From NCBI GenBank assembly GCA_013314775.1, contig JABUFB010000008.1, positions 725,036 through 789,035 on the forward strand: DNA of 64,000 nt, given 5' to 3'. Under the pieces are notes generated by a model. It saw nothing but the letters and a program-made list of their open reading frames with translations, was not told the origin of the DNA and ran no database searches. The number at the start of each line of letters is the position of its first letter. Position 1 is the first letter of the stretch. Shown piece after piece: positions 1-64,000 of the stretch. This DNA comes from Armatimonadota bacterium. Its GTDB lineage: Bacteria > Armatimonadota > Zipacnadia > Zipacnadales > JABUFB01. A program made the translations under genes and the position numbers.

Positions 1-5
1 AGCGG

Positions 6-1520
6 GTGAACAAGCGCGAGGGGGTACCGGACGCCACGGGCCACAGGTATGAGATCAGTGTGCCTGATGCCGGGAAGCTGGTGGTGCGAGACGTTGATGA
101 GGGCAAGGTGATCGCGGAGGCGCCTGTCACCGACAAGATGGGGATTCCGGGAATCGAGCCGGGGAAGCTGACCCTGACCGGCACGCCGCCCGTGGGCGCA
201 AAGTGGATAGTTGAGACCACTGCCCCCGCCCGGTGCGAGTACCAGGTGCATGACGGGATGGTAACCCACCGCATCGCGCAGTTCATCGAGTTAGTGCTGG
301 CCGACCCGGAGCTGAATGCGGCCTACGGGGACAAGGCCCGAGAGTACCTGGCGCTCCTGGACCGGCATTTCCTGCGAAAGTGGGAATCGACGTGGGTGGA
401 CCTGCCCGGCGGAGCGGGTCTGTACAAGTTTACGGACAATCCTACCCAGCGCTTCCCGGGTTACAGCCTGCCTCACAACCAGTACCTCGCGCTGGCCCGA
501 ACCTGGCTGGTGCTCAAGGACATCCCCGGGTACGAGGGCGCGGACCTTTGCCTGAGACGGGCCACGGCAATGGCCACATACTTCAAGCAGAACCTGCGAT
601 TAGTGGGCCATGCGTACGAGTGGAACTACTGGGACCCGCTACCCCACGAAGAGGGCGTGCGCCGCAGTGTTGAGGACTACAGCCACGCGACCATCGACGT
701 CGGGTTCGCCATCGAAGCCGCCGGGCGCAACGTGGTCTTCGATGCAACGGACCTCACCCGTTTCGCGTCGACCTACGTTGACGTGATGTGGAATCAGAAC
801 CGGGAACATCCGCGCTTTGGCGCGCGGGTGAATACCAACGTGGGTGACAAGGTTGCCTGGGCCGACTGGATCGAGCTGGGCGTCAAGGACGAGCGGGCCT
901 GGGAGCTTGCCCAGTTGCTGTTCCTGGACCTGCAGCGACAGATATCCATGTGTCCCACCATCTGTGAGATCATCCGCCAGCGCGACGGGGTCCCGCCTGA
1001 AGACCTGCCCGTGTTCCGCGAGGGCACAAAGATGCTGAGCAACTTGCTGAGCGCCGAACTGCCCAATGCCGGCTTCGAAATTGGCACGAAAGACAGCCCG
1101 TTCATGTGGCAGTGCGGAGTCTGGAGTGAAGGCGGTGAGGGCTCCCTGTTCGAGCGCGTCCAGCCCGGTCACACCGGCGATTGGGCACTGATGATGACCG
1201 GGCGCGGTACCAGAGTGAACCAGGTAGCCCAGAGCCGGCGCTTCCGAGTTGAGGGGAAGACGCGGGTGAGGGTGAGGGCATGGTACAGAACGGAGGAGAC
1301 GCCGGCGCCGGTCTTCTCGCTGATGAGTTATGATGCGAAGGGTGAGCGGCTGCAGTATGATTACTCGCCGAAGTTCGCGCCGACCCAGGACTGGGCTCTC
1401 GCGGAACACGAGTTCGCGCTGAAGGAAGGAGCCACGAGCGCCGAGGTGCTCCTTCGTAACGGCGCGGTGGGAACGGTCTACTATGATGACGTTCAGATTG
1501 AAAGGCTTGACGACGAGTAG
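6..1520 (+). CDS. Hypothetical carbohydrate-active protein, possibly 5'-truncated by the window edge, with a C-terminal CBM-like beta-sandwich tail.
   Basis: A long ORF begins at the window edge with no upstream stop. The tail (WYRTEETPAPVFSLMSYDAKGERLQYDY...AVGTVYYDDVQIERL) resembles CBM4/9/22-type carbohydrate-binding modules. The N-terminal part has an alpha-rich, lyase- or hydrolase-like composition. The next gene follows on the same strand. Confidence 0.45.
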   Translation: MNKREGVPDATGHRYEISVPDAGKLVVRDVDEGKVIAEAPVTDKMGIPGIEPGKLTLTGTPPVGAKWIVETTAPARCEYQVHDGMVTHRIAQFIELVLADPELNAAYGDKAREYLALLDRHFLRKWESTWVDLPGGAGLYKFTDNPTQRFPGYSLPHNQYLALARTWLVLKDIPGYEGADLCLRRATAMATYFKQNLRLVGHAYEWNYWDPLPHEEGVRRSVEDYSHATIDVGFAIEAAGRNVVFDATDLTRFASTYVDVMWNQNREHPRFGARVNTNVGDKVAWADWIELGVKDERAWELAQLLFLDLQRQISMCPTICEIIRQRDGVPPEDLPVFREGTKMLSNLLSAELPNAGFEIGTKDSPFMWQCGVWSEGGEGSLFERVQPGHTGDWALMMTGRGTRVNQVAQSRRFRVEGKTRVRVRAWYRTEETPAPVFSLMSYDAKGERLQYDYSPKFAPTQDWALAEHEFALKEGATSAEVLLRNGAVGTVYYDDVQIERLDDE

Positions 1521-1603
1521 GGCTTGGGAAGGTCGTGCCGGCTGCGCGGGGAATACGTGGTCTTCGCTCGAATGTCGGCAGGCGCATGCAAGGGAGGACT
1601 GCA

Positions 1604-2881
1604 ATGCCAACGAAGCTTGCCATTGACGGCGGCTCACCGGTCGTGCCCGAGGGCATGATCAAGAGCTGGCCGGTGATCACCGACGCGGACCGCGAGGCGC
1701 TGGTTTCGGTGCTGGATAGCGGCCATCTGCACGGAACCAGCGCACCACTGGCCACCGAGCTCCAGAGGCGCTGGGCCGAGTACTGCGGGACGAAATACGC
1801 TATCGTCACCAGCAGCGGCACTGGAGCGCTGCACATGTCGCTGATGGCAGCCGGAGTGATGCCCGGCGACGAGGTAATCGTTCCCGCTTTCACGTACTGG
1901 GCCACAGTGGTCCCGGTGGTGCAGCAGAGCGGCATCCCGATCTTCGCGGACATCGATCCGGAGACGTACACCCTGGACCCGGCGAAAATCGAGGAGCGCA
2001 TCACCGATCATACGAAAGCGATCCTGCCGGCGCATATCCATGGTATGCCGGCAGATATGGACCCCATCAATGAGATCGCCCGCAAGCACGGACTGGTTGT
2101 AATTGAGGACGCCTGCCAGGCCCACGGGGCCATGTACAAGGGGCACAAGACCGGCTCTCTGGGCGATGTGGCGGGGTTCAGCTGCAACCGTTCCAAGTGC
2201 CTGTCCGGCGGCGAGGGCGGGCTCGTGACGACCAGCCACGATGATTTCGCCGCTGTAGCCGACCGCTGCCGAGTCGTCGGCCCCATCCCGCAGACCACGC
2301 GTGACCCGATCTACGCGCTGGGCTGGGGATACCGGCCCCATGAGTTCGTGAACGCCTTCATCCTGAGCCAGCTCGACCGCCTCGACGAGTACAACGGCAT
2401 CCGTAGAAAGTATGCGGCGTATATCACGCAGGAGTTGGCGAAAATACCCGGATTTGAGGGGCCCGTCACTCCGGACTGGGCGGATCCGTGCTACTTCTGC
2501 TATGTGGTAACATTCAGGCCCGATCAACTAGGGCTGGATTGCACGGCGCAGGAGTGGAAAGAAGCGTGCAAGAGGGCCCTTGCCGCCGAGGGCATGGGGC
2601 TGGGGAACTGGCAGTATGAGCCGGTGCCGGGCATGAGCGTATTCCGTGACAAGGTGGGTTTCGGCAAGGGACACCCCTGGAGCAGCCCATTCGCCCGGCA
2701 GGACGTGGTTTACGACCCCGAGGAATACCCGGCCGCGAAGGAGTTCATCAGCAGTCACGCCTATCTGGGCGGCGTCTACCCTCCCAACGGCATGGACCTG
2801 ATGGAGCTGTACGTGCAGGGCTTTCAGAAGATCAGCGAGAACGCGCAGCGGGTTCTCGAATCCGCGCGCGAACAGGGATAG
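1604..2881 (+). CDS. DegT/DnrJ/EryC1/StrS family PLP-dependent sugar aminotransferase.
   Basis: The motifs LAIDGG, IVTSSGTGALHM and the VIEDACQAHGA...G..GD.A.FS lysine region are typical of DegT-family sugar aminotransferases. An RBS (AAGGGAGGA) lies 6-14 nt upstream of the ATG at 1604. The ORF-track start at 1535 is probably too long. Confidence 0.8.
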   Translation: MPTKLAIDGGSPVVPEGMIKSWPVITDADREALVSVLDSGHLHGTSAPLATELQRRWAEYCGTKYAIVTSSGTGALHMSLMAAGVMPGDEVIVPAFTYWATVVPVVQQSGIPIFADIDPETYTLDPAKIEERITDHTKAILPAHIHGMPADMDPINEIARKHGLVVIEDACQAHGAMYKGHKTGSLGDVAGFSCNRSKCLSGGEGGLVTTSHDDFAAVADRCRVVGPIPQTTRDPIYALGWGYRPHEFVNAFILSQLDRLDEYNGIRRKYAAYITQELAKIPGFEGPVTPDWADPCYFCYVVTFRPDQLGLDCTAQEWKEACKRALAAEGMGLGNWQYEPVPGMSVFRDKVGFGKGHPWSSPFARQDVVYDPEEYPAAKEFISSHAYLGGVYPPNGMDLMELYVQGFQKISENAQRVLESAREQG

Positions 2882-2890
2882 GAGCCTAAG

Positions 2891-3724
2891 ATGAAGCTTG
2901 GTTTCATGATCTATTCGCTCAGCCGGTCGCTTGCAGATGGTACGCTGACAGTCCCCAGCGCTCTGGCGCTCATGAAGGACTGTGGCGTGGAGGGCGTAGA
3001 CATCACCGACGGGCACGTCACCGGATACACGGCGGCGGAAGTGCGTAAGATGGCGGAGGATGCGGGAATCGCGGTCTCAGCGTGGATCGGCGGGGGCAAT
3101 CTGACCACCAATGACCCGGAGATCCGCAAAGCATCGCTGGATACCATCCGCGCGCTCATTGACAAGTCTGCGGAAGCGGGCACCCGGAACCTGCTGGTCA
3201 CAACCGGTGGCTGCGCGCCCGATCAGGACAAGGCCGAGGGCCGGCGCAATGTGGCAGCCGGGCTTGCGGAAGTACTGCCGGTGGCGAAAGCGGCCGGGGT
3301 TGTGCTGTCCATCGAGGACTTCGGCAGCCCGGTTGCGCCGTACCAGAACTCGGCCGAATGCATGGAGACCTGCGAGCTTGCCGGCCCGGACCTGATGATG
3401 ACCTATGATTCCGGCAACATGGTTATGGCCGACGAGGACCCCGTGGAGTTCCTCCTGGCAGTCAAGAGCCGACTGGCCCATGCCCATGCAAAGGATTGGG
3501 AATTGCTGCCGCCGGACGCCGAACGCGGGCTCACCTCCCGGGCAGGAAAAAAGTATATCGGCACGGTCGTGGGCGCCGGGGTGCTGGACTACCCGGCGAT
3601 CATCCGTACGCTCAAGACCCTGAACTACACGGGCTACCTGTCCTTCGAATATGAAGGCACAGGCGACCCGGTGCAGGCTGCACGCGAAGGCACGGCATAT
3701 CTGCGCGATCTCATGGCAGACTGA
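2891..3724 (+). CDS. Sugar phosphate isomerase/epimerase (xylose-isomerase-like TIM barrel).
   Basis: Its length and motifs (SIEDFGSP, DSGNM, AHAKDW) fit the AP-endonuclease-2/xylose-isomerase-like TIM barrel family. An RBS (GGATAGGAG) precedes the ATG. The gene lies 10 nt after the aminotransferase stop. Confidence 0.7.
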   Translation: MKLGFMIYSLSRSLADGTLTVPSALALMKDCGVEGVDITDGHVTGYTAAEVRKMAEDAGIAVSAWIGGGNLTTNDPEIRKASLDTIRALIDKSAEAGTRNLLVTTGGCAPDQDKAEGRRNVAAGLAEVLPVAKAAGVVLSIEDFGSPVAPYQNSAECMETCELAGPDLMMTYDSGNMVMADEDPVEFLLAVKSRLAHAHAKDWELLPPDAERGLTSRAGKKYIGTVVGAGVLDYPAIIRTLKTLNYTGYLSFEYEGTGDPVQAAREGTAYLRDLMAD

Positions 3725-3747
3725 CTCGCGGCTTGCCAACCGGACAA

Positions 3748-3775
3748 GGCGCCCCGCGAGGAATCGCGGGGCGCC
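3748..3775 (+). terminator. Putative intrinsic terminator hairpin (11-bp GC stem) after the sugar isomerase operon.
   Basis: GGCGCCCCGCG-aggaat-CGCGGGGCGCC is a perfect inverted repeat 24 nt after the stop. No strong U-tract follows. Confidence 0.35.
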
Positions 3776-3885
3776 TGCATTGGGGCCAGTGTCAAGAGTC
3801 TGCGTCACGGGGGCGATCGGATTGGCAGGCGATCTGAGGGGGTAAAAGGATGTTTCAGCCCACATTACACTCAGGAAAGGCAACC

Positions 3886-4503
3886 ATGAAACGCAGGCCT
3901 CTCGCCGGCTTCACACTCATCGAACTCCTGGTCGTCATCGCGATCATCGCGATCCTGGCAGCCATTCTCTTCCCGGTTTTCGCGCGAGCGCGGGAGAAAG
4001 CCCGGCAGAGTTCCTGCCTGTCCAACCTGAAGCAGATCACCCTCTCGCTACTCATGTACGCCGACGACTGGGACGAGACCCTTCCCTACTACCAGCGGCC
4101 GTGGGGCTACGCGTGGTACGACGACATCATCCCGTACATGAAGAACCGGCAGATTCTCGTCTGCCCCAGCAAGACCGACTGGAACCCCAGTGCCCCCACC
4201 CACAAGACGGGGTACGGTCTCAACGAAACCGTCTTCCCTTCGGGCAATGGCTCGCCGTGGCCGGTCCCGCCGATACCGCTGAGCGCCATCCAGAGCCCAT
4301 CGGAGACCATCGCAGGAGCCGACAAGAACCAGGGGAATGTGTACATCGTCGGGCTGTCTTTCTCGGGTTCGACTGCCTGGCCGTACAATGTGGACACCCG
4401 ACACAATGACGGCGCGAACTTTGCCTTCATGGACGGGCATGCCAAGTCCATGAGTAAGGGGGGCACGTGGTCGACGAGCAACACCATGTGGGACCTGTAC
4501 TGA
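3886..4503 (+). CDS. Prepilin-type N-terminal cleavage/methylation domain protein, DUF1559 (H-X9-DG) family.
   Basis: [50 protein letters not shown] is a type IV pilin-like N-methylation site plus hydrophobic helix. [16 protein letters not shown] near the C-terminus is the H-X9-DG motif. An RBS (AGGAAAGG) precedes the ATG at 3886. Confidence 0.8.
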
Positions 4504-4525
4504 TCGTTATGGGCGGCGGATGCCA

Positions 4526-4556
4526 AAGGGCCCCCGAGTGATGACCGGGGGCCCTT
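4526..4556. terminator. Bidirectional terminator hairpin between convergent genes.
   Basis: AAGGGCCCCCG-agtgatgac-CGGGGGCCCTT is a perfect 11-bp stem between the + gene ending at 4503 and the - gene ending at 4580. Confidence 0.4.
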
Positions 4557-4579
4557 GCATTGCCACTGTCCAATCGCGC

Positions 4580-5419
4580 TCAGATTTCGGCCAGGAGTTT
4601 CTTCACGTACTCCAGGTCCAGCCGGGTCTGCTCGATGAGTTCCGACGTGGTCATGTCCTTGAAGCTGAAGCTGCCCTGGTATTCGCTGTGGAAGCTGCAG
4701 GGCCCGTCGAAGCCTGTCTGCTTGAGAAATCCGAATGCCTGCCTGAAGGGCGTCAGGCCCTCCCACACGGGGACGAGCTTGCCCTGCCAGCGCACATTCC
4801 CCTCGGCATCCTTCTCTGGGTAGAGCCCGGCGTTCTTGACGCCCACCATGTTGATCCGGTCACCGAGGAGGTCGAGCCCCTGTTTCCAGCCCGACCGGCC
4901 GCCCTCAAGGCCCATGTGGCACAGGTCTGGATATGCGCCGATGACAGTTGCCTCATACGGCTCAATGAGGTTCCAAACCACCGCGGACATGGCACTCAGG
5001 AAATCACCGGAGTGCACGTGAATGTTGGCGCTCACCCCGTATTTCATGGCCAGCTTGCTGATGCCCACCAGAGACATGCGCGCTTCCTCGATCTTCTCGC
5101 GCATCGTGCCGAACTCGCGCACCTGCCAGTAACCGAGCTTCAGGCGCGGAATCCCGTTGGCGGCCGCCGCACGGAAGATCGGCTCCGCAGTAGGGTCGTC
5201 CGCGCTGGTTATGTTTGTGGTGATCATCGGTACGCTCAGGCCCCTGTCGGCGAGGGCGCAGACCGCGGGCTCCAGGTCCTTTTCGACGCTCTCGGGCGAA
5301 ACGTGGCCACCGTCGCGCACGGTGAGGTCGACGCCTTCGAAGCCGAGGTCCTTGATGATGTCGCCGGCCTCGGCCACCGGGAACTCCTGGAGCATCTTGG
5401 AGAACATGATGAGTTGCAT
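4580..5419 (-). CDS. Sugar phosphate isomerase/epimerase (xylose-isomerase-like TIM barrel), second copy.
   Basis: It is 279 aa. GFEGVDL, IHVHSGDF and NMVGVKNAG fit the same TIM-barrel family as 2891..3724. Confidence 0.65.
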   Translation of the reverse strand: MQLIMFSKMLQEFPVAEAGDIIKDLGFEGVDLTVRDGGHVSPESVEKDLEPAVCALADRGLSVPMITTNITSADDPTAEPIFRAAAANGIPRLKLGYWQVREFGTMREKIEEARMSLVGISKLAMKYGVSANIHVHSGDFLSAMSAVVWNLIEPYEATVIGAYPDLCHMGLEGGRSGWKQGLDLLGDRINMVGVKNAGLYPEKDAEGNVRWQGKLVPVWEGLTPFRQAFGFLKQTGFDGPCSFHSEYQGSFSFKDMTTSELIEQTRLDLEYVKKLLAEI

Positions 5420-5461
5420 CGGAACCTCCGTGAATGAGGGAATCCGGTTCGGGAGCTCGGC

Positions 5462-5917
5462 TCAGCCGCCCTTCGTGTGCCACTGGTAGCCGATCTCAGG
5501 GTCATCCCAGGGCCGGCGGAGTTCATCAGGGCTGGCGTAGACGTAGTGCTCGGTGGGCACGTTGAGGACCAAGGCCATCTCGCTGCCCAGGCAGACCCAG
5601 CCGTGCCACACCCCCGGGGGAATCTGGATCAGGGTGCGGTTCAGTTCGCCGATGACGAAGGAGTTGGTTTCGCCGCGGGTCGGCGAGTTCTCGCGGCCGT
5701 CCCAGAGAGCGACTTTCACATTGCCCTTCACGCAGCAGAAGGAATCTGTCTGCTTGGCGTGAGCATGCCATGCCTTCACAATGCCCGGATACGTGGCGGA
5801 GATGTAGCACTGCCCGAATCCAAGGAAAAGCTCCTCGTCGTTGCGCAGGACCTCCATGAGGTACCCGCGGTCATCGGCGATGAGCTTCAGCGGCTTGGTG
5901 CGGACGCCATCAATCAT
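5462..5917 (-). CDS. RmlC-like cupin (dTDP-sugar 3,5-epimerase / 3,4-ketoisomerase family).
   Basis: The core KPLKLIADDRGYLMEVLRND...WHAHA...GNVKVALWDGRENSPTRGE is typical of RmlC/FdtA-type cupins. The likely start is the internal Met at 5917 (MIDGVRTKP). Confidence 0.6.
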   Translation of the reverse strand: MIDGVRTKPLKLIADDRGYLMEVLRNDEELFLGFGQCYISATYPGIVKAWHAHAKQTDSFCCVKGNVKVALWDGRENSPTRGETNSFVIGELNRTLIQIPPGVWHGWVCLGSEMALVLNVPTEHYVYASPDELRRPWDDPEIGYQWHTKGG

Positions 5918-5994
5918 CGTCCGGGTTCCCTCCCGGTAACAAGCGCAACGGGCAATGGCCGGCAACGGATCACGACCAGGTCCCGCAGTCCGGC

Positions 5995-7332
5995 TCAGTT
6001 TCCTGGCATGACCAGGCCGATTGCGTGCTGTTTCATCTGCTCGGCAGCGACCGCCTGCACGGTCTCGGCGCTGAGCCCGGCGATCTGTGCGATTATTGGA
6101 TCGTCGAGACTGACCTCGCCGGTCACCAGGTACCGGCGATTGAGCGCGGCGGCGGCGACACGCGGCTCATCCATCCCCAGAACACGGAGATTGATTGCCC
6201 GCGTCTTCGCCCGGGCGAGTTCCTCGGCGGCCAGGGGTTTCTCGCCAAGCGCTGCCAGTTTGCCCAGGAGAAGCTGGCGCGCGTCCTCGACCGACGTGGG
6301 CATAACGCCGACGATGATCGCCAGAGACGGCGTGTGCGATACGAGGACCGGCAGCACACCGGACGGCGCCTTCGGGCCGGAGCCTTCGGACCGTTCCAGG
6401 TTCGCGAGGCCTTCGTCCTGGGCCAGCGAACCGCCGGGGCCGGACAGGGCCGCGTTCAGGACAAGCCCGGCCGCGTAGCCTTCCGTCCCCACCGGTGGCA
6501 GCGGGATGCCCACCACGAGCACAGCCATGCGCAGCGCGGCGCTCTCCCCCACCTGTACCCGCGTGCGTGGCCGTCCCTGGACCACAGGCGTAGCCGGAGC
6601 CACCTTGCGGGACTCGAAACCGCCAAAGGCCGCGGTAGCGAGGTCAATGACGTCGCGCGCCGGAACGGGTCCGACTATGCAGAGACTGGCCAAATTGGGC
6701 ACGTAGTAGCTGCGGTAGAAAGACTTCACGTCAGCGAGGGTAATCCCCTCGAGGGTCTCACGGGTCCCGAAGACGGGCTGAGTGTGCGGCCCGTCACCAA
6801 GGAGCGCGTGCGAGAACAACCGGTAGGCCTCGATGTAGTTTTCCGCGCCCGATTCGGGACCGGTGCCGGAGGGGGAATTGGCCTTCTGCAGCACGATCTC
6901 GCGCGCGCTGACCACGTCGTCCTGGGTCCAGTCGGCGGCAAACACTGCCGGAGCCAGGAACTCCAGGAGGGGCTTGAGTTGCGCCGATGTCACCGACGCT
7001 GTGAACTCCACGCAGTCTTCCTGGGTCTCCACGCTGAACCCCGCGCCCTGGGTACCCTCCTGACGCAAGCTGGCAAGGCTCTCGGTGGTGTTCATCTGCG
7101 CGCGGATCTTCGAAAGGATGATCTGCTGGGTCAGGGCACGCAGACCGGCTTTCTCCGGGGGCACACGTTCCGGGCCGATGTTCAGCGCAAGATGGACGCC
7201 GCAGACATCACTGGCGCCCGATTCGAAGACCAGCACATTCATGCCGTTGGGCAGCAATAGCTGATCGGATGACGCGACGGATGCGATCATCATGAAGAGT
7301 ACTGCCACAGCCGGAGCGAAAGCGGGTTTCAT
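5995..7332 (-). CDS. M16 (pitrilysin/insulinase) family peptidase-like protein, probably the non-catalytic partner.
   Basis: Its size, a signal-like N-terminus and the M16 C-terminal domain pattern support the call. No HxxEH zinc motif was found in the translation. Its start overlaps the upstream gene's stop at 7329-7332. Confidence 0.6.
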   Translation of the reverse strand: MKPAFAPAVAVLFMMIASVASSDQLLLPNGMNVLVFESGASDVCGVHLALNIGPERVPPEKAGLRALTQQIILSKIRAQMNTTESLASLRQEGTQGAGFSVETQEDCVEFTASVTSAQLKPLLEFLAPAVFAADWTQDDVVSAREIVLQKANSPSGTGPESGAENYIEAYRLFSHALLGDGPHTQPVFGTRETLEGITLADVKSFYRSYYVPNLASLCIVGPVPARDVIDLATAAFGGFESRKVAPATPVVQGRPRTRVQVGESAALRMAVLVVGIPLPPVGTEGYAAGLVLNAALSGPGGSLAQDEGLANLERSEGSGPKAPSGVLPVLVSHTPSLAIIVGVMPTSVEDARQLLLGKLAALGEKPLAAEELARAKTRAINLRVLGMDEPRVAAAALNRRYLVTGEVSLDDPIIAQIAGLSAETVQAVAAEQMKQHAIGLVMPGN

Positions 7333-8732
7333 GGGGTCAGGCGGGCCTCCCAGACGGGGCCCGAGGCGGACTTGGGCCGGATGATCACCAGAGAATAGTT
7401 ATCGAGCCCCAGGTACTGCCTGGCCACTCTCTGGACGTCTTCGGCGGTGACCGATTCGAGAGTGGTGATGTAATCGATTGCGAACCGGTAGCTATCGATG
7501 GCCTCGTAGAAGCCCATCGAACTCACCTGGTTCTCGTAGCTGGAATTGTCGAAGGAGTAGCCGGCGCGAACCACGGCCTTCACGCCTGCAAGCTCCTCGG
7601 GCGTGAGAAGTGTATTGTGCAGCTTCTCAATCTCCGCAAGGATGATCTCACGGGTCTCAAGCTCCATTTGGGGCTTCGCCACACAGGTGACCAGGAACAG
7701 GCCGGGATCGCGTTTGGTGATGAACTCTACTTCGGGAACTGCCCCGATTTCCTCCTGACTGACGAAGGCCTGCATGAGACGGGCTTGCTGACCCTCGATG
7801 AGCAAGGCGTAAATCAGGTCCAGTGCGCAGACGTCGGGCTTGTTGGCGATACCCGCCGCGTGCCAGCCGAAGGACACCAGCGTGTTGCGGGTATCGGCTT
7901 TCTCCAGACGCGTACGCGTGTCGGTCTGGATCGGCTCCGGATCTGGTTCTCGCAGAGCAATGTTTCCCCGCGGGTACTTGCCGAACAGCTCACGGATCAG
8001 ATCGAGAGCCGCGGCGGCATCTATGTCTCCCACCACGATGAGGGCAGAGTTGTTGGGGACGAAATGGTTGCGGTGGTAAGCCGCGAGGTCCTCGGCATCG
8101 TACGCGGCGATGCCGTCAGGAGTGCCCGAGACCGGCCGCCCATATGGATGCTGGCGAAAGGCAGTCTCCCACATGGTCCGCCACAGCTTTCCCACCGGGC
8201 TGCTTTCCACGTCCATCAGGCGCCTGCGCAGGGTCTGAAGCTGATTGGCCCAGATCTCCTCTCTGAAGGAGGGCTCGAAGGTGGCGCGCGCAGTCCGGGC
8301 CAGGGCTTCGGGGAAGAAACCAGCGCTCGTGGTGATCCGGACGTGAGTCCCATCCGGAGTGGTGTAGCTGCTGATTCTCCCACCGCGATCTTCGATCCAG
8401 TCGGACAGGGAGAGGTCGTCGCCCGGAGCCGGGACGTCGTGGATCATGTGCCGGACCAGATCAGAGAGCCCCTGCTCGCTGTCCGTTTCGTAGAGCGGGC
8501 AGGCCTTGATGACGAGACCGGCGGATACCACTCCCCAGTTGCGCTCCGGTTTGATGATCACGCGCAGGCCGTTATCGAGGGCCGTCTCGCTGACGGTCTG
8601 CGAGTTGATCACCGGCGCCCCGATCGCGGGAAGAGTGAGCAGCAGCGTGACAGGCAGGAGCATGGAGGGGAATAGCCCAACTGCGGCATAGCGGTAAGCC
8701 CCGTGGCGAATGAGCATCCAGTTTCTCCTCAC
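7329..8732 (-). CDS. M16 family peptidase-like protein.
   Basis: NGLRVIIKPE...GLSDLVRHMIHD has an M16 N-terminal-domain layout. The canonical HxxEH is replaced by RHMIHD. A 4-nt overlap links it to the acyl-CoA ligase stop at 8729-8732. Confidence 0.6.
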   Translation of the reverse strand: MRRNWMLIRHGAYRYAAVGLFPSMLLPVTLLLTLPAIGAPVINSQTVSETALDNGLRVIIKPERNWGVVSAGLVIKACPLYETDSEQGLSDLVRHMIHDVPAPGDDLSLSDWIEDRGGRISSYTTPDGTHVRITTSAGFFPEALARTARATFEPSFREEIWANQLQTLRRRLMDVESSPVGKLWRTMWETAFRQHPYGRPVSGTPDGIAAYDAEDLAAYHRNHFVPNNSALIVVGDIDAAAALDLIRELFGKYPRGNIALREPDPEPIQTDTRTRLEKADTRNTLVSFGWHAAGIANKPDVCALDLIYALLIEGQQARLMQAFVSQEEIGAVPEVEFITKRDPGLFLVTCVAKPQMELETREIILAEIEKLHNTLLTPEELAGVKAVVRAGYSFDNSSYENQVSSMGFYEAIDSYRFAIDYITTLESVTAEDVQRVARQYLGLDNYSLVIIRPKSASGPVWEARLTP

Positions 8733-10285
8733 GACACAGGTTCATCGGCCATCGCTGCCCGCGCCTCGTCGCGCAATTCGCGCTTGAGGATCTTCCCCGT
8801 CGCCGACTTGGGCAGTTCTGGTCGGAACTCCACGAACCTGGGCACCTTGTAATTGGCCAGGTGAGACTTGCAGTGCTCAATGATCTGAGTCGCGTCAAGC
8901 TGCGTGCCCTCTTTGAGGGACACGTAAGCTTTGACGTCCTCTCCGCGAAGTCTGTTCGGGATGCCCACCACCGCGGCCTCGGCCACGGCTTCCAGGCGGT
9001 ATAGGACATCTTCGACCTCGCGGGAATACACGTTCATGCCACCGACGATGATCATATCCTTCTTGCGATCCACGATTCGCAGGTAACCATCAGCATCCAC
9101 CGTGGCCACGTCGCCGGTGAGCAGCCATCCGTCGCGGATTGTTTCCGCAGTGCGCTCCGGGTCGCGCCAGTAGCCCTTCATCACGTTGCGCCCGCGCACG
9201 CACAGTTCGCCGGGCACCCCCACCGGGGCGATGTTGAAGTCGTCGTCCCGGATGGTGACCTCGATTTCCGGCAGTGGTGGCCCGATGGTGCCGATCCTGC
9301 GCGTCCCATCAGTGCGGTTCACGCTGACCACCGGGGAGGCTTCGGTGGGGCCGTAGCCCTCTATCATATATACTCCGAAGCGCCGCTCGAATCCCTTGAG
9401 CACCTCATCGGGCATTGCCGCGCCGCCGGAGACGCCGATGCGCAGACAGGAGAGGTCGAAGTCGCGGTCGGTCTTCATCCCCAGCATCACCGCGTACATG
9501 CTGGGAACTCCCGCGAACACGGTGCAGCGGCGGCTTTCGAGAGTCTCAAGTACTGACAGCGGCGCGAATTTCGGGATCAAGACCGTATGTGCGCCGAGGC
9601 TCAACGGCAGAACCATGCAGACTGTCGCGCCGAAGGAGTGGAACAACGGCAGGACAGTGCCGAACACATCATTCTCGTTCACATCAATGGCCACGGCGCA
9701 TGAGGCTGCGTCGAACACAAGGTTGTCGTGGGTGAGCATGGCGCCTTTGGGCTGGCCCGTGGTTCCGGATGTGTAGATGAGAACCGCCACATCATCCGGA
9801 CGCGCATCATGGACCGGCGGCGCGCTCTGGGGTGGCTTGAGAAGGCCCTCGAAGCTAACCACGTCGTCGAGCCGGCTCGGGCCGCTGATGATGAGCCGTT
9901 TGAGACAGGACACATTCGTGCGGATCGCAGCCATCACCGGCTCCAGCAGGTTCAGACCGATGAGGGTCTCCGCCTCCGCGTTCGCCACGATGTAGGCCAA
10001 CTCTTCAGGCCCCTGGAGACAGTGGAGCGGAACGACAGTCGCCCCAAGCTGCAGGGCGGCGAAGTATGAAATGATGAATTGGGGACAGTTGGGGAACAGA
10101 ATAGCAACGCGCTGATCCGGCCCGACCCCCAGCTCTGCGAGAGATGCCGCGCACGCTCCGACTGCCCGGGAGAGATCAGCATAGGTGAGTGTCTTGTCCT
10201 CGAAACTGACCGCAGGACGTTCAGGGAACCGCGCCGCAGCGGACAGGAAGGTGGCAGTCAAGCTGGCAGGTGGGCATAGGGACAT
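8729..10285 (-). CDS. AMP-dependent synthetase/ligase (long-chain fatty-acid--CoA ligase family).
   Basis: It carries the AMP-binding signatures YTSGTTGQPKGAMLTHDNL, GYGPTE and a conserved C-terminal K(SATGKILKREL). The start is set at the Met (MSLCPPASL, 10285) just before the acyl-activating core. Confidence 0.8.
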   Translation of the reverse strand: MSLCPPASLTATFLSAAARFPERPAVSFEDKTLTYADLSRAVGACAASLAELGVGPDQRVAILFPNCPQFIISYFAALQLGATVVPLHCLQGPEELAYIVANAEAETLIGLNLLEPVMAAIRTNVSCLKRLIISGPSRLDDVVSFEGLLKPPQSAPPVHDARPDDVAVLIYTSGTTGQPKGAMLTHDNLVFDAASCAVAIDVNENDVFGTVLPLFHSFGATVCMVLPLSLGAHTVLIPKFAPLSVLETLESRRCTVFAGVPSMYAVMLGMKTDRDFDLSCLRIGVSGGAAMPDEVLKGFERRFGVYMIEGYGPTEASPVVSVNRTDGTRRIGTIGPPLPEIEVTIRDDDFNIAPVGVPGELCVRGRNVMKGYWRDPERTAETIRDGWLLTGDVATVDADGYLRIVDRKKDMIIVGGMNVYSREVEDVLYRLEAVAEAAVVGIPNRLRGEDVKAYVSLKEGTQLDATQIIEHCKSHLANYKVPRFVEFRPELPKSATGKILKRELRDEARAAMADEPVS

Positions 10286-10705
10286 AGCGCAACCTCGGAC
10301 GCAGGCCCCGCGGGGAAACGCGCCGGACAGCCTGCTCGGTTGGAGCACGGCGGAAGCGTGTTGGCGGACAGGATACACCCTGACTCCGAGCCCGTCAAGG
10401 AAGCGCGGCCGTTGGGCAGGACCGTCGGTTTTGCGGAATGCGTGCCGGCCTCGTACGTGGCCAGCGTTCGCTGCCTGCGGTGTTGGGGCCGTGCCGTGTG
10501 CTATCAGGCTCCGTCAGGAGCTGTCCGCCTGTAGCCCCCGTCGGAAAGGAATCCGGGGGCTTCCGCTCCCGTCTACAGGCTGCCGCCCGCGCCGCGGGCT
10601 GTGGGGCAAGGGCTCACGGCGAACGGCGCCCTGAACGGGTATCCGGCCCCAGCCGGCACACATCCAGCAGAATCGATGCTCGTGAAGCGCCTTCGGCCTG
10701 GCTCT

Positions 10706-11461
10706 TCAGCCCATGTGCGCCCCACCATTGATGTCCAAGATGTTCCCGGTCATATGGGTGCAAAGGTCAGATGCGAGATAGACGCAGGCGCGCCCGATGT
10801 CCTCCACAGTGCCCAATCCCAGCGGAATCTCCGAAGACAACTGGGCGATGCGCTTGTCCCCCACTGTCTCATGCAACAACTCCGTCTCCACGATCCCCGG
10901 CGCAACCGCGTTGACGATAATCCCGTACTTTGCCACGTCCCGGGCCAGGGTCATGGTGAAAGCATTGATCCCTCCCTTGCTCGCGGCATAGTGGACGTGG
11001 CCGTATAATGCGCCTCGCCGGGACACAATGGAAGTCATGTTGATGATGCGCCCGCCGCCAAGGTCACGCATGATCGGCACCGCGGCCCGGCAGCACAGGA
11101 AAGTGGATTTCAGGTTTGTGTCGATGATGAAGTCCCAGTCTTCTTCAGTCATCTCCAGAATCGTCTTCGGCTGGGATGTACCCGCATTATTGACCAGCAC
11201 GTCGAGGGAGCCATATTCGGAGCAGACGGCGTCGAACAGACGGGACACATCATCGGCACGGGAGACGTCGGCCTGGAGGACGAGACATGACACCCCGAAC
11301 TCCCGGACCTGGCTTGCGACCGATTCTGCCTGTTCCGCCGAACTGCGGTGGCAGATGGCGATCGAAGCTCCCTCGCGGGCCATCTCCACGGCGATTCCGC
11401 GGCCAATTCCCCGTGACGCGCCGGTGATCAGCGCCACTTTGTCTTTGAGAAGCATGATCAT
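10706..11461 (-). CDS. SDR family oxidoreductase (3-oxoacyl-ACP reductase FabG-like).
   Basis: It has TGASRGIGRGIA (the Rossmann TGxxxGIG motif), an NNAG motif and a YAASK catalytic motif. Its ATG overlaps the upstream stop at 11458-11461. Confidence 0.85.
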   Translation of the reverse strand: MIMLLKDKVALITGASRGIGRGIAVEMAREGASIAICHRSSAEQAESVASQVREFGVSCLVLQADVSRADDVSRLFDAVCSEYGSLDVLVNNAGTSQPKTILEMTEEDWDFIIDTNLKSTFLCCRAAVPIMRDLGGGRIINMTSIVSRRGALYGHVHYAASKGGINAFTMTLARDVAKYGIIVNAVAPGIVETELLHETVGDKRIAQLSSEIPLGLGTVEDIGRACVYLASDLCTHMTGNILDINGGAHMG

Positions 11462-13482
11462 CTCCTGCCCTTCCGATAGACGAGAACTGCGATAGACTGC
11501 GGGGGTAGGGAGTTGCCCGGTTCGAACCCTGAGAAAGGCGTGGCACCCTCCTCAAACACCCAGCCTTCATGGACTCTGGGCGCGAATTGTACCGGCTCCC
11601 CCGTGTCGTTCCAGCCCACGACCGCCAGGCCGTCGGTGCTCTCGAACCCCTTCACACGGAGGAGGTCGGTGCCCGGCTCGCAGCTGTCCTGGTCGGTGAA
11701 GCGCCCGTTCATGAGAAGCTCGGGCCAGCGCTCCCGCAGGGCAATAAGACGCCGCATATACTCGCCGTAGGCGGGGGCATCGCGCAGGTCTCCACGGCAG
11801 CGCCAGATCTCCACATCGAAGATCCAGCCATGGGTAAATGCCCAGTGCATCCGGCGCTCGTGATCGCGCTCGTCGCGGATCTCACGGGTGCTCAGGATGA
11901 TCTCGGGGAAGGTGTAAAGGAACAGCTCCGGCAGCGCCTGCGGCCCTGGAGACATGCCGTAAGTGCAAGTGTGAACGTAGTCCGCGTGGCGCACCAGGCA
12001 GTCGGAGACCAGTTCAGTCCCGAAGGCCAGGCCGGGCCGCGGATCGACCACCCGCCGGCGCATCTCCTTCATGTTCCGGTCCTTGCCCGGCCCTTGGGCA
12101 AATGCCGGGCCCGGATGCGGGTGGGATTTGTCGAAACACAGGTACGGGACATGTCCGCCCATCTGATCGAAGAAGATGGAATCCGCGCCCAGGTCGGCCA
12201 TGCGCAGACCGATCTCGATGAGCTTCTCGCGCCACTCATCCGTTGACTGGCACGCGGCCGCGAACGACTTGGCGCCGAAGTTCCGCAGATAGGTCCCGTC
12301 GCCCGAGAACTTGTAGTGCTCCCGGTACTCGCTTCCCTGGGAAGTCTTCAGCGAAATGCGCTGCCCCACGCTCTTGTAGAAGTCCGTGTCCACGTCGATG
12401 ATGTGTCCGTTGGCGTAGAGCAAGATCCGGCCGCCGCGTCTGCGCACCTCGGCGATGGCGTCGCGCAGGGCTTGTTCGCCCCCTAGCTCCTCGTCGGCGA
12501 GGTACTCCGGGTAACCGTTGTCATGTCCGCCCCGGAACCAGCCGAAGACCAGCAGAGCGTCGATTCCATACTTCCGCCCTGCTTCGAAGCAGTCAACGAG
12601 GTCCGCGTACCGATAGAAAATCTCGCCATACTGGTGCTTCATGATGATCCGTTGCCAGCCGTGCATGCGGTTGACCCAGTCCGGCCGGGCGGGCTGCGAC
12701 CACCAGACCTTGTCCACCCAGGAACGGTAGAAACGGGCGTCCGTGTGCCAGTCGCCGCGATGCAGGCGGACTACGGAGAGCGGAGCATCCCAGCGCCCGG
12801 ATTCGGTAAAGGGGTATCGTGCGATTCCGGCGGACATCTTGCCGGTGGGGGTGTCCAGCACCTGCAGGAGACCCGTCGTCTGGAACGACGCGTCCAGTGA
12901 GAAGATGGACATCGATGCCCGCTGACCGTAAATGCCGAACCAGGGCATGCTCATGGGCCCGCCCGGATAGAAGCCGCAGTCAAGGATGTGAACCTGATCG
13001 GGGGCCATGTATCCGGTATGCAGGGAAGCCAGGTGCGCCTTCGGGTTGGGTATCCGCCTGCCGAAACCTTCCGGGCGAATGAGAAGATCGCGGGACGGGT
13101 CATCAGACAGGCCTGTGAACAGCCCGATGAGCGGGAACCAGAACTCCTCCACCGTGATGCTGCCGGGGTTGTCCAGCGAGGCGCGGCATTCCAGGCAGTC
13201 GCCGATGATGCGGAACGTCAGCTGAACCGCGAGGGGTACGGGTGCGCCGCCCAGCGAAACGCCATCGTAGACGGCGGCGAGCATATCTTCTTGCTTCTCA
13301 ACGCGCGCGGCAAGAATCGGGTAATCTGCGGCCGCTTCGTGCCGGTTGCCCTTGCCCGCGATGATGCGGAACAGGCCGCGGTCGCCGCTAATCAGCGCCT
13401 CCTCGCCGGGGAATCCGAGTTCGAAACGGGCCCCGTCTTCGCTGACCGCGAACCGGATGTGGCTACTTTGTATCTCGAGCAT
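11458..13482 (-). CDS. Putative glycoside hydrolase-like TIM-barrel protein (uncharacterized GHL/DUF-type family).
   Basis: It is about 670 aa. The middle region (DALLVFGWFRGGHDNGYPEY...ILLYANGHIID...FFDQMGG) resembles glycoside-hydrolase-like (GHL) TIM-barrel domains. It is co-transcribed with the SDR. The start is set at MLEIQS (13482). Confidence 0.45.
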   Translation of the reverse strand: MLEIQSSHIRFAVSEDGARFELGFPGEEALISGDRGLFRIIAGKGNRHEAAADYPILAARVEKQEDMLAAVYDGVSLGGAPVPLAVQLTFRIIGDCLECRASLDNPGSITVEEFWFPLIGLFTGLSDDPSRDLLIRPEGFGRRIPNPKAHLASLHTGYMAPDQVHILDCGFYPGGPMSMPWFGIYGQRASMSIFSLDASFQTTGLLQVLDTPTGKMSAGIARYPFTESGRWDAPLSVVRLHRGDWHTDARFYRSWVDKVWWSQPARPDWVNRMHGWQRIIMKHQYGEIFYRYADLVDCFEAGRKYGIDALLVFGWFRGGHDNGYPEYLADEELGGEQALRDAIAEVRRRGGRILLYANGHIIDVDTDFYKSVGQRISLKTSQGSEYREHYKFSGDGTYLRNFGAKSFAAACQSTDEWREKLIEIGLRMADLGADSIFFDQMGGHVPYLCFDKSHPHPGPAFAQGPGKDRNMKEMRRRVVDPRPGLAFGTELVSDCLVRHADYVHTCTYGMSPGPQALPELFLYTFPEIILSTREIRDERDHERRMHWAFTHGWIFDVEIWRCRGDLRDAPAYGEYMRRLIALRERWPELLMNGRFTDQDSCEPGTDLLRVKGFESTDGLAVVGWNDTGEPVQFAPRVHEGWVFEEGATPFSGFEPGNSLPPQSIAVLVYRKGRR

Positions 13483-13562
13483 CGTCCAATCACCTCGCCG
13501 GGTAGGTTCGTCCCCGGGGGAAGGCAATCCTGCGCGCAAGGCGAAATGACGGATGCAAACCG

Positions 13563-14381
13563 ATGCTGCGAACCTGCGCCGCGCACCGAAAGGGGATCAG
13601 GCCCTTGTCTGACCAACCCACTCTCCGAGAGCGCATTCTGAGTGGCCCCACACTCTACGGGCCATCATTGACGTCTGCATCGCCGGCCGCCGTGGAGATA
13701 GCGGCGCTGGCGGGTTGCGATTTCGTCTGGCTTGAGGTGGAACACTCTTCGCTGGACGTCATGCAGCTGGAGCACCTGTGCCGGGCGGCCGAACTCCACG
13801 GAATCCTTTCACTGGCCCGCACGGCGGACCCCAGCCGCCCCTGGATTCTTCGCCCCCTGGAGGCAGGGGCGAAGATCGTCCTCGTGCCCCAGGTCCATAC
13901 GGTTGAGCAGGCAGCGGCGGTGGCTGAGTGGGCCAAGTTCCCACCTCTGGGCAAGCGCGGGTACAATACGGGCAGTCGCGGCCTGGGTTACGGCGCCATG
14001 GCGACCACTCCCAATGAGATCCTGGACAAGGCCAATCGTGAGACGGTGTTGCTGGTCCAGATCGAGTCCCAGGAGGCACTGGACAACGTGGAGGGCATCG
14101 CGGCGATTGAAGGAGTGGATGGGCTGTTCTACGGGCCGGGTGACATGTCGCTGGACAAGGGCATTCCCTCAGACTGGGACAATGAAGAGCTTCTCGCGGC
14201 TGGAGAACACATCATCCGGACCGCCCGAGCCAACAGGAAGATATCCTCGAGCACCTGCCCCACCATGAACATGGCTGCCCGATGGAAGCAGGCAGGCGCG
14301 AACATGCTGGTCGTAGGTGGCGAACTGGGCCTGCTGCGGAAGGCTTTCATGGATCGCGTGGCCGAAGTCCGCGCACTGTAG
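13563..14381 (+). CDS. HpcH/HpaI family aldolase (2-keto-3-deoxy sugar-acid aldolase-like).
   Basis: LYGPSL...VWLEVEH...IVLVPQV...VQIESQEALDNVEGIA...LFYGPGDMS matches the HpcH/HpaI/citrate-lyase-beta fold signature. Confidence 0.75.
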   Translation: MLRTCAAHRKGIRPLSDQPTLRERILSGPTLYGPSLTSASPAAVEIAALAGCDFVWLEVEHSSLDVMQLEHLCRAAELHGILSLARTADPSRPWILRPLEAGAKIVLVPQVHTVEQAAAVAEWAKFPPLGKRGYNTGSRGLGYGAMATTPNEILDKANRETVLLVQIESQEALDNVEGIAAIEGVDGLFYGPGDMSLDKGIPSDWDNEELLAAGEHIIRTARANRKISSSTCPTMNMAARWKQAGANMLVVGGELGLLRKAFMDRVAEVRAL

Positions 14382-14402
14382 GCTGCTCGACACGGACGAG
14401 AG

Positions 14403-14432
14403 AGCCCGCCTTCCCAGACCGAAGGCGGGCTC
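14403..14432. terminator. Bidirectional terminator hairpin between convergent genes.
   Basis: GAGCCCGCCTTC-ccagacc-GAAGGCGGGCTC is a perfect 12-bp stem between the aldolase (+) and the Wza-like gene (-). Confidence 0.45.
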
Positions 14433-14460
14433 CTATGTGTGTCCGATCGGGTTGAATGCG

Positions 14461-17400
14461 TCAGTCGAACAGGCTGACGATTGCGCTGACGACCCAGAAC
14501 GAGTCACGGAGGGTGCGCCAGAGGTCTCCACGTGCCGGTGCGCGCGGCGGGACATAGAAAATGTCGCCGGGCTTCACCTTGACCGGGTCCGGCACCTTCC
14601 CCTGCCGCAGTTTGGCGAGGTTGATCTCGGTGTGTTCCGTGGTCCCGTCGGGACGCTTCCGGATCATGATCACGCGCTGTTGAGCGCCCGGCGCGAGGGC
14701 AGCGCGGCTGACAATGTCCATGATGCCCCATTCCGGGTCCAGCGGATACGGCCCCGGACGCCCCACGGCGCCCAGCACGTAGATCTCGTCCATTGCCGGC
14801 ACAACCACCACATCGCCGGGCTGCAGGTCCATGGTCTGATCCAGCGCACCCTCGTCCTGCAGGAGCCTCAGGTCCCTGTAGATCGGCTCCTGATCCGGGC
14901 GGTACACGGTCACGCGGGTCAGATCGGCAGTGGCGAGGGGCTGCATGAGCGTGACCACTCGCAGCAGGTCGCGGTTGGCCTTCTCGCGGATATTCACGGC
15001 GCCATTGCGCTGCAGGGCACCGAGGACCATGATGTTATTGACATCGTCCGTCGGCACATAAACCAGATCGCCGGGCTGGAGTTCGAGGTTCTGGGTCATG
15101 TCGCCCTCTTCGACAAGGGCGCGGTAATTGCGGACGATGGCTTCCCCGTCACGATAGATGGTTACGCGGTCCAGGCCGCCTTCGGGATTGGGTGAGGCCA
15201 GAGGCAGCAAGCGTACCAGGTCGCGCTCCTTCGCTCCGTGGATGCTGATCGCGCCGGGCCTCGCCACCTCGCCCGCGAACACCACCGTTTCGGTCGCCAT
15301 GGGCACGTGTACGATATCCCCCGGCTCGAGCATCATGTTCTGCGACGTGTCGCCCTCTTCCTCGAGCCGCGTGAGGTCGCGGACGATTCTCTCGCCCTTG
15401 CGGTAGACGCTGACCCGCGACAGATCGGCGGTGGGCCGATTCGGCCCCGCGAAGGTGACCGTAGCGAACAGGTCATTGCTGCGCCCGACTTCCTGGGGCA
15501 CAACGCCGGAGCGCATGACCTGGCCGGTGATGATGATGCTCCCCGTGCCAAGCTGGGGCACGAGCACCCGGTCGCCGTCTTCGAGAAGCAGTGTCTGGCT
15601 GGTGTCGCCCTGGTCGAAGTAAGCGCGCAGGTTTCGCACGATCACCTCATCGCCCCGATGGACGGTGACATTGGTCAGATCGGCCATGGGGTCCCAGCCC
15701 GCAGCGGTCACTACCCGGGCGAGATCGCGCTGCTCTTCGGTCACCAATTCGATGGTCCCGCGACGCTGGACGGCGCCGGTGATGAGGACGCTCACGGTGT
15801 CCAGGCCCGGGACGAGAATGCGGTCGCCGGGCAGGACCTCGGCATCCACCGGCACCGGCACACCTTCCTCCACTAGACCCTTCAGGTTGTACACGAACTG
15901 CTCGTCACCCCGGAACACTGTGACTCGCTTCAGGTCCGCATTGGGCAGCGGGCCGGATGCCAGCAAGGTATCCACCAGCCTGCGGTTCTCGGGGTCGGAG
16001 ACCCGCACCTGCCCCGCTCGTTGGACCGCGCCAGTGATGAGCGCCGTCCCGCGGTCGATGGGGATGACCACGAGGTCGCCGTCTTCCAGCTGGAGGGTCT
16101 GCGAGGTGTCGCCCTCGTACAGGTACGCCTGAACGTCGCGGGTGATCTTCTCACCGCCGCGATGCACCGTCACCCGGCGCAGGTCGGCGAAAGGAGCCGG
16201 TCCGGATGCGGCGATGAGCCGGGCAAGGTCCCGGGTATCCTCGTCGCCAAGGGCAAGGACGCCGGTGCGTCCTGCGGCGCCGGCCAGGAGAATACTGTCC
16301 TCGTATGCCGGGACCTTGATGATATCGCCGTCCTCCAGCAGGAAGCTCTGGGACAGGTCGCCGGTCTCGTATAGTTTTTTCAGGTCACGCTTGATCTGCT
16401 GTTCGCCCCGGAAGATAGTGACCCTGGACAGATCGGCGTTGGGCATCGGCCCGGCGAGAGTGACCACGCGCAGGAGATCGCGCTGTTTGTCATCGAAGAG
16501 CTGGATGCTGCCGGATCGGGCGACCGCGCCCATGACAAGGACGGTATGCTCAACGCGCGGCACCACCACCACGTCGCCATCCTCAAGCTGCAGTGAGTAG
16601 GCTTCCAGCCCGGTTTCGATGAAGGCCTTGATGTCGCGCTCCGTGGTATTGCCGCCGCGATGGACCTTGACGCGGGTGAGGTCGGCGTTGGGCAGCGGCC
16701 CGGCAAGGGTAACCAGGCGGGCCAGGTCACTCCGCGGGTCATCCGCAACGGTGAGCAGCCCCGCCTGGGCCACCGCACCGGTGATCAGAATATTGCGCAG
16801 CTCGCGGGCGGGGACCGTGATGATGTCTCCGGGCTCGACATACATGGACTGGGTGCGGTCGCCGTCTTGGATCATCGCCAGCAGGTTGCGGACGATCTTG
16901 TTCTGCCCGCGGTGGACGGTAACGTGTTCGAGATCGGCCTGGGGCAGAGGTCCGGCGGCCAAGATCAGGCTCGCGAGGTCGCGGTCAAGCGTTGGCACAA
17001 GCCTCAGCACTCCGCCTCGGCTCAGCGCACCAGTGAGCATGATGCTGTCTTCGACCACGGGGACGCGGATCATGTCCCCGTCTTCCAGGGCGAGAGTGGC
17101 CTGGCGATTGCCTTCCTCGATGTACGGTTTCACATTGACCAGAATCTGTTTGCCACCACGGCTAACCATGACCCGGGTCAAGTCGGCATAGGGCAGCGGA
17201 CCAGACATGAGGATCAGGCGGCCAAGATCGCGCCAGTCATCATCCACGAGGCGCACGATCCCGCCGCGCTCTACGGCGCCTGACAGAACCACGTTCTCGT
17301 CGATCTCCGGCACAACAATGACATCCCCGTCTTCCACAGGGATGCTGTTTTCCATGCGGCCTTCGTCCACCGCGGCCTGCAGATCGCGGATGATGGTCTC

Positions 17401-18996
17401 GCCATTGCGGTGGATGGTGACGCGTCTGAGATTGGAGCCCGTGCCCGGTCCGGAGACGGTGACGATGCGCAGAAGGTCGTGGTCTTCGTCCCGCGCGATC
17501 TGGAGCACTCCCTGGCGGGATACTGCGCCGGTCACAAGCACGCTGTCAACCTCCCGTGCGGGCACCATAACCATGTCGCCGGGTTGGAGGTCGAGATTCT
17601 GAGACAGGTCGCCTTCGTCCATGAGCGCCTGCAGATTGCGGACTATGGTCTCCTTGCCGCGATAGACGGTGACCCGGGTGAGGTCACTCATGGGGCCCGG
17701 GCCGGCGGTTGTGATGATGCGCAGCAGGTCGCGCTCGGTCACCCCGCGCAGGTTGAAAGTCCCGGTTCGCCCCAGCGCTCCCATGACCAGCAGCGTCTGG
17801 GAGACCCCTTCGGGAATCACCAGCACGTCACCGGGCAGCAGCGAGGATTCATCGGGGGCCTGACCAGCTTCGATGAACCGCTGCAGGTCTACACTGATGC
17901 TCTTGCCGGCCCGGATGATCTCCGCGCGGCTCAGATCCGCGGTGGCAGTGGGGCCGCCGGCGGCTGCCAGGCCCTGCAGGACGGGGATGGGGCTCCCCAT
18001 GCGGAAGACTTGAGGGGTGTTGACCTGTCCGACCACCGAAATGCTGCCGGCCTCGTGCACCACCAGTACATCCCCGCCGCGGAGCACATGGTTCTGGCTG
18101 GTACTGCCGCCCTTGAGCAGCGCGTTCAGGTCGATCTCAAGCGGGTCGGAATCGGCACGCAGGAGGATGGCGCGGGAGCGGTCGGCAATGGGAGAGAAGC
18201 CCTGGGACATGCGCAGGGCGTCAAGCACCCGCACTTCGCGGTCCACGGGGAGCAGGAGACTGCCGGGGGCCTGAACCTCCCCGAGGATCATGACTTCCTC
18301 GCGCACCCGAGGAACATAGACGGTGTCGCCATATTCCAGGCGATGTTCGTGCCCAAGACCGCCTTCACCTCGAAGGCCGCTGCAATCTACTTCGATGGGC
18401 TTACCGCCCGGGTGTGTGAGGCGCACCCGGCGCAAGTCAGCGTACGGGCCGGGACCGGCGGCGGCCACGGCGTCGGTGAGCGTGGAGCCAAAGGGCAAGG
18501 TGACCGCCCCGTTGCGGGACAGTTCGCCGGACACGTACACCTTGCGGATGGAATTGATCTCGTCCACGGTCACCTTGACCGACGGTTTTCGTACGAGCGT
18601 GCTGAGACGTTTGACCAAGAACGCCTCGGCTTCGCGCAGGGTCATCCCGCGCAAGCCGACCTGGCCGAGGAGGGGCATGGGGATGGATCCACCGGGGCCA
18701 ATGCGCGCGGCGGTGGAGAGCGTGGGCTCGTTGAAGACCACTATCTGCACCACATCGCCGGCGCTGAGCCGATAGTCGGTATCCACGGAAAAGCGGGGCG
18801 TGAGGGAGCGCACCGGCCCGGCCCCCGCTGTCCGGGACTTTGCTGAGGAGGCAGCCTGCGCGAGCGCTGTATCGCGGGAGGCCTGGTCGTCTTTGAGACT
18901 TGCCGCACAGGCGGTTCCAGCGCTGCAAGATACCAGGAGGGCGACGAGAAGGGCAACCCTTCCGAAGCCGGCCCTAGACGTGGCCCTGCGGAACAT
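14461..18996 (-). CDS. Giant Wza-like polysaccharide biosynthesis/export protein with a Poly_export domain followed by about 15 tandem SLBB (soluble-ligand-binding beta-grasp) repeats.
   Basis: The N-terminus is a signal peptide (MFRRATSRAGFGRVALLVALLVSCSAGTACAA) with a strong RBS (GGGGAGGA) before the ATG at 18996. A Poly_export-like segment follows (YRLSAGDVVQIVVFNEP...MPLLGQV). Units of about 80 aa then recur, each with LxGPxPxADLxRVxVxRG...L...GDxxxVP. The matching DNA motif GGCGTTGGGCAGCGGCCCGGC recurs at a period of about 240 bp. Confidence 0.8.
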   Translation of the reverse strand: MFRRATSRAGFGRVALLVALLVSCSAGTACAASLKDDQASRDTALAQAASSAKSRTAGAGPVRSLTPRFSVDTDYRLSAGDVVQIVVFNEPTLSTAARIGPGGSIPMPLLGQVGLRGMTLREAEAFLVKRLSTLVRKPSVKVTVDEINSIRKVYVSGELSRNGAVTLPFGSTLTDAVAAAGPGPYADLRRVRLTHPGGKPIEVDCSGLRGEGGLGHEHRLEYGDTVYVPRVREEVMILGEVQAPGSLLLPVDREVRVLDALRMSQGFSPIADRSRAILLRADSDPLEIDLNALLKGGSTSQNHVLRGGDVLVVHEAGSISVVGQVNTPQVFRMGSPIPVLQGLAAAGGPTATADLSRAEIIRAGKSISVDLQRFIEAGQAPDESSLLPGDVLVIPEGVSQTLLVMGALGRTGTFNLRGVTERDLLRIITTAGPGPMSDLTRVTVYRGKETIVRNLQALMDEGDLSQNLDLQPGDMVMVPAREVDSVLVTGAVSRQGVLQIARDEDHDLLRIVTVSGPGTGSNLRRVTIHRNGETIIRDLQAAVDEGRMENSIPVEDGDVIVVPEIDENVVLSGAVERGGIVRLVDDDWRDLGRLILMSGPLPYADLTRVMVSRGGKQILVNVKPYIEEGNRQATLALEDGDMIRVPVVEDSIMLTGALSRGGVLRLVPTLDRDLASLILAAGPLPQADLEHVTVHRGQNKIVRNLLAMIQDGDRTQSMYVEPGDIITVPARELRNILITGAVAQAGLLTVADDPRSDLARLVTLAGPLPNADLTRVKVHRGGNTTERDIKAFIETGLEAYSLQLEDGDVVVVPRVEHTVLVMGAVARSGSIQLFDDKQRDLLRVVTLAGPMPNADLSRVTIFRGEQQIKRDLKKLYETGDLSQSFLLEDGDIIKVPAYEDSILLAGAAGRTGVLALGDEDTRDLARLIAASGPAPFADLRRVTVHRGGEKITRDVQAYLYEGDTSQTLQLEDGDLVVIPIDRGTALITGAVQRAGQVRVSDPENRRLVDTLLASGPLPNADLKRVTVFRGDEQFVYNLKGLVEEGVPVPVDAEVLPGDRILVPGLDTVSVLITGAVQRRGTIELVTEEQRDLARVVTAAGWDPMADLTNVTVHRGDEVIVRNLRAYFDQGDTSQTLLLEDGDRVLVPQLGTGSIIITGQVMRSGVVPQEVGRSNDLFATVTFAGPNRPTADLSRVSVYRKGERIVRDLTRLEEEGDTSQNMMLEPGDIVHVPMATETVVFAGEVARPGAISIHGAKERDLVRLLPLASPNPEGGLDRVTIYRDGEAIVRNYRALVEEGDMTQNLELQPGDLVYVPTDDVNNIMVLGALQRNGAVNIREKANRDLLRVVTLMQPLATADLTRVTVYRPDQEPIYRDLRLLQDEGALDQTMDLQPGDVVVVPAMDEIYVLGAVGRPGPYPLDPEWGIMDIVSRAALAPGAQQRVIMIRKRPDGTTEHTEINLAKLRQGKVPDPVKVKPGDIFYVPPRAPARGDLWRTLRDSFWVVSAIVSLFD

Positions 18997-19174
18997 GTAT
19001 TCGTCCTCCCCAGCTCGAGGTGTCTGCATTGTGCGTCGTCTATAGACTGCAATTCTTGCGGCAATTCGCCGCTGGGGTCGGCAGGCGGGCACAAATGGCG
19101 CCCGAAGCACGCCGCTGATATTATAGCACACTCATTCTGCCTAGACTATAGAGGGCCCCTCTTGGACAAGTCAA

Positions 19175-19188
19175 GCCCGCCGGCGGGC
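19175..19188. promoter_or_regulatory. Perfect 14-nt palindrome in the divergent promoter region between the Wza-like gene and recJ.
   Basis: GCCCGCCGGCGGGC is self-complementary and sits in the 266-bp divergent intergenic region. Confidence 0.2.
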
Positions 19189-19262
19189 TACGAGGTCTGT
19201 TTGACTCGATCCAGCGTCTACCGTATACTGCCCCCAAAGGAAGACACTGGAATTCGGTACAT

Positions 19263-20975
19263 ATGCCTGCATGCAGACCCGCATGGGACGCCGCGCCACG
19301 AGACTTTGATTTTGAAGCGCAGATGGCCCGCGAACTGGGGATTCACCCCGTCATAGCGGGCGTCATGCGCCGCCGCGGCATAACCACTCCAGACCACGCA
19401 CGCCGCTTCCTCCACCCCGATCTGGCCGACCTGCATGACCCGTTCCTATTGCCCGATATGGACATCGCGGCCCGGAGAATCGTGAAGGCCATCGAAAACC
19501 ATGAGACCGTCCTGGTCCACGGTGACTACGATGTGGATGGAATTACCGGTTCTGCCCTGATGGTCCGTTTCCTGTCGAAACTGGGGGCGGACGTGCAGTA
19601 TCACTTGCCCCATCGTCAGATTGACCACTATGGGCTGAGCGTGGAGGCGATGCGCGAGGCCGCGCGGGTGGGTGCCCATCTCGCCATAGCGGTGGATTGC
19701 GGTGTCACCGGCTTCGAGGCGGTGGCGGAGGGGCGGCGCCTGGGCATGGACGTGGTGGTCATCGATCACCACGAGCCCGAGGACAGACTACCCAACGCCA
19801 ACGCCATCGTTGATCCAAAGCGCGCCGACTCCACCTATCCCGAGCGCGATCTGGCCTCTGTCGGCCTCTGCTTCAAGACCGCGTCGGCCGTTTGTACCCT
19901 CATGGACGTGCCCCAGGAATCCCTGCAGAGGGCATTCCTGGACCTGGTGGCCATGGGAACCATAGCCGACGTGGTCCCGCTCATCGGCGAGAACCGCATC
20001 CTGGCCAGTCACGGCTTGAGGAGCATGGCAGGCACGCGCAAAGTGGGGCTGCAAGCTCTGATGCGTCTGTGCAATGCAGACGGAGACATCCGAGCTTCCG
20101 ACGTGGCCTTCCGTATTGCCCCGCGGATGAACGCCGCCGGGAGAATGGGCGACGCGACTGATGCCCTGGAATTGCTTCTCACGAATGACCCGGAGACTGC
20201 CACCCGGTTGGCTCTCTCCCTGGATAACGCGAACCGCGAGCGTCAGCGGGTCCAGGAGCGCATCTATCGGGATGCCCTGGAGATGATAGAGGGAGAGGTG
20301 GACTTCGAGAACGAGCACGTCGTGGTGCTGGCGTCTCCTGAATGGCACGTGGGCGTTGTGGGCATTGTGGCCTCGAAAATCATGGAGACCCACTCGCGCC
20401 CGACGATCCTCATGGTGCAGGAAAACGGTGAGGCCCGGGGATCCGCACGGAGCGTTCATGGGTTCGATATCAGCCAGGCCCTGCAGGGGTGCACCGACCT
20501 GCTGCTGTCCCACGGTGGGCATGCCCTGGCGGCCGGGATGAGTCTGCGCATTGAGAACCTGCCGGACTTCCGCCGACGCCTGAACTGCCTCGCCGCCGAA
20601 TCCCTGCGTTTGGAGGACCTTCAGCCCAGATTGGAGACCGACGCTGAGGTGTTGCTGGACGAGGTGGACGCGGAACTGCTTGAGGGTCTGGCGCAGCTTG
20701 AGCCCTTCGGGCAGGCGAACCCGGCGCCCTTGTTCGTGACCCACGGGGTGGATGTGCTGGATGTCCGGACTGTCGGAAGGGACAACCAGCACCTGAAACT
20801 GTTCGTGAGCCAGGGTGACCGCCCGGTGGACTGTATCGGGTTCGGAATGGGTCCTGAAGCCGACTGGATCGACCGGGGATCTACTATCGATATCTGCCAC
20901 ACTCCCGAGATCAATGAGTACAATGGGACCCGAGGGGTCCAACTGCGTCTCCAGGCTGTTCGCGCGGCACGGTAA
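19263..20975 (+). CDS. recJ: Single-stranded-DNA-specific exonuclease RecJ.
   Basis: It carries the DHH motif (VLVHGDYDVDGITG), a DHHA1 region (GGHALAAGMSL) and a C-terminal OB-like region. Confidence 0.85.
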   Translation: MPACRPAWDAAPRDFDFEAQMARELGIHPVIAGVMRRRGITTPDHARRFLHPDLADLHDPFLLPDMDIAARRIVKAIENHETVLVHGDYDVDGITGSALMVRFLSKLGADVQYHLPHRQIDHYGLSVEAMREAARVGAHLAIAVDCGVTGFEAVAEGRRLGMDVVVIDHHEPEDRLPNANAIVDPKRADSTYPERDLASVGLCFKTASAVCTLMDVPQESLQRAFLDLVAMGTIADVVPLIGENRILASHGLRSMAGTRKVGLQALMRLCNADGDIRASDVAFRIAPRMNAAGRMGDATDALELLLTNDPETATRLALSLDNANRERQRVQERIYRDALEMIEGEVDFENEHVVVLASPEWHVGVVGIVASKIMETHSRPTILMVQENGEARGSARSVHGFDISQALQGCTDLLLSHGGHALAAGMSLRIENLPDFRRRLNCLAAESLRLEDLQPRLETDAEVLLDEVDAELLEGLAQLEPFGQANPAPLFVTHGVDVLDVRTVGRDNQHLKLFVSQGDRPVDCIGFGMGPEADWIDRGSTIDICHTPEINEYNGTRGVQLRLQAVRAAR

Positions 20976-21032
20976 GCTCATCGCAGGCCTCAGCGCGGAA
21001 CAGCTCTGGTTCGGAGGATCCGAGGTGCCGAT

Positions 21033-22049
21033 TTGAAGGCCCCCGTCAACCAGGCGGTCCTGCTGGTGGGTGGACAGGGCACGCGATTGCGTCCCCTGAC
21101 CTGTGATCGCCCCAAGGCTCTCGTACCCTTGTTGAATGAGCCCCTGCTGGCCTGCGAACTGCGCCTTCTGGCACGCCACGGCATCACTAACGTGATCCTT
21201 TCCGTTGGTTACCGCGCGCGCGTCCTCCAGGATGCGCTGGGGGATGGGTCGCGCTGGGGGGTAAGGCTGCGGTACGTTGAGGAGCCTTCGGCACTGGGAA
21301 CCGCCGGCGGTCTGCGGAATGCCCTGGAGCTGCTGGATGGGCCCTTCGTGGCGATGAATGGGGACCTGGTGTACGACGTAGACCTGTCCGCCTTTGCCGA
21401 AGCCCACCTGCGAGCGGGCGCGATGGTGAGTTTCTGCCTGCGGCGAGTGGAGGATATACGGCGTTTCGGGCTGATCCAGTGCGACGATTCCGGTCGAGTC
21501 GTGGCCTTCCGCGAAAAGCGGGAGGTCGACGAGACCGGACGGAATACTGTGAACAGCGGGGTCTATCTCATGGACCCGGAAGCATTGCTGCGGGTGCCCG
21601 CGGGCGTTGAGTGGTCCAACGAGACCCAGCTGTTTCCCGGTCTGCTCCAGGAAGGCTGCCTCTTGCTGGGGTTCATGCCCGAACAACAGGGCTACTGGGC
21701 TGACGTGGGCACAGTAGAGTCGTACCTGCAGACCAGCCGCGACCTGCTGCGAGGCGCAATTCCGTGGATGCGGGGAGCGGTCGCCACATCTGTCATGGGA
21801 CGCACCGAGGACATCGAACAACCGGTGGGGCTGGCTGAAGGCGTACGCATTGAGGATGGCGCACGAGTAGGGCCGGAGGTGTGCATTGGCGCGCGTGGCA
21901 CAGTCGGCGCCGGGGCGCGCATCCAGGCGTCTATCCTGTGGGAAGATGTGACCATTGGGCCCAATGCCCATATTCACAACTGCATAATCGGCGCCGGGGT
22001 GACCATCGGCGCGGGCTGCAAGTACAGTGGAAAGGTCGTCGTCCGGTGA
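21033..22049 (+). CDS. NDP-sugar pyrophosphorylase (mannose-1-phosphate guanylyltransferase-like; N-terminal nucleotidyltransferase plus C-terminal left-handed beta-helix).
   Basis: LLVGGQGTRLRPLTCDRPKALVPL is the sugar-nucleotidyltransferase signature. Hexapeptide repeats follow at the C-terminus (IGARGTVGAGARIQASIL...IGAGVTIGAGC). A TTG start is implied by the ORF track. Confidence 0.75.
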   Translation: MKAPVNQAVLLVGGQGTRLRPLTCDRPKALVPLLNEPLLACELRLLARHGITNVILSVGYRARVLQDALGDGSRWGVRLRYVEEPSALGTAGGLRNALELLDGPFVAMNGDLVYDVDLSAFAEAHLRAGAMVSFCLRRVEDIRRFGLIQCDDSGRVVAFREKREVDETGRNTVNSGVYLMDPEALLRVPAGVEWSNETQLFPGLLQEGCLLLGFMPEQQGYWADVGTVESYLQTSRDLLRGAIPWMRGAVATSVMGRTEDIEQPVGLAEGVRIEDGARVGPEVCIGARGTVGAGARIQASILWEDVTIGPNAHIHNCIIGAGVTIGAGCKYSGKVVVR

Positions 22050-23191
22050 GCCACCAAGATCCATTGCTGATGATTCCAGGGCCGACCAATCTGCCGCCAG
22101 AAGTTCGAGCGGCCATCGGCGCGCCCAGCATGTACCACCGCGGGCCGGGCTTCATGGGGCTCCTCGACGGCTGCAACCGGGGCCTGCAGGTAGTTTTCCA
22201 GACGAAGAACGACGTGATCATCCTGGCATCATCGGGTACCGGGGGCGTTGAGGCGGCCATCGTCAATCTCATCAACCCCGATGACCGGGTGCTTGTGGTG
22301 CGCGGAGGGAAGTTCGGCGAGCGCATGGCCGAGATCGCGGCCCGATTCGGCGCGCTGGTAACGACGCTCGACGTCGAACCCGGGCGAGCCGCCGAGCCCC
22401 AGCAGCTTGCGGATGTACTGGCGCGCAAGCCATTCAAGGCCGTGCTGTTCGTGCAGAACGAGACCTCGACTGGCATCACACAGAACGTCGCTACGCTGGC
22501 AAAGATCGCTCACGATCACCGATGCCTGACCATCGTGGACTGTGTGAGCGGGATGGGCGGGATCCCGGTGCGCACCGACGAATGGGGCTTGGACGCAGTG
22601 ATCTCCGGCTCCCAGAAGGCTTTCATGCTCCCGCCCGGGCTGTCCTTTGTATCTCTCTCGCAGCGAGCCTGGGAGATTGCGGAAAAGAGCAAGACGCCGC
22701 GCTTCTACTTCGACCTGCCCGCCGCGCGGAAGTCACTGGCGAAAGGCCAGACGCCTTTCACCCCCGCCGTCAACCTGATCCAGGGCCTGGGGGCGTCTCT
22801 TGAGCTGATCTTGGGCGAGGGCCTTGAGAAAGTGTACGCGCGCCACGCCCGGGCAGGACGTTCGGTGCGTCTGGCAATGCAGGCGCTGGGCCTGGAGCTG
22901 TTTGCGGACCCCGCCTACGCAAGCAATGTGGTGACCGCGATCAGAGCACCTGAGGGAGTCTCGTCCACAGATGTCGTGAAGCGGTTGGCGGCTAACCACC
23001 AGATCGTAATCTCCGACGGCCAGAGTGAACTGAAAGGTAAGATTTTCCGAATAGGGCATATGGGCTGGTTCGACGAGGAGATGCTGGCGCGCACGGTGCG
23101 TGCAACGGGCGAGACTTTAGCCGGTCTGGGGCATTCGTGCGACCCGCAGGCCGGCGAGGAAACGCTGCGGGAGGTCTGGGCACAGGCATGA
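22046..23191 (+). CDS. Class V (AGXT-type) aminotransferase, probably the phosphoserine aminotransferase of an archaeal/cyanobacterial-type serine pathway.
   Basis: MIPGPTNLPPEV is a class-V N-terminus, and SGSQKAF is the PLP lysine region. It is translationally coupled to serA (ATGA at 23188-23191). A possible GTG start overlaps the upstream stop (GTGA at 22046). The alternative ATG is at 22070. Confidence 0.7.
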   Translation: MSHQDPLLMIPGPTNLPPEVRAAIGAPSMYHRGPGFMGLLDGCNRGLQVVFQTKNDVIILASSGTGGVEAAIVNLINPDDRVLVVRGGKFGERMAEIAARFGALVTTLDVEPGRAAEPQQLADVLARKPFKAVLFVQNETSTGITQNVATLAKIAHDHRCLTIVDCVSGMGGIPVRTDEWGLDAVISGSQKAFMLPPGLSFVSLSQRAWEIAEKSKTPRFYFDLPAARKSLAKGQTPFTPAVNLIQGLGASLELILGEGLEKVYARHARAGRSVRLAMQALGLELFADPAYASNVVTAIRAPEGVSSTDVVKRLAANHQIVISDGQSELKGKIFRIGHMGWFDEEMLARTVRATGETLAGLGHSCDPQAGEETLREVWAQA

Positions 23192-24777
23192 GGCCGCGGG
23201 TACTGGTCTGTGACAATGTGGCGGCGTCCGGCTTGGAGTTTCTGCGCACCCGAGCAGAAGTGGTGGAAGCCGGCAGCCTGGACGAACAGGCGCTGATTGC
23301 GGCCCTGGATGGCTGCCAGGCTCTCATCGTCCGCAGCGCAACGAAAGTAACCGCGCCCGTGTTTGAAGCCTGCCGGGGCCTGAAAGTGGTGGCTCGCGCC
23401 GGCGTGGGTGTTGATAACATTGATATCGAGGCTGCCACGCGCTGGGGGGTGCTGGTGGTCAACAGCCCCGCGGGGAACGTGCTGGCCGCGGCCGAGCACA
23501 CCCTGGCAATGCTGCTTGCTGCCGCGCGAAACATCCCGCAGGCCGATGCATCAATGAAACAGGGGCGGTTCGACCGCAAGAGCTTCATAGGCCGTCAAGT
23601 CCTGGGCAAGACGCTGGGGATCGTGGGCCTGGGAAACATCGGGACCGAGGTCGCTCGAAGGGCGAGAGCTCTCGGGATGAACGTCGTCGCCTTCGACCCC
23701 TACGCCTCCGAGGAACATGTGCGCAAACTCGGAGCCACCTCTGCCCCACTCCATGAGCTGCTGGCCCAGAGCGACTTTCTGACCGTACACGTGCCGCTGA
23801 CAGACGAGACCCGGGGCCTGATCGGGGCGCGTGAACTGGATCTGCTGCCCGACCATGCCGTGGTCGTCAACTGTGCGCGGGGAGGGATCATCGACGAAAA
23901 CGCGCTTCTTGAGGCGCTTCAGGCGGGCACGGTCGCCGGAGCCGCGCTAGATGTTTTCGTCGGCGAGCCCGACGTGAACGCGAGCCTCGTGGGGCACCCT
24001 CGTGTCATCGCGACACCGCACCTGGGCGCCTCCACGAGTGAGGCCCAGGAGACGGTTGTTCTGGACGCGGCGTCGCAGGTGATGGATGTACTGGCCGGCT
24101 TGCCTCCCAGTTCGCCGGTGAATGTGCCCGCCCTGCCCGCAGAGCTGATGGACCAGCTCAGCCCGTATCTGCTTGTTGCCAGGCATCTGGGGACCCTCGC
24201 GAATGTGCTGGTGACCGGCGCCGCTCGGTCGGTGAAGGTGGATGCAGGGGCAGGCGCGCCAGTTCAGGGCATTCCGCTCCTGGCACACACCATCGTGGCG
24301 CGGATGCTGTCGGGGAAGATCGACCAGCGGGTGAACGAGGTGAACGCTCCAGTAGTTGCGCGTGAGCGCGGCATCGAGGTGCTTCACGGCGCACTGGCCG
24401 AGGACCCGGGGTATTCGCGCTATCTTGAGGCCGGCATTGTGGGTGAAGACTTTGCCTATGAGCTCGCGGGAGCTGTGCTGGAAGGGGACCAGCCCAGAAT
24501 CCTGCGCATCGCGGGCTATGCAGTGGATCTACGCCCTGAAGGCAGGATTATTCTCGTCTGGAAGGACCGGCCGGGGACGCCCGGATTTATCGGTGCGGTG
24601 GGCACGACCCTCGGTGATGCGGGGGTGGGAATTGCCAGCATCCAGGTTGGCCATGAGATCATTGATGACCGCGGCCTATTGGTGATCCGAGTTCTGCAGG
24701 AACCATCGTCCGAGGTGCTTCAGGCAATCCGTGAGCACCCGGACGTCGCGAGGCTGGAGACGGTGGTTTTCGACTGA
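23188..24777 (+). CDS. serA: D-3-phosphoglycerate dehydrogenase with a C-terminal ACT domain.
   Basis: GIVGLGNIGTEVARRA is the NAD-binding motif. The 2-hydroxyacid dehydrogenase catalytic region (CARGGIIDE, TPHLGAST) is present, followed by ASB and ACT domains. The product is about 530 aa. Confidence 0.9.
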   Translation: MRPRVLVCDNVAASGLEFLRTRAEVVEAGSLDEQALIAALDGCQALIVRSATKVTAPVFEACRGLKVVARAGVGVDNIDIEAATRWGVLVVNSPAGNVLAAAEHTLAMLLAAARNIPQADASMKQGRFDRKSFIGRQVLGKTLGIVGLGNIGTEVARRARALGMNVVAFDPYASEEHVRKLGATSAPLHELLAQSDFLTVHVPLTDETRGLIGARELDLLPDHAVVVNCARGGIIDENALLEALQAGTVAGAALDVFVGEPDVNASLVGHPRVIATPHLGASTSEAQETVVLDAASQVMDVLAGLPPSSPVNVPALPAELMDQLSPYLLVARHLGTLANVLVTGAARSVKVDAGAGAPVQGIPLLAHTIVARMLSGKIDQRVNEVNAPVVARERGIEVLHGALAEDPGYSRYLEAGIVGEDFAYELAGAVLEGDQPRILRIAGYAVDLRPEGRIILVWKDRPGTPGFIGAVGTTLGDAGVGIASIQVGHEIIDDRGLLVIRVLQEPSSEVLQAIREHPDVARLETVVFD

Positions 24778-24778
24778 T

Positions 24779-25552
24779 ATGCGCATACTGATCACAAATG
24801 ACGACGGAGTTCACGCACCGGGCCTGCGGGCACTGGTTTCGGAGCTGACCTCGCTAGGTGAAGTGGTGGTGTTCGCCCCCGAACGCGAGCAGAGTTGCAG
24901 CGGGCACGCAATCACCCTGCACAAGCCCCTGCGCATCCGGGACGCCCGCATTGACGGAGCGGATGTGCGCGCATATTCGGTGAGCGGCACTCCCGCGGAT
25001 TGTGTGGTTCTCGGTTGCCTGCAGGAGAAGGAGCCCTTCGACCTGGTGCTGTCCGGGATCAACGCCGGAGCCAATCTGGGTGAGGAGGTTTTCTACTCGG
25101 GCACCGTAGCGGCGGCGATGGAGGCTTCGCTGCACGGCATCCGCAGTGTCGCGATGTCGGTGACGGCCTACCGCGACTGTGATTTCCGTGCGGCGGCGCA
25201 GTTCGCGACCCGATTTGGGCCGGCCTGCACAACCATGGACCTGCCGCCAGACACCGTGCTGAATGTGAACGTGCCCAGCCTGCCACCCGATCAGATTCGG
25301 GGCGTCCGGGTCACGCGTCTGGGCCGACGGTCGTACGAGAACTTCCTGGAGCGTCGCGAGGACCCGCGAGGCGTGCCCTATTACTGGTTTAGCGGGGAAG
25401 CCCGGGAGGCCGACGCCACCGAAGACACCGACATCGGCGCCACACAGGCCGGATTCATCTCGGTCACGCCCATGCGGTTCGACATCACCGCGTATGAGGC
25501 CATGGGCGGGATTATGTCGCAACTGTCAGCTATGGGGCTCGTGAAGCCATGA
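24779..25552 (+). CDS. surE: 5'/3'-nucleotidase SurE.
   Basis: MRILITNDDGVHAPGL plus SGINAGANLGEEVFYSGTVAAAMEA is the SurE signature. It starts 2 nt after the serA stop. Confidence 0.9.
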   Translation: MRILITNDDGVHAPGLRALVSELTSLGEVVVFAPEREQSCSGHAITLHKPLRIRDARIDGADVRAYSVSGTPADCVVLGCLQEKEPFDLVLSGINAGANLGEEVFYSGTVAAAMEASLHGIRSVAMSVTAYRDCDFRAAAQFATRFGPACTTMDLPPDTVLNVNVPSLPPDQIRGVRVTRLGRRSYENFLERREDPRGVPYYWFSGEAREADATEDTDIGATQAGFISVTPMRFDITAYEAMGGIMSQLSAMGLVKP

Positions 25553-26466
25553 GGCCGTCCTACCTCGAAGCCATCGAGCAAGGGACCTTCGGGGGGAAGC
25601 TGGCAGATCTGAGAGCGCTGCTGTCGCCCTGTCGTCTCTGCCCGCGAGAGTGCGGCGTGGATCGACTGTCTGGGGAAGCCGGGTTCTGCGGCGGATTGGA
25701 CCGGGCCGTTGTGTCGGGGGCAGGCCCGCATTTCGGGGAAGAGCGACCGCTTGTTGGGTCCGGAGGGTCCGGCACGATCTTCCTGGCCGGCTGCAATCTT
25801 GGCTGCGTGTTCTGCCAGAATTACGATATCAGCCACCTGCGCCAGGGCAGGCCGTTGACCTGCGCCGCGCTGGCACAGGTGATGATCGACCTGCAGGCCC
25901 AGGGCTGCCACAATATTAACTTCGTGACACCCACTCACTTCGCGCCCCAACTGGTGGAAGCAGTGGGAGTAGCGGCCAGGCAGGGGCTTCGCCTGCCGCT
26001 GGTGTGGAACTGCGGCGGGTATGAGAGCGTCAAGGCCCTGCGGCTCCTGGACGGCATCGTGGATATCTACATGCCCGATGCGAAGTACTGGGACGCCGCG
26101 GTGGGGCAAGAGCTCTCGGGCGTTCCTGACTATCCGCAGCGCATGCAGGAAGCTATCACCGAAATGCACCGGCAGGTGGGCGACCTGGCCCTTGATCGCA
26201 GGGGTATCGCAACGCGCGGTCTGCTCGTGCGCCATCTCGTGTTGCCTGAGAACCTGGCTGGAACCGCCGGGATAGCGGGGTTCCTTGCGTCACTGAGCAG
26301 GGACACATACGTCAACATCATGGCCCAGTACCGCCCGTGTCACCGGGCTTCGGACTTCCCGCGGATCGCCCGCCGCATCACTGCCAAAGAGTTCCAACAG
26401 GCCCTGACGGACGCCTCGGTCGCGGGCCTGCGCCGGTTCGACGATCGGCCGACGAATCTGGCCTAG
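25549..26466 (+). CDS. Radical SAM protein, PflX-like (pyruvate formate-lyase-activase homolog of unknown substrate).
   Basis: It has the CRLCPREC cluster (CxxxCxxC) near the N-terminus and a second Cys cluster (AGCNLGCVFCQN). Its ATG overlaps the surE stop (ATGA at 25549-25552). Confidence 0.7.
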   Translation: MRPSYLEAIEQGTFGGKLADLRALLSPCRLCPRECGVDRLSGEAGFCGGLDRAVVSGAGPHFGEERPLVGSGGSGTIFLAGCNLGCVFCQNYDISHLRQGRPLTCAALAQVMIDLQAQGCHNINFVTPTHFAPQLVEAVGVAARQGLRLPLVWNCGGYESVKALRLLDGIVDIYMPDAKYWDAAVGQELSGVPDYPQRMQEAITEMHRQVGDLALDRRGIATRGLLVRHLVLPENLAGTAGIAGFLASLSRDTYVNIMAQYRPCHRASDFPRIARRITAKEFQQALTDASVAGLRRFDDRPTNLA

Positions 26467-26521
26467 CCACACGCGCAGCGCATACCACATGAAATCTGTC
26501 CGCTTTCGGGAGGCGAGTTGG

Positions 26522-27052
26522 ATGTCGGATTTCCTGGACGAGGCCAAGAACATAGCCGCCAGCCTTTGGCGCAAGAGCCGTGAGAGCGTGGACAGTCTCG
26601 CAGCAACTATCGACCAGCGGTCTGAAGCGAGCAAGATCAGCGGAAAGATGCGGAACCTCAACCGCGAACGCGAGGACCTGGTGACGGAGATGGGCAAGAA
26701 GGTGTACGCGCTCTATCGCCGGGGCAAGGTGGAGAACCTGGACCTGCTCGCGGCCTGTAAGCGCATCGACGAGATAGGTAAGGAACTCGAAGCAGCCCGA
26801 GAGGCCCTGGAGAAGTTGCGCAACGAAGCCAAGCCTGATCTGGATGTGCCTGAGGTCACCGATGACACCCCGGCCACCGTGGAACCCGCAGCCGAACCGG
26901 TCAAGGAACCGGAGCCGCCGGTGTGTGCGGAGCCTGTGGTCGCGGCGCAGGAGCCGGCGCCCGAACCCATTGTAGAGACTGCCCCGGAACCAGTCGCGCC
27001 TGCCGAGGCGCCTGCTGATGCCGCACCCGAGGAACCGCAGGACACGATCTGA
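26522..27052 (+). CDS. Hypothetical coiled-coil protein with an acidic Pro/Glu/Ala-rich low-complexity tail.
   Basis: A strong RBS (GGGAGG) lies 8 nt before the ATG at 26522. The first roughly 100 aa have heptad-like character. The C-terminus is the PEP/A-rich TDDTPATVEPAAEPVKEPEPP...APEE. Confidence 0.45.
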   Translation: MSDFLDEAKNIAASLWRKSRESVDSLAATIDQRSEASKISGKMRNLNREREDLVTEMGKKVYALYRRGKVENLDLLAACKRIDEIGKELEAAREALEKLRNEAKPDLDVPEVTDDTPATVEPAAEPVKEPEPPVCAEPVVAAQEPAPEPIVETAPEPVAPAEAPADAAPEEPQDTI

Positions 27053-27078
27053 AGCACACGCATAGAAGGGGACAGACC

Positions 27079-28716
<1,638 letters not shown>

Positions 28717-28835
28717 GGGATTCGCCATAAGAACGTAACGCGCAGACTGCGAGGGACAGGGCGTGCCGCCCGTCCTCTTGCCTGACGACCCCGATACTGA
28801 GCCGGACCCATCACGCGTATCATCGGTGATTCACT

Positions 28836-31211
28836 TTGTCGTTACTGGACGAACTCAATCCTCAGCAGCGTCAGGCTGCCGAGGCAGTCGAAGGACCTGT
28901 TCTCATCATCGCCGGCGCCGGCAGCGGAAAGACCCGGGCGCTGACATACCGCATCGCCCACATGGTCCATGACCTCAAGATCCCGCCGGAAGCGATTCTC
29001 GCAGTCACTTTCACCAACAAGGCCGCGGGCGAGATGAAGGAGCGCATCCACAAGCTCACCGGCGATGCCGGCAAGGGTTTGTGGGTGGGTACATTCCATT
29101 CCATCTGCGCCCGTATCCTGCGCGCCCACGGGTCGGCCATCGGCATCCCCGACAATTACGTGATCTACGATGAGTCCGACCAGCGCTCCCTGATCCGCCA
29201 GGCGCTGTCAGTGCTGGACATCGACAGCAAGCAGTACAAGCCGGCGGAAATCCACTGGGCGATCAGTGCGGCGAAGAACGAACTCATCGGGCCCCAGGAA
29301 TACCGGCGTTCCAGCCGCGGACCTTTCGATCAGGTGGTGCGCCAGGTCTATCCACGCTACCAGCAGTCGCTGCGGGCCAACAATGCGCTGGATTTCGACG
29401 ACCTGCTCATGCGCACCGTGCAGCTTCTGCGTGAAAGTCCTGAGACTCTCAAGGTGTACCACGACCGCATCCGGTACATCCTGGTGGACGAGTTCCAGGA
29501 CATCAACCATGCTCAGAACGAGTTCATCAGGCTCATGGGGCAAGCCAGTCGGAACGTCTGCGTGGTGGGCGACGATGACCAGAGCATATACGGTTGGCGC
29601 GGGGCGAACATCGGGCTGATCCTGGACTTCGAGAGCCAGTACCCGGAGGCGCAGATTATTAAACTGGAGCAGAATTACCGGTCTACCCAGAAAATCCTGG
29701 AGTGCGCCTACGAAGTCATCCGACACAATGTTGATCGGCGCGAGAAGAAACTCTGGACCCAGAACCGTCCCGGGGAGAATGTGGTGCAGTATGAGGCCGT
29801 GGATGCCGAACAAGAGGCGGACTGGGTAGCGCAGACCATCCAGGCTCAGGTCAACTGCAGAATGACCAGCTTTGGCGACTACGCTATCCTGTACCGCGCC
29901 AATGCCATGTCCCGGGTGTTCGAAGAGGCCATGATGCGCCGGCGAATACCCTACGAGGTCGTGGGAGGCATCCGCTTCTATGAGCGCGCGGTAATCAAGG
30001 ATTTCATTGCATACCTGCGGGTAATCTTCAACCCTGCGGACGGCGTGTCCTTGAGCCGGATCATCAACGTCCCCGCCCGGGGCATCGGGGACAAGACCCT
30101 CTCCCACATCGACCGCATCGCCGCGGCCAACGGTATGAGCCTGTATGACGCGGTGCGGGTGGTCGCCTCCGACGAGAACCTGCGGCAGCGCGCAAGGGAC
30201 GCAGTCGCGGATTTCTACGATCTCATGGAGAGGCTGCGGCAGGTAGCCGCGGAGCAGTCTCTCACCGTGCTCTGCCGCAGTGTGGCCGAGATGTCCGGCT
30301 ACCTGCATGCTTTGGAAAGCAGCGAGACGGCGGAGGATCAGACCAAGGCCGAAGACCTGCGCGAATTCGTCTCCCTTGCTGAGCGGTTTGAGCGTGACCG
30401 CCCCGATGCCGACCTTGGCAGCTTTCTGGAGCACATCTCGCTCCTGTCAGACCTGGACGAGGCGCAGGAGATCGGTAGCAAAGTATCGCTCATGACCCTC
30501 CACGCTTCAAAAGGGCTGGAGTTTCCGGTGGTGTTCATGGTGGGCATGGAGGAGGGCATTTTTCCTCACCAGCGCAGTCTCGGAGAGGAGCACGAACTCG
30601 CGGAAGAACGCCGGCTCTGTTACGTTGGGATGACCCGGGCCCAGAGCCTGCTGTACCTCACCCATGCGTACAATCGTGTCATCTACGGGCAGCCCCAGCT
30701 CATGCGGCCCTCGCGGTTCCTGGCCGACCTGCCCGACCAACTGGTAGACCGGCAGGTCACCCTCGCCAACCTGGTGTCCAGTTCGGTCCTCGGGGATGAT
30801 GACGACGGCGAAGAACAGGAGGTCGGTGGGCGGAAGATCGATATGACCGAGCTCCTGTCCCGCGCCCGGGCGAACATGGAGAAAGCGCGAGATCGGCAGC
30901 GACAGGAGGCCGCGGCGCAGGCCGAAGGGACGCCTCGACGGCCGAAAAGCAGTCGAGAGGAGCGGCGCCGGGAACGCGAAGCGAAGGCGGCGCCAGAGAG
31001 CAAACGAGAACGCGGCGCGGGGACCGCGCCGGCTGCGGACGCATCCGGCATCGAGTACAAGTCCGGTGACCGCGTGCGTCACAGGACATTCGGCGAGGGG
31101 TTGGTGGTGCAGGTCAGGGGAAGCGGTGTGGACATGGAGCTTGTGGTGGCATTCGCCGGCAAGGGTGTGAAGACGCTACTGGCGGAGGTTGCGCCCATCG
31201 AGAAGGTGTAG
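28836..31211 (+). CDS. pcrA: ATP-dependent DNA helicase PcrA/UvrD (SF1) with a charged linker and a C-terminal Tudor-like domain.
   Basis: The Walker A is AGAGSGKT, and TFTNKAAGEM, VDEFQD and a YRS.Q motif are present. The tail has a KRE-rich stretch followed by GDRVRHRTFGEGLVV. The start is TTG. Confidence 0.9.
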   Translation: MSLLDELNPQQRQAAEAVEGPVLIIAGAGSGKTRALTYRIAHMVHDLKIPPEAILAVTFTNKAAGEMKERIHKLTGDAGKGLWVGTFHSICARILRAHGSAIGIPDNYVIYDESDQRSLIRQALSVLDIDSKQYKPAEIHWAISAAKNELIGPQEYRRSSRGPFDQVVRQVYPRYQQSLRANNALDFDDLLMRTVQLLRESPETLKVYHDRIRYILVDEFQDINHAQNEFIRLMGQASRNVCVVGDDDQSIYGWRGANIGLILDFESQYPEAQIIKLEQNYRSTQKILECAYEVIRHNVDRREKKLWTQNRPGENVVQYEAVDAEQEADWVAQTIQAQVNCRMTSFGDYAILYRANAMSRVFEEAMMRRRIPYEVVGGIRFYERAVIKDFIAYLRVIFNPADGVSLSRIINVPARGIGDKTLSHIDRIAAANGMSLYDAVRVVASDENLRQRARDAVADFYDLMERLRQVAAEQSLTVLCRSVAEMSGYLHALESSETAEDQTKAEDLREFVSLAERFERDRPDADLGSFLEHISLLSDLDEAQEIGSKVSLMTLHASKGLEFPVVFMVGMEEGIFPHQRSLGEEHELAEERRLCYVGMTRAQSLLYLTHAYNRVIYGQPQLMRPSRFLADLPDQLVDRQVTLANLVSSSVLGDDDDGEEQEVGGRKIDMTELLSRARANMEKARDRQRQEAAAQAEGTPRRPKSSREERRREREAKAAPESKRERGAGTAPAADASGIEYKSGDRVRHRTFGEGLVVQVRGSGVDMELVVAFAGKGVKTLLAEVAPIEKV

Positions 31212-31265
31212 CCGCGGGTCACGTGGAATTGTGCGGCAGCTCGTGCCTGCTGCCTCAAGACCCTC

Positions 31266-33275
31266 ATGCTTGCCGCACTGATTCTGGAGATTCGGAGCCC
31301 CACCGCGTTGAAAATACTCGCCGCGACCTCGCCTCCTGTTTCCAACGATCCCGGGGCAAGGGGCGTCACTCCCCGGGCTGTGATCCTTGCCTGCATACTG
31401 CTGCCGGCGAACGCCTACTGGATCACCCAGATGGCCGTGGTGCGGTACGAGGGCCACCCAACCACGGTTTCGCTGTTCTTCAACGCCGTCTTCATACTCT
31501 TCTCGCTGGTGCTGATCAACTCCGGCATCCGTCGACTCTTCCCGCGCCGTGCGCTGCACCGCAATGAACTGCTAGTGATCTACTGCATGGTCTGCGTGGC
31601 CTCGGCGCTTTGTGGGCACGACCTGATCCAAGTGGTCACTCCGCAGATTGTGATGCCCTTCTGGCTGGCAAGCCCGGAGAATAAGTGGGAAGACCTCTTC
31701 TTCCAGTACCTGCCGCAGCACCTGACCATCAGCGACCCGGATATTTACGAGCCTGCATTCGAGGGCGGCACGACGCTGTATACCATGGAGCGCATAAAGG
31801 CCTGGGCCGTGCCGGTCGCGAACTGGGGTCTGTTTCTCATCGTCCTGAGCACCATGATGCTGGCGATGAACTCTCTGCTTCGCAAGCGTTGGATGGACCG
31901 GGAAAAGCTGACCTACCCCATCACCCACATGCCCCTGGAGCTGACCCAGCCGGGCGTCCCCCTCTTGCGCAACAAGTTCATGTGGATGGGATTCGCAGTC
32001 GCCGCGGCGATCACGCTCATCAACGGCTTTCACGAACTGTGGCCCGCGATCCCGCTCATCAAAGTGCGCGTGGTCCACTATGATGCGTACATGTCCACGC
32101 TGTTCCGGACGTATCCGTGGAACGCCCTCGGCGGGACGCGTATCTCCTTCTACCCCTTCGCGGTAGGCCTGGGCCTCCTGCTTCCCCTGGACCTGGCGTT
32201 TTCATGCTGGTTCTTCTATCTCTTCTGGAAGGGGCAGCGGCTTGTCTCCGCGATGCTCGGGTTGAGCCAGATCCCACGTTTCCCGTACGCCGATCAGCAG
32301 GCTTCGGCGGCATATATCGGACTGGCAGTTTTTGCGCTGTGGATGGCCAGGGGACACATCAAGGATATCTGGCTGGGTCTGGTGGGCCGATCGCCAATCA
32401 ACGACAAGGGTGAGCCGATGGGCTACCCCCTGGCGATGTGGGTGTTGGGGGGCGGCGCGGCGTTTCTTGCGCTTTTCGCGGCGCGCATGGGCATGTGGAT
32501 GTGGGTCGCAACACTGCTCTTTGGCATCTACTTCCTGATCTCTCTGACGGTGGCACGCGTTCGGGCTGAACTTGGCCCGCCTGCCCATGATTTGCACAAT
32601 GGCGGCCCGGACCTCATCCTCACGAACCTGTTCGGCACAAGCACGGCTGTCTTCGACGCCCGCCAGTTGACTGTGCTCGAAATGTGCTACTGGTTCAACC
32701 GAGCCTACCGCGCACACCCCATGCCGATCCAGCTTGAGTCCTTCAAGATCGCGCAGACGTCGGGAATCCCCCAGTCCGCGATGGCGCTGGCCCTTACCAT
32801 CGCCACGGTTATCGGCGTGTTTGCCGCTTTCTGGGCACAGGTCCACAACTACTACAGCTATGGGATGGCGGCGAAAATGAGTTTTGTCGCCCAGACTTTC
32901 GGGCGCGAGCCATTCCAGCGTCTTGCAGGCTGGCTACAGGCGCCATACGGCACTCGCTGGCCCGAAATCGGCGCCTACGCAGTGGGATTCGTCTTCTCAC
33001 TGCTTCTCATGTTTCTGCGCGTGAACTTCATCTGGTGGCCCTTCCACCCTGTCGGCTATGCAATCTCGGGCAGTTGGTCGATGAACTGCCTGTGGCTCCC
33101 CATTTTCATCGCCTGGCTCATCAAGTTAGTCATGCTGCGCTACGGCGGGTTCAAGATGTTCCAGTCGGCGATTCCCGCCGCCCTGGGACTGGTCCTGGGC
33201 GAGTTCATTCTCGGAAGCCTGTGGACCCTGATTGGGATCATTTTCCAGATACGCACGTACGCATTCTGGGTGTGA
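31266..33275 (+). CDS. Large polytopic inner-membrane protein of unknown function (at least 12 predicted TM helices).
   Basis: Hydrophobic segments are separated by short loops, and the protein is Trp/Phe-rich. No recognizable transporter signature was seen. Confidence 0.55.
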   Translation: MLAALILEIRSPTALKILAATSPPVSNDPGARGVTPRAVILACILLPANAYWITQMAVVRYEGHPTTVSLFFNAVFILFSLVLINSGIRRLFPRRALHRNELLVIYCMVCVASALCGHDLIQVVTPQIVMPFWLASPENKWEDLFFQYLPQHLTISDPDIYEPAFEGGTTLYTMERIKAWAVPVANWGLFLIVLSTMMLAMNSLLRKRWMDREKLTYPITHMPLELTQPGVPLLRNKFMWMGFAVAAAITLINGFHELWPAIPLIKVRVVHYDAYMSTLFRTYPWNALGGTRISFYPFAVGLGLLLPLDLAFSCWFFYLFWKGQRLVSAMLGLSQIPRFPYADQQASAAYIGLAVFALWMARGHIKDIWLGLVGRSPINDKGEPMGYPLAMWVLGGGAAFLALFAARMGMWMWVATLLFGIYFLISLTVARVRAELGPPAHDLHNGGPDLILTNLFGTSTAVFDARQLTVLEMCYWFNRAYRAHPMPIQLESFKIAQTSGIPQSAMALALTIATVIGVFAAFWAQVHNYYSYGMAAKMSFVAQTFGREPFQRLAGWLQAPYGTRWPEIGAYAVGFVFSLLLMFLRVNFIWWPFHPVGYAISGSWSMNCLWLPIFIAWLIKLVMLRYGGFKMFQSAIPAALGLVLGEFILGSLWTLIGIIFQIRTYAFWV

Positions 33276-33312
33276 TTGCGAGCTATCGCCTTTGCACACG
33301 AAGTTGAGAGCC

Positions 33313-34692
33313 ATGCATCGACTCGCCACAACACGGCCGCTGCCGGTGCTAATCGCCATTTTCGCGTGCGCGCTAAGCAGCCGCCTCGCCGCGCAGATCA
33401 CCGGCGTCACCGCGCAGGGGGCGGATCTCGTGACGCCTCCCCACTCCACGAACGACGTAGTGCTCGTCTATGGTCTTGGCTTCCCCTTCCAGGTTGCGCC
33501 CGACAGGGCGGCGGTTTTCTGCAATGTCCGTGTCGAGGGCATAAACGTCACGGACTACGAGAACGGGACAGATGTCATCGTCTTCAACGACCTCGAGGCG
33601 ATTAGCGCCGACGACGCGGTCGCGATCTCTCGCAACGAGCGCGAGACCGGCGCTGATGGCGAAAAGCGTCTTGTGGTGAAGTTCCCGATCATCGGCGGGT
33701 TCGTCCCGCAAGGGGCGCTCCGTGAGGACGGCACCCCTCACCCTCACGCAGGCAGCGGCTTCGGGCTCTGCCAGGCCATCTCTTTCCCCGTGGACGAGAA
33801 CGGTCACTTCAGCTGGAGTACGAAGTACATCCACCGTAGTGAGGTTCACCAGTTCACATACGGCGGCGAGGGCTTCCGGTCAGTGCGTTCATCATCAGGG
33901 CTGGAGCAGACGCACCCGACGGTGGGTGTCTGGCGGATCGTGGCGCCCGGGATCACAAACGCCATCCCGGACGGCGATGATCTGCTCCTGGCAGTCAGCG
34001 CCACCGACGGGTCCGGACAAGTGACCGGTGTATCGCGCTGGGCTCGCAGTCAATCCCGGTGGCGACCCGTCGCTTTCTCGCCCGTAACTCCGCCCGGTGA
34101 GGGTTGGGCCGAACCGAGCCTTGTCCGCGACAAGGACGGTGCCCTGCTCTTCACCACCAGGGGCTCGGGTGGCGAGCGGTACGGCCAAGTTCAGGTGTGG
34201 CGTAAGAACGGCGAGGGTCCACAATGGCGCCTGGTGGTGAGCACCCCTGACGTCCGCGTCTGGCACAAGCAGGACGATGGCCTGGAATGGGGCACGGTGA
34301 TCAAGCTGGCGGGCGCACACAACTCCGGTCCGATCTCCATCGGATCCGCAGCGGACGGCACTCCGTATATCGCTGCTAACCTGTCCGGCAGTGGACGTGA
34401 GACACTGTGCATCTGGCCCCTGAACGCCGAACGCATGGACCTCGAGAAACCACTTACGGTGCGGGCCGCCCGAGATGAGTTCGGTCCGGCTCCCGGTGGA
34501 GGGGCCTGGATGGTCGATCATCCCTCCGGTGCGGTGCTGCGACTGGCGGACGGCCGGTGGCACGGCGTCCTTGCCTACCGCGTGCTGGGGGACGCCGAGC
34601 ACAAAGGCGCCCTCCCCACGGCTAAGACCGGCTGCTATCTCGAGGAAATAGCTTCCTCCGGGCCCCCTCTGCCGCCCTGGCGGTTCGAATGA
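33313..34692 (+). CDS. Secreted hypothetical protein, possibly a BNR/sialidase-like beta-propeller.
   Basis: The signal peptide is MHRLATTRPLPVLIAIFACALSSRLAAQ. The sequence is beta-rich with several S-x-D-x-G-x-W-like turns (TDGSGQ, RDKDGAL). Confidence 0.4.
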   Translation: MHRLATTRPLPVLIAIFACALSSRLAAQITGVTAQGADLVTPPHSTNDVVLVYGLGFPFQVAPDRAAVFCNVRVEGINVTDYENGTDVIVFNDLEAISADDAVAISRNERETGADGEKRLVVKFPIIGGFVPQGALREDGTPHPHAGSGFGLCQAISFPVDENGHFSWSTKYIHRSEVHQFTYGGEGFRSVRSSSGLEQTHPTVGVWRIVAPGITNAIPDGDDLLLAVSATDGSGQVTGVSRWARSQSRWRPVAFSPVTPPGEGWAEPSLVRDKDGALLFTTRGSGGERYGQVQVWRKNGEGPQWRLVVSTPDVRVWHKQDDGLEWGTVIKLAGAHNSGPISIGSAADGTPYIAANLSGSGRETLCIWPLNAERMDLEKPLTVRAARDEFGPAPGGGAWMVDHPSGAVLRLADGRWHGVLAYRVLGDAEHKGALPTAKTGCYLEEIASSGPPLPPWRFE

Positions 34693-34811
34693 TACCCCTC
34701 CGATGCATGTTATGGCCATCGACTCCGGTGAACTACCTATTGACACCGAACGTCATCTACTATATCTTATAGTAGATACTACACAGCTCAGTCGGCAAGG
34801 AGGGTCCCCCG

Positions 34812-35423
34812 ATGACATACAGGCCCCGGAACGGCGGAAATATCAGTTCGCCCGGTATCGCGCTCCTGGTCCTTGGCGCCTGCGTGTTCGTCCCCGTGTT
34901 GTTCAGCGGATGCTCGAGCGATGACGAGACCACCTTCGTAGACTGCGAACCGCGATACCACAACCTGACTATCATCCTCCAGGTGCATGATCTGGCTGGC
35001 GACGCCCTGGGGGAGGTTACGGTCTGGGTCGATGGCGTCGCGCAGAACGCCCGGACAAGCTGGCAATTCGTCTCTCTCGGCAACCAGTATCCGCCGGAAT
35101 GGCGTGGGTTCCTGGCGAACTGGATCTTCTCGGGCTTCACCGTGGCCACCTACCGCGCCGATGACCTGGAGACAGTGACGGTGGTTGTGACCAAGCCAGG
35201 CTACCAGCCGCAGGGTACGGTGTTTTACGTGGCTGACGATCTGCCAAGCCAGGTCTACGCCCGGGAGACTTTCACGATGCTGCCCACGGCTTTCCCGGCG
35301 GGTGCCGAAGGTACGGATGAGATAAAGCCCATCATGAAAGACGAGCCCGGCGAGGTCATTGGCTGGGAAAAGCCTGCAACCACGGGAGCGACCAATTCGA
35401 TGTTCAAGATCGCGGGGCTATAG
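34812..35423 (+). CDS. Hypothetical lipoprotein.
   Basis: An RBS (AAGGAGGG) precedes the ATG. The lipobox LFSGC follows a hydrophobic signal peptide. Confidence 0.5.
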   Translation: MTYRPRNGGNISSPGIALLVLGACVFVPVLFSGCSSDDETTFVDCEPRYHNLTIILQVHDLAGDALGEVTVWVDGVAQNARTSWQFVSLGNQYPPEWRGFLANWIFSGFTVATYRADDLETVTVVVTKPGYQPQGTVFYVADDLPSQVYARETFTMLPTAFPAGAEGTDEIKPIMKDEPGEVIGWEKPATTGATNSMFKIAGL

Positions 35424-35527
35424 CCGCTCACGCTCGGTTGACGGGCGCGATCAGGTGACGAAAAGCAGACGCCGCGGATTGCAGACCAGTCCGCGGCGTC
35501 TTTGGTGTTTCATTGGGCAATGTATCG

Positions 35528-36124
35528 TCAGCGTTGGGCAAGAATGGCCTTGAAATCCCGCCGGAAGGCCTGCAACGCCTTCCCTCGATGACTTACCTGG
35601 CTTTTCTCCGCGCGGCTCAGCCGGGCGAAAGTGCACCCCGCCGGCGGGTAGATGAACACGGGGTCGAAGCCGAACCCGTTGTCGCCCTCGGGCGCATCGG
35701 AGATGAACCCTTCCACAGTCTCCTGCCACGTGCCCAGAATCCCCTCGGGAGACGCGAGCGCAATGCAGCAGACGAACCGCGCCTGGCGATCCTCGGGCGC
35801 GACCCCCTCAAGGCGCTGGAGCAACCACGCGATGCGTTCGGGATCAGTCTCCGCAACGCGCGCCGACTTCACGCCGGGTTCGCCATTGAGCGCATCCACC
35901 TCCAGGCCACTGTCATCGGCGACGGCCCAGTGCCCGGTGGCTGCGGCGATGACCAGAGCCTTTTCACAGGCATTCGCGCAGAAGGTATCGTGAGGCTCTT
36001 CTACTTCCGGCGCGTCCGGAAAGTCCGCGAGCGAGACCACCTCCACGGCCAGCCCATCCAACAGTTCCGCGATTTCCCGAAACTTGCCCTGATTCCGGGT
36101 GGCGACCACGAGCCGCTCCAGCAT
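35528..36124 (-). CDS. rdgB: dITP/XTP pyrophosphatase (Ham1/RdgB family).
   Basis: LVVATRNQGKFREI, FGFDPVF and the SHRGKA motif are present. The start is set at MLERL (36124), 1 nt after the AKR stop. Confidence 0.85.
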   Translation of the reverse strand: MLERLVVATRNQGKFREIAELLDGLAVEVVSLADFPDAPEVEEPHDTFCANACEKALVIAAATGHWAVADDSGLEVDALNGEPGVKSARVAETDPERIAWLLQRLEGVAPEDRQARFVCCIALASPEGILGTWQETVEGFISDAPEGDNGFGFDPVFIYPPAGCTFARLSRAEKSQVSHRGKALQAFRRDFKAILAQR

Positions 36125-36125
36125 G

Positions 36126-37094
36126 CTATCCGGCCCCGTGCCTTTCGATGATTTCGTCGATCTGAGCCAGCTGCTCGGGAGTGAGGGTCCAACCGGATGC
36201 CGCCGCTGTCTCTTGAATCTGGGCGGGTCGCTTGGCACCAGCGAGGGCACAGGTCAGGCCGGGCTGGGCGAGAACCCAGGCCAGCGCGAGCTGAGCCGCG
36301 GTGCGTCCCTGAGCCTCCGCCATCGCAGCCAGTTCCCGCACAGCTGCCACGTTTCTCGCGAGGCGCTCGCCCTTGAACATAGGGGAACTTGAGCGGGCAT
36401 CAGACTCCGGGAAGGTCGCATTCTCGTCATACTTTCCGGTGAGCAATCCGCGCGCCATGGGACTGTACGCCAGCACGCCGATGTTGTGCTCGCGGCAGAA
36501 TGGGAGTATTTCCGCCTCGATGTCCCGGGTGAGCATGCTGTAGGGCGGCTGGAGGGAGTGCAGTGGGCAGACTTCCATGAACTCGGACATCTGCTCCACG
36601 CTGTAGTTGGAGACACCGACAGCCCTGATCTTCCCGCTGTCCAGGCAGGCCTTCATCGCGGCGGCGGTGTCCTTGATCGGCACGTCAGGGTCGGGCCAGT
36701 GAACCTGGAACAGGTCGATGTAATCTGTCTCCAGGCGGTCGAGACTGTCCTCAAGACTGCTCGCAATGTACTCGGGCGAACTGTTGCGGGTGATGTTCTG
36801 GTCTGCGTCCCACTGCAGTCCGGTCTTCGTGGCGATGATGACCTGGTCTCGAGGCAAGCCGGCGATGCCCTGCGCGAGGACCCGTTCCGAATGCCCGCAG
36901 CCGTAGGCCTGAGCGGTGTCGTAGAAATTGATCCCCAGCGAGAAGGCCAGCTTGACGGCGGCAACGGATTCCTCGTCGACGACGTCGTCACCCCAGAAAG
37001 CATGGCCCATCGCCCAACAGCCGTACCCCACTGTTGAGATGTTCAGATCACTTGCGCCCAGCTTGCGATACTCCAACCTGGAGCCCTCCTTCAT
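36126..37094 (-). CDS. Aldo/keto reductase.
   Basis: It has LGINFYDTAQAYG and the AKR catalytic Tyr/Lys pattern. The product is about 320 aa. Confidence 0.85.
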   Translation of the reverse strand: MKEGSRLEYRKLGASDLNISTVGYGCWAMGHAFWGDDVVDEESVAAVKLAFSLGINFYDTAQAYGCGHSERVLAQGIAGLPRDQVIIATKTGLQWDADQNITRNSSPEYIASSLEDSLDRLETDYIDLFQVHWPDPDVPIKDTAAAMKACLDSGKIRAVGVSNYSVEQMSEFMEVCPLHSLQPPYSMLTRDIEAEILPFCREHNIGVLAYSPMARGLLTGKYDENATFPESDARSSSPMFKGERLARNVAAVRELAAMAEAQGRTAAQLALAWVLAQPGLTCALAGAKRPAQIQETAAASGWTLTPEQLAQIDEIIERHGAG

Positions 37095-37819
37095 TCGCCC
37101 AGTCGGGCGATAGCTTCCGCCTGTTTCGCCATGAGCGCTCTGATTCCGTCCTGCCCGAGACTCATCATCTGGTTCAGCTGCTCGAAGCTGAAGGCGCCAT
37201 CCTCGGCGGTGGCCTGGATCTCCACGATCTTCCCCTCACCGGTCATGATCAGATTCAGGTCCACACCGGCCTTGCTGTCTTCTTCGAAACAAAGGTCCAG
37301 CATGGGTTCGCCGGCAACGATCCCCACCGAGACCGCGGCCACCTGAGTGACCAGCGGACTGCGCTTGATAACGCGGCGCTTCTCCAAGTTCTTTGTGGCT
37401 TGCGCAAGAGCCACATAGGCACCGGTGATGGAGGCTGTCCGGGTGCCGCCGTCAGCCTGGAGCACGTCGCAGTCGAGAGTGATGGTGCGCTGCCCGAGAA
37501 GCTTCAAGTCGCACGCGGCCCGCAGTGCGCGACCGATGAGACGCTGGATCTCGAGAGTGCGCCCCCCCTGTTTGCCAGTCGCCGCCTCGCGGCTGGAGCG
37601 TTCGGAGGTCGCTCGCGGAAGCATTCCGTACTCTGCGGTGATCCAGCCCTGGTCGGAGTCCATGAGCCACCGGGGCACGCGGTCCTCAATGGAGGCAGTC
37701 ACGTGCACTTTGGTGTCGCCCTGCACGATGAGACACGAGCCTTCCGCGTATTTATTTACACCCACCAGCAGCTTGATGTCTCGAAGGTCAGCGTTGCCAC
37801 GTCCGTCAGATCGAATCAA
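37091..37819 (-). CDS. rph: Ribonuclease PH.
   Basis: It has MIRSDGRGNADLR...CDVLQADGGTRTASITGA. Its stop overlaps the AKR start (ATGA). Confidence 0.9.
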   Translation of the reverse strand: MIRSDGRGNADLRDIKLLVGVNKYAEGSCLIVQGDTKVHVTASIEDRVPRWLMDSDQGWITAEYGMLPRATSERSSREAATGKQGGRTLEIQRLIGRALRAACDLKLLGQRTITLDCDVLQADGGTRTASITGAYVALAQATKNLEKRRVIKRSPLVTQVAAVSVGIVAGEPMLDLCFEEDSKAGVDLNLIMTGEGKIVEIQATAEDGAFSFEQLNQMMSLGQDGIRALMAKQAEAIARLGE

Positions 37820-37858
37820 AGCGTCTCGTTCCTTCCCGGTAATTGTTTCGTGCTGGGA

Positions 37859-39502
37859 TTACATTCGCCCCGGCGCCCCGGTGCCCTCCACGAACTGCCG
37901 CAAACCCTCGCAGATGGCCACGGCAGCCCTCTCGCGGGTCGTGTCCTGCTGCAAGAGGGCTTCCTCCGTGTCGCTGTTCAGAAACATCAGCTCCACGAGC
38001 ACTGCGGGCATTCGGGTCTCGCGGATGACCACGAACCGGGCCTGCTTCAAGCCGCGGTCAGGTCGCTTGAGCGCCGCAACCAGAGATTGCTGCATAATCA
38101 TACCCAGGCACTTGCTGGCCTGGCGATAGTAGAAGGTCTCGGTGCCAATACCCTCGTTCCGCCGGGGCATGGCATTGCAATGAATGCTGACAAACATGTC
38201 CGCCCCGAGGCGGTTGGCAAAACCAGCGCGGTCATAGAGATCCACAAAACGGTCATCATCCCGGGTCATGCGAGCAAGCACACCACGGCTGCGCAGAATC
38301 CGCGCTGCTCGTTGGGCCACGTCGAGAGTGACTTCCTTCTCCTTGAGCACCTTGCCCGAAGCGCCGTTGTCCTTGCCACCGTGCCCGGCGTCGAGAACTA
38401 CCCGCTTCCCTTCCAGCTGCTCGCGCCGGAAGACAATCTCCAAACCCGCGGGAGCGATGGGGTTCACGTCGAACTGGATCAGTTCGCGCAGGTTGAGGGT
38501 GAGGGTGGTCTGCGGCGGGTCTCCGTCCTGGTCCACGGTCACCGACTCGACGAACTCGCCGAACATGGGCAGATCGCGTTCGCTAGTGCCGGATCGCGTG
38601 TCGGCAAAACTCACGGTGATGCGCACCGGCCGCATGTGCAGGTCCCAGTTTGGGGTCACAGGCCAGTCCGTGAGAATGCGCAGCCGCTCGGAGTCGTCCG
38701 TGCCTTGCACAAGCGTCACGTCGGTAATCGCCGGGAAACGGCGCTTGACGACGGGCGCATTGTCCGACGGGCTGCCGATGATCATTATCCCGCCATACCC
38801 GCCTGCCGCCGGCTCCCAGCGGCCCGGTTGGTCGCTCCCGAGATCGGCAACCACTCTAGCGGTCGGCGGCTGAGGAACCGGTACTCCCAGGCGCACCCTG
38901 GCAAGCGGGCCGGTGTGGATATACTGGATCATCGGCACGTCAGGGGCAATCTCGGCGCCGCGCAGGTCAACATAGAAGCGGGTGGGGGCAGCCATGCGTT
39001 CGGTATTTCCCGTCACCGGCGCGGAGCAGTCCAAACGGATTCGCGCACCGCGCGCATCCGCACGCACTTCCACTTGAGTCAGGACCGCATTGGCCAGCAC
39101 GAATGCGTCGCCCTTCTTCCAGCGGAAGGAGAGGCCGAGAGCCGTGAGCACTGGTTCAAGAGGTCCGTAGCAGGTGCCCTGGCGCAGTTCGATCTTGCGC
39201 GGAAGCACGCGGGGATTGCCGGCAATCTGAGCGGTGGCGCTGCCGACTGCGAGCTTCACGCTCTGCCCGCGCGCCGTGGTCAGGGTAAGTGTCTGCTCAG
39301 CCTTGTTCCAGTCCGCGCGCGCGGAAGCCAGTCGGGCAGCATCAGCGAGTGGGCCGCAGACAACGCCGTCCAGAACCAGCGCTGCCGGGCCGCTATCCAG
39401 GGCCCGGCCGCATATAACAACGCCCACCGGCTCCTGCGCCACGCAGACGCCGGCGAAAATGATCGTTCCGAGGACCCACACGCCACCAAGACGGCTACCC
39501 AT
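37859..39502 (-). CDS. N-acetylmuramoyl-L-alanine amidase (Amidase_3) with N-terminal AMIN-like domains and a signal peptide.
   Basis: VVLDAGHGGKDNGA...FVSIHCNA is the Amidase_3 zinc-site pattern. The N-terminus is a secretion signal. Confidence 0.8.
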   Translation of the reverse strand: MGSRLGGVWVLGTIIFAGVCVAQEPVGVVICGRALDSGPAALVLDGVVCGPLADAARLASARADWNKAEQTLTLTTARGQSVKLAVGSATAQIAGNPRVLPRKIELRQGTCYGPLEPVLTALGLSFRWKKGDAFVLANAVLTQVEVRADARGARIRLDCSAPVTGNTERMAAPTRFYVDLRGAEIAPDVPMIQYIHTGPLARVRLGVPVPQPPTARVVADLGSDQPGRWEPAAGGYGGIMIIGSPSDNAPVVKRRFPAITDVTLVQGTDDSERLRILTDWPVTPNWDLHMRPVRITVSFADTRSGTSERDLPMFGEFVESVTVDQDGDPPQTTLTLNLRELIQFDVNPIAPAGLEIVFRREQLEGKRVVLDAGHGGKDNGASGKVLKEKEVTLDVAQRAARILRSRGVLARMTRDDDRFVDLYDRAGFANRLGADMFVSIHCNAMPRRNEGIGTETFYYRQASKCLGMIMQQSLVAALKRPDRGLKQARFVVIRETRMPAVLVELMFLNSDTEEALLQQDTTRERAAVAICEGLRQFVEGTGAPGRM

Positions 39503-39600
39503 CGGCTACCCAGTCCCGTGTTGCGGTCTGTGATGCAGGCTTCGATGCGATATCACGGGGCCGAGACTGCCGCCACAGCGCGCGGCGATCCCGGACAAGC

Positions 39601-39626
39601 ACACTAAAAGGCCCGGCATAACCGGG
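39601..39626 (-). terminator. Intrinsic terminator of ssrA.
   Basis: On the minus strand, GCCCGG-uuaug-CCGGGC is followed by CUUUUAG, immediately 3' of the tmRNA CCA end. Confidence 0.5.
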
Positions 39627-39643
39627 CAGATCCACCGTGTTGG

Positions 39644-39990
39644 TTGGTGGAGGCGGCGGGAATCGAACCCGCGTCCGAAGAGAGGAACGACACTGCGTCT
39701 ACGAGCGTAGCGGCCGATTCGATCTCGCCGTGGCTTCCCTGGTCGCCCGGTATCCCCGGCCAGCCCGAATTTGGTTCCCGCGTCCCTTAGCGGGCGTTTG
39801 GGACGTCGGTATCCAACCCAGTTGATGTCTCATCCGAAGCGGGTTGGCTCGCCCCGGGAGACATGGCTACGTTAAGCAGCCAGTGCCAGTTCGTTGTTGG
39901 CAGTTATTCTTTTCCCGCGTTTTACGAGACTCGGGGATCTCGGCTCGCAGCCTTGCCTTTCCTGTCTCCCCGTCGAAACCAATCGCCCCC
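39644..39990 (-). ncRNA. ssrA: tmRNA (SsrA) with encoded tag peptide (A)ANNELALAA.
   Basis: The minus-strand 5' end is GGGGGCGAUUGGUUUCGACGGGG. The 3' end is GGACGCGGGUUCGAUUCCCGCCGCCUCCACCA (T-arm, acceptor stem with a G3-U pair, CCA). The internal reading frame is GCC AAC AAC GAA CUG GCA CUG GCU GCU UAA. Confidence 0.88.
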
Positions 39991-40120
39991 AAACCGCACT
40001 CACAAAGCTATTATACCCCCAAGATGGGGGTGGGTCAAACATACGGCGAATGCATAGTTTATGGTGAACAGTTGATAGTGAACGGCGAGCGCAAAGGACC
40101 ACCGGAGCGCAACGGCCCGG

Positions 40121-41236
40121 TCACTTCACCCCGAACACATGCATCGTGGTCTGCCGGTACACCTGTCCCGGTCGCAGGACGACGGATGGGAACTCGGGTT
40201 TGTTGATGGAGTCCGGGTAGTGCTGGGTCTCCAGGCAGAACCCCCCGTGCTTCTGGTAGACCACGCCGCCCTTGCCCTTGAGGGTGCCGTCCAGGAAGTT
40301 CCCGGTGTACAGCTGGATGCCGGGTTCCGTCGTGTAGATCTCCATCACGCGCCCCGTGGTAATCTCCTCAACCCGCGCAGCGAAGGCCAACTTACCGCCG
40401 CCTGAATCCAGGCAGAAATTGTGGTCATATCCGCCCGGGTCGCCCGTCATCATGTCGATGTCCCGGCCAATGCGCTTGGGGCGGGTGAAGTCCAGCGGCG
40501 TGCCGGCCACGGGTGCGATCTCGCCCGTGGGAATGAGAGTGTCATCCACCGGCGTATAGTGCGAGGCCGCCAGGGTCAGGCGATGGCCGAGAATATCCCC
40601 CTTCTCCGGACCGGCCAGATTGAAGTAGCTGTGGTGCGTGAGGTTGACCGGGGTGGCCTTGTCGGTAGTGGCCCGGTAGTCGATGCGCAGGGCGTTGTCA
40701 TTGGTGAGGGTGTATGTGACGCGCACTCGCAGGTTTCCCGGGAACCCCTCTTCCCCATCTGGGCTCAGGTATTCGAAACGCACCGCCGGACCGGCGGCAG
40801 TCCGGAGCGGCGTGGCCTTCCATACCACCTTGTCAAAGCCCACAATGCCGCCATGGAGGGTGTTCGGGCCATTGTTGGCCGCAAGGAGGTACTCCTTGCC
40901 ATCCAGCGTGAACCTAGCTCCCCCAATGCGGTTCGCCACCCGGCCCACGGTTGCGCCGAAGTACGGGTGCCCGGCGAGGTACGCGTCCAGATTGTCGAAG
41001 CCCAGGACCACATCGCCCAATTTGCCTTCGCGGTCCGGTACGTGCAGTTCAGTAAGCAGCGCGCCGTAGGTCATGATCTTCGCGACCAGGCCGTTGACGT
41101 TAGTCAGGACGTACAGGTCCACGGGCTTGCCTTGCTCGGGAGTTTTCCCGAAGTCCAGGCGCTGGATGCTCGGCCTCGCGGCGAAGCTCGTGGAGATGAG
41201 AATGAGAAGGCAACTACACAACACGGTGGCGCGCAT
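40121..41236 (-). CDS. galM: Aldose 1-epimerase (galactose mutarotase family), secreted.
   Basis: The mutarotase core is GATVGRVANRI...F.LDGKEY.L..NNGPN.LHGG. The catalytic His/Glu context is present, along with a signal peptide. Confidence 0.85.
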   Translation of the reverse strand: MRATVLCSCLLILISTSFAARPSIQRLDFGKTPEQGKPVDLYVLTNVNGLVAKIMTYGALLTELHVPDREGKLGDVVLGFDNLDAYLAGHPYFGATVGRVANRIGGARFTLDGKEYLLAANNGPNTLHGGIVGFDKVVWKATPLRTAAGPAVRFEYLSPDGEEGFPGNLRVRVTYTLTNDNALRIDYRATTDKATPVNLTHHSYFNLAGPEKGDILGHRLTLAASHYTPVDDTLIPTGEIAPVAGTPLDFTRPKRIGRDIDMMTGDPGGYDHNFCLDSGGGKLAFAARVEEITTGRVMEIYTTEPGIQLYTGNFLDGTLKGKGGVVYQKHGGFCLETQHYPDSINKPEFPSVVLRPGQVYRQTTMHVFGVK

Positions 41237-41290
41237 GGTGAGGCCTCCTTCGTATCTGTGGCTGAGACTGGTCAGCGGTTCCGCTGCCCC

Positions 41291-42235
41291 TCAGTCGTCG
41301 AAACTATTGTCTTTGATGAACTGAATCAGCTCTGTCAGCGTGGTCGTCGCCAGGCAGACGCAGGTGTCCGCCGCGCCGTAGTACACCCGGAGTTCGTCGG
41401 TCTCCGGGTCGTGGGTCGCAGCCACCGGAAAGACCACGTTCGGCGTGTCGCCCACACATTCATAGAGGGCTGTGGGCGCAAGGATGTAGCGGCTGGTGCG
41501 ATAGAGCACCCTCCACGGCTCGTCAAGATCAAGAAGCGCCGCACCCGCGCTGTAGACGAAGCCATTGCAGGACGTGAGCACCCCGTGATAGATCATTACC
41601 CACCCTTCAGGGGTCTCGATGGGCACGGGTCCCGCGCCGATCTTCGTGCTCTGCCACCCGCCGCGCCGGCCCATGACGAACCGATGCTTGCCCCAGTAGA
41701 TCAGGTCTTTCGAGAAGCACAGGAAGATGTCGCCGAAGGGCGTGTGGCCCATGTCGCTGGGCCGGTGGAGCATACAGTACTCCCCATTGATCTTGCGCGG
41801 GAAAAGCACCGCATTGCGATTGCACGGCGGCAGGGCTATCTCCAGAAGCTCAAAGTCCTCGAAGTCGTCAGTCACTCCCATGCCGATGCACGGGCCGTGG
41901 TAGCCATGGCACCAAGTCACGTAGTAGCGGCCGTCAAGCTGGGTGATGCGCGGGTCATAGCCGTACTCGAAGCGCGAGAGATCACAATTGCCACAGCGCC
42001 ACCGGATCGGTTCCGGCGAAATGTGCCAGTCGATGCCGTCCTTGCTCTGGCCGGAGTGAAGCGTCATGTTCCGGGCCTGGTCGTCCACCCGGAAGACCCC
42101 CCGGTACTCGTCGCCCACCCGGATGACGCTGCTGTTCATGATGCTGTTGGAGGTGGGCGTCGCATTGCGGTGGATGATGGGGTTACCGGGATAGCGCTTC
42201 AGGAGTGGCTCGTTTGCTGGACTGAGTTCGTGCAT
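41291..42235 (-). CDS. Glycoside hydrolase family 130 (beta-mannoside phosphorylase / DUF377) protein.
   Basis: The five-bladed propeller signature is YPGNPII...SVIRVGDEYRGVFRVDD...GIDW...DPRIT...DGRYYVTW, typical of GH130. Confidence 0.8.
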   Translation of the reverse strand: MHELSPANEPLLKRYPGNPIIHRNATPTSNSIMNSSVIRVGDEYRGVFRVDDQARNMTLHSGQSKDGIDWHISPEPIRWRCGNCDLSRFEYGYDPRITQLDGRYYVTWCHGYHGPCIGMGVTDDFEDFELLEIALPPCNRNAVLFPRKINGEYCMLHRPSDMGHTPFGDIFLCFSKDLIYWGKHRFVMGRRGGWQSTKIGAGPVPIETPEGWVMIYHGVLTSCNGFVYSAGAALLDLDEPWRVLYRTSRYILAPTALYECVGDTPNVVFPVAATHDPETDELRVYYGAADTCVCLATTTLTELIQFIKDNSFDD

Positions 42236-42256
42236 GGTGCCTCACCGGTGTCCGAT

Positions 42257-43531
42257 TCAATGAACGGCGTTGAACTCGCGGATCGCGTCGAACATCGCCA
42301 GCAAATTCGGGACCGGCGTGTTCGGCTGGATATTGTGGATGGTGTTGAAAACGAACCCGCCTCCAGGAGCGAAGACTTCCAGGCGCTCCAGGACCTCGGC
42401 GCGCACTTCCTCGGGCGTGCCGAAGGGCAGCGTGCGCTGGGTGTCGACTCCGCCACCCCAGAAGGTGATGCGGTCGCCGAAATCCGCCTTCAGCCCCCGC
42501 GCCTCCATGCCATCCGCAGAGCATTGGACCGGGTTCAGGATGTCAAAGCCGGCGTCGATGAAGTCTTCCAGAAGCGGGCGAATGCCGCCGCAGGAGTGGA
42601 TGAAGGTCTTCCACCGGGTGTTCGCGTGGATCCAGTCATTCACCGCGCGATGGAAGGGCTTGAACAGGTCGCGGTAGCTCTCCACCGACGCAAAGGGCCC
42701 GCGCTGGGTCCCGAAGTCGGTCCCGGTAACCATTGCGACCTGCACGGCGTCACCAACCACCGCGGCGATGCGCTCGAGGTTGCGAAGGGCGATTTCGCAC
42801 TGTCTGGCGAAAACGATCTTCACATAGTCGCGGCGGGCGACCGTGGATATGTACCATTCCTCCACGTCGCGGATTCCCTTCGGATGCTTCAGGAAAGGCG
42901 CAGGGACAAGGGCAATGTCACCGAATCCAGTGCCGCCGAAATTGGCGACCACTGCCCGGTCTGACGCATCCAGGTCTGCAGCCAGAGTGCTGTAGCGCGC
43001 CAGTTCACCCTCAGTGACCGGCTGAAACTCCTCCAGATTGTCTTCAGGGTCCAGGCTCGCGTCGTCAATCGGCTCCTGTCGAATAATGCTGTCGAAGTAG
43101 AAGCCGCCCGCGGGCATCCGGCCACTGGGCGGCACAGTCTGGTCGCCGCCAGGGTACTGGAGCAGATCGCCGTTGGGTTCGGGCTGGGTGTTGAAGCCTC
43201 CCGGAACGAGGACCGGCGTCCCGTCCGGCATGTCCCAGGGCTTCCAGTCCTCGGCGGGGTACCCGAAGAGGGTGTCCTTCCCGCCGATGCCCACGGTGTC
43301 GATGCCCAGAGCTTCGCGCAGATCATCGGTGACTTCGCCCAGCATCTGGTACGGCTCGATCACCCGTACGCGATCACCGGGCTTGTCAAGACCCAGCGCC
43401 AGGCGCAGCTTCGACAGCGTAGACGCAGAGATGCCCGAGACCGGCGTGGCGCCGATGTCCAGGGGCACGCGGTCAGGCTCGCGATGGTCGATTGCCGCAA
43501 GGACTCTCTCGCGGGAGGTCATGTCGCCCAC
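42257..43531 (-). CDS. Uroporphyrinogen-decarboxylase (URO-D) family protein, non-heme-pathway paralog.
   Basis: The N-terminus (ERVLAAIDHREPDRVP) and the overall TIM-barrel URO-D layout fit the family. It is embedded in a sugar-catabolic operon. Confidence 0.65.
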   Translation of the reverse strand: MGDMTSRERVLAAIDHREPDRVPLDIGATPVSGISASTLSKLRLALGLDKPGDRVRVIEPYQMLGEVTDDLREALGIDTVGIGGKDTLFGYPAEDWKPWDMPDGTPVLVPGGFNTQPEPNGDLLQYPGGDQTVPPSGRMPAGGFYFDSIIRQEPIDDASLDPEDNLEEFQPVTEGELARYSTLAADLDASDRAVVANFGGTGFGDIALVPAPFLKHPKGIRDVEEWYISTVARRDYVKIVFARQCEIALRNLERIAAVVGDAVQVAMVTGTDFGTQRGPFASVESYRDLFKPFHRAVNDWIHANTRWKTFIHSCGGIRPLLEDFIDAGFDILNPVQCSADGMEARGLKADFGDRITFWGGGVDTQRTLPFGTPEEVRAEVLERLEVFAPGGGFVFNTIHNIQPNTPVPNLLAMFDAIREFNAVH

Positions 43532-43542
43532 CTCGGGTCAAG

Positions 43543-44469
43543 TCACGGGAAGAGCACGTCGGCTTCTTCCTTGACGATGCGCTTGATGTCCTGCTCGCAC
43601 TCGGGCGTCAGCGGGTAGCGCAGGAAATGCCGCCAGGTGCTGAAGATGCCCATCTCCACGAGAAGCCGCTTCTGCCCGGCCAGCCAGCACGCGATGCTCT
43701 CGCCCCCGAAAACCGCGTACATCATGGTGTTCATGCGCTCCTGCAAGGCATTCGCAGTGGTCAGATCGCCGGACTTCACCGCCTGCATGATGAGCCCCGC
43801 CAGGTAGCCGTTGAAGATTCCGCCGCCCAGCAGGAGTCCGTCGTAGCCGGCCGCCAGGTAATCCACGCACTTGAACTCGTTCCCGTTGAGCAGAAGCAGG
43901 TCTGGGCGCTTGCGGCGGGCTTCGAGAGCGATCTTCCGGCGGCCGTCATCCGAAGAGCTGTCCTTGACGAGGACCACATTGTCTTCGGCGTAGATGTTGG
44001 CCAGGACTTCATCCGGGACCACCACAGCTCCGAGCTTGCCACGGTCGTAGACGCCTACTGGCAAGGAGCTGTCACGGATCGCTTCCTGATACAGAGCGAG
44101 AATGTTGTCCGGCGTTGCGTTCAGGAGGAAGTAGGGCGGCGCGATAACCGCCACGTCCGCGCCGTCCTCGGCAGCCATCGCGATGTTGTCGAGGATCCGC
44201 GCAGAGGAGTTGTCGGTGACCTGCACCGCGATTACCAGCCGTCCCGCAGAAGCCTTCACGGTGGCTCTGACCAACGCACGGCGGGTCGAATCGGGCATCC
44301 AGGCGCCTTCACCGCAAGTCCCTGCGAGGAACAGGCCTTTCACCCCCAGGCGCAAATGGTGCTCCACCATGCGCTCCACCGAGGCTTCGTCCAGCGTCAT
44401 GTCGTCATTGAAAGGCGTGGGCGTCGCCGACCACACTCCGGCAAGTTTGTCACGGCTCAGCGCGGCCAT
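43543..44469 (-). CDS. DapA/NanA family lyase (dihydrodipicolinate synthase / N-acetylneuraminate lyase superfamily).
   Basis: GLFLAGTCGEG is present. The Schiff-base lysine lies in the VLVKDSS region, and a tyrosine-containing motif is present. Confidence 0.8.
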   Translation of the reverse strand: MAALSRDKLAGVWSATPTPFNDDMTLDEASVERMVEHHLRLGVKGLFLAGTCGEGAWMPDSTRRALVRATVKASAGRLVIAVQVTDNSSARILDNIAMAAEDGADVAVIAPPYFLLNATPDNILALYQEAIRDSSLPVGVYDRGKLGAVVVPDEVLANIYAEDNVVLVKDSSSDDGRRKIALEARRKRPDLLLLNGNEFKCVDYLAAGYDGLLLGGGIFNGYLAGLIMQAVKSGDLTTANALQERMNTMMYAVFGGESIACWLAGQKRLLVEMGIFSTWRHFLRYPLTPECEQDIKRIVKEEADVLFP

Positions 44470-44552
44470 AGTGTGTCTCCCTGTCTGTTGTTGACTACCC
44501 GTGAGGGAGATTCTCCCTTTGCTTCCGGGTTCCTTTGTCCCTGCCTTCGGCC

Positions 44553-46475
44553 TCAGAGCTGGTTCTGCTCCCAGGGATTGTCCGGCGGCGGCGCTGGTCG
44601 ATTCAGTCTTCGGAGCAGGTCCTCTATGTCCCGTTCATCCCCCGGCCGGTCCAGGTCCATCGCGAGTTCGGGGCGGTCCAGGATCATCAGTTCGCAGCGC
44701 GCGGCACCGGTCATCCGTTCCAGAAGGCGCGCAAGCGCGGATATGCTCGTGCCGGCCCGCGGGCTGACAAACCCGACCAGGAAGCGGAGCAGAAACCCCG
44801 GCCCGGCGAGTGAGGCGGCAAGCCACGGGCGCCTGCGCAGGACCAGAAACTGCTCCAGAGCGCCACGGAACTCGGCCGCCGCGTCCGGCCGCACCAGCGC
44901 GACGCCGGTGTGGGTCACCCAGCCTTCTTTCACAGGCAGCCAGGCCCAGTGGCGCTCCGGGGCCACCATCTCCGCGGAATCCCGCGACACCAGGGGGAGA
45001 CACAGCTCGGCGTCGCCCGAGCAATGCGCCAGGAACTCGCAGAGCGCCGCGGGAGTGACCGCAGGCAGGTCGCAGGTGACCACCAGGACCCGACGGTGTG
45101 TGCCTATGTCCTCGATGGCGCCCAGCAGGTTCGCGGTGAGCCCCGGCCGTTCTACGATGAGCCGGTCCGCCTTGCCCTCGCCGACCATCTCCCCCAGCAG
45201 GTCATCCGGACCGGCGATGGTGATGCTCTGGACATTGGGCACTTTTCGCAGGGCGTCTATGATGTGGGCGATGCTCGGCTTGCCCAGGATCGGTATCAGC
45301 GCCTTGTGCCCCCAACCGGTCCATTCGGCGAGATCGCGGCCCGAGCTTCCACCGGCGAGGATCAGAGCATCCACATGCTCGCGCGACTCCTGCGGGGTCT
45401 GGCACGCCGCAGAGACGGCAGCGCCCGGGACACGTCTGGTGGAAGGCTCCAGCCAGACCCGCTCGGCCCGACGCTGCGCAACGCCCGTGAGCTTGTCGTC
45501 CTCCAGTAGTCCACGGCGCCGCAGCATGACGTGCTCGAACCCTACGGCGATATGCGCGCCAAACAGGAGCGTCTGGGAGCCGATGAAGGACCACAGTGAG
45601 AAAACGACGACGCCGGTGAGGCCACCGTAGATCGTGCCGAACTGCTGTGACTGAGCGATAATGCTGGTGAATATGTGAGAGACAAGGAGCCACAAAACCG
45701 TCGCGCCCAGTGAGCCCGCCAACACTGCCTGATTAGGGACGCGCTGGACAGGCATGAGCTTGTACACAAGGGCGAACGCCACCCAGACCAGCAAGATCTG
45801 GACGGCCTCCACGAACCATGGCTGAGCGGCGTCCAGAATTGCTGGATTGATCTCCGGGAACTGCAGCAGCCACGTTCGCACCGAGGCCCACAGGGCGTTG
45901 AGAAGCATGAAGCTCCCCAGGAGCAGTCCTGCCACCACCATGCTGTTGAACGCCACCAGCTTCCGGGTGAGGTATCCGCGCGTGATCTTCCCCGGCCAGA
46001 CCTCTGTCAGGCTGCGCTCCAGGGTTTCGAAGAGGCGAATTGCGGCCCAGATCACGGTAACGAGACTTGCGGCGAAGGCAAGATACGCATTGCCCTGCCC
46101 CACGAGTCCGTATGCATCCCCCGAACCCATGGTGCCGATGGGATTTGCAAGCAGCCCCTCGACCATGGGGATGATCCGGTCAGCGGCATTTGGGCCAAGC
46201 TCCCGCGCCGCCTCGCGGATGCGTTCGTACACATCAGTCCCGGGGCCCAGGAGCATCTGCAGCCCGGCGGCGAGGAGCACGGCCAGCGGACCCAGGCAGA
46301 TCAGGGAGTAAAAGGCCACCGCAGCGGCCATGAAATGGGTGCCCGTGAAGTAGAAGCGCAGGTATGCGATCCTGGCAATGCGCAGCCAGAGCACCGCGAT
46401 GCGCAGCGGCGCCCGGGCAACCCGGACAGCCAGTTTCTCCGGTTCAGGGTCTGTCATGTCGCCTTCTCTCAGCAT
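44553..46475 (-). CDS. Fusion protein: N-terminal YihY/BrkB-family polytopic membrane domain plus C-terminal MobA-like nucleotidyltransferase domain.
   Basis: Residues 1 to about 330 have the six-TM YihY (ribonuclease-BN-like/BrkB) pattern. Residues from about 370 carry ALILAGGSSGRDL...GWGHKALIPILGKPSIAHIIDAL, a GT-A-like NTP_transf_3 fold. Confidence 0.6.
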   Translation of the reverse strand: MLREGDMTDPEPEKLAVRVARAPLRIAVLWLRIARIAYLRFYFTGTHFMAAAVAFYSLICLGPLAVLLAAGLQMLLGPGTDVYERIREAARELGPNAADRIIPMVEGLLANPIGTMGSGDAYGLVGQGNAYLAFAASLVTVIWAAIRLFETLERSLTEVWPGKITRGYLTRKLVAFNSMVVAGLLLGSFMLLNALWASVRTWLLQFPEINPAILDAAQPWFVEAVQILLVWVAFALVYKLMPVQRVPNQAVLAGSLGATVLWLLVSHIFTSIIAQSQQFGTIYGGLTGVVVFSLWSFIGSQTLLFGAHIAVGFEHVMLRRRGLLEDDKLTGVAQRRAERVWLEPSTRRVPGAAVSAACQTPQESREHVDALILAGGSSGRDLAEWTGWGHKALIPILGKPSIAHIIDALRKVPNVQSITIAGPDDLLGEMVGEGKADRLIVERPGLTANLLGAIEDIGTHRRVLVVTCDLPAVTPAALCEFLAHCSGDAELCLPLVSRDSAEMVAPERHWAWLPVKEGWVTHTGVALVRPDAAAEFRGALEQFLVLRRRPWLAASLAGPGFLLRFLVGFVSPRAGTSISALARLLERMTGAARCELMILDRPELAMDLDRPGDERDIEDLLRRLNRPAPPPDNPWEQNQL

Positions 46476-46527
46476 GGCGGCCGGCAGAGGATATGCGAAA
46501 AACGGAGCGCTGTTCCCGCTTCTCTTA

Positions 46528-47061
46528 CTACCGCAGCTTCGCGAGCGAGCGGATCAGGTCCAGGTCCAGCTCGCCTTTCTGCCCCCAGCCCTTCTTGCCT
46601 GACGCGATCTGTGGCCGGAAACGCTCATACAGCTCATAGCCTGCCTCCGCGAGGGCTTCTGGTTCCAGGGAGTCCGCGAGCGCACGCATGGCGTCGCGCA
46701 CCCGGTCGAGGTCCGCGCCGAATTTGTTCTGAAGATATGTGCGGACCTTCTCTGGATCAATGGCCTCGTCCTTGACCACAGCTCGCAAGCCTGCGTCTGT
46801 GTTTTTGGCAGGGACCGGCCTGCCAAGGACCTCCACCCAGAACTCCTCGCCGAGACCCTTCTTCTTTGGTTTGCCCTCTTCATCCAGGTGCCTCGGGGGG
46901 CCGAAAACGCCCAGGCTCCGGCCCTTGGACTGGGCGTTGAGGCCCGCCAGGGCTTTCCCGAGGGTGAGCGCCGCATCCTCGTCGTGCCCAAGGCGTTCGC
47001 ACACCACTGCGGCCCAGAGCGCAAGAACGGGGGCCCTGTTGATCTGCACCGTGTCAGCCAT
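46528..47061 (-). CDS. Hypothetical protein (basic/acidic, alpha-helical), first gene of the minus-strand operon.
   Basis: The ORF has good coding periodicity and lies 52 nt upstream of the fusion gene. I recognised no motif. Confidence 0.4.
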   Translation of the reverse strand: MADTVQINRAPVLALWAAVVCERLGHDEDAALTLGKALAGLNAQSKGRSLGVFGPPRHLDEEGKPKKKGLGEEFWVEVLGRPVPAKNTDAGLRAVVKDEAIDPEKVRTYLQNKFGADLDRVRDAMRALADSLEPEALAEAGYELYERFRPQIASGKKGWGQKGELDLDLIRSLAKLR

Positions 47062-47234
47062 TCACCACACCTCCATGACAACAGTTCGCCCGGGAAGAGA
47101 CCATCGCCTGCATGCCCCGCTGAAGGGATTACTGCTCGGGAGCGGAACCTGTCTCCGGCAGACAGCTGTACCGCTGCCGCCGCGCCGGATACCGAACTGG
47201 TGCGGCCCGGGCAATATCGGACTTGGGAGGACTG

Positions 47235-48182
47235 ATGCGAATGTCGCGAGTGTTTGTATTGATAACGTGCGCGCTGTGCCTGGTTGTGCCTTCTTCGGCC
47301 CAGCAGAACGCTGCCGCGCGCCGGGCGCTTCTATTGACACTCAAGCCAGGGCAACTCGCGGCTGTCGAGCGGCTTTCGGCATCACTCCATGACCCCGATC
47401 CGGTGGTAGCGCGCACGGCGGCCCGTCTTCTCGGACAGTTTGGAGATGCCGCCTTGCCATCCTTGCGCAAAGCGCTGCAAAGCAACGATCTGCTGGTTCG
47501 GCGCAATGCGGTGGCGTCCCTGGGAGCTATCGGGAAGCCCGCCGTAGCCGACCTCATGCAGGCGATGAAAGATCCGCATGTGCTGATCCGGCAGGCAGCG
47601 GTGTTTGCGCTGAGCCGGGTGCGGCCCATGTCTGATGAGGTCTCGCAGGCCATCGCCCTCGCCACATCGGACGAACAGCAACTCGTGCGCGACGCGGCGC
47701 TGGATGTCCTGCGAACGCGGTTCGTCACAGTGCGCACGATTCCCCTGCCGGAGGAGGACTGGAAATTCAGGACCGACCCGGACAACCAGGGCGAGCAGGC
47801 CGGCTGGTTCGCAGCTGACCTGGACGATGCCGGCTGGCTGGACATTGGCATCGGCAAGTCGTGGGAGGAGTTCGGGCACACCTACGATGGCGTGGCGTGG
47901 TACCGCAGGACCGTGGAACTGCCCGCCATCGATCCGCCACCGGCCCGGGCGGTGCTGGCTTTCGGTGGGGTGGATGAAGACTGCTGGGTGTGGATCAACG
48001 GGAAGTCCGCCGGAGCCCATGCCATCGGCCCGATGGGTTGGGACAAGCCCTTCCGGCTGGATGTGAGCCATGCGATCAAGTGGGGCCAGGCCAACCAGAT
48101 CGCGGTGAAGGTGAATGACTCGGCCTTCGCAGGCGGCATCTGGCGGCCGGTGGAATTGCTGGCGCTGGAGGAGGCGGATTAG
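47235..48182 (+). CDS. Secreted HEAT-repeat protein with a C-terminal galactose-binding-domain-like (GH2 N-terminal sugar-binding-like) module.
   Basis: The signal peptide is MRMSRVFVLITCALCLVVPSSAQ. HEAT-like repeats follow (DPDPVVARTAARLLGQFGD; NDLLVRRNAVASLGAIG; DPHVLIRQAAVFALS). WFAADLDDAGWLDIGIGKSWEE...VLAFGGVDEDCWVWINGK...WRPVEL is jelly-roll-like. Confidence 0.5.
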   Translation: MRMSRVFVLITCALCLVVPSSAQQNAAARRALLLTLKPGQLAAVERLSASLHDPDPVVARTAARLLGQFGDAALPSLRKALQSNDLLVRRNAVASLGAIGKPAVADLMQAMKDPHVLIRQAAVFALSRVRPMSDEVSQAIALATSDEQQLVRDAALDVLRTRFVTVRTIPLPEEDWKFRTDPDNQGEQAGWFAADLDDAGWLDIGIGKSWEEFGHTYDGVAWYRRTVELPAIDPPPARAVLAFGGVDEDCWVWINGKSAGAHAIGPMGWDKPFRLDVSHAIKWGQANQIAVKVNDSAFAGGIWRPVELLALEEAD

Positions 48183-48185
48183 CCG

Positions 48186-49790
48186 TCACGGCGCGTTCTC
48201 AGGCCGCTTGCCAATGGCTTCTGCCTCGGTTGCTGTCTTCACTTCAACCGGCCGAGCCCGCGCGCCTACCTTCACGGACAACGGGTCAAGCACCACCAGA
48301 TCATCCACAGTGAGACCCTCGAGTATCGCCGTGCCCTCATCCGTGCGCGGGCCGGGAAGCACCGGGCGCCGCCGGATGTGTCCGCCTTCAACAAGAAGCA
48401 CGTATGCCTCCTGCCCCACGCGCACGAGGCACGCTTCAGCTACCGCCGGGAGCTGCCGGTCCGCATCCACGATGATGTCGGCAAGAGCGGGCTTTCTGCC
48501 TTCCACTGCGTCGGCGCTCGCGTTCAGTTGCAGTGTAACGGTGACCACTTCCCGCTCGTCACCGGGCTCAGGCACTTCACTCACCGTGGCTTCGAAGCTC
48601 TCGTCTGGCGAACCGCGCAGCGCGACGCGTGCGGTCTGGCCGAGACGGATGCGCGCTGCATCCCTCGCCGGGACCTGCACGCGGGCGACGGGTGGTCTGG
48701 CTTCCGCGATCGTGAGCACCACTGATTCGGCGCTCACGAAGTCGCCCTCTTGCCGCAGGACCTCGGTGATAATGCCGTCGAAGGGCGACTTGACGTCAGT
48801 TGTCCGGAGGGACGCGTCGATCTGGTCGCGCAGGTTCTCGGCACGTTCCAGGCGCTCCAGGGCAGCCTTCAGGCGCTCGTCCAGGGCCTGCCGACGCTTC
48901 TCCAATATGTTCGGGGCAGGCTCAGGCCCATCTGTAGACTGCTGCTCGCGCAGGGCGGCGACATAGCGCGCTTCGGCATCCTCCAGCGCGCGCCGGGCCT
49001 TCTCGAGCTCCTCGCCCAGCTCCCTCCTCGCGCGGGACCGCAGGGCATCTGAGCGCTCCTGCGCCGCGGCCAGGCCCCGCTTCGCGGCTTCGAGCTTCCG
49101 CGTGGCACGGTCCAGATCAAGCTGAGCCTGGGCCAGGACTTCAGGTTCCTTCTTCCCCTCGGTCATCAACTGCCGGGCGTGGTCGCGCAGCTTCGTCATT
49201 CGGTCCACGTGGGCCTGCTCGATCTCCAGGCGACTGCGGGCGCTCTCAAGCTCCTTCGTCGCGTCCTTCATCTCGCGCATGGCATCCCGGGAATCCGACG
49301 CTTCCTTGGCGAGACGGGCGAACTCCTCGCGGAGGCGCCGCACCTCATTCCGGGCCTGTGCAAGTGTGTCGGTGGCTGCCAATTCCGGCGTGCTGTCGGG
49401 TTCACGCTCGATGGCTCGTCGCACCGCGTCCAGTTCAGCGCGGGCATCCTTGACCACGGCTTCAGCACGCTCCAGGTCTCGAGCGCCGCTCTGGGAACCA
49501 AGCCGCGCGATGACCTGGTTCGCGGACACTTCGCTGCCCGGTGTGACCAGCATCTGCACAATGATGCCTGGGTCGTGCAAGGTCAGCTCAACCTGCTTCG
49601 GGCCCAAGACGACGCCGTCCACAGAGAGGATTTCCGGCGCCAGGGTCATGCGCGGGCGAATGACCTCCACCGGTGCGGGACGCGCCACTGACCAGAGCGC
49701 GGCGCCTGCGGCGAGGATGCCGATAATCGCCCCGACGAGCAGCCAACGCCGGGTACGCGTGTCGTATGACGGCGGGGTCTCGGGCGTCAT
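48186..49790 (-). CDS. HlyD-family membrane fusion protein (periplasmic adaptor) with a roughly 250-aa coiled-coil hairpin.
   Basis: An N-terminal TM (WLLVGAIIGILAAGAALW) is followed by biotinyl-lipoyl-like (VTPGSEVSANQVIARL) and beta-barrel (VKSPFDGIITEV...VQVPARDAARIRLGQTARV) segments flanking a long heptad region. The start is set at MTPETPP (49790). Confidence 0.7.
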   Translation of the reverse strand: MTPETPPSYDTRTRRWLLVGAIIGILAAGAALWSVARPAPVEVIRPRMTLAPEILSVDGVVLGPKQVELTLHDPGIIVQMLVTPGSEVSANQVIARLGSQSGARDLERAEAVVKDARAELDAVRRAIEREPDSTPELAATDTLAQARNEVRRLREEFARLAKEASDSRDAMREMKDATKELESARSRLEIEQAHVDRMTKLRDHARQLMTEGKKEPEVLAQAQLDLDRATRKLEAAKRGLAAAQERSDALRSRARRELGEELEKARRALEDAEARYVAALREQQSTDGPEPAPNILEKRRQALDERLKAALERLERAENLRDQIDASLRTTDVKSPFDGIITEVLRQEGDFVSAESVVLTIAEARPPVARVQVPARDAARIRLGQTARVALRGSPDESFEATVSEVPEPGDEREVVTVTLQLNASADAVEGRKPALADIIVDADRQLPAVAEACLVRVGQEAYVLLVEGGHIRRRPVLPGPRTDEGTAILEGLTVDDLVVLDPLSVKVGARARPVEVKTATEAEAIGKRPENAP

Positions 49791-50008
49791 GGGGACTCTC
49801 GCGCGGGATGAGTGAGCGCCTGCGGACCTGTGCAGATAGTACTCCACGCGGGGAGAGACGGCAACGGAGAAGCGAAGCAGGCTGGAAACGCGCAGTACAG
49901 GGTTTGTGGGAGTGTTCTGACCCGCTGCCAAGTCTCCCCTCCGCTCAGGCGTAGTTTTGCGGCACGTTGGCTGCTTATCTTGCGGACGTTACAAGCACCA
50001 CCCGTCCG

Positions 50009-51190
50009 TCAGAACCTCGGGTTCGGCCCGACCACTTCCGGGCGTTCCTCGGCCAATTCCTTCGCCATCGCCTTCAGGCGCGCATCCGCGTGCTCGAAGA
50101 GCATCCTGTATGATTCGCAGAAGTAGCTCGGGCCGTTGATAGTGCCGAGGCCGGTGAGCCGGTGTCGCTGACAGCCACCGTGGCACTGGCCGAACCAGGG
50201 GCAGTCCTCGCACCCGCACCCTGTCCGGGCCTTGTCGAACCGAAACTGCATGAACTTCTCGGAGAGCGCGATCTCTCGCAGCGGTGTCTCCATTACATTA
50301 CCCAGACGGTATTCCGGCTCCACGAAAAAGTCGCAGGGATAGACGTCGCCGTTGTGCTCGATGAGCAGATAGTCCGCGCACGTCCGGCGCATGTCGCACG
50401 ATGGGCACTCGTGGCCGAGATAGACCATAAGCAGGTCGTCCATCATGCGCACGTAAGTTCGCGGTGCTGATTCCGCTTGCCAGCGGTCGAAAATGGTGCA
50501 CAGGAACTCGCCAAACTGTCGTGGGGTGCAGTTGTACGGACAAAGCTTCCCCGTCTCCGGATCGCGCTCGATGCACGGGATGAACTGCAGATAGCGGAAG
50601 TTGTGCTGCATATAGAAGTCGTAGATCTCGTCGGCCTTGTCGCCCGAGTATGCGGTGACCATGCACAGGATGTTGAACTCTGCGCCATTTCGGTCGAGTA
50701 TTTCGGTGCTGCGCATGACCCGGTCCCATGTAGATTCGCCGGTGGGCGTGCGGCGGTAATGGTCGTGGATGTGCTTCGGGCCGTCGAGACTCACACCGAT
50801 GAGGAAGCTATACCTTCGGAAGAACCGGGCCCACTCATCATTGATGAGCATGCCGTTGGTCTGCAGGCCGTTGGCGATGTTTTGGCCAGGCCGCGCTTTC
50901 TGAAGCTGGACAGCCACCACGCTGCGAAAGAAATCCACACCGAGAAGTGTGGGTTCACCACCTTGCCAACCGAAAGAGGGATTGTCGCCAGACATCTCCA
51001 TGTACTCACCTATGAGCCGGTGCATGACCTCGCGCGACAGCCTGTGGCCGCCGCCGGGATAAATCGCGTGTTTCGGCAAGTAGAAACAGTACTCGCAGCG
51101 CAGATTGCAGTCAGGTCCGGCGGGCTTGATGAGCAAGCTGAGACTGCGCAGGTAGGCTTCGGGGTCGGTGATGCGGATGTCTGTGTCCAT
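50009..51190 (-). CDS. Radical SAM / SPASM-domain maturase (anaerobic sulfatase-maturating enzyme family).
   Basis: It has CNLRCEYC (CxxxCxxC), then GGEPTL, and a C-terminal SPASM cysteine array (CPSCDMRRTC...CGCEDCPWFGQCHGGC). The start is set at MDTDIRI (51190). Confidence 0.8.
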   Translation of the reverse strand: MDTDIRITDPEAYLRSLSLLIKPAGPDCNLRCEYCFYLPKHAIYPGGGHRLSREVMHRLIGEYMEMSGDNPSFGWQGGEPTLLGVDFFRSVVAVQLQKARPGQNIANGLQTNGMLINDEWARFFRRYSFLIGVSLDGPKHIHDHYRRTPTGESTWDRVMRSTEILDRNGAEFNILCMVTAYSGDKADEIYDFYMQHNFRYLQFIPCIERDPETGKLCPYNCTPRQFGEFLCTIFDRWQAESAPRTYVRMMDDLLMVYLGHECPSCDMRRTCADYLLIEHNGDVYPCDFFVEPEYRLGNVMETPLREIALSEKFMQFRFDKARTGCGCEDCPWFGQCHGGCQRHRLTGLGTINGPSYFCESYRMLFEHADARLKAMAKELAEERPEVVGPNPRF

Positions 51191-51875
51191 GAGCGCGGGT
51201 ATGCCTCGTGGGGTCCCGAAATGGGGGTGACCGCTTCCGGGCCGGTGGTTATAATATGGGCCATAATACCCACACCGGCCCCCGCGAAGCAACCGGGGGA
51301 GGGTGGTCATGTGGCAGGGGCCCCATCCGCCCATCATGGGTCACGCCGGGAGAAGCGAAACACACGGAGGGCGCTGCACTGTCGGCGTCTATGCCCTGTC
51401 GCCGCCGTGAAACCCCGGTGGGGCCGTCCGTATGCAGCCAGGGGCGGGCGCCCCTGGAATCAGGTGTACGCGACCGCAGAGACGCGAAGCCCCAGCGGGC
51501 AGACAGGAACCGCTGCTCATCTGCCGCCCCCGTTGGGGGCTGACGTCGGACTGCAACCGAGGACGGAGCGCGCGTCATCAATACGGTTGTGTTCGCGGGA
51601 GCGCTTTGCCCCGCATGAGTTGGACACACGTGTGCTCATCGTTCACCTGGAGTTCGAGGGACTCGGTGACTGACTCGGCTGACACTTGAGCCGCCCACCC
51701 CGCCCCGGAGATAACATGGCGCGAATTGGCAAGAACAGGTATGTCTATCCACAGGCACTGATCCCATCCCGGGGTCAGTGCCTGCTTCCGTATGCCTGAT
51801 CGGGGCCGTGCACGGGCCCACTTCGCGACCACACCGGCGGCTTTCCCCGCCTCAAACTCACAGGAGCAATACGTG

Positions 51876-53078
51876 ATGACCCCCGAAGCCCAACTCGAGA
51901 TCCTGGCCCGCAATTGCGTGGATTTCCACACACGCGAGGAACTGCTGGACAAGCTGAAGGAAGGCCGCCCGCTGCGCATCAAGTACGGCGCCGATCCCAG
52001 CGCGCCCGACCTGCACCTGGGTCACAGCGTGCCCTTGTGGAAACTGCGCGAATTCCAGGAGCTCGGCCACCAGATCGTGTTCATCATCGGCGACTTTACC
52101 GGGATGATCGGCGACCCCAGCGGCAAGTCCAAGACTCGCCCCATGCTCACGCGCGAACAGGTCGAGGCCAATGCGAAGACTTACGCCGAGCAGGTGGGGA
52201 AGATCCTGGATGTGAGCAAGTGCGAGATTCGCTACAACAGCGAGTGGTTCAGCAAGATGACGACGGCGGAGTTCCTGGCGGTGGCTTCGAACTACACCAT
52301 CGCGCGCATGCTGGAACGCGACGACTTCTCCCTGCGGATGCGGGACGAAGTGCCCATATCCATGCTGGAACTCATGTACCCGCTGGTGCAGGCATACGAT
52401 TCGGTGGCAGTGCAAGCGGACCTGGAAATGGGGGGAACGGACCAGCTTTTCAACTTCCTTGTGGGTCGGGACATTATGCGCGCTTACGGCCTGCCGCCTC
52501 AAGTGGTCATGACCTGGCCGCTTCTCGTGGGCACCGACGGCAAGGACAAGATGAGCAAGTCACTGGGAAACTATATCGGGATCGCCGAAAGCCCGGACGA
52601 AATGTTCGGCAAGGTCATGTCGATCCCGGACAGCGCCCTTGCCCAGTACTTCCGGCTGATCCTCAACCGCAGCAATGCGGAAATCGCGGAGATGGAAAGA
52701 GCCATCGAGGCCGGCGCGAACCCCCGGGATTTCAAGGCCGAGCTGGGTCGGCAGATCGTAGCGATCTACTACGACGCCGCTACCGGTCAGGCCGCTAGTG
52801 ACGAATTCGACCGCGTCCATGCCGAGCGCCAGCTGCCCACCGATATGCCCGAGCTGGACGTGTCGGGCGAGCTTGAGAATGGGGCGCTGTGGATCGTGAA
52901 ACTCCTGGTCATTGCCGGCTTTGCCCAGACCAACGGAGAAGCGCGGCGGCTCGTGCAGCAGGGCGGAGTCAAGATCAACGGCGAGGTCATCAACGACGAG
53001 ATGGCCCAGGTGTCACCGAAAACAGGCGACGTCCTGCAGGTAGGCAAGCGCCGGTTCGCCCGGATCCTGGTCGGTTAG
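51876..53078 (+). CDS. tyrS: Tyrosine--tRNA ligase.
   Basis: It has the HIGH motif (DLHLGHSV), KMSKS (KMSKSLGN) and a C-terminal S4 domain. An RBS (CAGGAG) precedes the ATG at 51876. Confidence 0.9.
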   Translation: MTPEAQLEILARNCVDFHTREELLDKLKEGRPLRIKYGADPSAPDLHLGHSVPLWKLREFQELGHQIVFIIGDFTGMIGDPSGKSKTRPMLTREQVEANAKTYAEQVGKILDVSKCEIRYNSEWFSKMTTAEFLAVASNYTIARMLERDDFSLRMRDEVPISMLELMYPLVQAYDSVAVQADLEMGGTDQLFNFLVGRDIMRAYGLPPQVVMTWPLLVGTDGKDKMSKSLGNYIGIAESPDEMFGKVMSIPDSALAQYFRLILNRSNAEIAEMERAIEAGANPRDFKAELGRQIVAIYYDAATGQAASDEFDRVHAERQLPTDMPELDVSGELENGALWIVKLLVIAGFAQTNGEARRLVQQGGVKINGEVINDEMAQVSPKTGDVLQVGKRRFARILVG

Positions 53079-53149
53079 GAGGGGATTGCGGTGCGAGCGT
53101 CGAAGGTACATTCCAGGCGCAAACAGCAGATGGTGGGAGGCGATCGGGT

Positions 53150-53446
53150 ATGTCCTCTGAGCGGGGCGGAAGCGATCTTGCGACAATTATCATAGCGGGT
53201 GCGATCGGGGCGACGGTTGGTGCGGTAGTAGCCCTGTTGCTGGCGCCGAAGTCCGGGTCCGAACTGCGGGCGGACATCGGCGACAAGGCAAGAGAATACG
53301 CCGAAAAAGCAAAGGAAACGGCTCACGAGGTCGCCGAGAAGGCCCGTGAGGCAGCGCATGAGGTCGCTGAGAGGGCCAGAGAGAAGGTCGCGGAGGTCCG
53401 GGATCAGGCTTGCCCGGAATGCGACCATGAGGAAGCGCGCGGCTAA
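53150..53446 (+). CDS. YtxH-like (DUF948) small stress protein with an N-terminal hydrophobic helix.
   Basis: IIIAGAIGATVGAVVALLLAPKSGSELR is followed by repeated KA(K/R)E.AHEVAE(K/R)ARE helices. An RBS (GGGAGG) precedes the ATG. Confidence 0.55.
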   Translation: MSSERGGSDLATIIIAGAIGATVGAVVALLLAPKSGSELRADIGDKAREYAEKAKETAHEVAEKAREAAHEVAERAREKVAEVRDQACPECDHEEARG

Positions 53447-53554
53447 CAGTCGGCTGCAAACAAGGCTCCCGGTGGAGAGGCGCTGACCTGGCGGAACAAA
53501 GCGAACAGGTGGGGCTAAGGTGAGCGCCTGTGCCCCACCTTTTCCGACCTGACC

Positions 53555-54811
53555 TCACTCCTTCAACGCATACAATTCCATCGCGTTCTGTCGCATCATC
53601 TTGTCGCATAAGTCCAGCGCGCAGTCTTCGCTGAGGAAGTCGCGCTCCACCTTGGTCGCCAGCACGTCCGCAATGCAGGCCCGCGCCATGGCAAGATGCG
53701 AGTACAGCATCTCCGGCCAGGGAACGTCCGAGCCGAACCCCAGGATGCGGTATCCCGGAACGAGGTCCAGCCACTCGTTGAGGCTCTGGCGCGTTCCCTC
53801 CATGGTCACCACGTATATCCACGCCATATTCAACCAGACATTGGGGAAGTGCTTAGCGAGCATGCCAATCTCGCGGCTGTAGGGGTATCCGGCGTGGTAC
53901 AAGCTGAACCGGGTGCCCGGGTTTGCGCGCAAGAGCGGTATCAAGTGCAACGGATCAGACTCGGGAACAAGCCCCCACGTGCTTTGCACACCGGTGTGGA
54001 TGTCGAAGACGAGGTTCATCTCCCCCGCTGTCCTCGCCAGGTAGAAGATGATGTAATCCTGAAGCTGCTTGATCTCGGACGCTGTCAAGGTCTGCCCCAC
54101 CAGGCTTCGCGAGAACAGCGCGGTGGCGGTGCGCTCGTCAACCGGTTCGGACAGGAGCGTACGCGAGTACGCGTGGGCCAGCTTGATCCCCCGGGCGCCG
54201 CGAGCCTGATACTCGGCCATGAGTTGCGCCAGGCCTTCCCTGATGTCAGCAAGCGAACCGAAGTCTCGGTCGAGATGGCTTGCCAGCCGCGCCCGTGTAT
54301 CTGCATGGTGGAGGTTCAGCGCCGACTCCATGCGCAGGATGGCAGTGAAGTATGTCGGATCCCAGTTGCCGAACCAGTCGACGTTGAGCATCTGGGTTTG
54401 CAGATTGCACAGGCCGGTGACCTGCGCGTACCAGCCCGGATCGGAGGTGGTTGCGATGATGCGCTCGTTCACCGCCTCCCAGTTGTCGTCGGTCAGCTCA
54501 GCATCCTGCAAACCGAACAGAGCCTGGTAGGTGACGAGATTGTGCCGCCAGTAGGAGATGTTCCGGCAGCGATCTACCACTCCGCGCAGTACCTGCCAGC
54601 GCTCGGCATGGGTGTCGCAGCCCTCATAAGCCTGCCCCGTGGACTTGCCCAGTGTCGCCTCGAAATCACGCACGAAGTAGCTCATGAGGCTGAACAGGTT
54701 CAGGGGAGCCACATTGGCGTAATCCTCGGGCTGCTGGGTGTGTGAATGGCAGTCTACGGTGCGGATCGACTCTAGACGGGCGAGTATCCGATCGCGGAGC
54801 TTGTCGCTCAT
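53555..54811 (-). CDS. Amidohydrolase-2-type TIM-barrel metal-dependent hydrolase.
   Basis: DCHSHT is near the N-terminus, with downstream His/Asp (FDIHTG, YHAGYP, GSDVP) characteristic of the amidohydro_2 fold. Confidence 0.6.
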   Translation of the reverse strand: MSDKLRDRILARLESIRTVDCHSHTQQPEDYANVAPLNLFSLMSYFVRDFEATLGKSTGQAYEGCDTHAERWQVLRGVVDRCRNISYWRHNLVTYQALFGLQDAELTDDNWEAVNERIIATTSDPGWYAQVTGLCNLQTQMLNVDWFGNWDPTYFTAILRMESALNLHHADTRARLASHLDRDFGSLADIREGLAQLMAEYQARGARGIKLAHAYSRTLLSEPVDERTATALFSRSLVGQTLTASEIKQLQDYIIFYLARTAGEMNLVFDIHTGVQSTWGLVPESDPLHLIPLLRANPGTRFSLYHAGYPYSREIGMLAKHFPNVWLNMAWIYVVTMEGTRQSLNEWLDLVPGYRILGFGSDVPWPEMLYSHLAMARACIADVLATKVERDFLSEDCALDLCDKMMRQNAMELYALKE

Positions 54812-54996
54812 GGCAGGTCCTCCTGCGTGAGATCATTCGCCGTGGCTGGTAAAGTATTCGACGCGCCGCGGGCGAGGCACCTTCACTTGCACTGCCAAAA
54901 CACCGGCTTGACGGACGCAGGGGAAATAGCCCCGAGCGCGGAATCCCAGACATGGTTAGTGCAGGCCCAGTCTCGAAGCGTGCGGGAGTGCAAACC

Positions 54997-56082
54997 ATGT
55001 CCGGCAAGGACACGTTCCATAGCAGAATTGGCCGCCGGCCTCGGCAGAAGTTGGGCAATCCTCCGGGCACCCTGGTGCATGTGGGTGAGAAGAAAGCGGA
55101 CCGCGTTCGCGTCAGCCTGATCGCATACGGGCCGGACGGGCTGGCGGTGGAACGCGAGGCAACGCTGTCCGACTGCCTTGAGGCGCGGGCGACCAGCGCC
55201 GTAGTGTGGGTGAACGTCCACGGCCTGCATGATGTGGAAGCCGTGCAGGCTGTGGGTGAAGCATTCGGCGTTCACCCCCTGGGTCTGGAGGACGTAGTCA
55301 ACACCCACCACCGCCCGAAAGTCGAGGATTTCGGCGACCAGATACTCCTCGTGGCGAAGCTCTTGTCCTGGGACGCCGCGGCCCAGCGTCCGATGACAGA
55401 GCAGATCAGCATCGTCCTGGGGCCCGGGTTCCTTCTGACCTTCCAGGAGAGACCAACGGGGCTCCTTGAACCGGTACGCCGGCGTATTCGAGAAGGTAGG
55501 AGCAGGATTATCTCCAGTGGTGCGGACTACCTGGCATACGCCGTGCTGGACATGGTGGTGGACCAGTATTTCCTGGTGCTCGAGGCCATCGGCGACCGCA
55601 TCGAGGAGATCGAGCAGGCGCTGTCGGGCGACGGTGGGTCCGGTGGCATACGCGATCTGCACGGACTTCGCCGGGAGCTGCTGGCGATGCGCCGCGCCAT
55701 CTGGCCGCTGCGGGACGTGGTAAGCATCCTGCGCCGCGGCGACTGCCCGCTCTTCCAAGCCGAGACCGAGGTCTTCCTGCGCGACGTCTACGACCATGTT
55801 GTCGAGGCCATCGAGACCCTGGAGGCCTTCCGCGACGTGCTCAGCAGCCTGCTCGATACCCACCTGTCGGTGGTGAGCAACCGGATGAATGAGGTGATGA
55901 AGGTGCTCACCCTCATCGCCACCTTGTTCATGCCGATTACTTTCATCGCGGGCGTTTATGGTATGAACTTCGAGTACATGCCGGGCACAAGGTGGGTCGG
56001 GGGATTTGCGGCCTGCGTCGCGGCAATGGCGGTGACGGCTCTGCTCATGCTCTGGTACTTCAAGCGACGGCGCTGGCTTTGA
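54997..56082 (+). CDS. corA: Magnesium/cobalt transporter CorA.
   Basis: It has a C-terminal two-TM region and the YGMNF signature. Confidence 0.85.
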   Translation: MSGKDTFHSRIGRRPRQKLGNPPGTLVHVGEKKADRVRVSLIAYGPDGLAVEREATLSDCLEARATSAVVWVNVHGLHDVEAVQAVGEAFGVHPLGLEDVVNTHHRPKVEDFGDQILLVAKLLSWDAAAQRPMTEQISIVLGPGFLLTFQERPTGLLEPVRRRIREGRSRIISSGADYLAYAVLDMVVDQYFLVLEAIGDRIEEIEQALSGDGGSGGIRDLHGLRRELLAMRRAIWPLRDVVSILRRGDCPLFQAETEVFLRDVYDHVVEAIETLEAFRDVLSSLLDTHLSVVSNRMNEVMKVLTLIATLFMPITFIAGVYGMNFEYMPGTRWVGGFAACVAAMAVTALLMLWYFKRRRWL

Positions 56083-56135
56083 GTCGGGCTGCGGGGCGAA
56101 CCGCAGATTCCTGACCGTGCGGGAGGGTGCGGCCG

Positions 56136-56399
56136 ATGGATGACGACGAACTGCTGGACCGCCTGGAGCGTCTGGCGACCTCGCTGGGGTACGAAATCCG
56201 ATACGAGGCCGCGGGTGGACGCAGCGGCAAGTGCGTGCTCCAGGGGCGCAAGGTGATGATCGTGGACAGCAGCCAGAACCTGCGGGGGAAGGTGGACGCG
56301 CTGGCGGTCATGCTGGCAGCCGAGGACCTGGAATCCATCTACCTGCCCCCGGCGCTGCGGTTACTGCTGGACACCTACGCTCCCCCGCCGGAGAAGTGA
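56136..56399 (+). CDS. Small hypothetical protein.
   Basis: An RBS (GGGAGGG) precedes the ATG (MDDDELL). It is 88 aa with no recognised motif. Confidence 0.35.
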   Translation: MDDDELLDRLERLATSLGYEIRYEAAGGRSGKCVLQGRKVMIVDSSQNLRGKVDALAVMLAAEDLESIYLPPALRLLLDTYAPPPEK

Positions 56400-56498
56400 C
56401 GCGAGGGCGCAGGTCCCGGAGGAAGTCCCGGTGAAAAGTGGACGGCGCAATGCGATGCCGGCCGTGACGACCGGCCTGTACGGAAGAGGTGACGCGAC

Positions 56499-57206
56499 GT
56501 GCGAGTCATGGCCGTCGGGGCGCATCCCGATGATGTGGAGATGTACTGCTCAGGGACTCTTCTTGCCTGCCGCGCAAGAGGCGATGATCTGTTCGTCTGC
56601 TGCATGACCAACGGCGACAAAGGCGCCTATGAGATGACCTGCGAGGAGCTTGCAGCCGTCCGCCGCAGGGAAGCCGGGGAAGCAGCCGCGATCTTCGGAG
56701 CGGAGCTGATGTTCCTGAGTCTGCCCGACGGTGAGCTTTTCGTGGATGAAGCGTGCCGTGCACCGCTCATCGACGCAATCAGACAGGCCCGTCCCGACAT
56801 TATCATCACACACAACCCCGAGGACTATCACCCGGACCACTGCAACACCAGCGCCCTTGTGTTCAGCGCGAGTTTCCTGGCAGGCGCACCCAATGTGAAA
56901 GGACTGCGAGACCTGCCGGGACATGACCGTGTGCCCGCAGTCTTCTACATGGACACGCCCACCGGCACGGGCTTCCAGCCTACCGAGTACGTGGACATCA
57001 CCCCGTACTGGGAGACCAAGGTCCGCATCATCGAGTGTCACGCCAGCCAGGTGCAATGGATCCGCGAGCACGACGGGCTGGACATCGTGGATGTTGCGCG
57101 GGTGATGGCCGAGTTCCGCGGCATGCAGTGCGGAGTCCGTTATGCGGAAGGCTTCCGGCAGCTCACGCAATGGCCGCGGATGACCACGAAACGACTGCTG
57201 CCCTGA
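56499..57206 (+). CDS. PIG-L/LmbE family N-acetylglucosaminyl deacetylase.
   Basis: It has AHPDDVE, then HPDH with a downstream His, which is the LmbE zinc site. Confidence 0.75.
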   Translation: MRVMAVGAHPDDVEMYCSGTLLACRARGDDLFVCCMTNGDKGAYEMTCEELAAVRRREAGEAAAIFGAELMFLSLPDGELFVDEACRAPLIDAIRQARPDIIITHNPEDYHPDHCNTSALVFSASFLAGAPNVKGLRDLPGHDRVPAVFYMDTPTGTGFQPTEYVDITPYWETKVRIIECHASQVQWIREHDGLDIVDVARVMAEFRGMQCGVRYAEGFRQLTQWPRMTTKRLLP

Positions 57207-57235
57207 ACCGGAATATGGAACGGAGGACGCGACGG

Positions 57236-58009
57236 ATGGCAAACTGGAATCTTGCCGAGACCACCCTGGGACTAGCGCGGGATGAGCAGTACGAAGTCGC
57301 GGTTCTGCCTGTGGGAGCAACCGAGGCCCACGGACTGCATCTTCCGTACGCAACCGACACGATCATGGTGGAACGCCTCGGGAGGCTGGCGTGCGAGCGG
57401 GCGTCGGGGGACGGCGCCAGGGTCCTGCTGCTGCCCGCATTGCCCTTCGGGATCAATGAGAACACCCTGGGGTTCAAGTGGACGATGAGTCTTCGCCCAA
57501 GTACGCTGTTCCAGGTGGTCACGGACATCGTGTCCAGTGTTGAGGAGCACGGAATCCCGAAGATGGTAGTGCTCAACGGCCACGGAGGAAACGAGTTCCA
57601 GCCCCTCCTGCGAGAGCTTTTTCGGCAGACCAGCGTGAGGTTGTTCCTCGTGAACTGGTACATGGCCAACCAGGCAGCGGCACGAGAAGTTTTCGAGCGG
57701 CCTGGAGAGCATGCGGATGAGATGGAGACTTCCATGCTCCTGCACATGCGGCCGGACCTGGTGCGGATGGAGCTTGCAGGAGACGGGGCGACGCGCGAAC
57801 CGGTTTTCCGAGCGATGCGCGAGGGCTGGGCGTGGGTGGCCCGTCCGTGGGACCGGTTCACCGTGGACAGCAGCTTCGGAGACCCGGCACGTGCGACAGC
57901 GCAAAAAGGTGCGGCTTACGAGGAAGCGATCGTCGGCAAGCTGGCGCAGTTCATTACCGAGCTCGCCGCGGCTCCGGTGGATGAAATGTTCCCATACCGT
58001 GAAGCATAG
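57236..58009 (+). CDS. Creatininase-family amidohydrolase.
   Basis: LPVGATEAHGLHLP and VLNGHGGN are creatinine amidohydrolase family motifs. An RBS (GGAGGA) precedes the ATG. Confidence 0.8.
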   Translation: MANWNLAETTLGLARDEQYEVAVLPVGATEAHGLHLPYATDTIMVERLGRLACERASGDGARVLLLPALPFGINENTLGFKWTMSLRPSTLFQVVTDIVSSVEEHGIPKMVVLNGHGGNEFQPLLRELFRQTSVRLFLVNWYMANQAAAREVFERPGEHADEMETSMLLHMRPDLVRMELAGDGATREPVFRAMREGWAWVARPWDRFTVDSSFGDPARATAQKGAAYEEAIVGKLAQFITELAAAPVDEMFPYREA

Positions 58010-58023
58010 TGGGCGGGCTGTTG

Positions 58024-58066
58024 CCTGAAAATGAAAGACCCCGCCGGGGTTGCCCTGGCGGGGTCT
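58024..58066 (-). terminator. Intrinsic terminator of cspA; the hairpin is shared with the convergent creatininase gene.
   Basis: AAGACCCCGCC-ggggttgccct-GGCGGGGTCTT is an 11-bp stem. It is followed on the minus strand by UUUCAUUUUC. Confidence 0.55.
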
Positions 58067-58087
58067 TGGGCTCGCGCAGTGAGTGTC

Positions 58088-58291
58088 TTAGTTGATGACC
58101 ATGACGTTCTCGGCCCGAGGGCCCTTCGCGTCCTGGACCACGTCGAACTCAACCTTCGCGCCTTCGGCCAGAGACCGGTAGCCCTCCCCAACAATGGCGG
58201 AGAAATGAACGAAAACGTCCTCGCTACCATCGGTCTCAATGAAACCGAAGCCCTTCTCGTCGTTGAACCACTTGACGGTGCCAGTAGGCAA
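58088..58291 (-). CDS. cspA: Cold-shock protein (CspA family).
   Basis: It has [15 protein letters not shown] (RNP1) and VFVHFSAI (RNP2). The start is TTG with GGAGGT 9 nt upstream. Confidence 0.9.
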
Positions 58292-59134
58292 AACAGATAC
58301 ACCTCCATTCGCCAGTTTCGACCAGGAACCCCCGCCGCGACCAGAAATGGCAGAGATGTATCTGCCGAGCTGGACAATCGCACACCAGGTACCTTAGTCG
58401 TGCATGCGTCAGTCTTGTGAACTACCACAAGACCGAGATTACTATACCACACCACCGTGGACATGTCAAAACGCGTCGAAAGGTGGGGTGCGTTCGGCGA
58501 GAGTAGGTGGGTTCTTGGGTGGATATGGCAGGAGCCGTCCTCTTGGAGCGAGAATGGAGTTGCGCTCACGAACACCAGTCTCACGGGAGGACGGCCCACA
58601 TGTCTATTAGCCAACAGAGCCGCGCAGACCTTCAGTCGCGTATCCGAGAATGGATGGACCAGCAGCCGTCGGCAGGGGCCTCATCGCTTTCCGCGCCTCC
58701 ACCCGAGAACGAAAAGAGACGCCGCCGTTGAGGCAAAGCGCGCGATACGGGCCCCACAGGCCCCTGACATACGCGCCCGAGAAGCACCCAGAAGCCCCTG
58801 CAAGGGCGACACAACCGGGCAGCGCTTCAAACATTTCGTCCCATTCGGGGGCTCAGGCGGTCTGAGGCGCACCGATGCCACGGGTTCCGTTCCGCTTCGC
58901 TCCACTCCCCCCGTGGCCAAAGGCTGCCGCACGCTTGGCGGGCTGTGAGGCGGAAGGCCCGACGGCGAGACTCCAGCAGGCTCCAGGCTTGCGCAACTCA
59001 TACCCAGCAGGGAGAGCCGCCTGACTTCGGTTGGTCGAGACGCGGGCGGGCCGGCTATCATGTCATGCGCAGACGCCCAGGAGATTGTGCCGCATCCTGC
59101 GCCGCATTGCGGGTCCCAGGACCTCGGGCGCTGC

Positions 59135-60586
59135 CTAATCTGCCGCGAACATGGTCTCCAGGATCCCCACGGCCTCATCAACGAGTTGCTGGCCACCGGC
59201 GGGCGACACATTGCAGCTTGCCGGCACCGCACCATAACTCAGTCCCTCCGCCGCGCGCTCGGTTGCCAGATAGGGACCACCGACGACGAGTTGCACCACG
59301 AAAGTCTGCACCGCCGGCGAGCGCCCTTTGATGCGGTCACCAAAGTCCAGGTAGTACTCGAATGGCGCTGTGACAAGAGCAATGTCGCCCACACGCAGGA
59401 CATTGACCTCGGTGGGCACACTATCCGGCGGGTTCTCGTAGCGGTCCACCGCGCGCCGGCACCAGGCGATCCTCGAGCGCAGAGATGTGTACTGGCTCCC
59501 CAGACGATCGGCATCACCCAGTTCTGCCAGCTGCCTCTCGGCCTCTGCAATGTCCTGCATCAAATCCGCATGCTCCGCCGCCGTGACCCTCCAGTGTTCG
59601 AGTTGGAGCGTGCGGTTCTCGTGTTTCAGTACCGCCCGGTCCCGCAGATCGCCGCGGATGACGGTCTCGGCCCCAACGGTCGCGTCCGCGATGCGGCAAG
59701 CAATCTCGGTGCGCAGAGCGGCGTTCAGGGGACGGCCAACTCCGCCGCCGTATTTGAGCTGCAGCATACGATCTTCAGCCTTCTTCGCGATCAGCCGGTG
59801 CGGGCTCTGGTCACCTGCGGCCGAACACTGGGGCAGCACGAAAAGGCCCGCGCCCAACCGCCGGCGCAACTCTTCGCGGACGTCATGCCAGTAGTCGGCC
59901 GAGACAAAGTCCTGCCCGCTTTCGCTGGCTTGCGACGGGCAGGCGAGATTGATCAGCACGCCCGTCAGGTTCCTCGCGGAGTCGTATGTGAACAGCAGGT
60001 TCACGCCGTGGTCTACGTGGCCCTCGATGTGAGAGAACTCGGGCACACTGGTGCTGCCGTACATCTTCGCGCTGCCGTCGAAGTACCGGACACGGCGGTT
60101 CTCGCCCACCACTGCGTGCGAGTAGCCCCAGCCGATGTGCCCCTCCGAGCGCCGTTTCCACGCCTCGCACACCGCATCCACCAGCGCCTCGATGAGCATC
60201 TCGGTGTACTCGGCTACGGTCACGTAATCAGGATAGCGGGCCCTGATGGCATCAAGGTACTCGGCATCCTGCTGCCAGCCGCCGGTTCCGTTAAATGGTC
60301 CGGTGTGCGTGTGCGTCGCGCCGATGATGATCTTGTGCGGATCCAGCTCCGGAACGCGTTCGGCAAGCGCCGCTCGCACCTCCCGGAGCACTTCGCCAGC
60401 GACTGAACACGCATCCACGGAAACGATCGCCGCATGGTCATCGTCTCTCTGCAGCACTAAGGCGGTCAATGTGAGCGGATCCTGCACTCGTGTGGCGATG
60501 CGCAGGTTGAACTGTCCGTGAAGGGATACCGGCCCCTGAGGGGTGATGTCTCGCTGTGCCCAGCCGATCCGGATCTTGTTTTTCAT
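59135..60586 (-). CDS. Neutral/alkaline ceramidase-like hydrolase (N-terminal ceramidase domain), cytoplasmic.
   Basis: IIGATHTHTGP is the signature of neutral ceramidases. There is no signal peptide. The start is at MKNKIRIGW (60586). Confidence 0.65.
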   Translation of the reverse strand: MKNKIRIGWAQRDITPQGPVSLHGQFNLRIATRVQDPLTLTALVLQRDDDHAAIVSVDACSVAGEVLREVRAALAERVPELDPHKIIIGATHTHTGPFNGTGGWQQDAEYLDAIRARYPDYVTVAEYTEMLIEALVDAVCEAWKRRSEGHIGWGYSHAVVGENRRVRYFDGSAKMYGSTSVPEFSHIEGHVDHGVNLLFTYDSARNLTGVLINLACPSQASESGQDFVSADYWHDVREELRRRLGAGLFVLPQCSAAGDQSPHRLIAKKAEDRMLQLKYGGGVGRPLNAALRTEIACRIADATVGAETVIRGDLRDRAVLKHENRTLQLEHWRVTAAEHADLMQDIAEAERQLAELGDADRLGSQYTSLRSRIAWCRRAVDRYENPPDSVPTEVNVLRVGDIALVTAPFEYYLDFGDRIKGRSPAVQTFVVQLVVGGPYLATERAAEGLSYGAVPASCNVSPAGGQQLVDEAVGILETMFAAD

Positions 60587-60889
60587 TTCGCGTGTGCCTC
60601 GGTTCTGTGACGGAATGCCCTCGGAGAGCACTCAGGGCGGTCCGAAGGTTGTTCAGGCCATTTCTATCTGCGCGGCAGTCGGACCCACACGATGCGTAGT
60701 GCCTTTGTGTGTTGCCTGTGCAGCAGACATAGAGAGCGATGGCCCCTGGACTCTTCCACGTGGGAAGTACACTCCACCTTCCCGCGGGATTGGACAAAGG
60801 CCGGTGCGGTTCCTGCAAGGTCTCCACGCCTGCCGAGGGGAACAGTCCTGCAGTGACGCGGCACGACTCCCTCGCAACGAGGTGCGCTC

Positions 60890-62173
60890 ATGCTCACGGC
60901 CGGAGTGTCCTGTCTGGATATTACTCCTCCTCTGGGGACCCGGATGCGCGGCTATTTCGAGGAACGCACGGCCAGCAGCGTGCACGATCCCCTGCACGTG
61001 CGCAGCTTCGCCCTGGAGGATTCCGGCGCCGCGCTTGCCATCGCCGTCTGTGATGTGATCGGCATCAGCCGCCAATACCTGGACCGGGCCAAACCCCGAA
61101 TTGCTGAGACCACCGGCCTGCAGCCGAAGCAGGTGATGATCGCCTGCACCCACACCCATACCGGACCGGAAACCGGCGATGACCCTTACACAGAGTGGCT
61201 TTGGGGACGCATCGCCGACGGTGTGCGCATCGCCTGGCAGGCCCGGGAACCCGCGCAAGTGGGATGGGCGCGGACCACAGAGGCGAGGCTGGTTTTCAAT
61301 CGCCGGTACCACATGGCGGATGGCTCTGTCCAGACCAATCCGGGCGTGGGCAATCCCGATGTGGTCGAGCCGGCTGGACCGGTTGACCCCGAAGTAGGCG
61401 TTCTTGCACTTCATCGCGCGGATGGCCGGACGCTGGGCCTGCTGGGCAACTACTCGCTGCATTACGTGGGTATCCCCGACGACTTCACGTCTTTCTCGGC
61501 CGACTATTTTGGATTCTTCTCAACCATGGTGCAGCGGCTGCGGGGGGAGAGCTTCGTTGCCGCCCTGTCTAACGGTGCATCGGGGGACATCAATAACGTG
61601 GACGTGCTGGGCCGGTCCGTGAGGCGCAATGACCGGTACCAGCATTGCGAACGCGCGGGGGCAATCGTCGCCGCGAGCGCCTTCTATGCGTGGAACGAAG
61701 CGGAGTTCACCGGGCAGACGCGCCTTAGCAGCGCGCTTGCCGAGATCACCCTGGAACCTCGCCCGCCGGCCACTGAAGAGGACCTGGCGAAGGCACGGGA
61801 GATCGAGGACCGTCTCGCCGCTGGCCAACACGTGCTCATGGGCGAGCGATCCTTCCAGCGGCGCGTCCGGCGCTTCGAGGCGGAGCCACCTGCTGCTCGG
61901 GCCACGGTGGTTCAGGCCCTGCGCGTCGGTGACCTTGCACTGGTGGGCGCGCCGGGAGAGTTCTTCGTCGAACTGGGCCTGGAGATCAAGCGCCGCTCGC
62001 CTTTTGCGCAGACCATGGTGATCGAGCTGGCTAATGACAGTGTGGGCTACATCCCGACCCGGCGTGCTTTCGAGGAAGGAGGGTACGAACCCAACTCCAG
62101 CCCCTACAAGCCGGGGTTTGGCGAACTGATCGTCGAGACGGCCGTGGGGTTGTTGGAAGGCCTCAAGGACTGA
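60890..62173 (+). CDS. Neutral/alkaline ceramidase-like hydrolase, divergent paralog.
   Basis: [11 protein letters not shown] is present, with the same domain order. It is divergent from 59135..60586 across a roughly 300-bp spacer. An RBS (GAGGTG) precedes the ATG. Confidence 0.65.
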
Positions 62174-62409
62174 ACCCGGGCTGTTCCGGCAGCGATGATC
62201 AGCAGACTTCGGTCATCGCGCAGGCGCCGTTCCTCGCCGTGCGTTTCCCGATTCCCCGTGCCCATGAAGTTCGCGAAAAAAAGCCGGCGCGAAGGAGTGA
62301 ACTTCGCGGGAATGGTACACGTCACTCGTCCTTAGGGACTGGTGGATGGCGCTTGCGCGTCATCTGTCCTGCATGCCGCCTGCAGGCGGCTGACTGGGGG
62401 TCGAAATGC

Positions 62410-63111
62410 ATGAGACGCGGGTTCACGTTGATCGAGCTGTTGGTGGTGATCGCGATTATCGCGATTCTGGCCGCGATACTCTTCCCGGTCTTTGCGCGCG
62501 CCAGAGAGAAAGCCCGGCAGGCAAGTTGCTCATCGAACCAGAAACAGATCGCATTGGGCATCCTGATGTACGGGCAGGACTACGACGAAGCATTCCCGGG
62601 TTTCTACTACAAGGCAACCACGGCTGATTGGCCGCTGTTCATCTGGATTGACGCGGTCAAGCCCTACGTGAAGAATGAGCAGATCTTCCGCTGTCCCAGC
62701 GGCAATGACAGCACCCTCACCGGCCCATCCACCAACTACGCGGGCACCACGATCACCACTTCCTACGCCGTGAACCGATACGTCTGCAATGGGGGGCGCG
62801 GAGCATTCGACAACCGCATCGGCCAGATAACCTACCCGGCACAGACCTTGCTCACCTTCGACGCCATTCGAGCTTCGCGCTGGTGTGCCACGCCGATGGG
62901 AACCGGAGGCAGCCGCGGTGATGACTGCTACGGCCGCCCCGCCGGGATCATCGAAGTCGCTGGTGGCTCATTCACCGTCGGGCAGGACTTCGGTCTTCAC
63001 AATGAAGGTGCCAACATGTCCTTCTGCGACGGCCACGTGAAATGGCAGAAGAGCGGATCGTGGGAATCGTACGCGAAGCATTACACCACTTACTGGCAGA
63101 AGACGCGCTGA
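62410..63111 (+). CDS. Prepilin-type N-terminal cleavage/methylation domain protein, DUF1559 family (second copy).
   Basis: [46 protein letters not shown] is nearly identical to the leader of the 3886 gene. [16 protein letters not shown] is the H-X9-DG motif. Confidence 0.8.
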
Positions 63112-63625
63112 AATCGCGCTTGCCGCCCCGGGACGCCGGCGCTGTATCGGTGGCCGCCAGGCGTCCCGGGACGTCGCTTTGGCCGGGTAGACAGCGTAGG
63201 AGCGGCGGCTGATTGACCGGACCGAGGTGACGGAGACGATGGCCGGGCACACTCGCGGGATATTGCGTATCTGGGGTGGAACACCGTTGGGGGCCGATTG
63301 TTTGTTTCTGCATTACCCAGTTATGAAAGACTGAGCCGAACTGCCTGCTGTGACGAGTAGGCCCGCATGCCGGGGCGGGAGACGGACGTTGCCGGCGGCC
63401 ACCTTCCGGCCGTTGATGAGCACGCCAAAGCAGGGCTACACGCGCCGCACTGCGCGCGGCGCCCGGAGAGAGCACGCTGAGTGGCCGCGCCATCCACATC
63501 GCGGCAGGTCACAATCGCGCCCTCTCGGGGTTTCGCCTCGCCGGCGCGAGCCACACGACACTCATCGCACCTTGCGCTCATCAGGCATTCCGCTGCGCTC
63601 GCGTTGAAAGGCGGTTGTTCCTCGA

Positions 63626-64000
63626 ATGGGAGCACCAACCCGTCTGCTGGTCATCGGTATCGACGGCGCCGACTTCATCCTGATGTCGGAATGGTTGGCG
63701 GGGGGGCACCTGCCGAACCTCGCGAAGCTTTGTGAATCCGGACGCCTCCTTCCTTGCAGTTCCACACACCCCCCTGTCACCGCGCCCGCCTGGACCACAG
63801 CATTCACCGGCTGCAATCCGGGCAAGCATGGGCTGTATGATTTCTGGGATTTCAGCTTTCCCAACCGGCGGCCATGGTGGACTGAGCCCAGACGGTGCCC
63901 CAGCCTGTGGCGCATCCTGTCGGAAGCAGGGCTTTCCTGCGGCCTGGTGAACCTGCCGATGAACTTCCCGGCCGAGGCGATCAATGGTGTGATCATCTCG
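63626..64000 (+). CDS. Type I phosphodiesterase / nucleotide pyrophosphatase (alkaline-phosphatase superfamily), 3'-truncated by the window end.
   Basis: LLVIGIDGADF...PPVTAPAWTTAFTGCNPGKHGLYDFWDF aligns with the Phosphodiest family metal-site region. The ORF is open to the window end. Confidence 0.6.
   Translation, partial: MGAPTRLLVIGIDGADFILMSEWLAGGHLPNLAKLCESGRLLPCSSTHPPVTAPAWTTAFTGCNPGKHGLYDFWDFSFPNRRPWWTEPRRCPSLWRILSEAGLSCGLVNLPMNFPAEAINGVIIS

Follow-up and report, generated by a model that had tools for sequence, protein, structure and literature searches.

The protein described here is a member of the OPX (Wza) family in which one Poly_export domain is followed by an unbroken array of 16 SLBB domains, each conserved at its own position among relatives and under purifying selection. 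The gene lies in a 64-kb window (the whole stretch of DNA analysed) of an Armatimonadota bacterium. What is new is a 16-unit member of a giant OPX kind that has been catalogued already; we know of no experimental study of any of the catalogued multi-SLBB giants. The most likely function of the protein is that of a very long periplasmic conduit for polysaccharide export.

An intact gene with 16 conserved SLBB units

A single open reading frame spans 14461..19131 on the minus strand, and the ATG at 18996, which the original prediction took as the start codon, is the likely start, with a GGAGG located 8 nt upstream (Table 1). A sigma-70-like promoter match sits in the divergent intergenic region common to recJ, and it is a consensus match only. 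It runs from 19174 to 19145 and would set the start of the transcript beside the upstream GTG. An Rfam scan of positions 14200–19400, which includes the ~140 nt 5′ leader, returned only a chance snoRNA match and no c-di-GMP or other riboswitch at E ≤ 1. The sole terminator-like hairpin (17321–17345) is inside the gene, and hairpins are fewer than expected by chance.

Table 1. Features of the OPX-family gene and its upstream region.
Feature	Protein residues	Positions	Strand	Basis and remarks
Complete OPX-family gene	1–1511	14461..18996	(-)	ORF list and translation; 1511 aa, stop codon 14461–14463
Sigma-70-like promoter match		19145..19174	(-)	Consensus scan; TTGACT, 18 nt, TATAGT; 10/12 positions
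GGAGG, Shine-Dalgarno-like		19005..19009	(-)	Direct sequence reading; 8 nt 5′ of ATG 18996
Putative signal peptide, MFRRATSRAGFGRVALLVALLVSCSAGTACA, cleaved before AS	1–31	18904..18996	(-)	Read from sequence
Low-complexity linker, predicted disordered	~32–69	18790..18903	(-)	AF2 pLDDT 29–37
Poly_export (PES) domain, equivalent to Wza D1	71–144	18565..18786	(-)	Pfam PF02563
SLBB units 1–3	150–395	17812..18549	(-)	Unit HMM; mutually divergent
SLBB units 4–15	399–1400	14797..17802	(-)	More homogeneous core of the array
SLBB unit 16, divergent, equivalent to Wza D3	1402–1483	14548..14793	(-)	Profile alignment; AF2 pLDDT 74–87
C-terminal tail, PRAPARGDLWRTLRDSFWVVSAIVSLFD	1484–1511	14464..14547	(-)	28 aa, ends in predicted ~19-residue amphipathic helix

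An HMM built from the units resolves 16 contiguous SLBB units (residues 150–1483) of 80–84 aa each, with gaps of 0–3 residues between adjacent envelopes. The predicted array of ~80-aa SLBB units therefore stands, with its count of about 15 corrected to exactly 16, and its consensus was recovered as ..GAV.R.G...L.....RDL.R.V..AGP.P.ADL.RVTV.RGGE.I.RDL.AL..EG...Q...LEPGD.V.VP. Pfam matches the whole protein to SLBB_2 (E 2.6e-93) and SLBB (E 3.4e-34), 15 of the 16 units match SLBB_2 at E ≤ 0.01 when scanned singly, and the unit profile matches Wza domain 2 (D2) at E 6.5e-16; these matches and the predicted fold identify the SLBB-like units as beta-grasp domains. The junction between units (..GD.V.VP, 3–5 residues,.V.V.G.V) is a repeat of the Wza D2-to-D3 junction. 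Additional Pfam matches to JmjC_2, Cupin_2/3/8 and HVO_A0114 lie on the recurring GD..V.VP strand and no single stretch passes alone; they were treated as spurious sums over the repeats.

Units 1–3 show 20–37% pairwise identity to the other units, and within units 4–15 the values are mostly 34–53%. Unit 1 is the best kept across orthologs. Among relatives that are 43–94% identical, every unit finds its best match in its positional counterpart, the units are collinear and correspond one-to-one with only single-unit losses, and all full-length orthologs carry 15–16 units. This positional orthology of every unit indicates that the array is old and that its length is fixed.

The periodicity of the array is confined to the protein. 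When the units are compared in register, their DNA is 49% identical at the median and 63.5% at most, no two units share more than 14 identical nt in a row, and Tandem Repeats Finder (14000–19500) detected no ~250 bp DNA repeat, only a trivial 6-bp one. A DNA motif recurring about every 240 bp had been proposed. The 21-mer does recur, with two copies at ≤ 3 mismatches (16435 and 16684; chance expectation 0) and five in-register copies at ≤ 5 mismatches (15937, 16435, 16684, 16936 and 17185) spaced at 249–252 bp or double that distance. The proposal holds only in part. Since the units are so diverged, the array is not the recombination substrate that it had been suggested to be, and a recent recombinational origin is ruled out by the DNA divergence and the same-position orthologs.

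Is the array a real single protein? Metagenome assemblies are prone to the collapse and expansion of repeat arrays, and one alternative is that the reading frame is an assembly artefact or a decaying pseudo-array made of frameshift-fused or mis-assembled repeats. However, the repeats are too diverged in DNA for the array to have been mis-assembled. The exact 1511-aa protein was recovered in the independent Logan assembly SRR6186653, an Armatimonadota MAG (the closest genome) carries an ortholog of equal length and 94% identity, and 10 further orthologs carry 15–16 collinear units. Moreover, dN/dS is 0.069 for the whole gene and 0.02–0.12 per SLBB unit across all units. The gene is intact and under strong purifying selection, and the artefact alternative, which had been raised along with the original prediction and to which we assign almost no probability, is already refuted.

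The original prediction had also invoked a lineage with an enlarged periplasm, which implies a planctomycete origin. This origin was rejected, as the closest genome is the Armatimonadota MAG and a Planctomycetota match reaches just 30% identity over its best aligned segment; the suggested enlarged periplasm is not supported here.

Resemblance to Wza and the OPX classes

The N-terminal region begins with a putative signal peptide. Reading of the sequence shows a basic segment as well as a hydrophobic core, together with an ACA-AS site (predicted cleavage at the hyphen), and the cleavage-site pattern AxA-A(G/S)LK is kept among orthologs. N-terminal lipidation occurs in about 78% of Class-1 OPX proteins. 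Here Cys24 lies within a lipobox-like LVSC, and the Cys is missing from orthologs P0004 and P0007. Low AF2 confidence in the linker that follows covers model residues 1–39, corresponding to protein residues 31–69. The Poly_export domain is matched by PF02563 (E 3e-18 when the whole protein is scanned, 5e-20 for the fragment alone; 66–72 bits versus a cutoff of 28), and NCBIfam PRK15078 ‘polysaccharide export protein’ matches at E 1.7e-107, above its cutoff. These matches and the SLBB matches agree with the earlier assignment to the Wza family as one Poly_export domain followed by an unbroken SLBB array.

How closely does the protein resemble E. coli Wza (Class-1; PDB 2J58, 2W8I, 9R60)? Both have the Poly_export D1 followed by SLBB domains, and sequence matches to the solved Wza structures range from E 1e-18 to 3e-22; the likeness in sequence and fold concerns the N-terminal third of the protein. 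The AF2 model of residues 31–396 (pLDDT 78.8) superposes on the Wza protomer D1–D3 through the predicted fold of residues 70–340 (E about 1e-18, 266 columns, rmsd 5.6–5.9 Å). The closest structure to the C-terminal AF2 model (pLDDT 83.9) is also Wza, followed by poly-ubiquitin chains, which are beta-grasp as well. The two proteins differ in that 16 SLBB domains are present here and two in Wza, the lipobox is not kept among orthologs, and there is no adjacent wzc, wzb, wzx or wzy.

The C-terminal tail is predicted by AF2 to form a helix at model residues 262–280 (protein residues 1492–1510). A profile of the last unit and tail aligns to Wza residues 236–338, which comprise D3 and the start of D4, about the first 10 residues of the D4 helix. 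The alignment includes the Trp of Wza ‘RWNRVISQLV’, and this tail Trp is kept in 16 of 17 giant OPX tails. The tail helix is ~19 residues long as opposed to 35 in Wza_C, and Class-1 C-terminal helices span 35–48 residues (PMC9603273). The Pfam Wza_C model (PF18412) gave no match to the last unit plus tail even at E ≤ 10. Because of this missing match and the short helix, we infer only tentatively that the tail spans the outer membrane.

A second departure from Wza is found in the Poly_export domain, where the beta1-beta2 loop carries an 11-residue deletion relative to Wza 2W8I in the alignment and has no Tyr. In Wza this loop makes up the tyrosine gating ring, and the extended, tyrosine-gated loop that PMC12819527 defines for Class 1 is absent here. 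The short ungated loop is shared with the Class-3 proteins WzaB/WzaX of Myxococcus xanthus (PDB 9N9A; PMC12819527), which also resemble the protein in D1–D2 sequence (profile E 5e-24) and fold (Foldseek E 9e-12). An alternative hypothesis is that the protein is Class-3-like and wholly periplasmic, such that its helix would dock on the membrane or on a separate Wzp/PgaA-like porin encoded elsewhere and the stack would serve as a funnel. The shortened loop, a Class-3 hallmark, the missing Wza_C match and the short helix all favour this reading, which we regard as possible but doubtful. Class-3 proteins are about 200–260 aa with 1–2 SLBB domains, are lipoproteins paired with the Wzp beta-barrel porin, and end in a di-Phe motif instead of a helix (PMC12819527), whereas the present protein has 16 SLBB domains, no conserved lipobox and a conserved predicted terminal helix that shares homology with the beginning of Wza D4. 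Furthermore, no beta-barrel porin was recognised among the neighbours of the gene, either in the window or at loci L007–L015; several of these neighbours lack a Pfam match, and a porin may be hidden among them.

The GfcC domain that follows SLBB in Class-2 (KpsD-like) proteins is absent, with only a sub-threshold match to Caps_syn_GfcC_C (PF06251) overlapping unit 16 (E 0.054, 14 bits, below the cutoff of 20). Foldseek matches to GfcC 3P42 (E about 1e-6) are attributable to the common beta-grasp fold.

Giant OPX proteins are already on record. Saidi et al. 2022 described OPX proteins carrying as many as 14 SLBB domains, in the Class 1 architecture Poly_export-SLBB(1-14)-Wza_C, and listed Fimbriimonas ginsengisoli peg_3156 (1356 aa, Poly_export, 10 SLBB and Wza_C) and Chthonomonas calidirosea peg_1166 (1154 aa, Poly_export and 7 SLBB) (PMC9603273). 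Our own census of giant OPX proteins contains arrays of up to 28 units, and the one to three SLBB domains that the original prediction called canonical therefore overstate the rarity of the array. The catalogued Armatimonadetes giants are from the same phylum and share a Poly_export domain followed by a long SLBB array, and they carry a Sec rather than a lipoprotein signal, like the putative one here; this likeness is drawn from the described architectures of peg_3156 and peg_1166. They differ in their published classification as 2A or 2B, based on GfcC matches in HHpred (the Pfam GfcC match here is below threshold), and in having been counted by PF10531 alone as opposed to the dedicated HMM that yields 16 units, and the published counts are probably too low.

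Gene neighbourhoods here and in relatives

The gene stands alone and is divergent from recJ (19263–20975, plus strand), and the ORF survey agrees with the earlier reading that no Wzc/Wzx/Wzy gene is adjacent. Among the recognisable ORFs of the window, five others having no Pfam match and so perhaps hiding a divergent partner, there is no gene for a PCP/Wzc, BY-kinase, Wzx, Wzy or glycosyltransferase, and no PCP/Wzx/Wzy or glycosyltransferase cluster occurs in the flanking 10 kb at either of the orthologous loci L007 and L008. The OPX superfamily feature of a Poly_export domain followed by at least one SLBB beta-grasp domain is found, and co-encoded PCP/Wzx/Wzy or ABC genes are absent. Clustering with PCP and Wzx/Wzy or ABC-transporter genes is common in the OPX family, not obligatory.

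Giant relatives of 11–19 units in Limnochordales, other Bacillota and Kosmotoga have a Wzz/GNVR PCP gene directly 3′, and five giants outside Armatimonadota are positioned directly upstream of PCP genes, as are classical OPX genes. A BY-kinase and a CpsB phosphatase accompany most of these PCP-linked giants, and in Kosmotoga a Wzy_C gene is present too. In another 16-unit Armatimonadota protein, the gene is 3′ of GT4, Bac_transf and epimerase genes. The giants of Limnochordia and other Bacillota MAGs and of Kosmotoga (P0015, P0021, P0026, P0133, P0135 and P0299) contain Poly_export and 13–28 SLBB units, are 23–28% identical to the Armatimonadota protein over nearly the full length, and have short tails that likewise show an amphipathic W(x)18-22 pattern. 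Their genes are linked to the Wzz/GNVR PCP, unlike the Armatimonadota gene described here.

A rival hypothesis is that the SLBB array is no conduit but acts as beads on a string. Located in the periplasm or on the cell surface, this multivalent scaffold or ruler would bind polysaccharide and, as a monomer or loose oligomer, organise or retain a glycan layer with no channelling. Several points fit this hypothesis: SLBB domains are beta-grasp modules that bind ligands, OPX proteins of Class 3 occur as monomers in solution (PMC12819527), the predicted straight length of a stack is greater than an ordinary periplasm, and the gene lacks linkage to export machinery in its own clade. However, gaps of 0–3 residues and Wza-like D2-to-D3 junctions favour rigid stacking over a flexible string, each unit position is individually conserved, and the five giants outside Armatimonadota lie directly upstream of PCP genes. 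We consider the scaffold hypothesis quite unlikely.

A proposed ring-stack conduit and its significance

Our preferred reading is that this Armatimonadota gene codes for a working OPX-family protein, which probably uses a ring-stack export mechanism. The oligomer, the stacking of its rings, the membrane-inserted tail, the substrate and the partner proteins are inferred as follows. After Sec export and cleavage of the signal peptide, the protein would oligomerise, as an octamer by analogy with Wza; Class-1 OPX proteins are constitutively octameric around a central lumen. The Poly_export domains would form the ring closest to the inner membrane, and the 16 SLBB beta-grasp domains would form successive rings along one axis. 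At the C terminus, the short amphipathic helix that corresponds by homology to the beginning of Wza_C would insert into or dock at the outer membrane, and a Wzx/Wzy-type polysaccharide would travel through the lumen.

The Wza structure of Dong and colleagues from 2006 reportedly gives roughly 3 nm per ring, and at this spacing a straight tube would reach a length of about 50 nm. By the Wza dimensions, 17 rings stacked straight would come to about twice the usual periplasmic width. The idea of a periplasm-spanning conduit is plausible; because the tube would exceed the typical periplasm, straight-stack geometry is the least secure step.

A further hypothesis is that the giant arrays of Armatimonadota, Limnochordia and other diderm Bacillota, and Thermotogota are fixed-length, self-sufficient tubes that span the envelope, with ring numbers of 11–28 tuned to the membrane spacing. 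In the clade of the present gene, such a tube would reach the inner membrane unaided, with no co-encoded co-polymerase. We view this as unlikely. If it were true, the strict conservation of all 16 positions would reflect a molecular ruler that gauges how wide the envelope is.

What is known of OPX proteins comes almost wholly from Wza, with its two SLBB rings, and from small Class-3 proteins. To our knowledge, long-array OPX proteins appear only as a supplement-table listing, with no structure, genetics or proposed rationale. The locus provides a clean, selected example with 16 individually conserved units, and the comparison adds that unit number is stable within the clade (15–16) and varies from 11 to 28 between phyla, and that giants outside Armatimonadota are linked to PCP, BY-kinase and Wzy genes. 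The finding is no surprise in kind; its use is as a pointer. Rings stacked in the manner of Wza would give a particle about twice the length of a typical periplasm, which would pose a question of envelope geometry in poorly studied diderm lineages.

A sixteen-unit SLBB array behind a Wza-like export domain

From ATG 18996, the best choice of start codon and the one made in the original prediction, the minus-strand gene encodes the 1511-aa window protein. A GGAGG motif lies upstream of this ATG at a spacing of 8 nt, and the transcript start predicted from a sigma-70-like promoter match would adjoin the upstream GTG. The protein had been read as a Wza-like exporter with about 15 tandem SLBB-like repeats, and Pfam, matches to Wza sequences, and AlphaFold2 (AF2) models searched with Foldseek bear out both the Wza-like identity and the fold. 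The array is likewise real, although an HMM built from its units resolves exactly 16, each of 80–84 aa with 0–3 residues between envelopes; the predicted unit consensus was recovered when units were compared. Pfam SLBB_2 matches 15 of the 16 units singly at E ≤ 0.01 and the entire protein at E 2.6e-93, and a search with the 16-unit profile picks out domain 2 in solved Wza structures (E 6.5e-16). Pairwise identity is mostly 34–53% among units 4–15, with units 1–3 and 16 more divergent (20–37% to the remaining units). A DNA motif had been said to recur at about 240 bp, and this held in part: the 21-mer has just two copies at ≤ 3 mismatches and five in-register copies at ≤ 5 mismatches, spaced 249–252 bp or double that, but Tandem Repeats Finder detects no ~250 bp DNA repeat at the gene. 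The periodicity is a protein-level feature. Pfam matches to Cupin_2/3/8, JmjC_2 and HVO_A0114 (E down to 5e-10) were rejected as repeat-summed false positives, all lying on the GD..V.VP strand with no stretch significant alone; the same names occur in the precomputed annotations of orthologs.

Features of the window, the window protein and related loci
Feature	Sequence	Position	Strand	Remarks
OPX (outer-membrane polysaccharide export) gene	window	14461-18996	-	
Uninterrupted ORF	window	14461-19131	-	ORF listing
Sigma-70-like promoter match	window	19174-19145		consensus match
Putative signal peptide	window protein	1-31		
Ala/Ser-rich segment	window protein	32-69		disordered in AF2, pLDDT about 30
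Poly_export domain	window protein	71-144		Pfam E 3e-18
SLBB repeat array	window protein	150-1483		unit HMM
C-terminal tail, 28 residues	window protein	1484-1511		
DegT/DnrJ/EryC1 sugar aminotransferase	window	1535-2881	+	Pfam; ~12 kb from OPX gene
Pseudopilin-like gene	window	3850-4503	+	N_methyl motif, DUF1559 (SBP_bac_10)
dTDP-sugar isomerase-like gene	window	5462-5965		Pfam
HpcH/HpaI aldolase gene	window	13563-14381	+	convergent with OPX gene
recJ	window	19263-20975	+	divergent from OPX gene
NTP_transferase	window	21033-22049		Pfam
DUF6785/DUF6784 gene	window	31266-33275		also near ortholog in L007
tmRNA gene	window	39645-39990	-	ARAGORN; tag peptide ANNELALAA
HlyD-family membrane-fusion gene	window	48186-49931	-	adjoins next (48186-51337)
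Radical-SAM/SPASM maturase-like gene	window	50009-51337	-	
Stretch without called ORF	window	57861-59135		
ORF, weak neutral/alkaline ceramidase N-terminal match	window	59135-60631	-	under Pfam cutoff; divergent from next
ORF, weak neutral/alkaline ceramidase N-terminal match	window	60890-62173	+	
Pseudopilin-like gene	window	62239-63111	+	N_methyl motif, DUF1559 (SBP_bac_10)
DegT/DnrJ/EryC1 gene	L007	8409-9680		immediate divergent neighbour of giant OPX
DegT/DnrJ/EryC1 gene	L008	8297-9568		immediate divergent neighbour of giant OPX
P0314 gene	L014	8001-12389		Logan SRR6186653_1865
LpxB, LptF/G and large SLH-domain protein, across both loci	L013; L009	2604-5105 and 1-450; 1-845		loci of giant OPX genes in Bacillota-like MAGs

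Wza structures (2J58, 2W8I, 9R60 and others) are matched by phmmer over residues 72–270 at E 1e-18 to 3e-22, and the NCBIfam model PRK15078 ('polysaccharide export protein') is matched above its threshold. Wza protomers are the nearest fold to the model of residues 31–396 (pLDDT 78.8; Foldseek E about 1e-18, 266 columns, rmsd 5.6–5.9 Å, 26–27% identity), and Wza is again nearest to that of residues 1231–1511 (pLDDT 83.9; E 2.8e-11), followed by linear poly-ubiquitin chains, as expected of tandem beta-grasp domains. A profile of the last unit and tail from 17 giant proteins aligns with Wza D3 and carries on into the first part of the transmembrane helix of D4, and the near-invariant tail Trp coincides with that in Wza 'RWNRVISQLV'. 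However, the tail helix spans ~19 residues in AF2, against 35–48 for Class-1 Wza_C (PMC9603273), and Pfam Wza_C finds no match in the C terminus. The D1 β1–β2 loop is 11 residues shorter than its Wza counterpart, which forms the tyrosine gating ring, a short loop being a trait described for Class-3 OPX (PMC12819527). Moreover, unlike in Class-1 Wza, lipobox-like Cys24 is not conserved among orthologs, whereas an AxA site of signal peptidase I type is. Given Wza homology and three departures from Class 1, the window protein combines Class-1 and Class-3 traits. A Class-3-like funnel dependent on a separate porin would fit the short loop and helix and sits less easily with a tail that aligns into D4; we consider it unlikely, though deserving of some weight.

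Constraint on the array and its age

The identical protein occurs on an independent assembly (Logan SRR6186653). The Armatimonadota MAG JAGPGE01 encodes an ortholog of equal length and 94% identity, and comparison with it gives a dN/dS of 0.069 overall and 0.02–0.12 for each of the 16 units. Ten more full-length orthologs carry 15 or 16 units (1415–1516 aa, 43–67% identity). These comparisons indicate a real, working gene, and an assembly artefact or pseudogene is effectively excluded. When the units of nine orthologs were compared singly, each had its best match in the same-position unit of the window protein, the sole exceptions being the loss of one unit apiece in P0005 (unit 3), P0012 (unit 7) and P0013 (unit 2); therefore the array is older than the divergence of these lineages, and each position is under separate constraint. 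The proposal that the array is a substrate for recombinational expansion or contraction fails for the present sequence, since in-register DNA identity between units (median 49%, maximum 63.5%) and the longest exact run common to two units (14 nt) are too low for homologous recombination.

Gene neighbourhoods and pathway

As predicted, the gene stands alone, divergent from recJ and with no Wzc, Wzx or Wzy adjacent: when the recognisable ORFs across all 64 kb were scanned with Pfam, neither a Wzz/GNVR co-polymerase, a BY-kinase, Wzx or Wzy nor a glycosyltransferase cluster was detected, and the sugar-nucleotide genes came to just three scattered ones (NTP_transferase, the DegT aminotransferase and the dTDP-sugar isomerase-like gene). 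Two orthologous loci, L007 and L008, likewise lack partners of these kinds within 10 kb, co-polymerase (PCP) included. Placement of the DegT/DnrJ/EryC1 and DUF6785/DUF6784 genes amounts to weak residual synteny. Elsewhere in the window, the maturase-like and HlyD genes may form a peptide modification and export pair.

Among distant giant relatives, a Wzz/GNVR PCP gene directly follows the OPX gene in Limnochordales (P0015), three further Bacillota-like MAGs (P0021, P0025, P0026), P0014 and Kosmotoga (P0299); most of these loci also hold a BY-kinase and CpsB phosphatase, and that of Kosmotoga a Wzy_C gene. A second Armatimonadota protein, P0314 (1462 aa, 16 units, 26% identity to the window protein), has GT4, PglD-like, Bac_transf and epimerase genes immediately ahead of its own gene and three T2SSE ATPase genes behind it. 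This linkage is the strongest functional evidence for placing the giants in polysaccharide pathways of the Wzx/Wzy type. P0314 and the exact window protein come from one sequencing run, SRR6186653, with equal G+C (0.63) on the P0314 contig, and P0314 could be a paralog of the same genome or derive from a co-resident Armatimonadota organism. LpxB, LptF/G and the SLH protein at L013 and L009 mark a diderm envelope that bears LPS. Roughly the first 740 aa of P0030 (JGI metagenome, 1110 aa) are a Wzc-like co-polymerase with BY-kinase; in the same chain follows a Poly_export and 3-SLBB module that ends ..VPERLF without a tail helix, and P0030 would be a PCP-OPX fusion.

A predicted ring stack and its place in the family

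Homology casts the window protein as that part of a polysaccharide export route which lies in the periplasm and outer membrane, with units that would form a rigid stack of rings. Alignment to Wza shows that the junctions between units (..GD.V.VP, 3–5 residues,.V.V.G.V) repeat the D2-to-D3 junction, and such short fixed linkers, together with the conservation of each position, favour this rigid arrangement over a flexible string. A scaffold that binds glycans multivalently and does not act as a channel is an alternative that we judge distinctly improbable beside the ring stack. Each Wza ring is reportedly about 3 nm; if that geometry applies, 17 rings would reach ~50 nm, roughly twice a typical periplasm. 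This length is where the model is weakest and is also its most interesting consequence; a periplasmic conduit is plausible. The supposed enlarged periplasm of the lineage is unsupported, the nearest genome match being Armatimonadota.

How unusual is such an array? One to three SLBB domains had been taken as canonical, which understates the range: Saidi et al. 2022 (PMC9603273) give Class-1 OPX as Poly_export-SLBB(1-14)-Wza_C, and among the entries of their Table S2 are Fimbriimonas ginsengisoli peg_3156 (1356 aa, 10 SLBB and Wza_C) and Chthonomonas calidirosea peg_1166 (1154 aa, 7 SLBB), tabulated without discussion in the text available. Our literature search found no other paper on such long SLBB arrays. 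In a census of 1.84 billion representative proteins, the unit profile matched 20,729 (E ≤ 1e-3); among the best 150 of these, about 59 clusters have at least 10 matched units and 14 at least 16, and the longest array has 28 units (2313 aa). Named members come from Limnochordia and other Bacillota, Armatimonadota, Kosmotoga and one Spirochaetaceae MAG, all annotated just as 'SLBB domain-containing protein'. The window protein is rare, and its array is towards the upper end of the length range; it is neither the record nor new in kind, and adds another example of an architecture already catalogued but unstudied.

Follow-up and report, generated by a model that had tools for sequence, protein, structure and literature searches.

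Background

The YihY/BrkB proteins are among the most widespread bacterial inner-membrane families without an assigned function. A 2026 preprint describes a CysZ-like fold for YihY of E. coli and still calls it a protein of unknown function. Experimental data on the YihY family are limited to E. coli YhjD, which binds core-lipid A, co-purifies with LptB and is a suppressor of Kdo depletion (PMC3219608).

The family of TTHA0179-type nucleotidyltransferases (NTases) comprises more than 1,400 sequence clusters, with a crystal structure since 2007 and a function that is likewise unassigned. Among better described systems, IPCT/DIPPS (PDB 4MND) combines a CTP:inositol-1-phosphate cytidylyltransferase with a membrane CDP-alcohol transferase in one fusion protein. 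Salvage routes that combine a transporter, in some cases a kinase, and a GT-A cytidylyltransferase are LicB/LicA/LicC for choline, sialic-acid uptake with NeuA, and AmgK/MurU.

Here we describe a gene from an Armatimonadota bacterium in which a YihY/BrkB domain and a TTHA0179-type NTase share one reading frame. The window, i.e. the whole stretch of DNA analysed, covers 64,000 nucleotides (GCA_013314775.1, JABUFB010000008.1:725036-789035), and positions are counted from its first letter. An earlier note, made from the sequence alone, had described the gene as a YihY/BrkB membrane domain fused to a MobA-like nucleotidyltransferase within an operon, and had suggested that YihY proteins may act with a nucleotide-activated small molecule.

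Gene model and domain architecture

The fusion gene and its parts are located as follows.

44553..46475 (-), fusion ORF, 640 aa including the stop codon (ORF list)
45534..46334 (-), YihY/BrkB membrane domain, residues 48-314 (PF03631, Virul_fac_BrkB; hydropathy)
45375..45518 (-), cytoplasmic linker, residues 320-367, about 48 residues (alignment A1)
44601..45374 (-), complete TTHA0179-type GT-A NTase module, residues 368-625

The ORF listing of the window gives no internal stops in 44553..46475(-), and the two peptides quoted in the earlier note, ALILAGGSSGRDL and KALIPILGKP, were both found at residues 370-400 of the fusion protein. The 640-aa uninterrupted frame was thus correctly described. 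The more probable start is nevertheless Met7 (ATG at 46457), giving a protein of 634 aa, because GAGAAGG is found 5 nt upstream of this ATG and the NCBI model of the fusion (P0001) also has 634 aa and begins at Met7. This identical protein is on record from an Armatimonadetes MAG, where its gene lies on a 1.13-Mb contig, and its database name is only 'YihY/virulence factor BrkB family protein'.

Pfam matches to both halves, together with the recurring orthologues described below, establish that the in-frame fusion of YihY/BrkB and a GT-A-type NTP-transferase is real and conserved. The linker between them is arginine-rich at its start and then variable in sequence and length, with indels and no conservation in alignment A1.

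Membrane domain and topology

The N-terminal half matched PF03631 at 117.9 bits (cut-off 33.7), covering model positions 7-256 of 259. Two NCBIfam cut-offs were missed, namely that of TIGR00765 (yihY_not_rbn) with 56.6 against 73.15 and that of PRK01637 (BrkB equivalog) with 52.7 against 307. By these scores the membrane domain is assigned to a distant subfamily and is no equivalog of E. coli YihY or Bordetella BrkB. A broader YihY alignment contained 24 invariant columns.

Hydropathy analysis gave six hydrophobic helices at approximately residues 46-76, 128-152, 172-199, 218-240, 250-275 and 286-310. Summed over six orthologues, the N-terminus, loops 2-3 and 4-5 and the segment following TM6 carry 107 lysines and arginines, against 19 in the other three loops. 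This charge bias unambiguously predicts an N-in/C-in membrane domain with both termini cytoplasmic, and therefore an NTase placed in the cytoplasm, where NTPs are. The side which the NTase faces, a point raised in the earlier note, thus follows from a positive-inside analysis over six orthologues. The topology reported for E. coli YihY in the 2026 preprint agrees with this layout. A full-length AlphaFold model built from a 6-sequence alignment reached a pLDDT of 50.6 and a pTM of 0.33; it held no interface information and was set aside.

Identity of the nucleotidyltransferase module

In the whole protein, NTP_transf_3 (PF12804) matched residues 370-494 at 53.7 bits against a cut-off of 27, so that the C-terminal half does have a nucleotidyltransferase profile match, and the isolated C-terminal part scored 56.1 bits. 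The Pfam match spans just 125 residues of this half. Residues 368-614 align end to end with TTHA0179 of Thermus thermophilus (PDB 2DPW, 232 aa) with an E-value of 6e-15. A model of the NTase module from a 62-sequence alignment had a pLDDT of 93.2 and a pTM of 0.90, and 2DPW was the top Foldseek match of the predicted module (E 1.4e-20, TM 0.88), with CMP-Kdo synthetases, IspD, GlmU and MurU trailing by nine orders of magnitude.

Sequence and predicted structure together identify the C-terminal half as a complete GT-A nucleotidyltransferase that belongs to a separate, uncurated family, here called TTHA0179-type. The name 'MobA-like' holds as far as the GT-A core and the PF12804 match are concerned, but the MobA identity does not, since 2DPW is matched end to end and the equivalog models are missed; judged by these scores, the name is a Pfam label.

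Several named families were tried and rejected. MobA/MocA scored far below the NCBIfam equivalog cut-offs, CofC/FbiD gave 26 against a cut-off of 105, and GlmU 22.9 against 666. Scored on a stand-alone family member, CobY gave 35.8 against 250 and IspD 28.3 against 181. With CobY so far below its cut-off, the IMG name 'GTP:adenosylcobinamide-phosphate guanylyltransferase' carried by stand-alone members is unsupported. PF00483, the family of sugar-1-phosphate NTases, had no match in the fusion protein at E <= 0.01, and of the fused orthologues only two, the window protein and P0002, have the arginine after the GG pair of the GxGxR(L/M)xPLT loop; membership of the sugar-1-phosphate NTases was rejected on both grounds.

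Conserved residues and likely activity

Conservation was compared between six fused proteins and 61 stand-alone members, and the following segments of the module stand out.

45303..45362 (-), putative nucleotide-binding loop ILAGG...HK, residues 372-391 (A374, G375, G376, K391)
45063..45071 (-), D469-x-P471 motif, putative metal and NTP site
44904..44927 (-), clade-specific loop EGWVTHTG, residues 517-524 (family consensus EGxFTGGN)
44637..44657 (-), C-terminal D607-L-D609-R-P-G-D613 motif (family form DxDxPxD)

The ILAGG...HK loop is invariant in 6/6 fused orthologues and predominant in the stand-alone members, and the analogy with the corresponding loops of GlmU and IspD suggests a role in nucleotide binding. 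D469 and P471, both invariant in the fused clade, are present in 60/61 and 58/61 of the stand-alone members, respectively. In the C-terminal motif D607 and D609 are found in 61/61 and D613 in 56/61 stand-alone members, and all three are kept in 5-6 of the six fused proteins. The same retention holds for the wider set formed by A374, G375, K391, N449, D469, P471, T521, R547, G558, D607, D609 and D613. In total 42 columns of the NTase half are invariant among the six fused proteins. On the family HMM the fused modules reach 165-260 bits, values comparable to those of the stand-alone proteins. The fused NTase thus appears to be catalytically intact.

The sole exception among the family-invariant residues is the TGGN loop, which reads THT[GC] in the fused clade. 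Where the family form is EGxFTGGN, the fused clade has EGWxTHT[G/C], and position 522 is His in 6/6 fused proteins vs Gly in 53/61 stand-alone members. The loop of P0008, the separate NTase of the split form described below, reads REGWITHTCN, and His522 is therefore invariant across the fused and split clade. Residues 517-524 probably contact the acceptor, on the analogy of the sugar-binding strand in GlmU and RmlA-type enzymes. Since this presumed acceptor loop is consistently altered, the fused clade may use an acceptor other than that of the mainstream family.

Distribution of fused, split and unfused forms

A word-index search found five further full-length two-domain proteins (P0002-P0006) from different samples, with 88-36% identity to the window protein. 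Three more fusions (P0009, P0010 and P0011) were found when a profile of the C-terminal half was run with HMMER against 1.84 billion cluster representatives. Alignment A1 was used for the genome scan and a motif-selected subset, A5, for the metagenome scan. With one genome per GTDB species, the full-length fusion was confined to MAGs bearing the label Armatimonadia, 'Candidatus Zipacnadia' or Armatimonadota, and four reference MAGs carry it. The fusion thus recurs in at least 9 protein clusters, all from Armatimonadia/"Zipacnadia" MAGs. It is real but rare and clade-restricted, with 5-6 cases among the best 150 representatives of the NTase family.

The earlier note had named an in-frame stop or a frameshift between the domains as one finding that would speak against the fusion. 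The ORF is open, and the fusion is not an assembly or frameshift artefact, because the same architecture is seen in independent samples (P0002-P0006 and P0009-P0011) and in the four reference MAGs.

Co-occurrence of the two genes in split form, which the earlier note had proposed to look for, was found in three independent assemblies (L104-L106). Here P0008, a stand-alone NTase of 263 aa, directly follows a yihY gene of 322 aa. The junction AAGGAGGgggacTGATGgac holds a Shine-Dalgarno sequence followed by the yihY stop, which overlaps the NTase start by one base (TGATG), so that the two adjacent genes are translationally coupled; the linker region is missing in this form. The two split-form proteins share 48% and 38% identity with the matching halves of the window protein. 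As fused and translationally coupled split forms occur in one clade, it is very likely, judging from these gene arrangements, that YihY and the NTase act together in this clade of Armatimonadota.

A third, unfused state was found in five MAGs of the same class (L012-L016), where the orthologous YihY proteins are complete (315-354 aa, 39-51% identity) and no NTase lies within 10 kb. A profile search gave thirteen further unfused YihY clusters at 43-57% identity. Among 58 matches to close YihY relatives, 57 consist of a single domain and the remaining one has an Rrf2 HTH; no other enzyme fusions were present in this set. The partnership is real, yet not universal even within the same YihY subfamily.

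Gene neighbourhood

The earlier note placed the fusion second in a six-gene minus-strand operon continuing into DapA-like, URO-D-like, GH130 and mutarotase genes. The order in the window is unknown 177-aa ORF, fusion, DapA-like, URO-D-like, GH130 and aldose 1-epimerase. The genes other than the fusion are listed below; the last four were identified with Pfam and NCBIfam.

46528..47061 (-), upstream 177-aa ORF, 52 nt from the fusion, no Pfam or NCBIfam match
43543-44469 (-), DHDPS/NanA-family aldolase
42257-43531 (-), URO-D/MtaA-like protein
41291-42235 (-), GH130
40121-41236 (-), aldose 1-epimerase

Order, strand and close spacing were correctly described, with gaps of 52, 83, 11, 21 and 54 nt along the six genes. 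No terminator-like sites were found in the intergenic gaps, where the promoter and terminator scan was uninformative. The linkage itself is not conserved. Homologues of nine window neighbours were searched for in a set of related fusion or orthologue loci with blastp (E <= 1e-5) and none was found. The neighbours of the fusion vary between the loci compared (L001-L011, L104, L109 and L110) and include pilin-like genes with peptidase M19, DUF2334 with an FGE-sulfatase, MTTB with an epimerase, peptidase S9 with an EamA transporter, a nitroreductase with an inositol-monophosphatase-family gene, and unknowns. Since the neighbours differ in every locus compared, the fusion gene behaves as a self-contained unit. 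The 177-aa ORF is no conserved partner, and the downstream genes lie next to the fusion without an evolutionary link to it.

The wider NTase family and a parallel fusion

A TTHA0179-type profile search returned 2,801 representatives at E <= 1e-3, of which 1,416 had E <= 1e-10. The best 150 consist almost entirely of stand-alone proteins, 245-275 aa long. N-terminal extensions of some representatives were considered as membrane anchors and rejected, being low-complexity and not hydrophobic; they are probably miscalled starts.

In 80 metagenomic loci of the mainstream FTGGN type, neither YihY nor a DAGK-type kinase was found within 6 kb of the NTase. A general Rosetta-stone link between YihY and this NTase family was rejected on the absence of YihY from all 80. 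Around the stand-alone NTase we found a conserved block with the order ispE (63/80 loci), GntR/FCD regulator (60), NTase, purR (21), glmU (58), prs (37), L25 (25), pth (30) and mfd (20), gene identities having been confirmed with Pfam and NCBIfam. This block, from ispE to mfd, looks like lineage (housekeeping) synteny and carries little functional information.

The NTase family has also been recruited, independently, to a second transporter class. P0048 (671 aa) and P0163 (693 aa; 71% identical to P0048 and from another sample) are MFS_2/GPH-type transporters with a TTHA0179-type NTase at the C-terminus. Both loci have, immediately upstream of the fusion, a YegS/Rv2252/BmrU-family lipid kinase that passes the TIGR00147 cut-off and, immediately downstream, a CdsA-family (CTP_transf_1) gene. 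Furthermore, two assemblies carry a stand-alone relative, P0157, whose gene comes after der-plsY-gpsA-lipid kinase in the same orientation. With 37-39% identity between them (26-34% to others), this protein and the MFS-fused NTases are each other's nearest cross-branch relatives, and on this basis they are grouped as a sister sub-branch with a conserved kinase partner.

The YhjD data and this sister-branch context agree in hinting at a lipid substrate. No lipid kinase or CdsA was found by tblastn beside the YihY fusions or in the window, and the lipid link is therefore treated as a lead only.

Proposed mechanism and alternatives

We tentatively favour translocation-coupled nucleotidyl activation as a possible role, that is retrieval or import followed by activation, with the two halves as functional partners whether fused or coupled. 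At the inner membrane face, the YihY domain would move or present a small molecule, which may be amphipathic or related to lipids, and the tethered NTase would then couple this molecule to a nucleotide from an NTP. The nucleotide would most probably be CTP, giving a CMP- or CDP-derivative, and nucleotidylation would both trap the molecule and activate it for reuse. The architecture, topology, conservation, gene coupling, retained residues and parallel transporter fusion are observed, whereas we infer that the enzyme is active, which nucleotide and substrate it uses, and which way transport runs. The case for CTP comes only from the predominance of cytidylyltransferases among the structural neighbours of the predicted module and from the CdsA-family gene next to the sister-branch fusions. 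Import followed by activation is favoured because both fusion partners are carrier-like rather than enzymes and because salvage routes are well precedented.

The reverse direction is the main alternative, which we consider rather unlikely. The NTase would make an NMP- or NDP-activated compound which YihY exports, flips or attaches to a membrane or envelope acceptor, much as in the bifunctional IPCT/DIPPS, where a cytidylyltransferase feeds the fused membrane transferase. YihY, however, has no recognised transferase motif and its fold resembles the permease CysZ, both independent fusion partners are transporter-like and not membrane enzymes, and a neighbour of the inositol monophosphatase type (Inositol_P) occurs at one locus only. 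To our knowledge there is also little precedent for bacterial exporters of nucleotide-activated compounds.

A broader form of the import-and-activation proposal would make the TTHA0179-type enzymes a membrane-associated cytidylyltransferase family, working on varied carriers (YihY, MFS_2) and activating a lipid-like or head-group precursor during translocation. We regard this as unlikely at present. If true, it would give a first mechanistic handle on YihY/BrkB proteins as carriers, and it would fit the link between YhjD and lipid A precursors.

The NTase-like module could instead be non-catalytic, binding a nucleotide or metabolite and thereby gating a YihY transporter. Members of the family do not consistently keep the canonical Arg of the GxGxR loop, and the replacement of TGGN by THT[GC] with an invariant His is what such a regulatory role might leave behind. 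We nevertheless find it distinctly unlikely, as the other family-invariant residues, DxP and DxDxPxD included, are retained in nearly all fused proteins, the HMM scores are those of stand-alone enzymes, and the split form retains a full-length separate NTase.

Very improbable is a pathway specific to the window, in which YihY imports a glycoside, GH130 releases mannose-1-phosphate, the fused NTase makes GDP-mannose, and the aldolase, URO-D-like protein and mutarotase complete mannoside use. The genes are indeed co-directional with gaps of 11-83 nt free of terminator-like sites, and GH130 matches mannoside phosphorylase models in NCBIfam, though below their cut-offs. Comparative support is absent, however, the neighbours not being conserved beside the fusion, and the NTase lacks sugar-1-phosphate NTase signatures.

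Finally, a fortuitous or artefactual fusion of functionally unlinked halves, to which the rarity of the fusion and the unfused state of close YihY orthologues might point, has almost no probability left given conservation across at least 9 clusters down to 36% identity with both halves constrained, and an independent, translationally coupled split form in three assemblies.

A fusion together with a translationally coupled pair is classical evidence of joint action, and here it joins two orphan families. The YihY-NTase link is confined to one uncultured clade and is thus an experimental lead, not a function for the YihY family as a whole. The suggestion that YihY proteins act with a nucleotide-activated molecule is accordingly unsupported when extended to all YihY, most of which have no NTase partner. 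For the fused subfamily, the fusion offers a practical entry: the NTase module is soluble and assayable, and its substrate would reveal what the fused YihY carries. The parallel MFS fusion, with its lipid-kinase and CdsA-family neighbours, reduces the set of substrates to screen first.

Comparison with known systems

No papers on the fusion, on TTHA0179 or on the PF03631+PF12804 architecture were found in the searchable literature, which agrees with the earlier note in that no characterised example turned up. The architecture is already present in public databases under generic names, with no description found.

The window protein shares PF03631 and the six-helix N-in/C-in layout with E. coli YihY and its paralogue YhjD, but these are single-domain proteins without a known NTase partner, and the window domain belongs to a distant subfamily. 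The links of YhjD to lipid A precursor and LPS traffic parallel the lipid-gene context of the sister NTase branch.

On the NTase side, TTHA0179 (2DPW), a structural-genomics 'hypothetical transferase', is a stand-alone, soluble protein of 232 aa with an FTGGN loop, whereas the fusion has THT[GC]. MobA, the molybdenum cofactor guanylyltransferase after which PF12804 is named, has the GT-A core and the Pfam family in common with the fused NTase.

The MFS_2 fusions (P0048 and P0163) are a parallel case, with the same NTase family likewise C-terminal on a polytopic transporter-like protein, and they support a general logic of a membrane carrier joined to a TTHA0179-type NTase. They differ in the partner, which is GPH/MFS_2 with about 12 TM, and in an NTase that is 30-31% identical and has an FTGSN loop. 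They are also flanked by genes for a YegS-type lipid kinase and a CdsA-family protein, whereas the YihY fusions have neither.

In IPCT/DIPPS the order is reversed, the NTase being N-terminal, and the membrane part belongs to the CDP-alcohol phosphatidyltransferases, for which a catalytic motif is defined. The fusion protein had no match to PF01066 in Pfam, PF03631 being its only membrane-domain match, and the resemblance is one of design only. LicB/LicA/LicC, sialic-acid uptake with NeuA, and AmgK/MurU are separate proteins of other families with known substrates, and the likeness to them is by analogy. Enzyme-transporter fusions are a known design. What appears to be new here is the pairing of YihY with an NTase, together with its split form and the MFS fusion that parallels it.

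Window genes flanking the fusion

The genes on either side of the YihY::nucleotidyltransferase (NTase) fusion were as follows.

46528-47061, (-), putative gene of 177 aa, the ORF directly upstream of the fusion
40121-44469, (-), tight four-gene set: DHDPS/NanA-family aldolase, URO-D/MtaA-like, GH130, galactose mutarotase-type aldose 1-epimerase

The 177-aa ORF matched nothing in Pfam or NCBIfam, and the related loci tested contained no homologue of it. For the GH130 protein, the top matches were models of beta-1,2- and beta-1,4-mannoside phosphorylases, under their cut-offs. The four-gene set probably forms a glycoside-catabolism cluster of its own.

Three other window proteins were recorded.

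47223-48182, (+), 319 aa, HEAT repeats and a glycosyl hydrolase family 2 N-terminal sugar-binding domain
37859-39502, (-), 547 aa, copper amine oxidase N-terminal-like, AMIN and N-acetylmuramoyl-L-alanine amidase domains
50009-51337, (-), 442 aa, CNLRCEYC motif and a Cys-rich C-terminal part

The gene of the 319-aa protein, an unusual domain combination, is divergent from the fusion-side cluster. The 547-aa protein is a cell-wall amidase whose N-terminal module is uncommon. Judged by eye, the 442-aa ORF resembles a radical-SAM/SPASM maturase, e.g. an anaerobic sulfatase-maturating enzyme.

Neighbourhoods of related nucleotidyltransferases

In the 80 metagenome loci L024-L103, the mainstream stand-alone TTHA0179-type NTase lies in a conserved block made up of ispE, a GntR/FCD regulator, the NTase, (purR), glmU, prs, L25, pth and mfd. 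The GntR-NTase pair appears to have been inserted into the classic ispE-purR-glmU-prs region of Firmicutes. Two further arrangements involve lipid genes.

L021 3812-8792 and L022 210-5190, same-strand run: der, plsY, gpsA, YegS-type lipid kinase, NTase
L007 2223-6291 and L108 4574-8681, four-gene cluster around an MFS_2::NTase fusion, conserved in two samples

The final gene of the first run encodes P0157, a stand-alone TTHA0179-type NTase, and by this gene order one branch of the family sits among genes for glycerophospholipid synthesis. The second consists of a 178-180-aa unknown protein, a YegS/BmrU-family lipid kinase, the MFS_2 transporter::TTHA0179-type NTase fusion and a CdsA-family (CTP_transf_1) gene, the last interrupted by the contig end; the cluster looks like an undescribed lipid-related module.

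Other fusions of either half

A representative search gave P0097 (379 aa), in which a TTHA0179-type NTase carries a C-terminal RidA/YjgF (Endoribonuclease L-PSP) domain. The pairing may stem from the proximity of purR and yabJ in the Firmicutes block. The YihY profile search yielded P0225 (475 aa), whose YihY domain is joined to a transcription-factor domain of the Rrf2 type (PF02082). Taken with the NCBIfam model PRK04214, titled 'ribonuclease BN/unknown domain fusion protein', it shows that YihY tolerates other cytoplasmic appendages.

Possible parallel with the inositol phosphate pathway

P0010 is another YihY::NTase fusion, at locus L109, where a URO-D-family gene is also found approximately 5 kb downstream. 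Its adjoining gene is the following.

L109 8792-9571, same strand as P0010, inositol-monophosphatase-family gene starting 3 nt past the fusion's stop codon

Such a neighbour of YihY::NTase was seen at this single locus, and there it recalls the IPCT/DIPPS-IMPase pathway, in which CTP:inositol-1-phosphate cytidylyltransferase is fused to a membrane CDP-alcohol transferase.

Follow-up and report, generated by a model that had tools for sequence, protein, structure and literature searches.

What does the catalytic domain of a neutral ceramidase do in proteins that carry no signal for export? The question is raised by two facing genes, here called P1 and P2, in a 64-kb stretch of the genome of an uncultivated member of the Armatimonadota (the window). 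A preliminary description had presented them as neutral-ceramidase-like paralogs that lack secretion signals, share a control region, and belong to a class of proteins that is rare in bacteria and usually secreted. We know of the neutral ceramidase fold only from secreted or membrane-bound lipid hydrolases.

A divergent gene pair and its spacer

Both open reading frames were verified at the positions originally given, and the divergent orientation is confirmed, with P1 on the minus and P2 on the plus strand:

59135-60586, minus strand: P1, a 483-aa neutral-ceramidase-fold protein of the P1-type clade defined below, without signal peptide or tail domain
60587-60889, no strand: spacer of 303 bp between the divergent genes
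60890-62173, plus strand: P2, a 427-aa neutral-ceramidase-fold protein with a canonical active site, without signal peptide or tail domain
62410-63111, plus strand: DUF1559 / H-X9-DG prepilin-like gene (PF07596, PF07963, H-X9-DG)

The mechanically derived P1 frame (59135-60631, minus strand) reaches up to a GTG at 60631, but translation almost certainly begins at the ATG at 60586 (MKNKIRIGW), giving 483 aa. Public gene call P0121 has this length too and matches P1 with 100% identity, and in the close relative L091 the P1 ATG and the GAGG box before it are kept and the stretch belonging to the upstream GTG is deleted. P2 has an in-frame stop 33 nt upstream, and a GAGG Shine-Dalgarno box precedes the ATG of each gene.

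With the corrected P1 start, the gap of about 300 bp claimed between the genes comes to 303 bp, and some 110 nt of it upstream of P2 are roughly 90% conserved relative to L091. The idea of a shared control region as a conserved unit is not supported: i) orthologs of P1 and P2 occur together only in relatives with at least 67% identity (L091, L095, and L104); ii) an 83%-identical P2 ortholog (L002) and others at 74 to 77% identity (L147 and L149) have different neighbors; and iii) no sigma-70-like or other promoter-like site was found in the 303-bp spacer, where the inverted repeats are all weak and none forms a strong palindrome. We accordingly see an even chance that the pair is a lineage-specific juxtaposition of independent paralogs with no shared regulation, and that the DUF1559 gene is a chance neighbor; in keeping with this, DUF1559 genes occur twice in the window. 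Speaking against mere juxtaposition, five of the six prepilin-like reading frames among 1282 neighbor ORFs directly adjoin a P1-like gene (Fisher p 7e-4; about two independent lineages), at gaps of 13 to 29 bp in L133, L137, and L140. The DUF1559 gene of the window is real, as reported, but not immediately adjacent to the plus-strand copy: it truly begins at the ATG at 62410, which leaves 236 nt between it and the P2 stop, and its functional membership of the pair is uncertain. An affiliation with Planctomycetota, which this gene may have suggested, does not apply: the host belongs to the Armatimonadota.

The ceramidase catalytic domain alone

P1 and P2 diverged long ago within a very large, uncharacterized branch of the neutral ceramidase superfamily whose members consist of the catalytic domain alone. 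They are paralogs over their full length (29% identity by BLASTP, E 3e-35), and their family profiles align far beyond chance (hhalign probability 100, E 8e-40). Pfam PF04734 scores 45.8 bits against P2, above the 32.1-bit cutoff, and 30.4 bits against P1, just under it; the NCBIfam ceramidase equivalog NF041649 gives P2 no more than 23.9 bits (cutoff 1200) and does not match P1. A phmmer search with P2 reaches PDB entry 2zws at E 5e-12. With P1, phmmer found no match in the PDB and the family profile gave only marginal ones (E 0.03 to 0.07), so that a search by fold was needed; in Foldseek, the P1 model matches only 2zws, 2zxc, and 4wgk (E 3e-19), and the P2 model only neutral ceramidases. 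The catalytic-domain fold of neutral ceramidase is present in the predicted models of both proteins, and the original assignment as neutral-ceramidase-like paralogs holds by sequence as well as by predicted fold. The THTHTG-type N-terminal motifs on which it was built are also there (IIIGATHTHTGP in P1, CTHTHTG in P2). A look for the C-terminal ceramidase tail, which had been proposed as a check, found the domain absent: PF17048 has no match in either protein at E <= 1, and both end where the catalytic domain ends.

The claim that neither protein has a secretion signal is likewise borne out, here by a hydrophobicity heuristic. Neither P1 nor P2 has a hydrophobic N-terminus or membrane segment by this measure (peak 19-residue Kyte-Doolittle hydrophobicity 1.16 and 1.52, respectively), neither could be extended at its N-terminus, and alignment with the mature Pseudomonas enzyme already pairs its residue 21 with residue 17 of P2. 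As proteins with neither signal peptide nor tail, P1 and P2 should be soluble and, to judge from sequence, cytoplasmic. The contrast drawn with bacterial ceramidases that are "usually secreted" is less apt, since short members of this branch occur both with and without signal or TAT peptides.

A canonical active site in P2

Residues of P2 were mapped onto Pseudomonas aeruginosa neutral ceramidase (PaCDase) by counting in sequence alignments. The segments that matter in the two proteins are as follows:

61145-61165, plus strand: P2 motif CTHTHTG; H88 corresponds to the PaCDase zinc ligand H97 and H90 to the catalytic H99
61448-61465, plus strand: P2 segment NYSLH191Y; H191 corresponds to the zinc ligand H204 and is invariant in 85/85 P2-type sequences
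61952-62089, plus strand: P2 C-terminal site; E357 (PGEF) corresponds to E411, Y387 (GYIP) to Y448, and Y399 (GGYE) to Y460
60296-60319, minus strand: P1 motif ATHTHTGP (IIIGATHTHTGP); H92 corresponds to the zinc ligand H97 and H94 to the catalytic H99
60008-60037, minus strand: P1 His cluster FSH186-IEG-H190-VD-H193; clade-specific, a candidate substitute for the lost His ligand
59912-59950, minus strand: P1 segment NLACP217SQ219ASE222SGQ; Pro217 stands at the second zinc-His position (PaCDase H204, P2 H191)

By alignment, all four zinc ligands of PaCDase (H97, H204, E411, and Y448) are present in P2. The HxH and NRR motifs, D166, and the Glu and two Tyr residues are nearly invariant across 132 family members, as are the equivalents of the catalytic His99, Arg160, and Tyr460 (H90/H94, R138/R164 in the NRR motif, and Y399/Y451 in P2/P1); the Arg assignment relies on conservation of the NR motif, as the HMMER alignment has a gap there. 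Having retained the full Zn(His,His,Glu,Tyr) site and the catalytic His/Arg/Tyr residues of the Pseudomonas and human enzymes, P2 should hydrolyze an amide bond by their mechanism, in which a metal-activated water would attack the carbonyl.

A metal-ligand swap in the P1-type clade

The preliminary description held that loss of zinc-ligand residues in an alignment would refute the assignment. P2, as shown above, has kept them all; P1 retains three of the four canonical ligands in the alignment and has Pro217 in place of H204. This is no peculiarity of one gene: the second His-ligand position is Pro in 47/47 P1-type sequences and His in 85/85 P2-type sequences. The substitution is accompanied by others. 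H186, H190, and H193 are found in 45 to 47 of the 47 P1-type sequences and in 0/85 P2-type sequences, P2 and PaCDase having Pro or other residues at these positions, and Q219, E222, and H263 are equally fixed in 45-47/47, although H263 by itself is not exclusive to the clade (His also occurs there in 12/45 close P2-type sequences). We define this sister clade, the P1-type clade, by Pro at the second His-ligand position together with FSHxEGHVDH, Q219, E222, and H263. Its remaining catalytic residues (HxH, Arg, Glu, and two Tyr) are invariant throughout.

We read the P1 site as remodeled, and its lost ligand as no refutation of the family assignment, because the rest of the catalytic set is retained and a new invariant His cluster has arisen, it seems beside and across from the lost position; the pattern suggests an active enzyme with a rewired metal site, whose metal or specificity may have changed. 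The P2 model shows two consecutive strands, 168-176 and 181-188, that may form a hairpin, which would put residues 166/167 opposite 190/191; given such a hairpin, the new P1 His residues would adjoin the position of the lost ligand. The P1 model itself has low confidence at the invariant loops (162-191, 218-223, 257-271, and 435-457), and the role given here to the new His residues is a putative one.

Loss of a canonical zinc ligand, His to Pro, could also mean that P1 is a catalytically dead or regulatory paralog that forms a heteromer with P2 or another family member, the pair being one unit. In keeping with this, about 10 of 26 informative P1-type loci carry another ceramidase-fold gene a few genes away (the window, L091, L095, L104, L117-119, L148, L006, L097, and L134). 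Most P1-type loci, however, have no such partner, the type of partner varies (a P2 ortholog, a third type, or a tandem copy of P1), P2 orthologs at 74-83% identity occur without P1, and invariance of both the other catalytic residues and the new His/Gln/Glu set is what selection on an active enzyme would leave. We consider a dead P1 quite unlikely, and an active, remodeled P1 remains our preferred reading.

A large family, mostly without a name

The statement that such proteins are rare in bacteria is wrong for this branch: the family comprises 16,077 clusters at 50% identity (E <= 1e-3) and occurs in at least 588 species genomes, including the archaeal Bathyarchaeia, Brockarchaeota, and Nitrososphaerota. 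Among the top 150 representatives, a length of 420-500 aa prevails. Orthologs of P2 (58-92% identity, 100% of P2 length covered) are found in Armatimonadota, Latescibacterota, Gemmatimonadota, Poribacteria, and Chloroflexota under the names ceramidase-N-terminal-domain protein or "hypothetical"; most of the P1-type proteins listed have no Pfam match and are named "hypothetical protein". A full-text search of a literature library for short cytosolic ceramidase-like proteins returned no work on them and no characterized member of the short branch; the one relevant paper mentions PF04734 as a source of "partial domain" hits (PMC4443539).

The gene pair in the window is itself one unremarkable instance of this family. 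What seems to us of wider interest is that the same catalytic domain also exists in stripped-down, non-secreted form in bacteria and archaea; that one large sub-clade has undergone a coordinated metal-ligand swap; and that assignment of a substrate would annotate thousands of environmental genes now called "hypothetical" or misnamed "ceramidase", and might fill a gap in how Armatimonadota, Latescibacterota, and Bathyarchaeia turn over glycans or amino sugars.

Genomic context of the homologs

Genes for Gfo/Idh/MocA oxidoreductases lie near homologs at 41/144 loci in nine taxon groups including archaea, and a DegT-type sugar aminotransferase gene directly adjoins homologs in Bathyarchaeia, homologs in Armatimonadota, and P1-like genes. 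Further neighbors encode AP_endonuc_2, SBP_bac_1, PfkB, GH20, GH123, GH28, GH29, heparinase II/III-like, sulfatase, and PIG-L proteins. Striking as the raw 41/144 is, the enrichment disappeared once targets were de-replicated at 55% identity: Gfo/Idh/MocA and AP_endonuc_2 genes showed no positional enrichment (4/27 at +-1-2 vs 3/19 at +-5-6), and DegT retained a mild excess (4/27 at +-1). Since these families are also abundant in such genomes, we keep the context as weak evidence only; the cross-phylum neighbors point weakly to glycan or amino-sugar catabolism.

In the window no such sugar-type neighbors form an operon with the pair. Beyond cspA and on the other strand, 1.1-2.6 kb from the P1 3′ end, lie a PIG-L and a creatininase gene, and a PIG-L gene is also part of a P1-like cluster elsewhere (L148):

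56499-57206, opposite strand to P1: PIG-L gene

Three other leads were discarded. DUF1846 is no conserved divergent neighbor of P2, since the only contigs to have it are two close relatives. A 582-aa protein encoded upstream of P1-like genes had been considered as a possible relative of GH123, but shows no similarity to it, and its one Pfam match, to DUF4350, is below threshold. Nor is the 843-bp gap downstream of P1 a conserved element, for nothing similar to it turned up at related loci. PADLOC found no defense system, and the only Rfam match was a distant tmRNA.

Some neighbors would be more in keeping with substrates of the peptide or amino-acid type. In a Latescibacterota/Gemmatimonadota operon the gene directly upstream codes for an amino-acid permease of the APC family fused to Usp, and some loci include M20 and M55 peptidases, a class III aminotransferase, or CN_hydrolase, as might be expected if the family cleaved amides in N-acyl amino acids, peptides, or further nitrogen compounds rather than in sugar derivatives. 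The same operons, however, hold two or three Gfo/Idh/MocA dehydrogenases, a xylose-isomerase-like TIM barrel, and Cof-type sugar phosphatases, and glycoside hydrolases dominate the Armatimonadota contexts; we regard amino-acid or peptide substrates as rather unlikely.

Possible substrates

The simplest possibility is that P1 and P2 are what their fold suggests, true ceramidases that act in the cytoplasm on ceramide, a bacterial sphingolipid, or ceramide from imported glycosphingolipids. P2 does keep every zinc ligand and catalytic residue of PaCDase and human neutral ceramidase, the fold match is very strong, and GH123-type genes adjoin family members in three loci (L007, L019, and L113), GH123 being beta-N-acetylgalactosaminidases that include enzymes degrading glycosphingolipids. 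Even so, we think it very unlikely: i) both proteins appear soluble by the heuristic above, with neither signal peptide nor membrane segment, and lack the tail domain; ii) the NF041649 score of P2 is far from the ceramidase cutoff; iii) the family is large and widespread, and occurs in Bathyarchaeia, Brockarchaeota, and Nitrososphaerota as well as in phyla that have no known sphingolipids; iv) the L007 GH123 neighbor carries a signal peptide of its own and so works in another compartment than the family member; and v) many of the invariant polar residues (N, D, R, and H) are specific to the family.

An amide other than ceramide is the most reasonable reading of the substrate, in line with the preliminary description. 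On balance we lean slightly toward P1 and P2 being cytoplasmic metallo-amidohydrolases whose substrates, we infer, are soluble and N-acyl amino-sugar-like. The likeliest would be N-acylated amino-sugar, amino-polyol, or aminocyclitol-type compounds from glycan breakdown in which, as in ceramide, hydroxyls flank an acylamino group; once released, the amine could be handed on to sugar aminotransferases, Gfo/Idh/MocA oxidoreductases, and TIM-barrel isomerases.

A bolder version, which we judge unlikely, would make the short ceramidase-fold proteins unrecognized cytoplasmic de-N-acylases of a non-phosphorylative amino-sugar or aminocyclitol route, in the order deacylase, DegT-type transaminase, and Gfo/Idh/MocA oxidoreductase plus TIM-barrel isomerase, with the P1 ligand moved to a neighboring loop and DUF1559 proteins capturing substrate in some lineages. 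If true, the route would be widely used by uncultivated bacteria and Bathyarchaeia-type archaea, and the P1 clade would be a new metalloenzyme variant, possibly with changed metal or chemistry.

Comparison with known enzymes

The closest characterized structures are only distantly similar. PaCDase (PDB 2ZWS, 2ZXC) is about 20% identical to P1 and P2 and has 646 aa against 427 in P2 and 483 in P1, both of which do without its signal peptide and C-terminal tail; P1 further differs by Pro at H204 and by the new His cluster. Human neutral ceramidase ASAH2 (PDB 4WGK; 13-20% identity) is a glycosylated ectoenzyme anchored in the membrane, and has both a tail domain and a deep, hydrophobic pocket for ceramide, whereas P1 and P2 are short proteins predicted to be soluble. 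Measured against neutral ceramidase as an enzyme class (EC 3.5.1.23; PF04734 plus PF17048), the two proteins lack PF17048 and, by the heuristic, a secretion signal, and stay below the NF041649 threshold. NagA and the PIG-L/LmbE-type deacetylases would offer the nearest parallel in reaction, metal-dependent intracellular removal of an N-acyl group from an amino sugar, but their folds are unrelated to that of P1 and P2, and the analogy is drawn from weak genomic context. Among database families, P2 (427 aa) is a typical member of the short, PF04734-only [quoted passage not shown] family, from which P1-type proteins are set apart by the His-to-Pro ligand swap and two insertions.

The divergent gene pair

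The minus-strand gene P1 and its plus-strand neighbour P2 point away from each other across a spacer of 303 bp, in agreement with the preliminary description, which placed a divergent pair about 300 bp apart. We set the start of P1 at the ATG at 60586 because the public call of the same protein (P0121, 'hypothetical protein HPY44_10220' of an Armatimonadetes bacterium, 483 aa, 100% identical) begins there, and because the GAGG box and ATG are kept in the close relative L091, where the segment corresponding to the upstream GTG of P1 is deleted. An in-frame stop lies 33 nt 5' of the P2 start. The pair has about 63% G+C, matching the rest of the window. P1 and P2 share 29% identity by BLASTP (E 3e-35), profile-profile comparison joins them with probability 100 (E 8e-40), and they are full-length paralogues; the ceramidase N-terminal motif noticed earlier is indeed present in both, as THTHTGP.

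Features of the window
3850-4503, plus: second DUF1559 / H-X9-DG prepilin-like gene
39645-39990, minus: complete tmRNA (RF00023, 183.9 bits), the sole Rfam match in the window
53555-54811: Amidohydro_2 gene
56499-57206, plus: PIG-L/LmbE-type de-N-acetylase
57035-58009, plus: ORF of a creatininase-family amidohydrolase, directly after the PIG-L gene
58088-58291, minus: cspA-like cold-shock gene
59135-60631, minus: mechanical long ORF of P1
60586, minus: ATG, biological start of P1 (MKNKIRIGW, 483 aa)
60890-62173, plus: P2, ORF of 427 aa, GAGG box before the start
62410-63111, plus: DUF1559 / H-X9-DG prepilin-like gene, 236 nt after P2

Ceramidase fold and cellular location

P2 scores 45.8 bits against Pfam PF04734 (cutoff 32.1) and matches by sequence both PaCDase, the Pseudomonas aeruginosa neutral ceramidase (2ZWS, E 5e-12), and human nCDase (4WGK); P1 scores 30.4 bits, slightly below the cutoff, finds no match by phmmer, and as a family profile gives marginal matches only. 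AlphaFold models built from 34-35 homologues reached pLDDT 88.9 and pTM 0.90 for P2, and 78.2 and 0.84 for P1; when both were compared with the PDB by Foldseek, neutral ceramidases were the only matches at E <= 0.001. Sequence and predicted fold both bear out the proposed likeness to neutral ceramidases, and we are highly confident that fold and enzyme class are ceramidase-type. The C-terminal tail domain, for which a check had been advised, is absent from both proteins (Pfam search, PF17048); this absence, together with Foldseek matches to neutral ceramidases alone, indicates that P1 and P2 are the ceramidase catalytic domain alone.

A heuristic test found no N-terminal hydrophobic stretch or membrane segment in P1 or P2, neither ORF can be extended upstream, and P2 residue 17 falls opposite residue 21 of PaCDase in its processed, mature form; the reported lack of secretion signals is thereby upheld, and both proteins are, by this heuristic, most probably cytoplasmic. 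Elsewhere in the short branch (proteins with PF04734 only), P0253 and P0299 are among the members that have a Sec or TAT signal peptide, so the family holds versions with and without such a signal.

A ligand swap in the P1-type clade

PaCDase residues carry their published numbers, which counting residues in the HMMER alignments reproduces.

Active-site residues of PaCDase and their P2 counterparts (HMMER alignment, except R160)
H97, H99 (segment THTHSGP): P2 H88, H90
H204 (segment PVHST): P2 H191
E411 (segment APAEF): P2 E357
Y448 (segment ASYVT): P2 Y387
Y460 (segment QEYEG): P2 Y399
R160, tentative (segment NR): P2 R138, in an NRR motif

The suggested inspection of zinc ligands divides the pair: by alignment, P2 has all four, whereas P1 has Pro at the H204 equivalent and keeps the rest. 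In an alignment of 132 family members drawn from fetched loci, HxH, NRR, D166, the Glu and both Tyr are nearly invariant across every subgroup; H191 is kept in 85/85 P2-type sequences and is Pro in 47/47 of the P1-type clade. Fixed in the P1 clade and absent from P2-type sequences are H186, H190 and H193 (FSHIEGHVDH), Q219 and E222; H263 is also fixed there and common to 12/45 of the closest P2-type sequences. The H190 and H193 positions hold Pro in P2-type sequences, and Ile and Pro in PaCDase. Residues 168-176 and 181-188 of the P2 model are two consecutive strands, which read as a hairpin would set 166/167 opposite 190/191, so that the new His residues of the P1 clade, flanking the invariant Asp, would lie directly beside the lost ligand. 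We infer that in P1 the ligand has migrated and the metal site is re-wired; it is precisely the invariant loops with the new His residues that are modelled at low confidence in P1.

Spread of the family

Word-indexed searches returned more than 2,500 P2-type and more than 1,500 P1-type matches, and an exhaustive search of 1.84 billion representatives gave 16,077, 7,598 and 1,435 clusters at E cutoffs of 1e-3, 1e-10 and 1e-30, respectively; the best 150 representatives are mostly 420-500 aa. A species-level genome scan found at least 588 species, among bacteria in Armatimonadota, Latescibacterota, Gemmatimonadota, Poribacteria, Chloroflexota, Limnochordia, Clostridia, Planctomycetota and WS1, and among archaea in Bathyarchaeia, Brockarchaeota and Nitrososphaerota. 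With 16,077 clusters and at least 588 species, the short branch cannot be called rare, as had been assumed, and its archaeal members argue against ceramide as general substrate. A literature search found no functional study of it. Four giant multidomain proteins, P0245 (1942 aa), P0247 (1256 aa), P0250 (2098 aa) and P0261 (1065 aa), have an N-terminal P2-like ceramidase-fold domain 34-42% identical to P2.

Pairing and gene neighborhoods

Orthologues of P1 and P2 occur together only in the window (duplicates L001, L145), L091 (92% and 89% identity), L095 (75% and 70%, separated by an AP_endonuc_2 gene) and L104 (70% and 67%, at a distance of 2.8 kb); other P2 orthologues, 74-83% identical, stand among different genes. 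P1-type genes tend to have a second family member close by, in about 10/26 informative loci by our count; examples are a gene of a third type (31% identity to P2) in L117-119 and L148, and a tandem P1-type copy in L006, L097 and L134. The spacer has weak inverted repeats only and no match to a sigma-70-like promoter, a consensus from which Armatimonadota promoters may differ; with pairing confined to close relatives, the suggestion of a shared control region finds no backing as a conserved unit. Our conclusion is that divergent pairing is specific to this lineage; the paralogues may be coupled in function to some degree.

The enzymes nearest the pair in the window are the PIG-L deacetylase, the creatininase-family amidase and the Amidohydro_2 protein, a local concentration of amide hydrolases, with cspA and a strand change in between; a PIG-L gene also lies within the P1-like cluster L148 (835-1710). 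A near-consensus promoter-like site for cspA (58469-58441; TTGACA, 17 nt, TATAGT, upstream TG) implies by its position that the 5' leader is about 150 nt long. The roughly 665 bp between this site and the P1 stop has no convincing ORF, Rfam match or similarity to any related locus.

We fetched 80 P2-type loci, 54 P1-type loci and 15 places by exact-protein look-up, clustered the neighbouring ORFs and named them via Pfam and NCBIfam. Gfo/Idh/MocA oxidoreductases occur in 41/144 loci from nine taxon groups including archaea. A DegT/DnrJ/EryC1 sugar aminotransferase adjoins the P2 orthologue in L015, DegT stands beside the P1-like gene in L008-L010 (with AP_endonuc_2) and L113, and Bathyarchaeia L062-L064 have the string ceramidase-like, DegT, Gfo. 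Also recurrent are xylose-isomerase-like TIM barrels (AP_endonuc_2), GntR regulators, an APC permease-Usp fusion, SBP_bac_1, PfkB, glycoside hydrolases (GH20, GH123, GH28, GH29, GH16, GH42), heparinase II/III-like proteins, sulfatase, CN_hydrolase and PIG-L. Once targets were de-replicated at 55% identity, neither Gfo/Idh/MocA nor AP_endonuc_2 showed a positional excess beside the target relative to 5-6 genes off, and DegT showed a mild one (4/27 at +-1). These neighborhoods hint weakly at glycan and amino-sugar catabolism.

L005, L049, L051 and about 30 Latescibacterota/Gemmatimonadota loci share a highly conserved operon (histidine phosphatase, AP_endonuc_2, APC-Usp permease, P2-type gene, 2-3 Gfo/Idh/MocA, Cof-type HAD phosphatase) with a divergent GntR/FCD regulator; no neighbour in it reaches an NCBIfam equivalog cutoff. 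On several Armatimonadota-like contigs, P1-type genes are directly preceded, in the same direction, by the gene of a conserved protein about 582 aa long (L006 6599-8347; L148 6182-7933; L099 2-1117; L096 1-741), which is missing from the window; this protein lacks a signal peptide, and its sole Pfam match, to DUF4350, is sub-threshold. P0160 on L146, a second P1-type paralogue 68% identical to P1, neighbours GH20-like, AXE1 esterase, GHL10, GH29 fucosidase, AP_endonuc_2 and GH16 genes. L146 and L001 derive from one sequencing run (SRR6186653), and P0160 and P0121 share the locus-tag prefix HPY44; the genome thus has several P1-type copies in glycan-degradation contexts.

The DUF1559 gene reported 3' of P2 exists, though its 236-nt gap is hardly 'immediately downstream'; its N-terminal 34 residues are identical to those of the copy at 3850-4503. 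Prepilin-like ORFs make up 6/1282 neighbour ORFs across all loci, and 5/6 directly adjoin a P1-like gene:
L133 3123-3881, L137 1385-2170, L140 857-1615: co-directional, gaps 13-29 bp
L116 2440-3090, L138 828-1478: convergent
This adjacency (Fisher p 7e-4) comes from about two independent lineages only; we treat it as a lead, not a finding.

Proposed function and comparison with neutral ceramidases

The best-supported reading is that P1 and P2 are cytoplasmic metal-dependent amidohydrolases with a ceramidase mechanism, P2 acting through a canonical Zn site and P1 through a re-wired one. Likely substrates would be soluble N-acyl amines of amino-sugar, amino-polyol or aminocyclitol kind, which resemble ceramide in having an acylamino group flanked by hydroxyls; a sugar-type substrate in particular is a tentative proposal. 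P2 is unexceptional within its family, which is named but unstudied, and the novelty lies in the ligand swap of the P1 clade; significance attaches to the whole family, not so much to this locus. We think it probable that neither protein is a bona fide ceramidase: both differ from neutral ceramidases in the tail domain, in secretion and in falling short of curated thresholds, and P1 also in being one Zn ligand short. Failing several tests that define neutral ceramidases, P1 and P2 should not be annotated as such.
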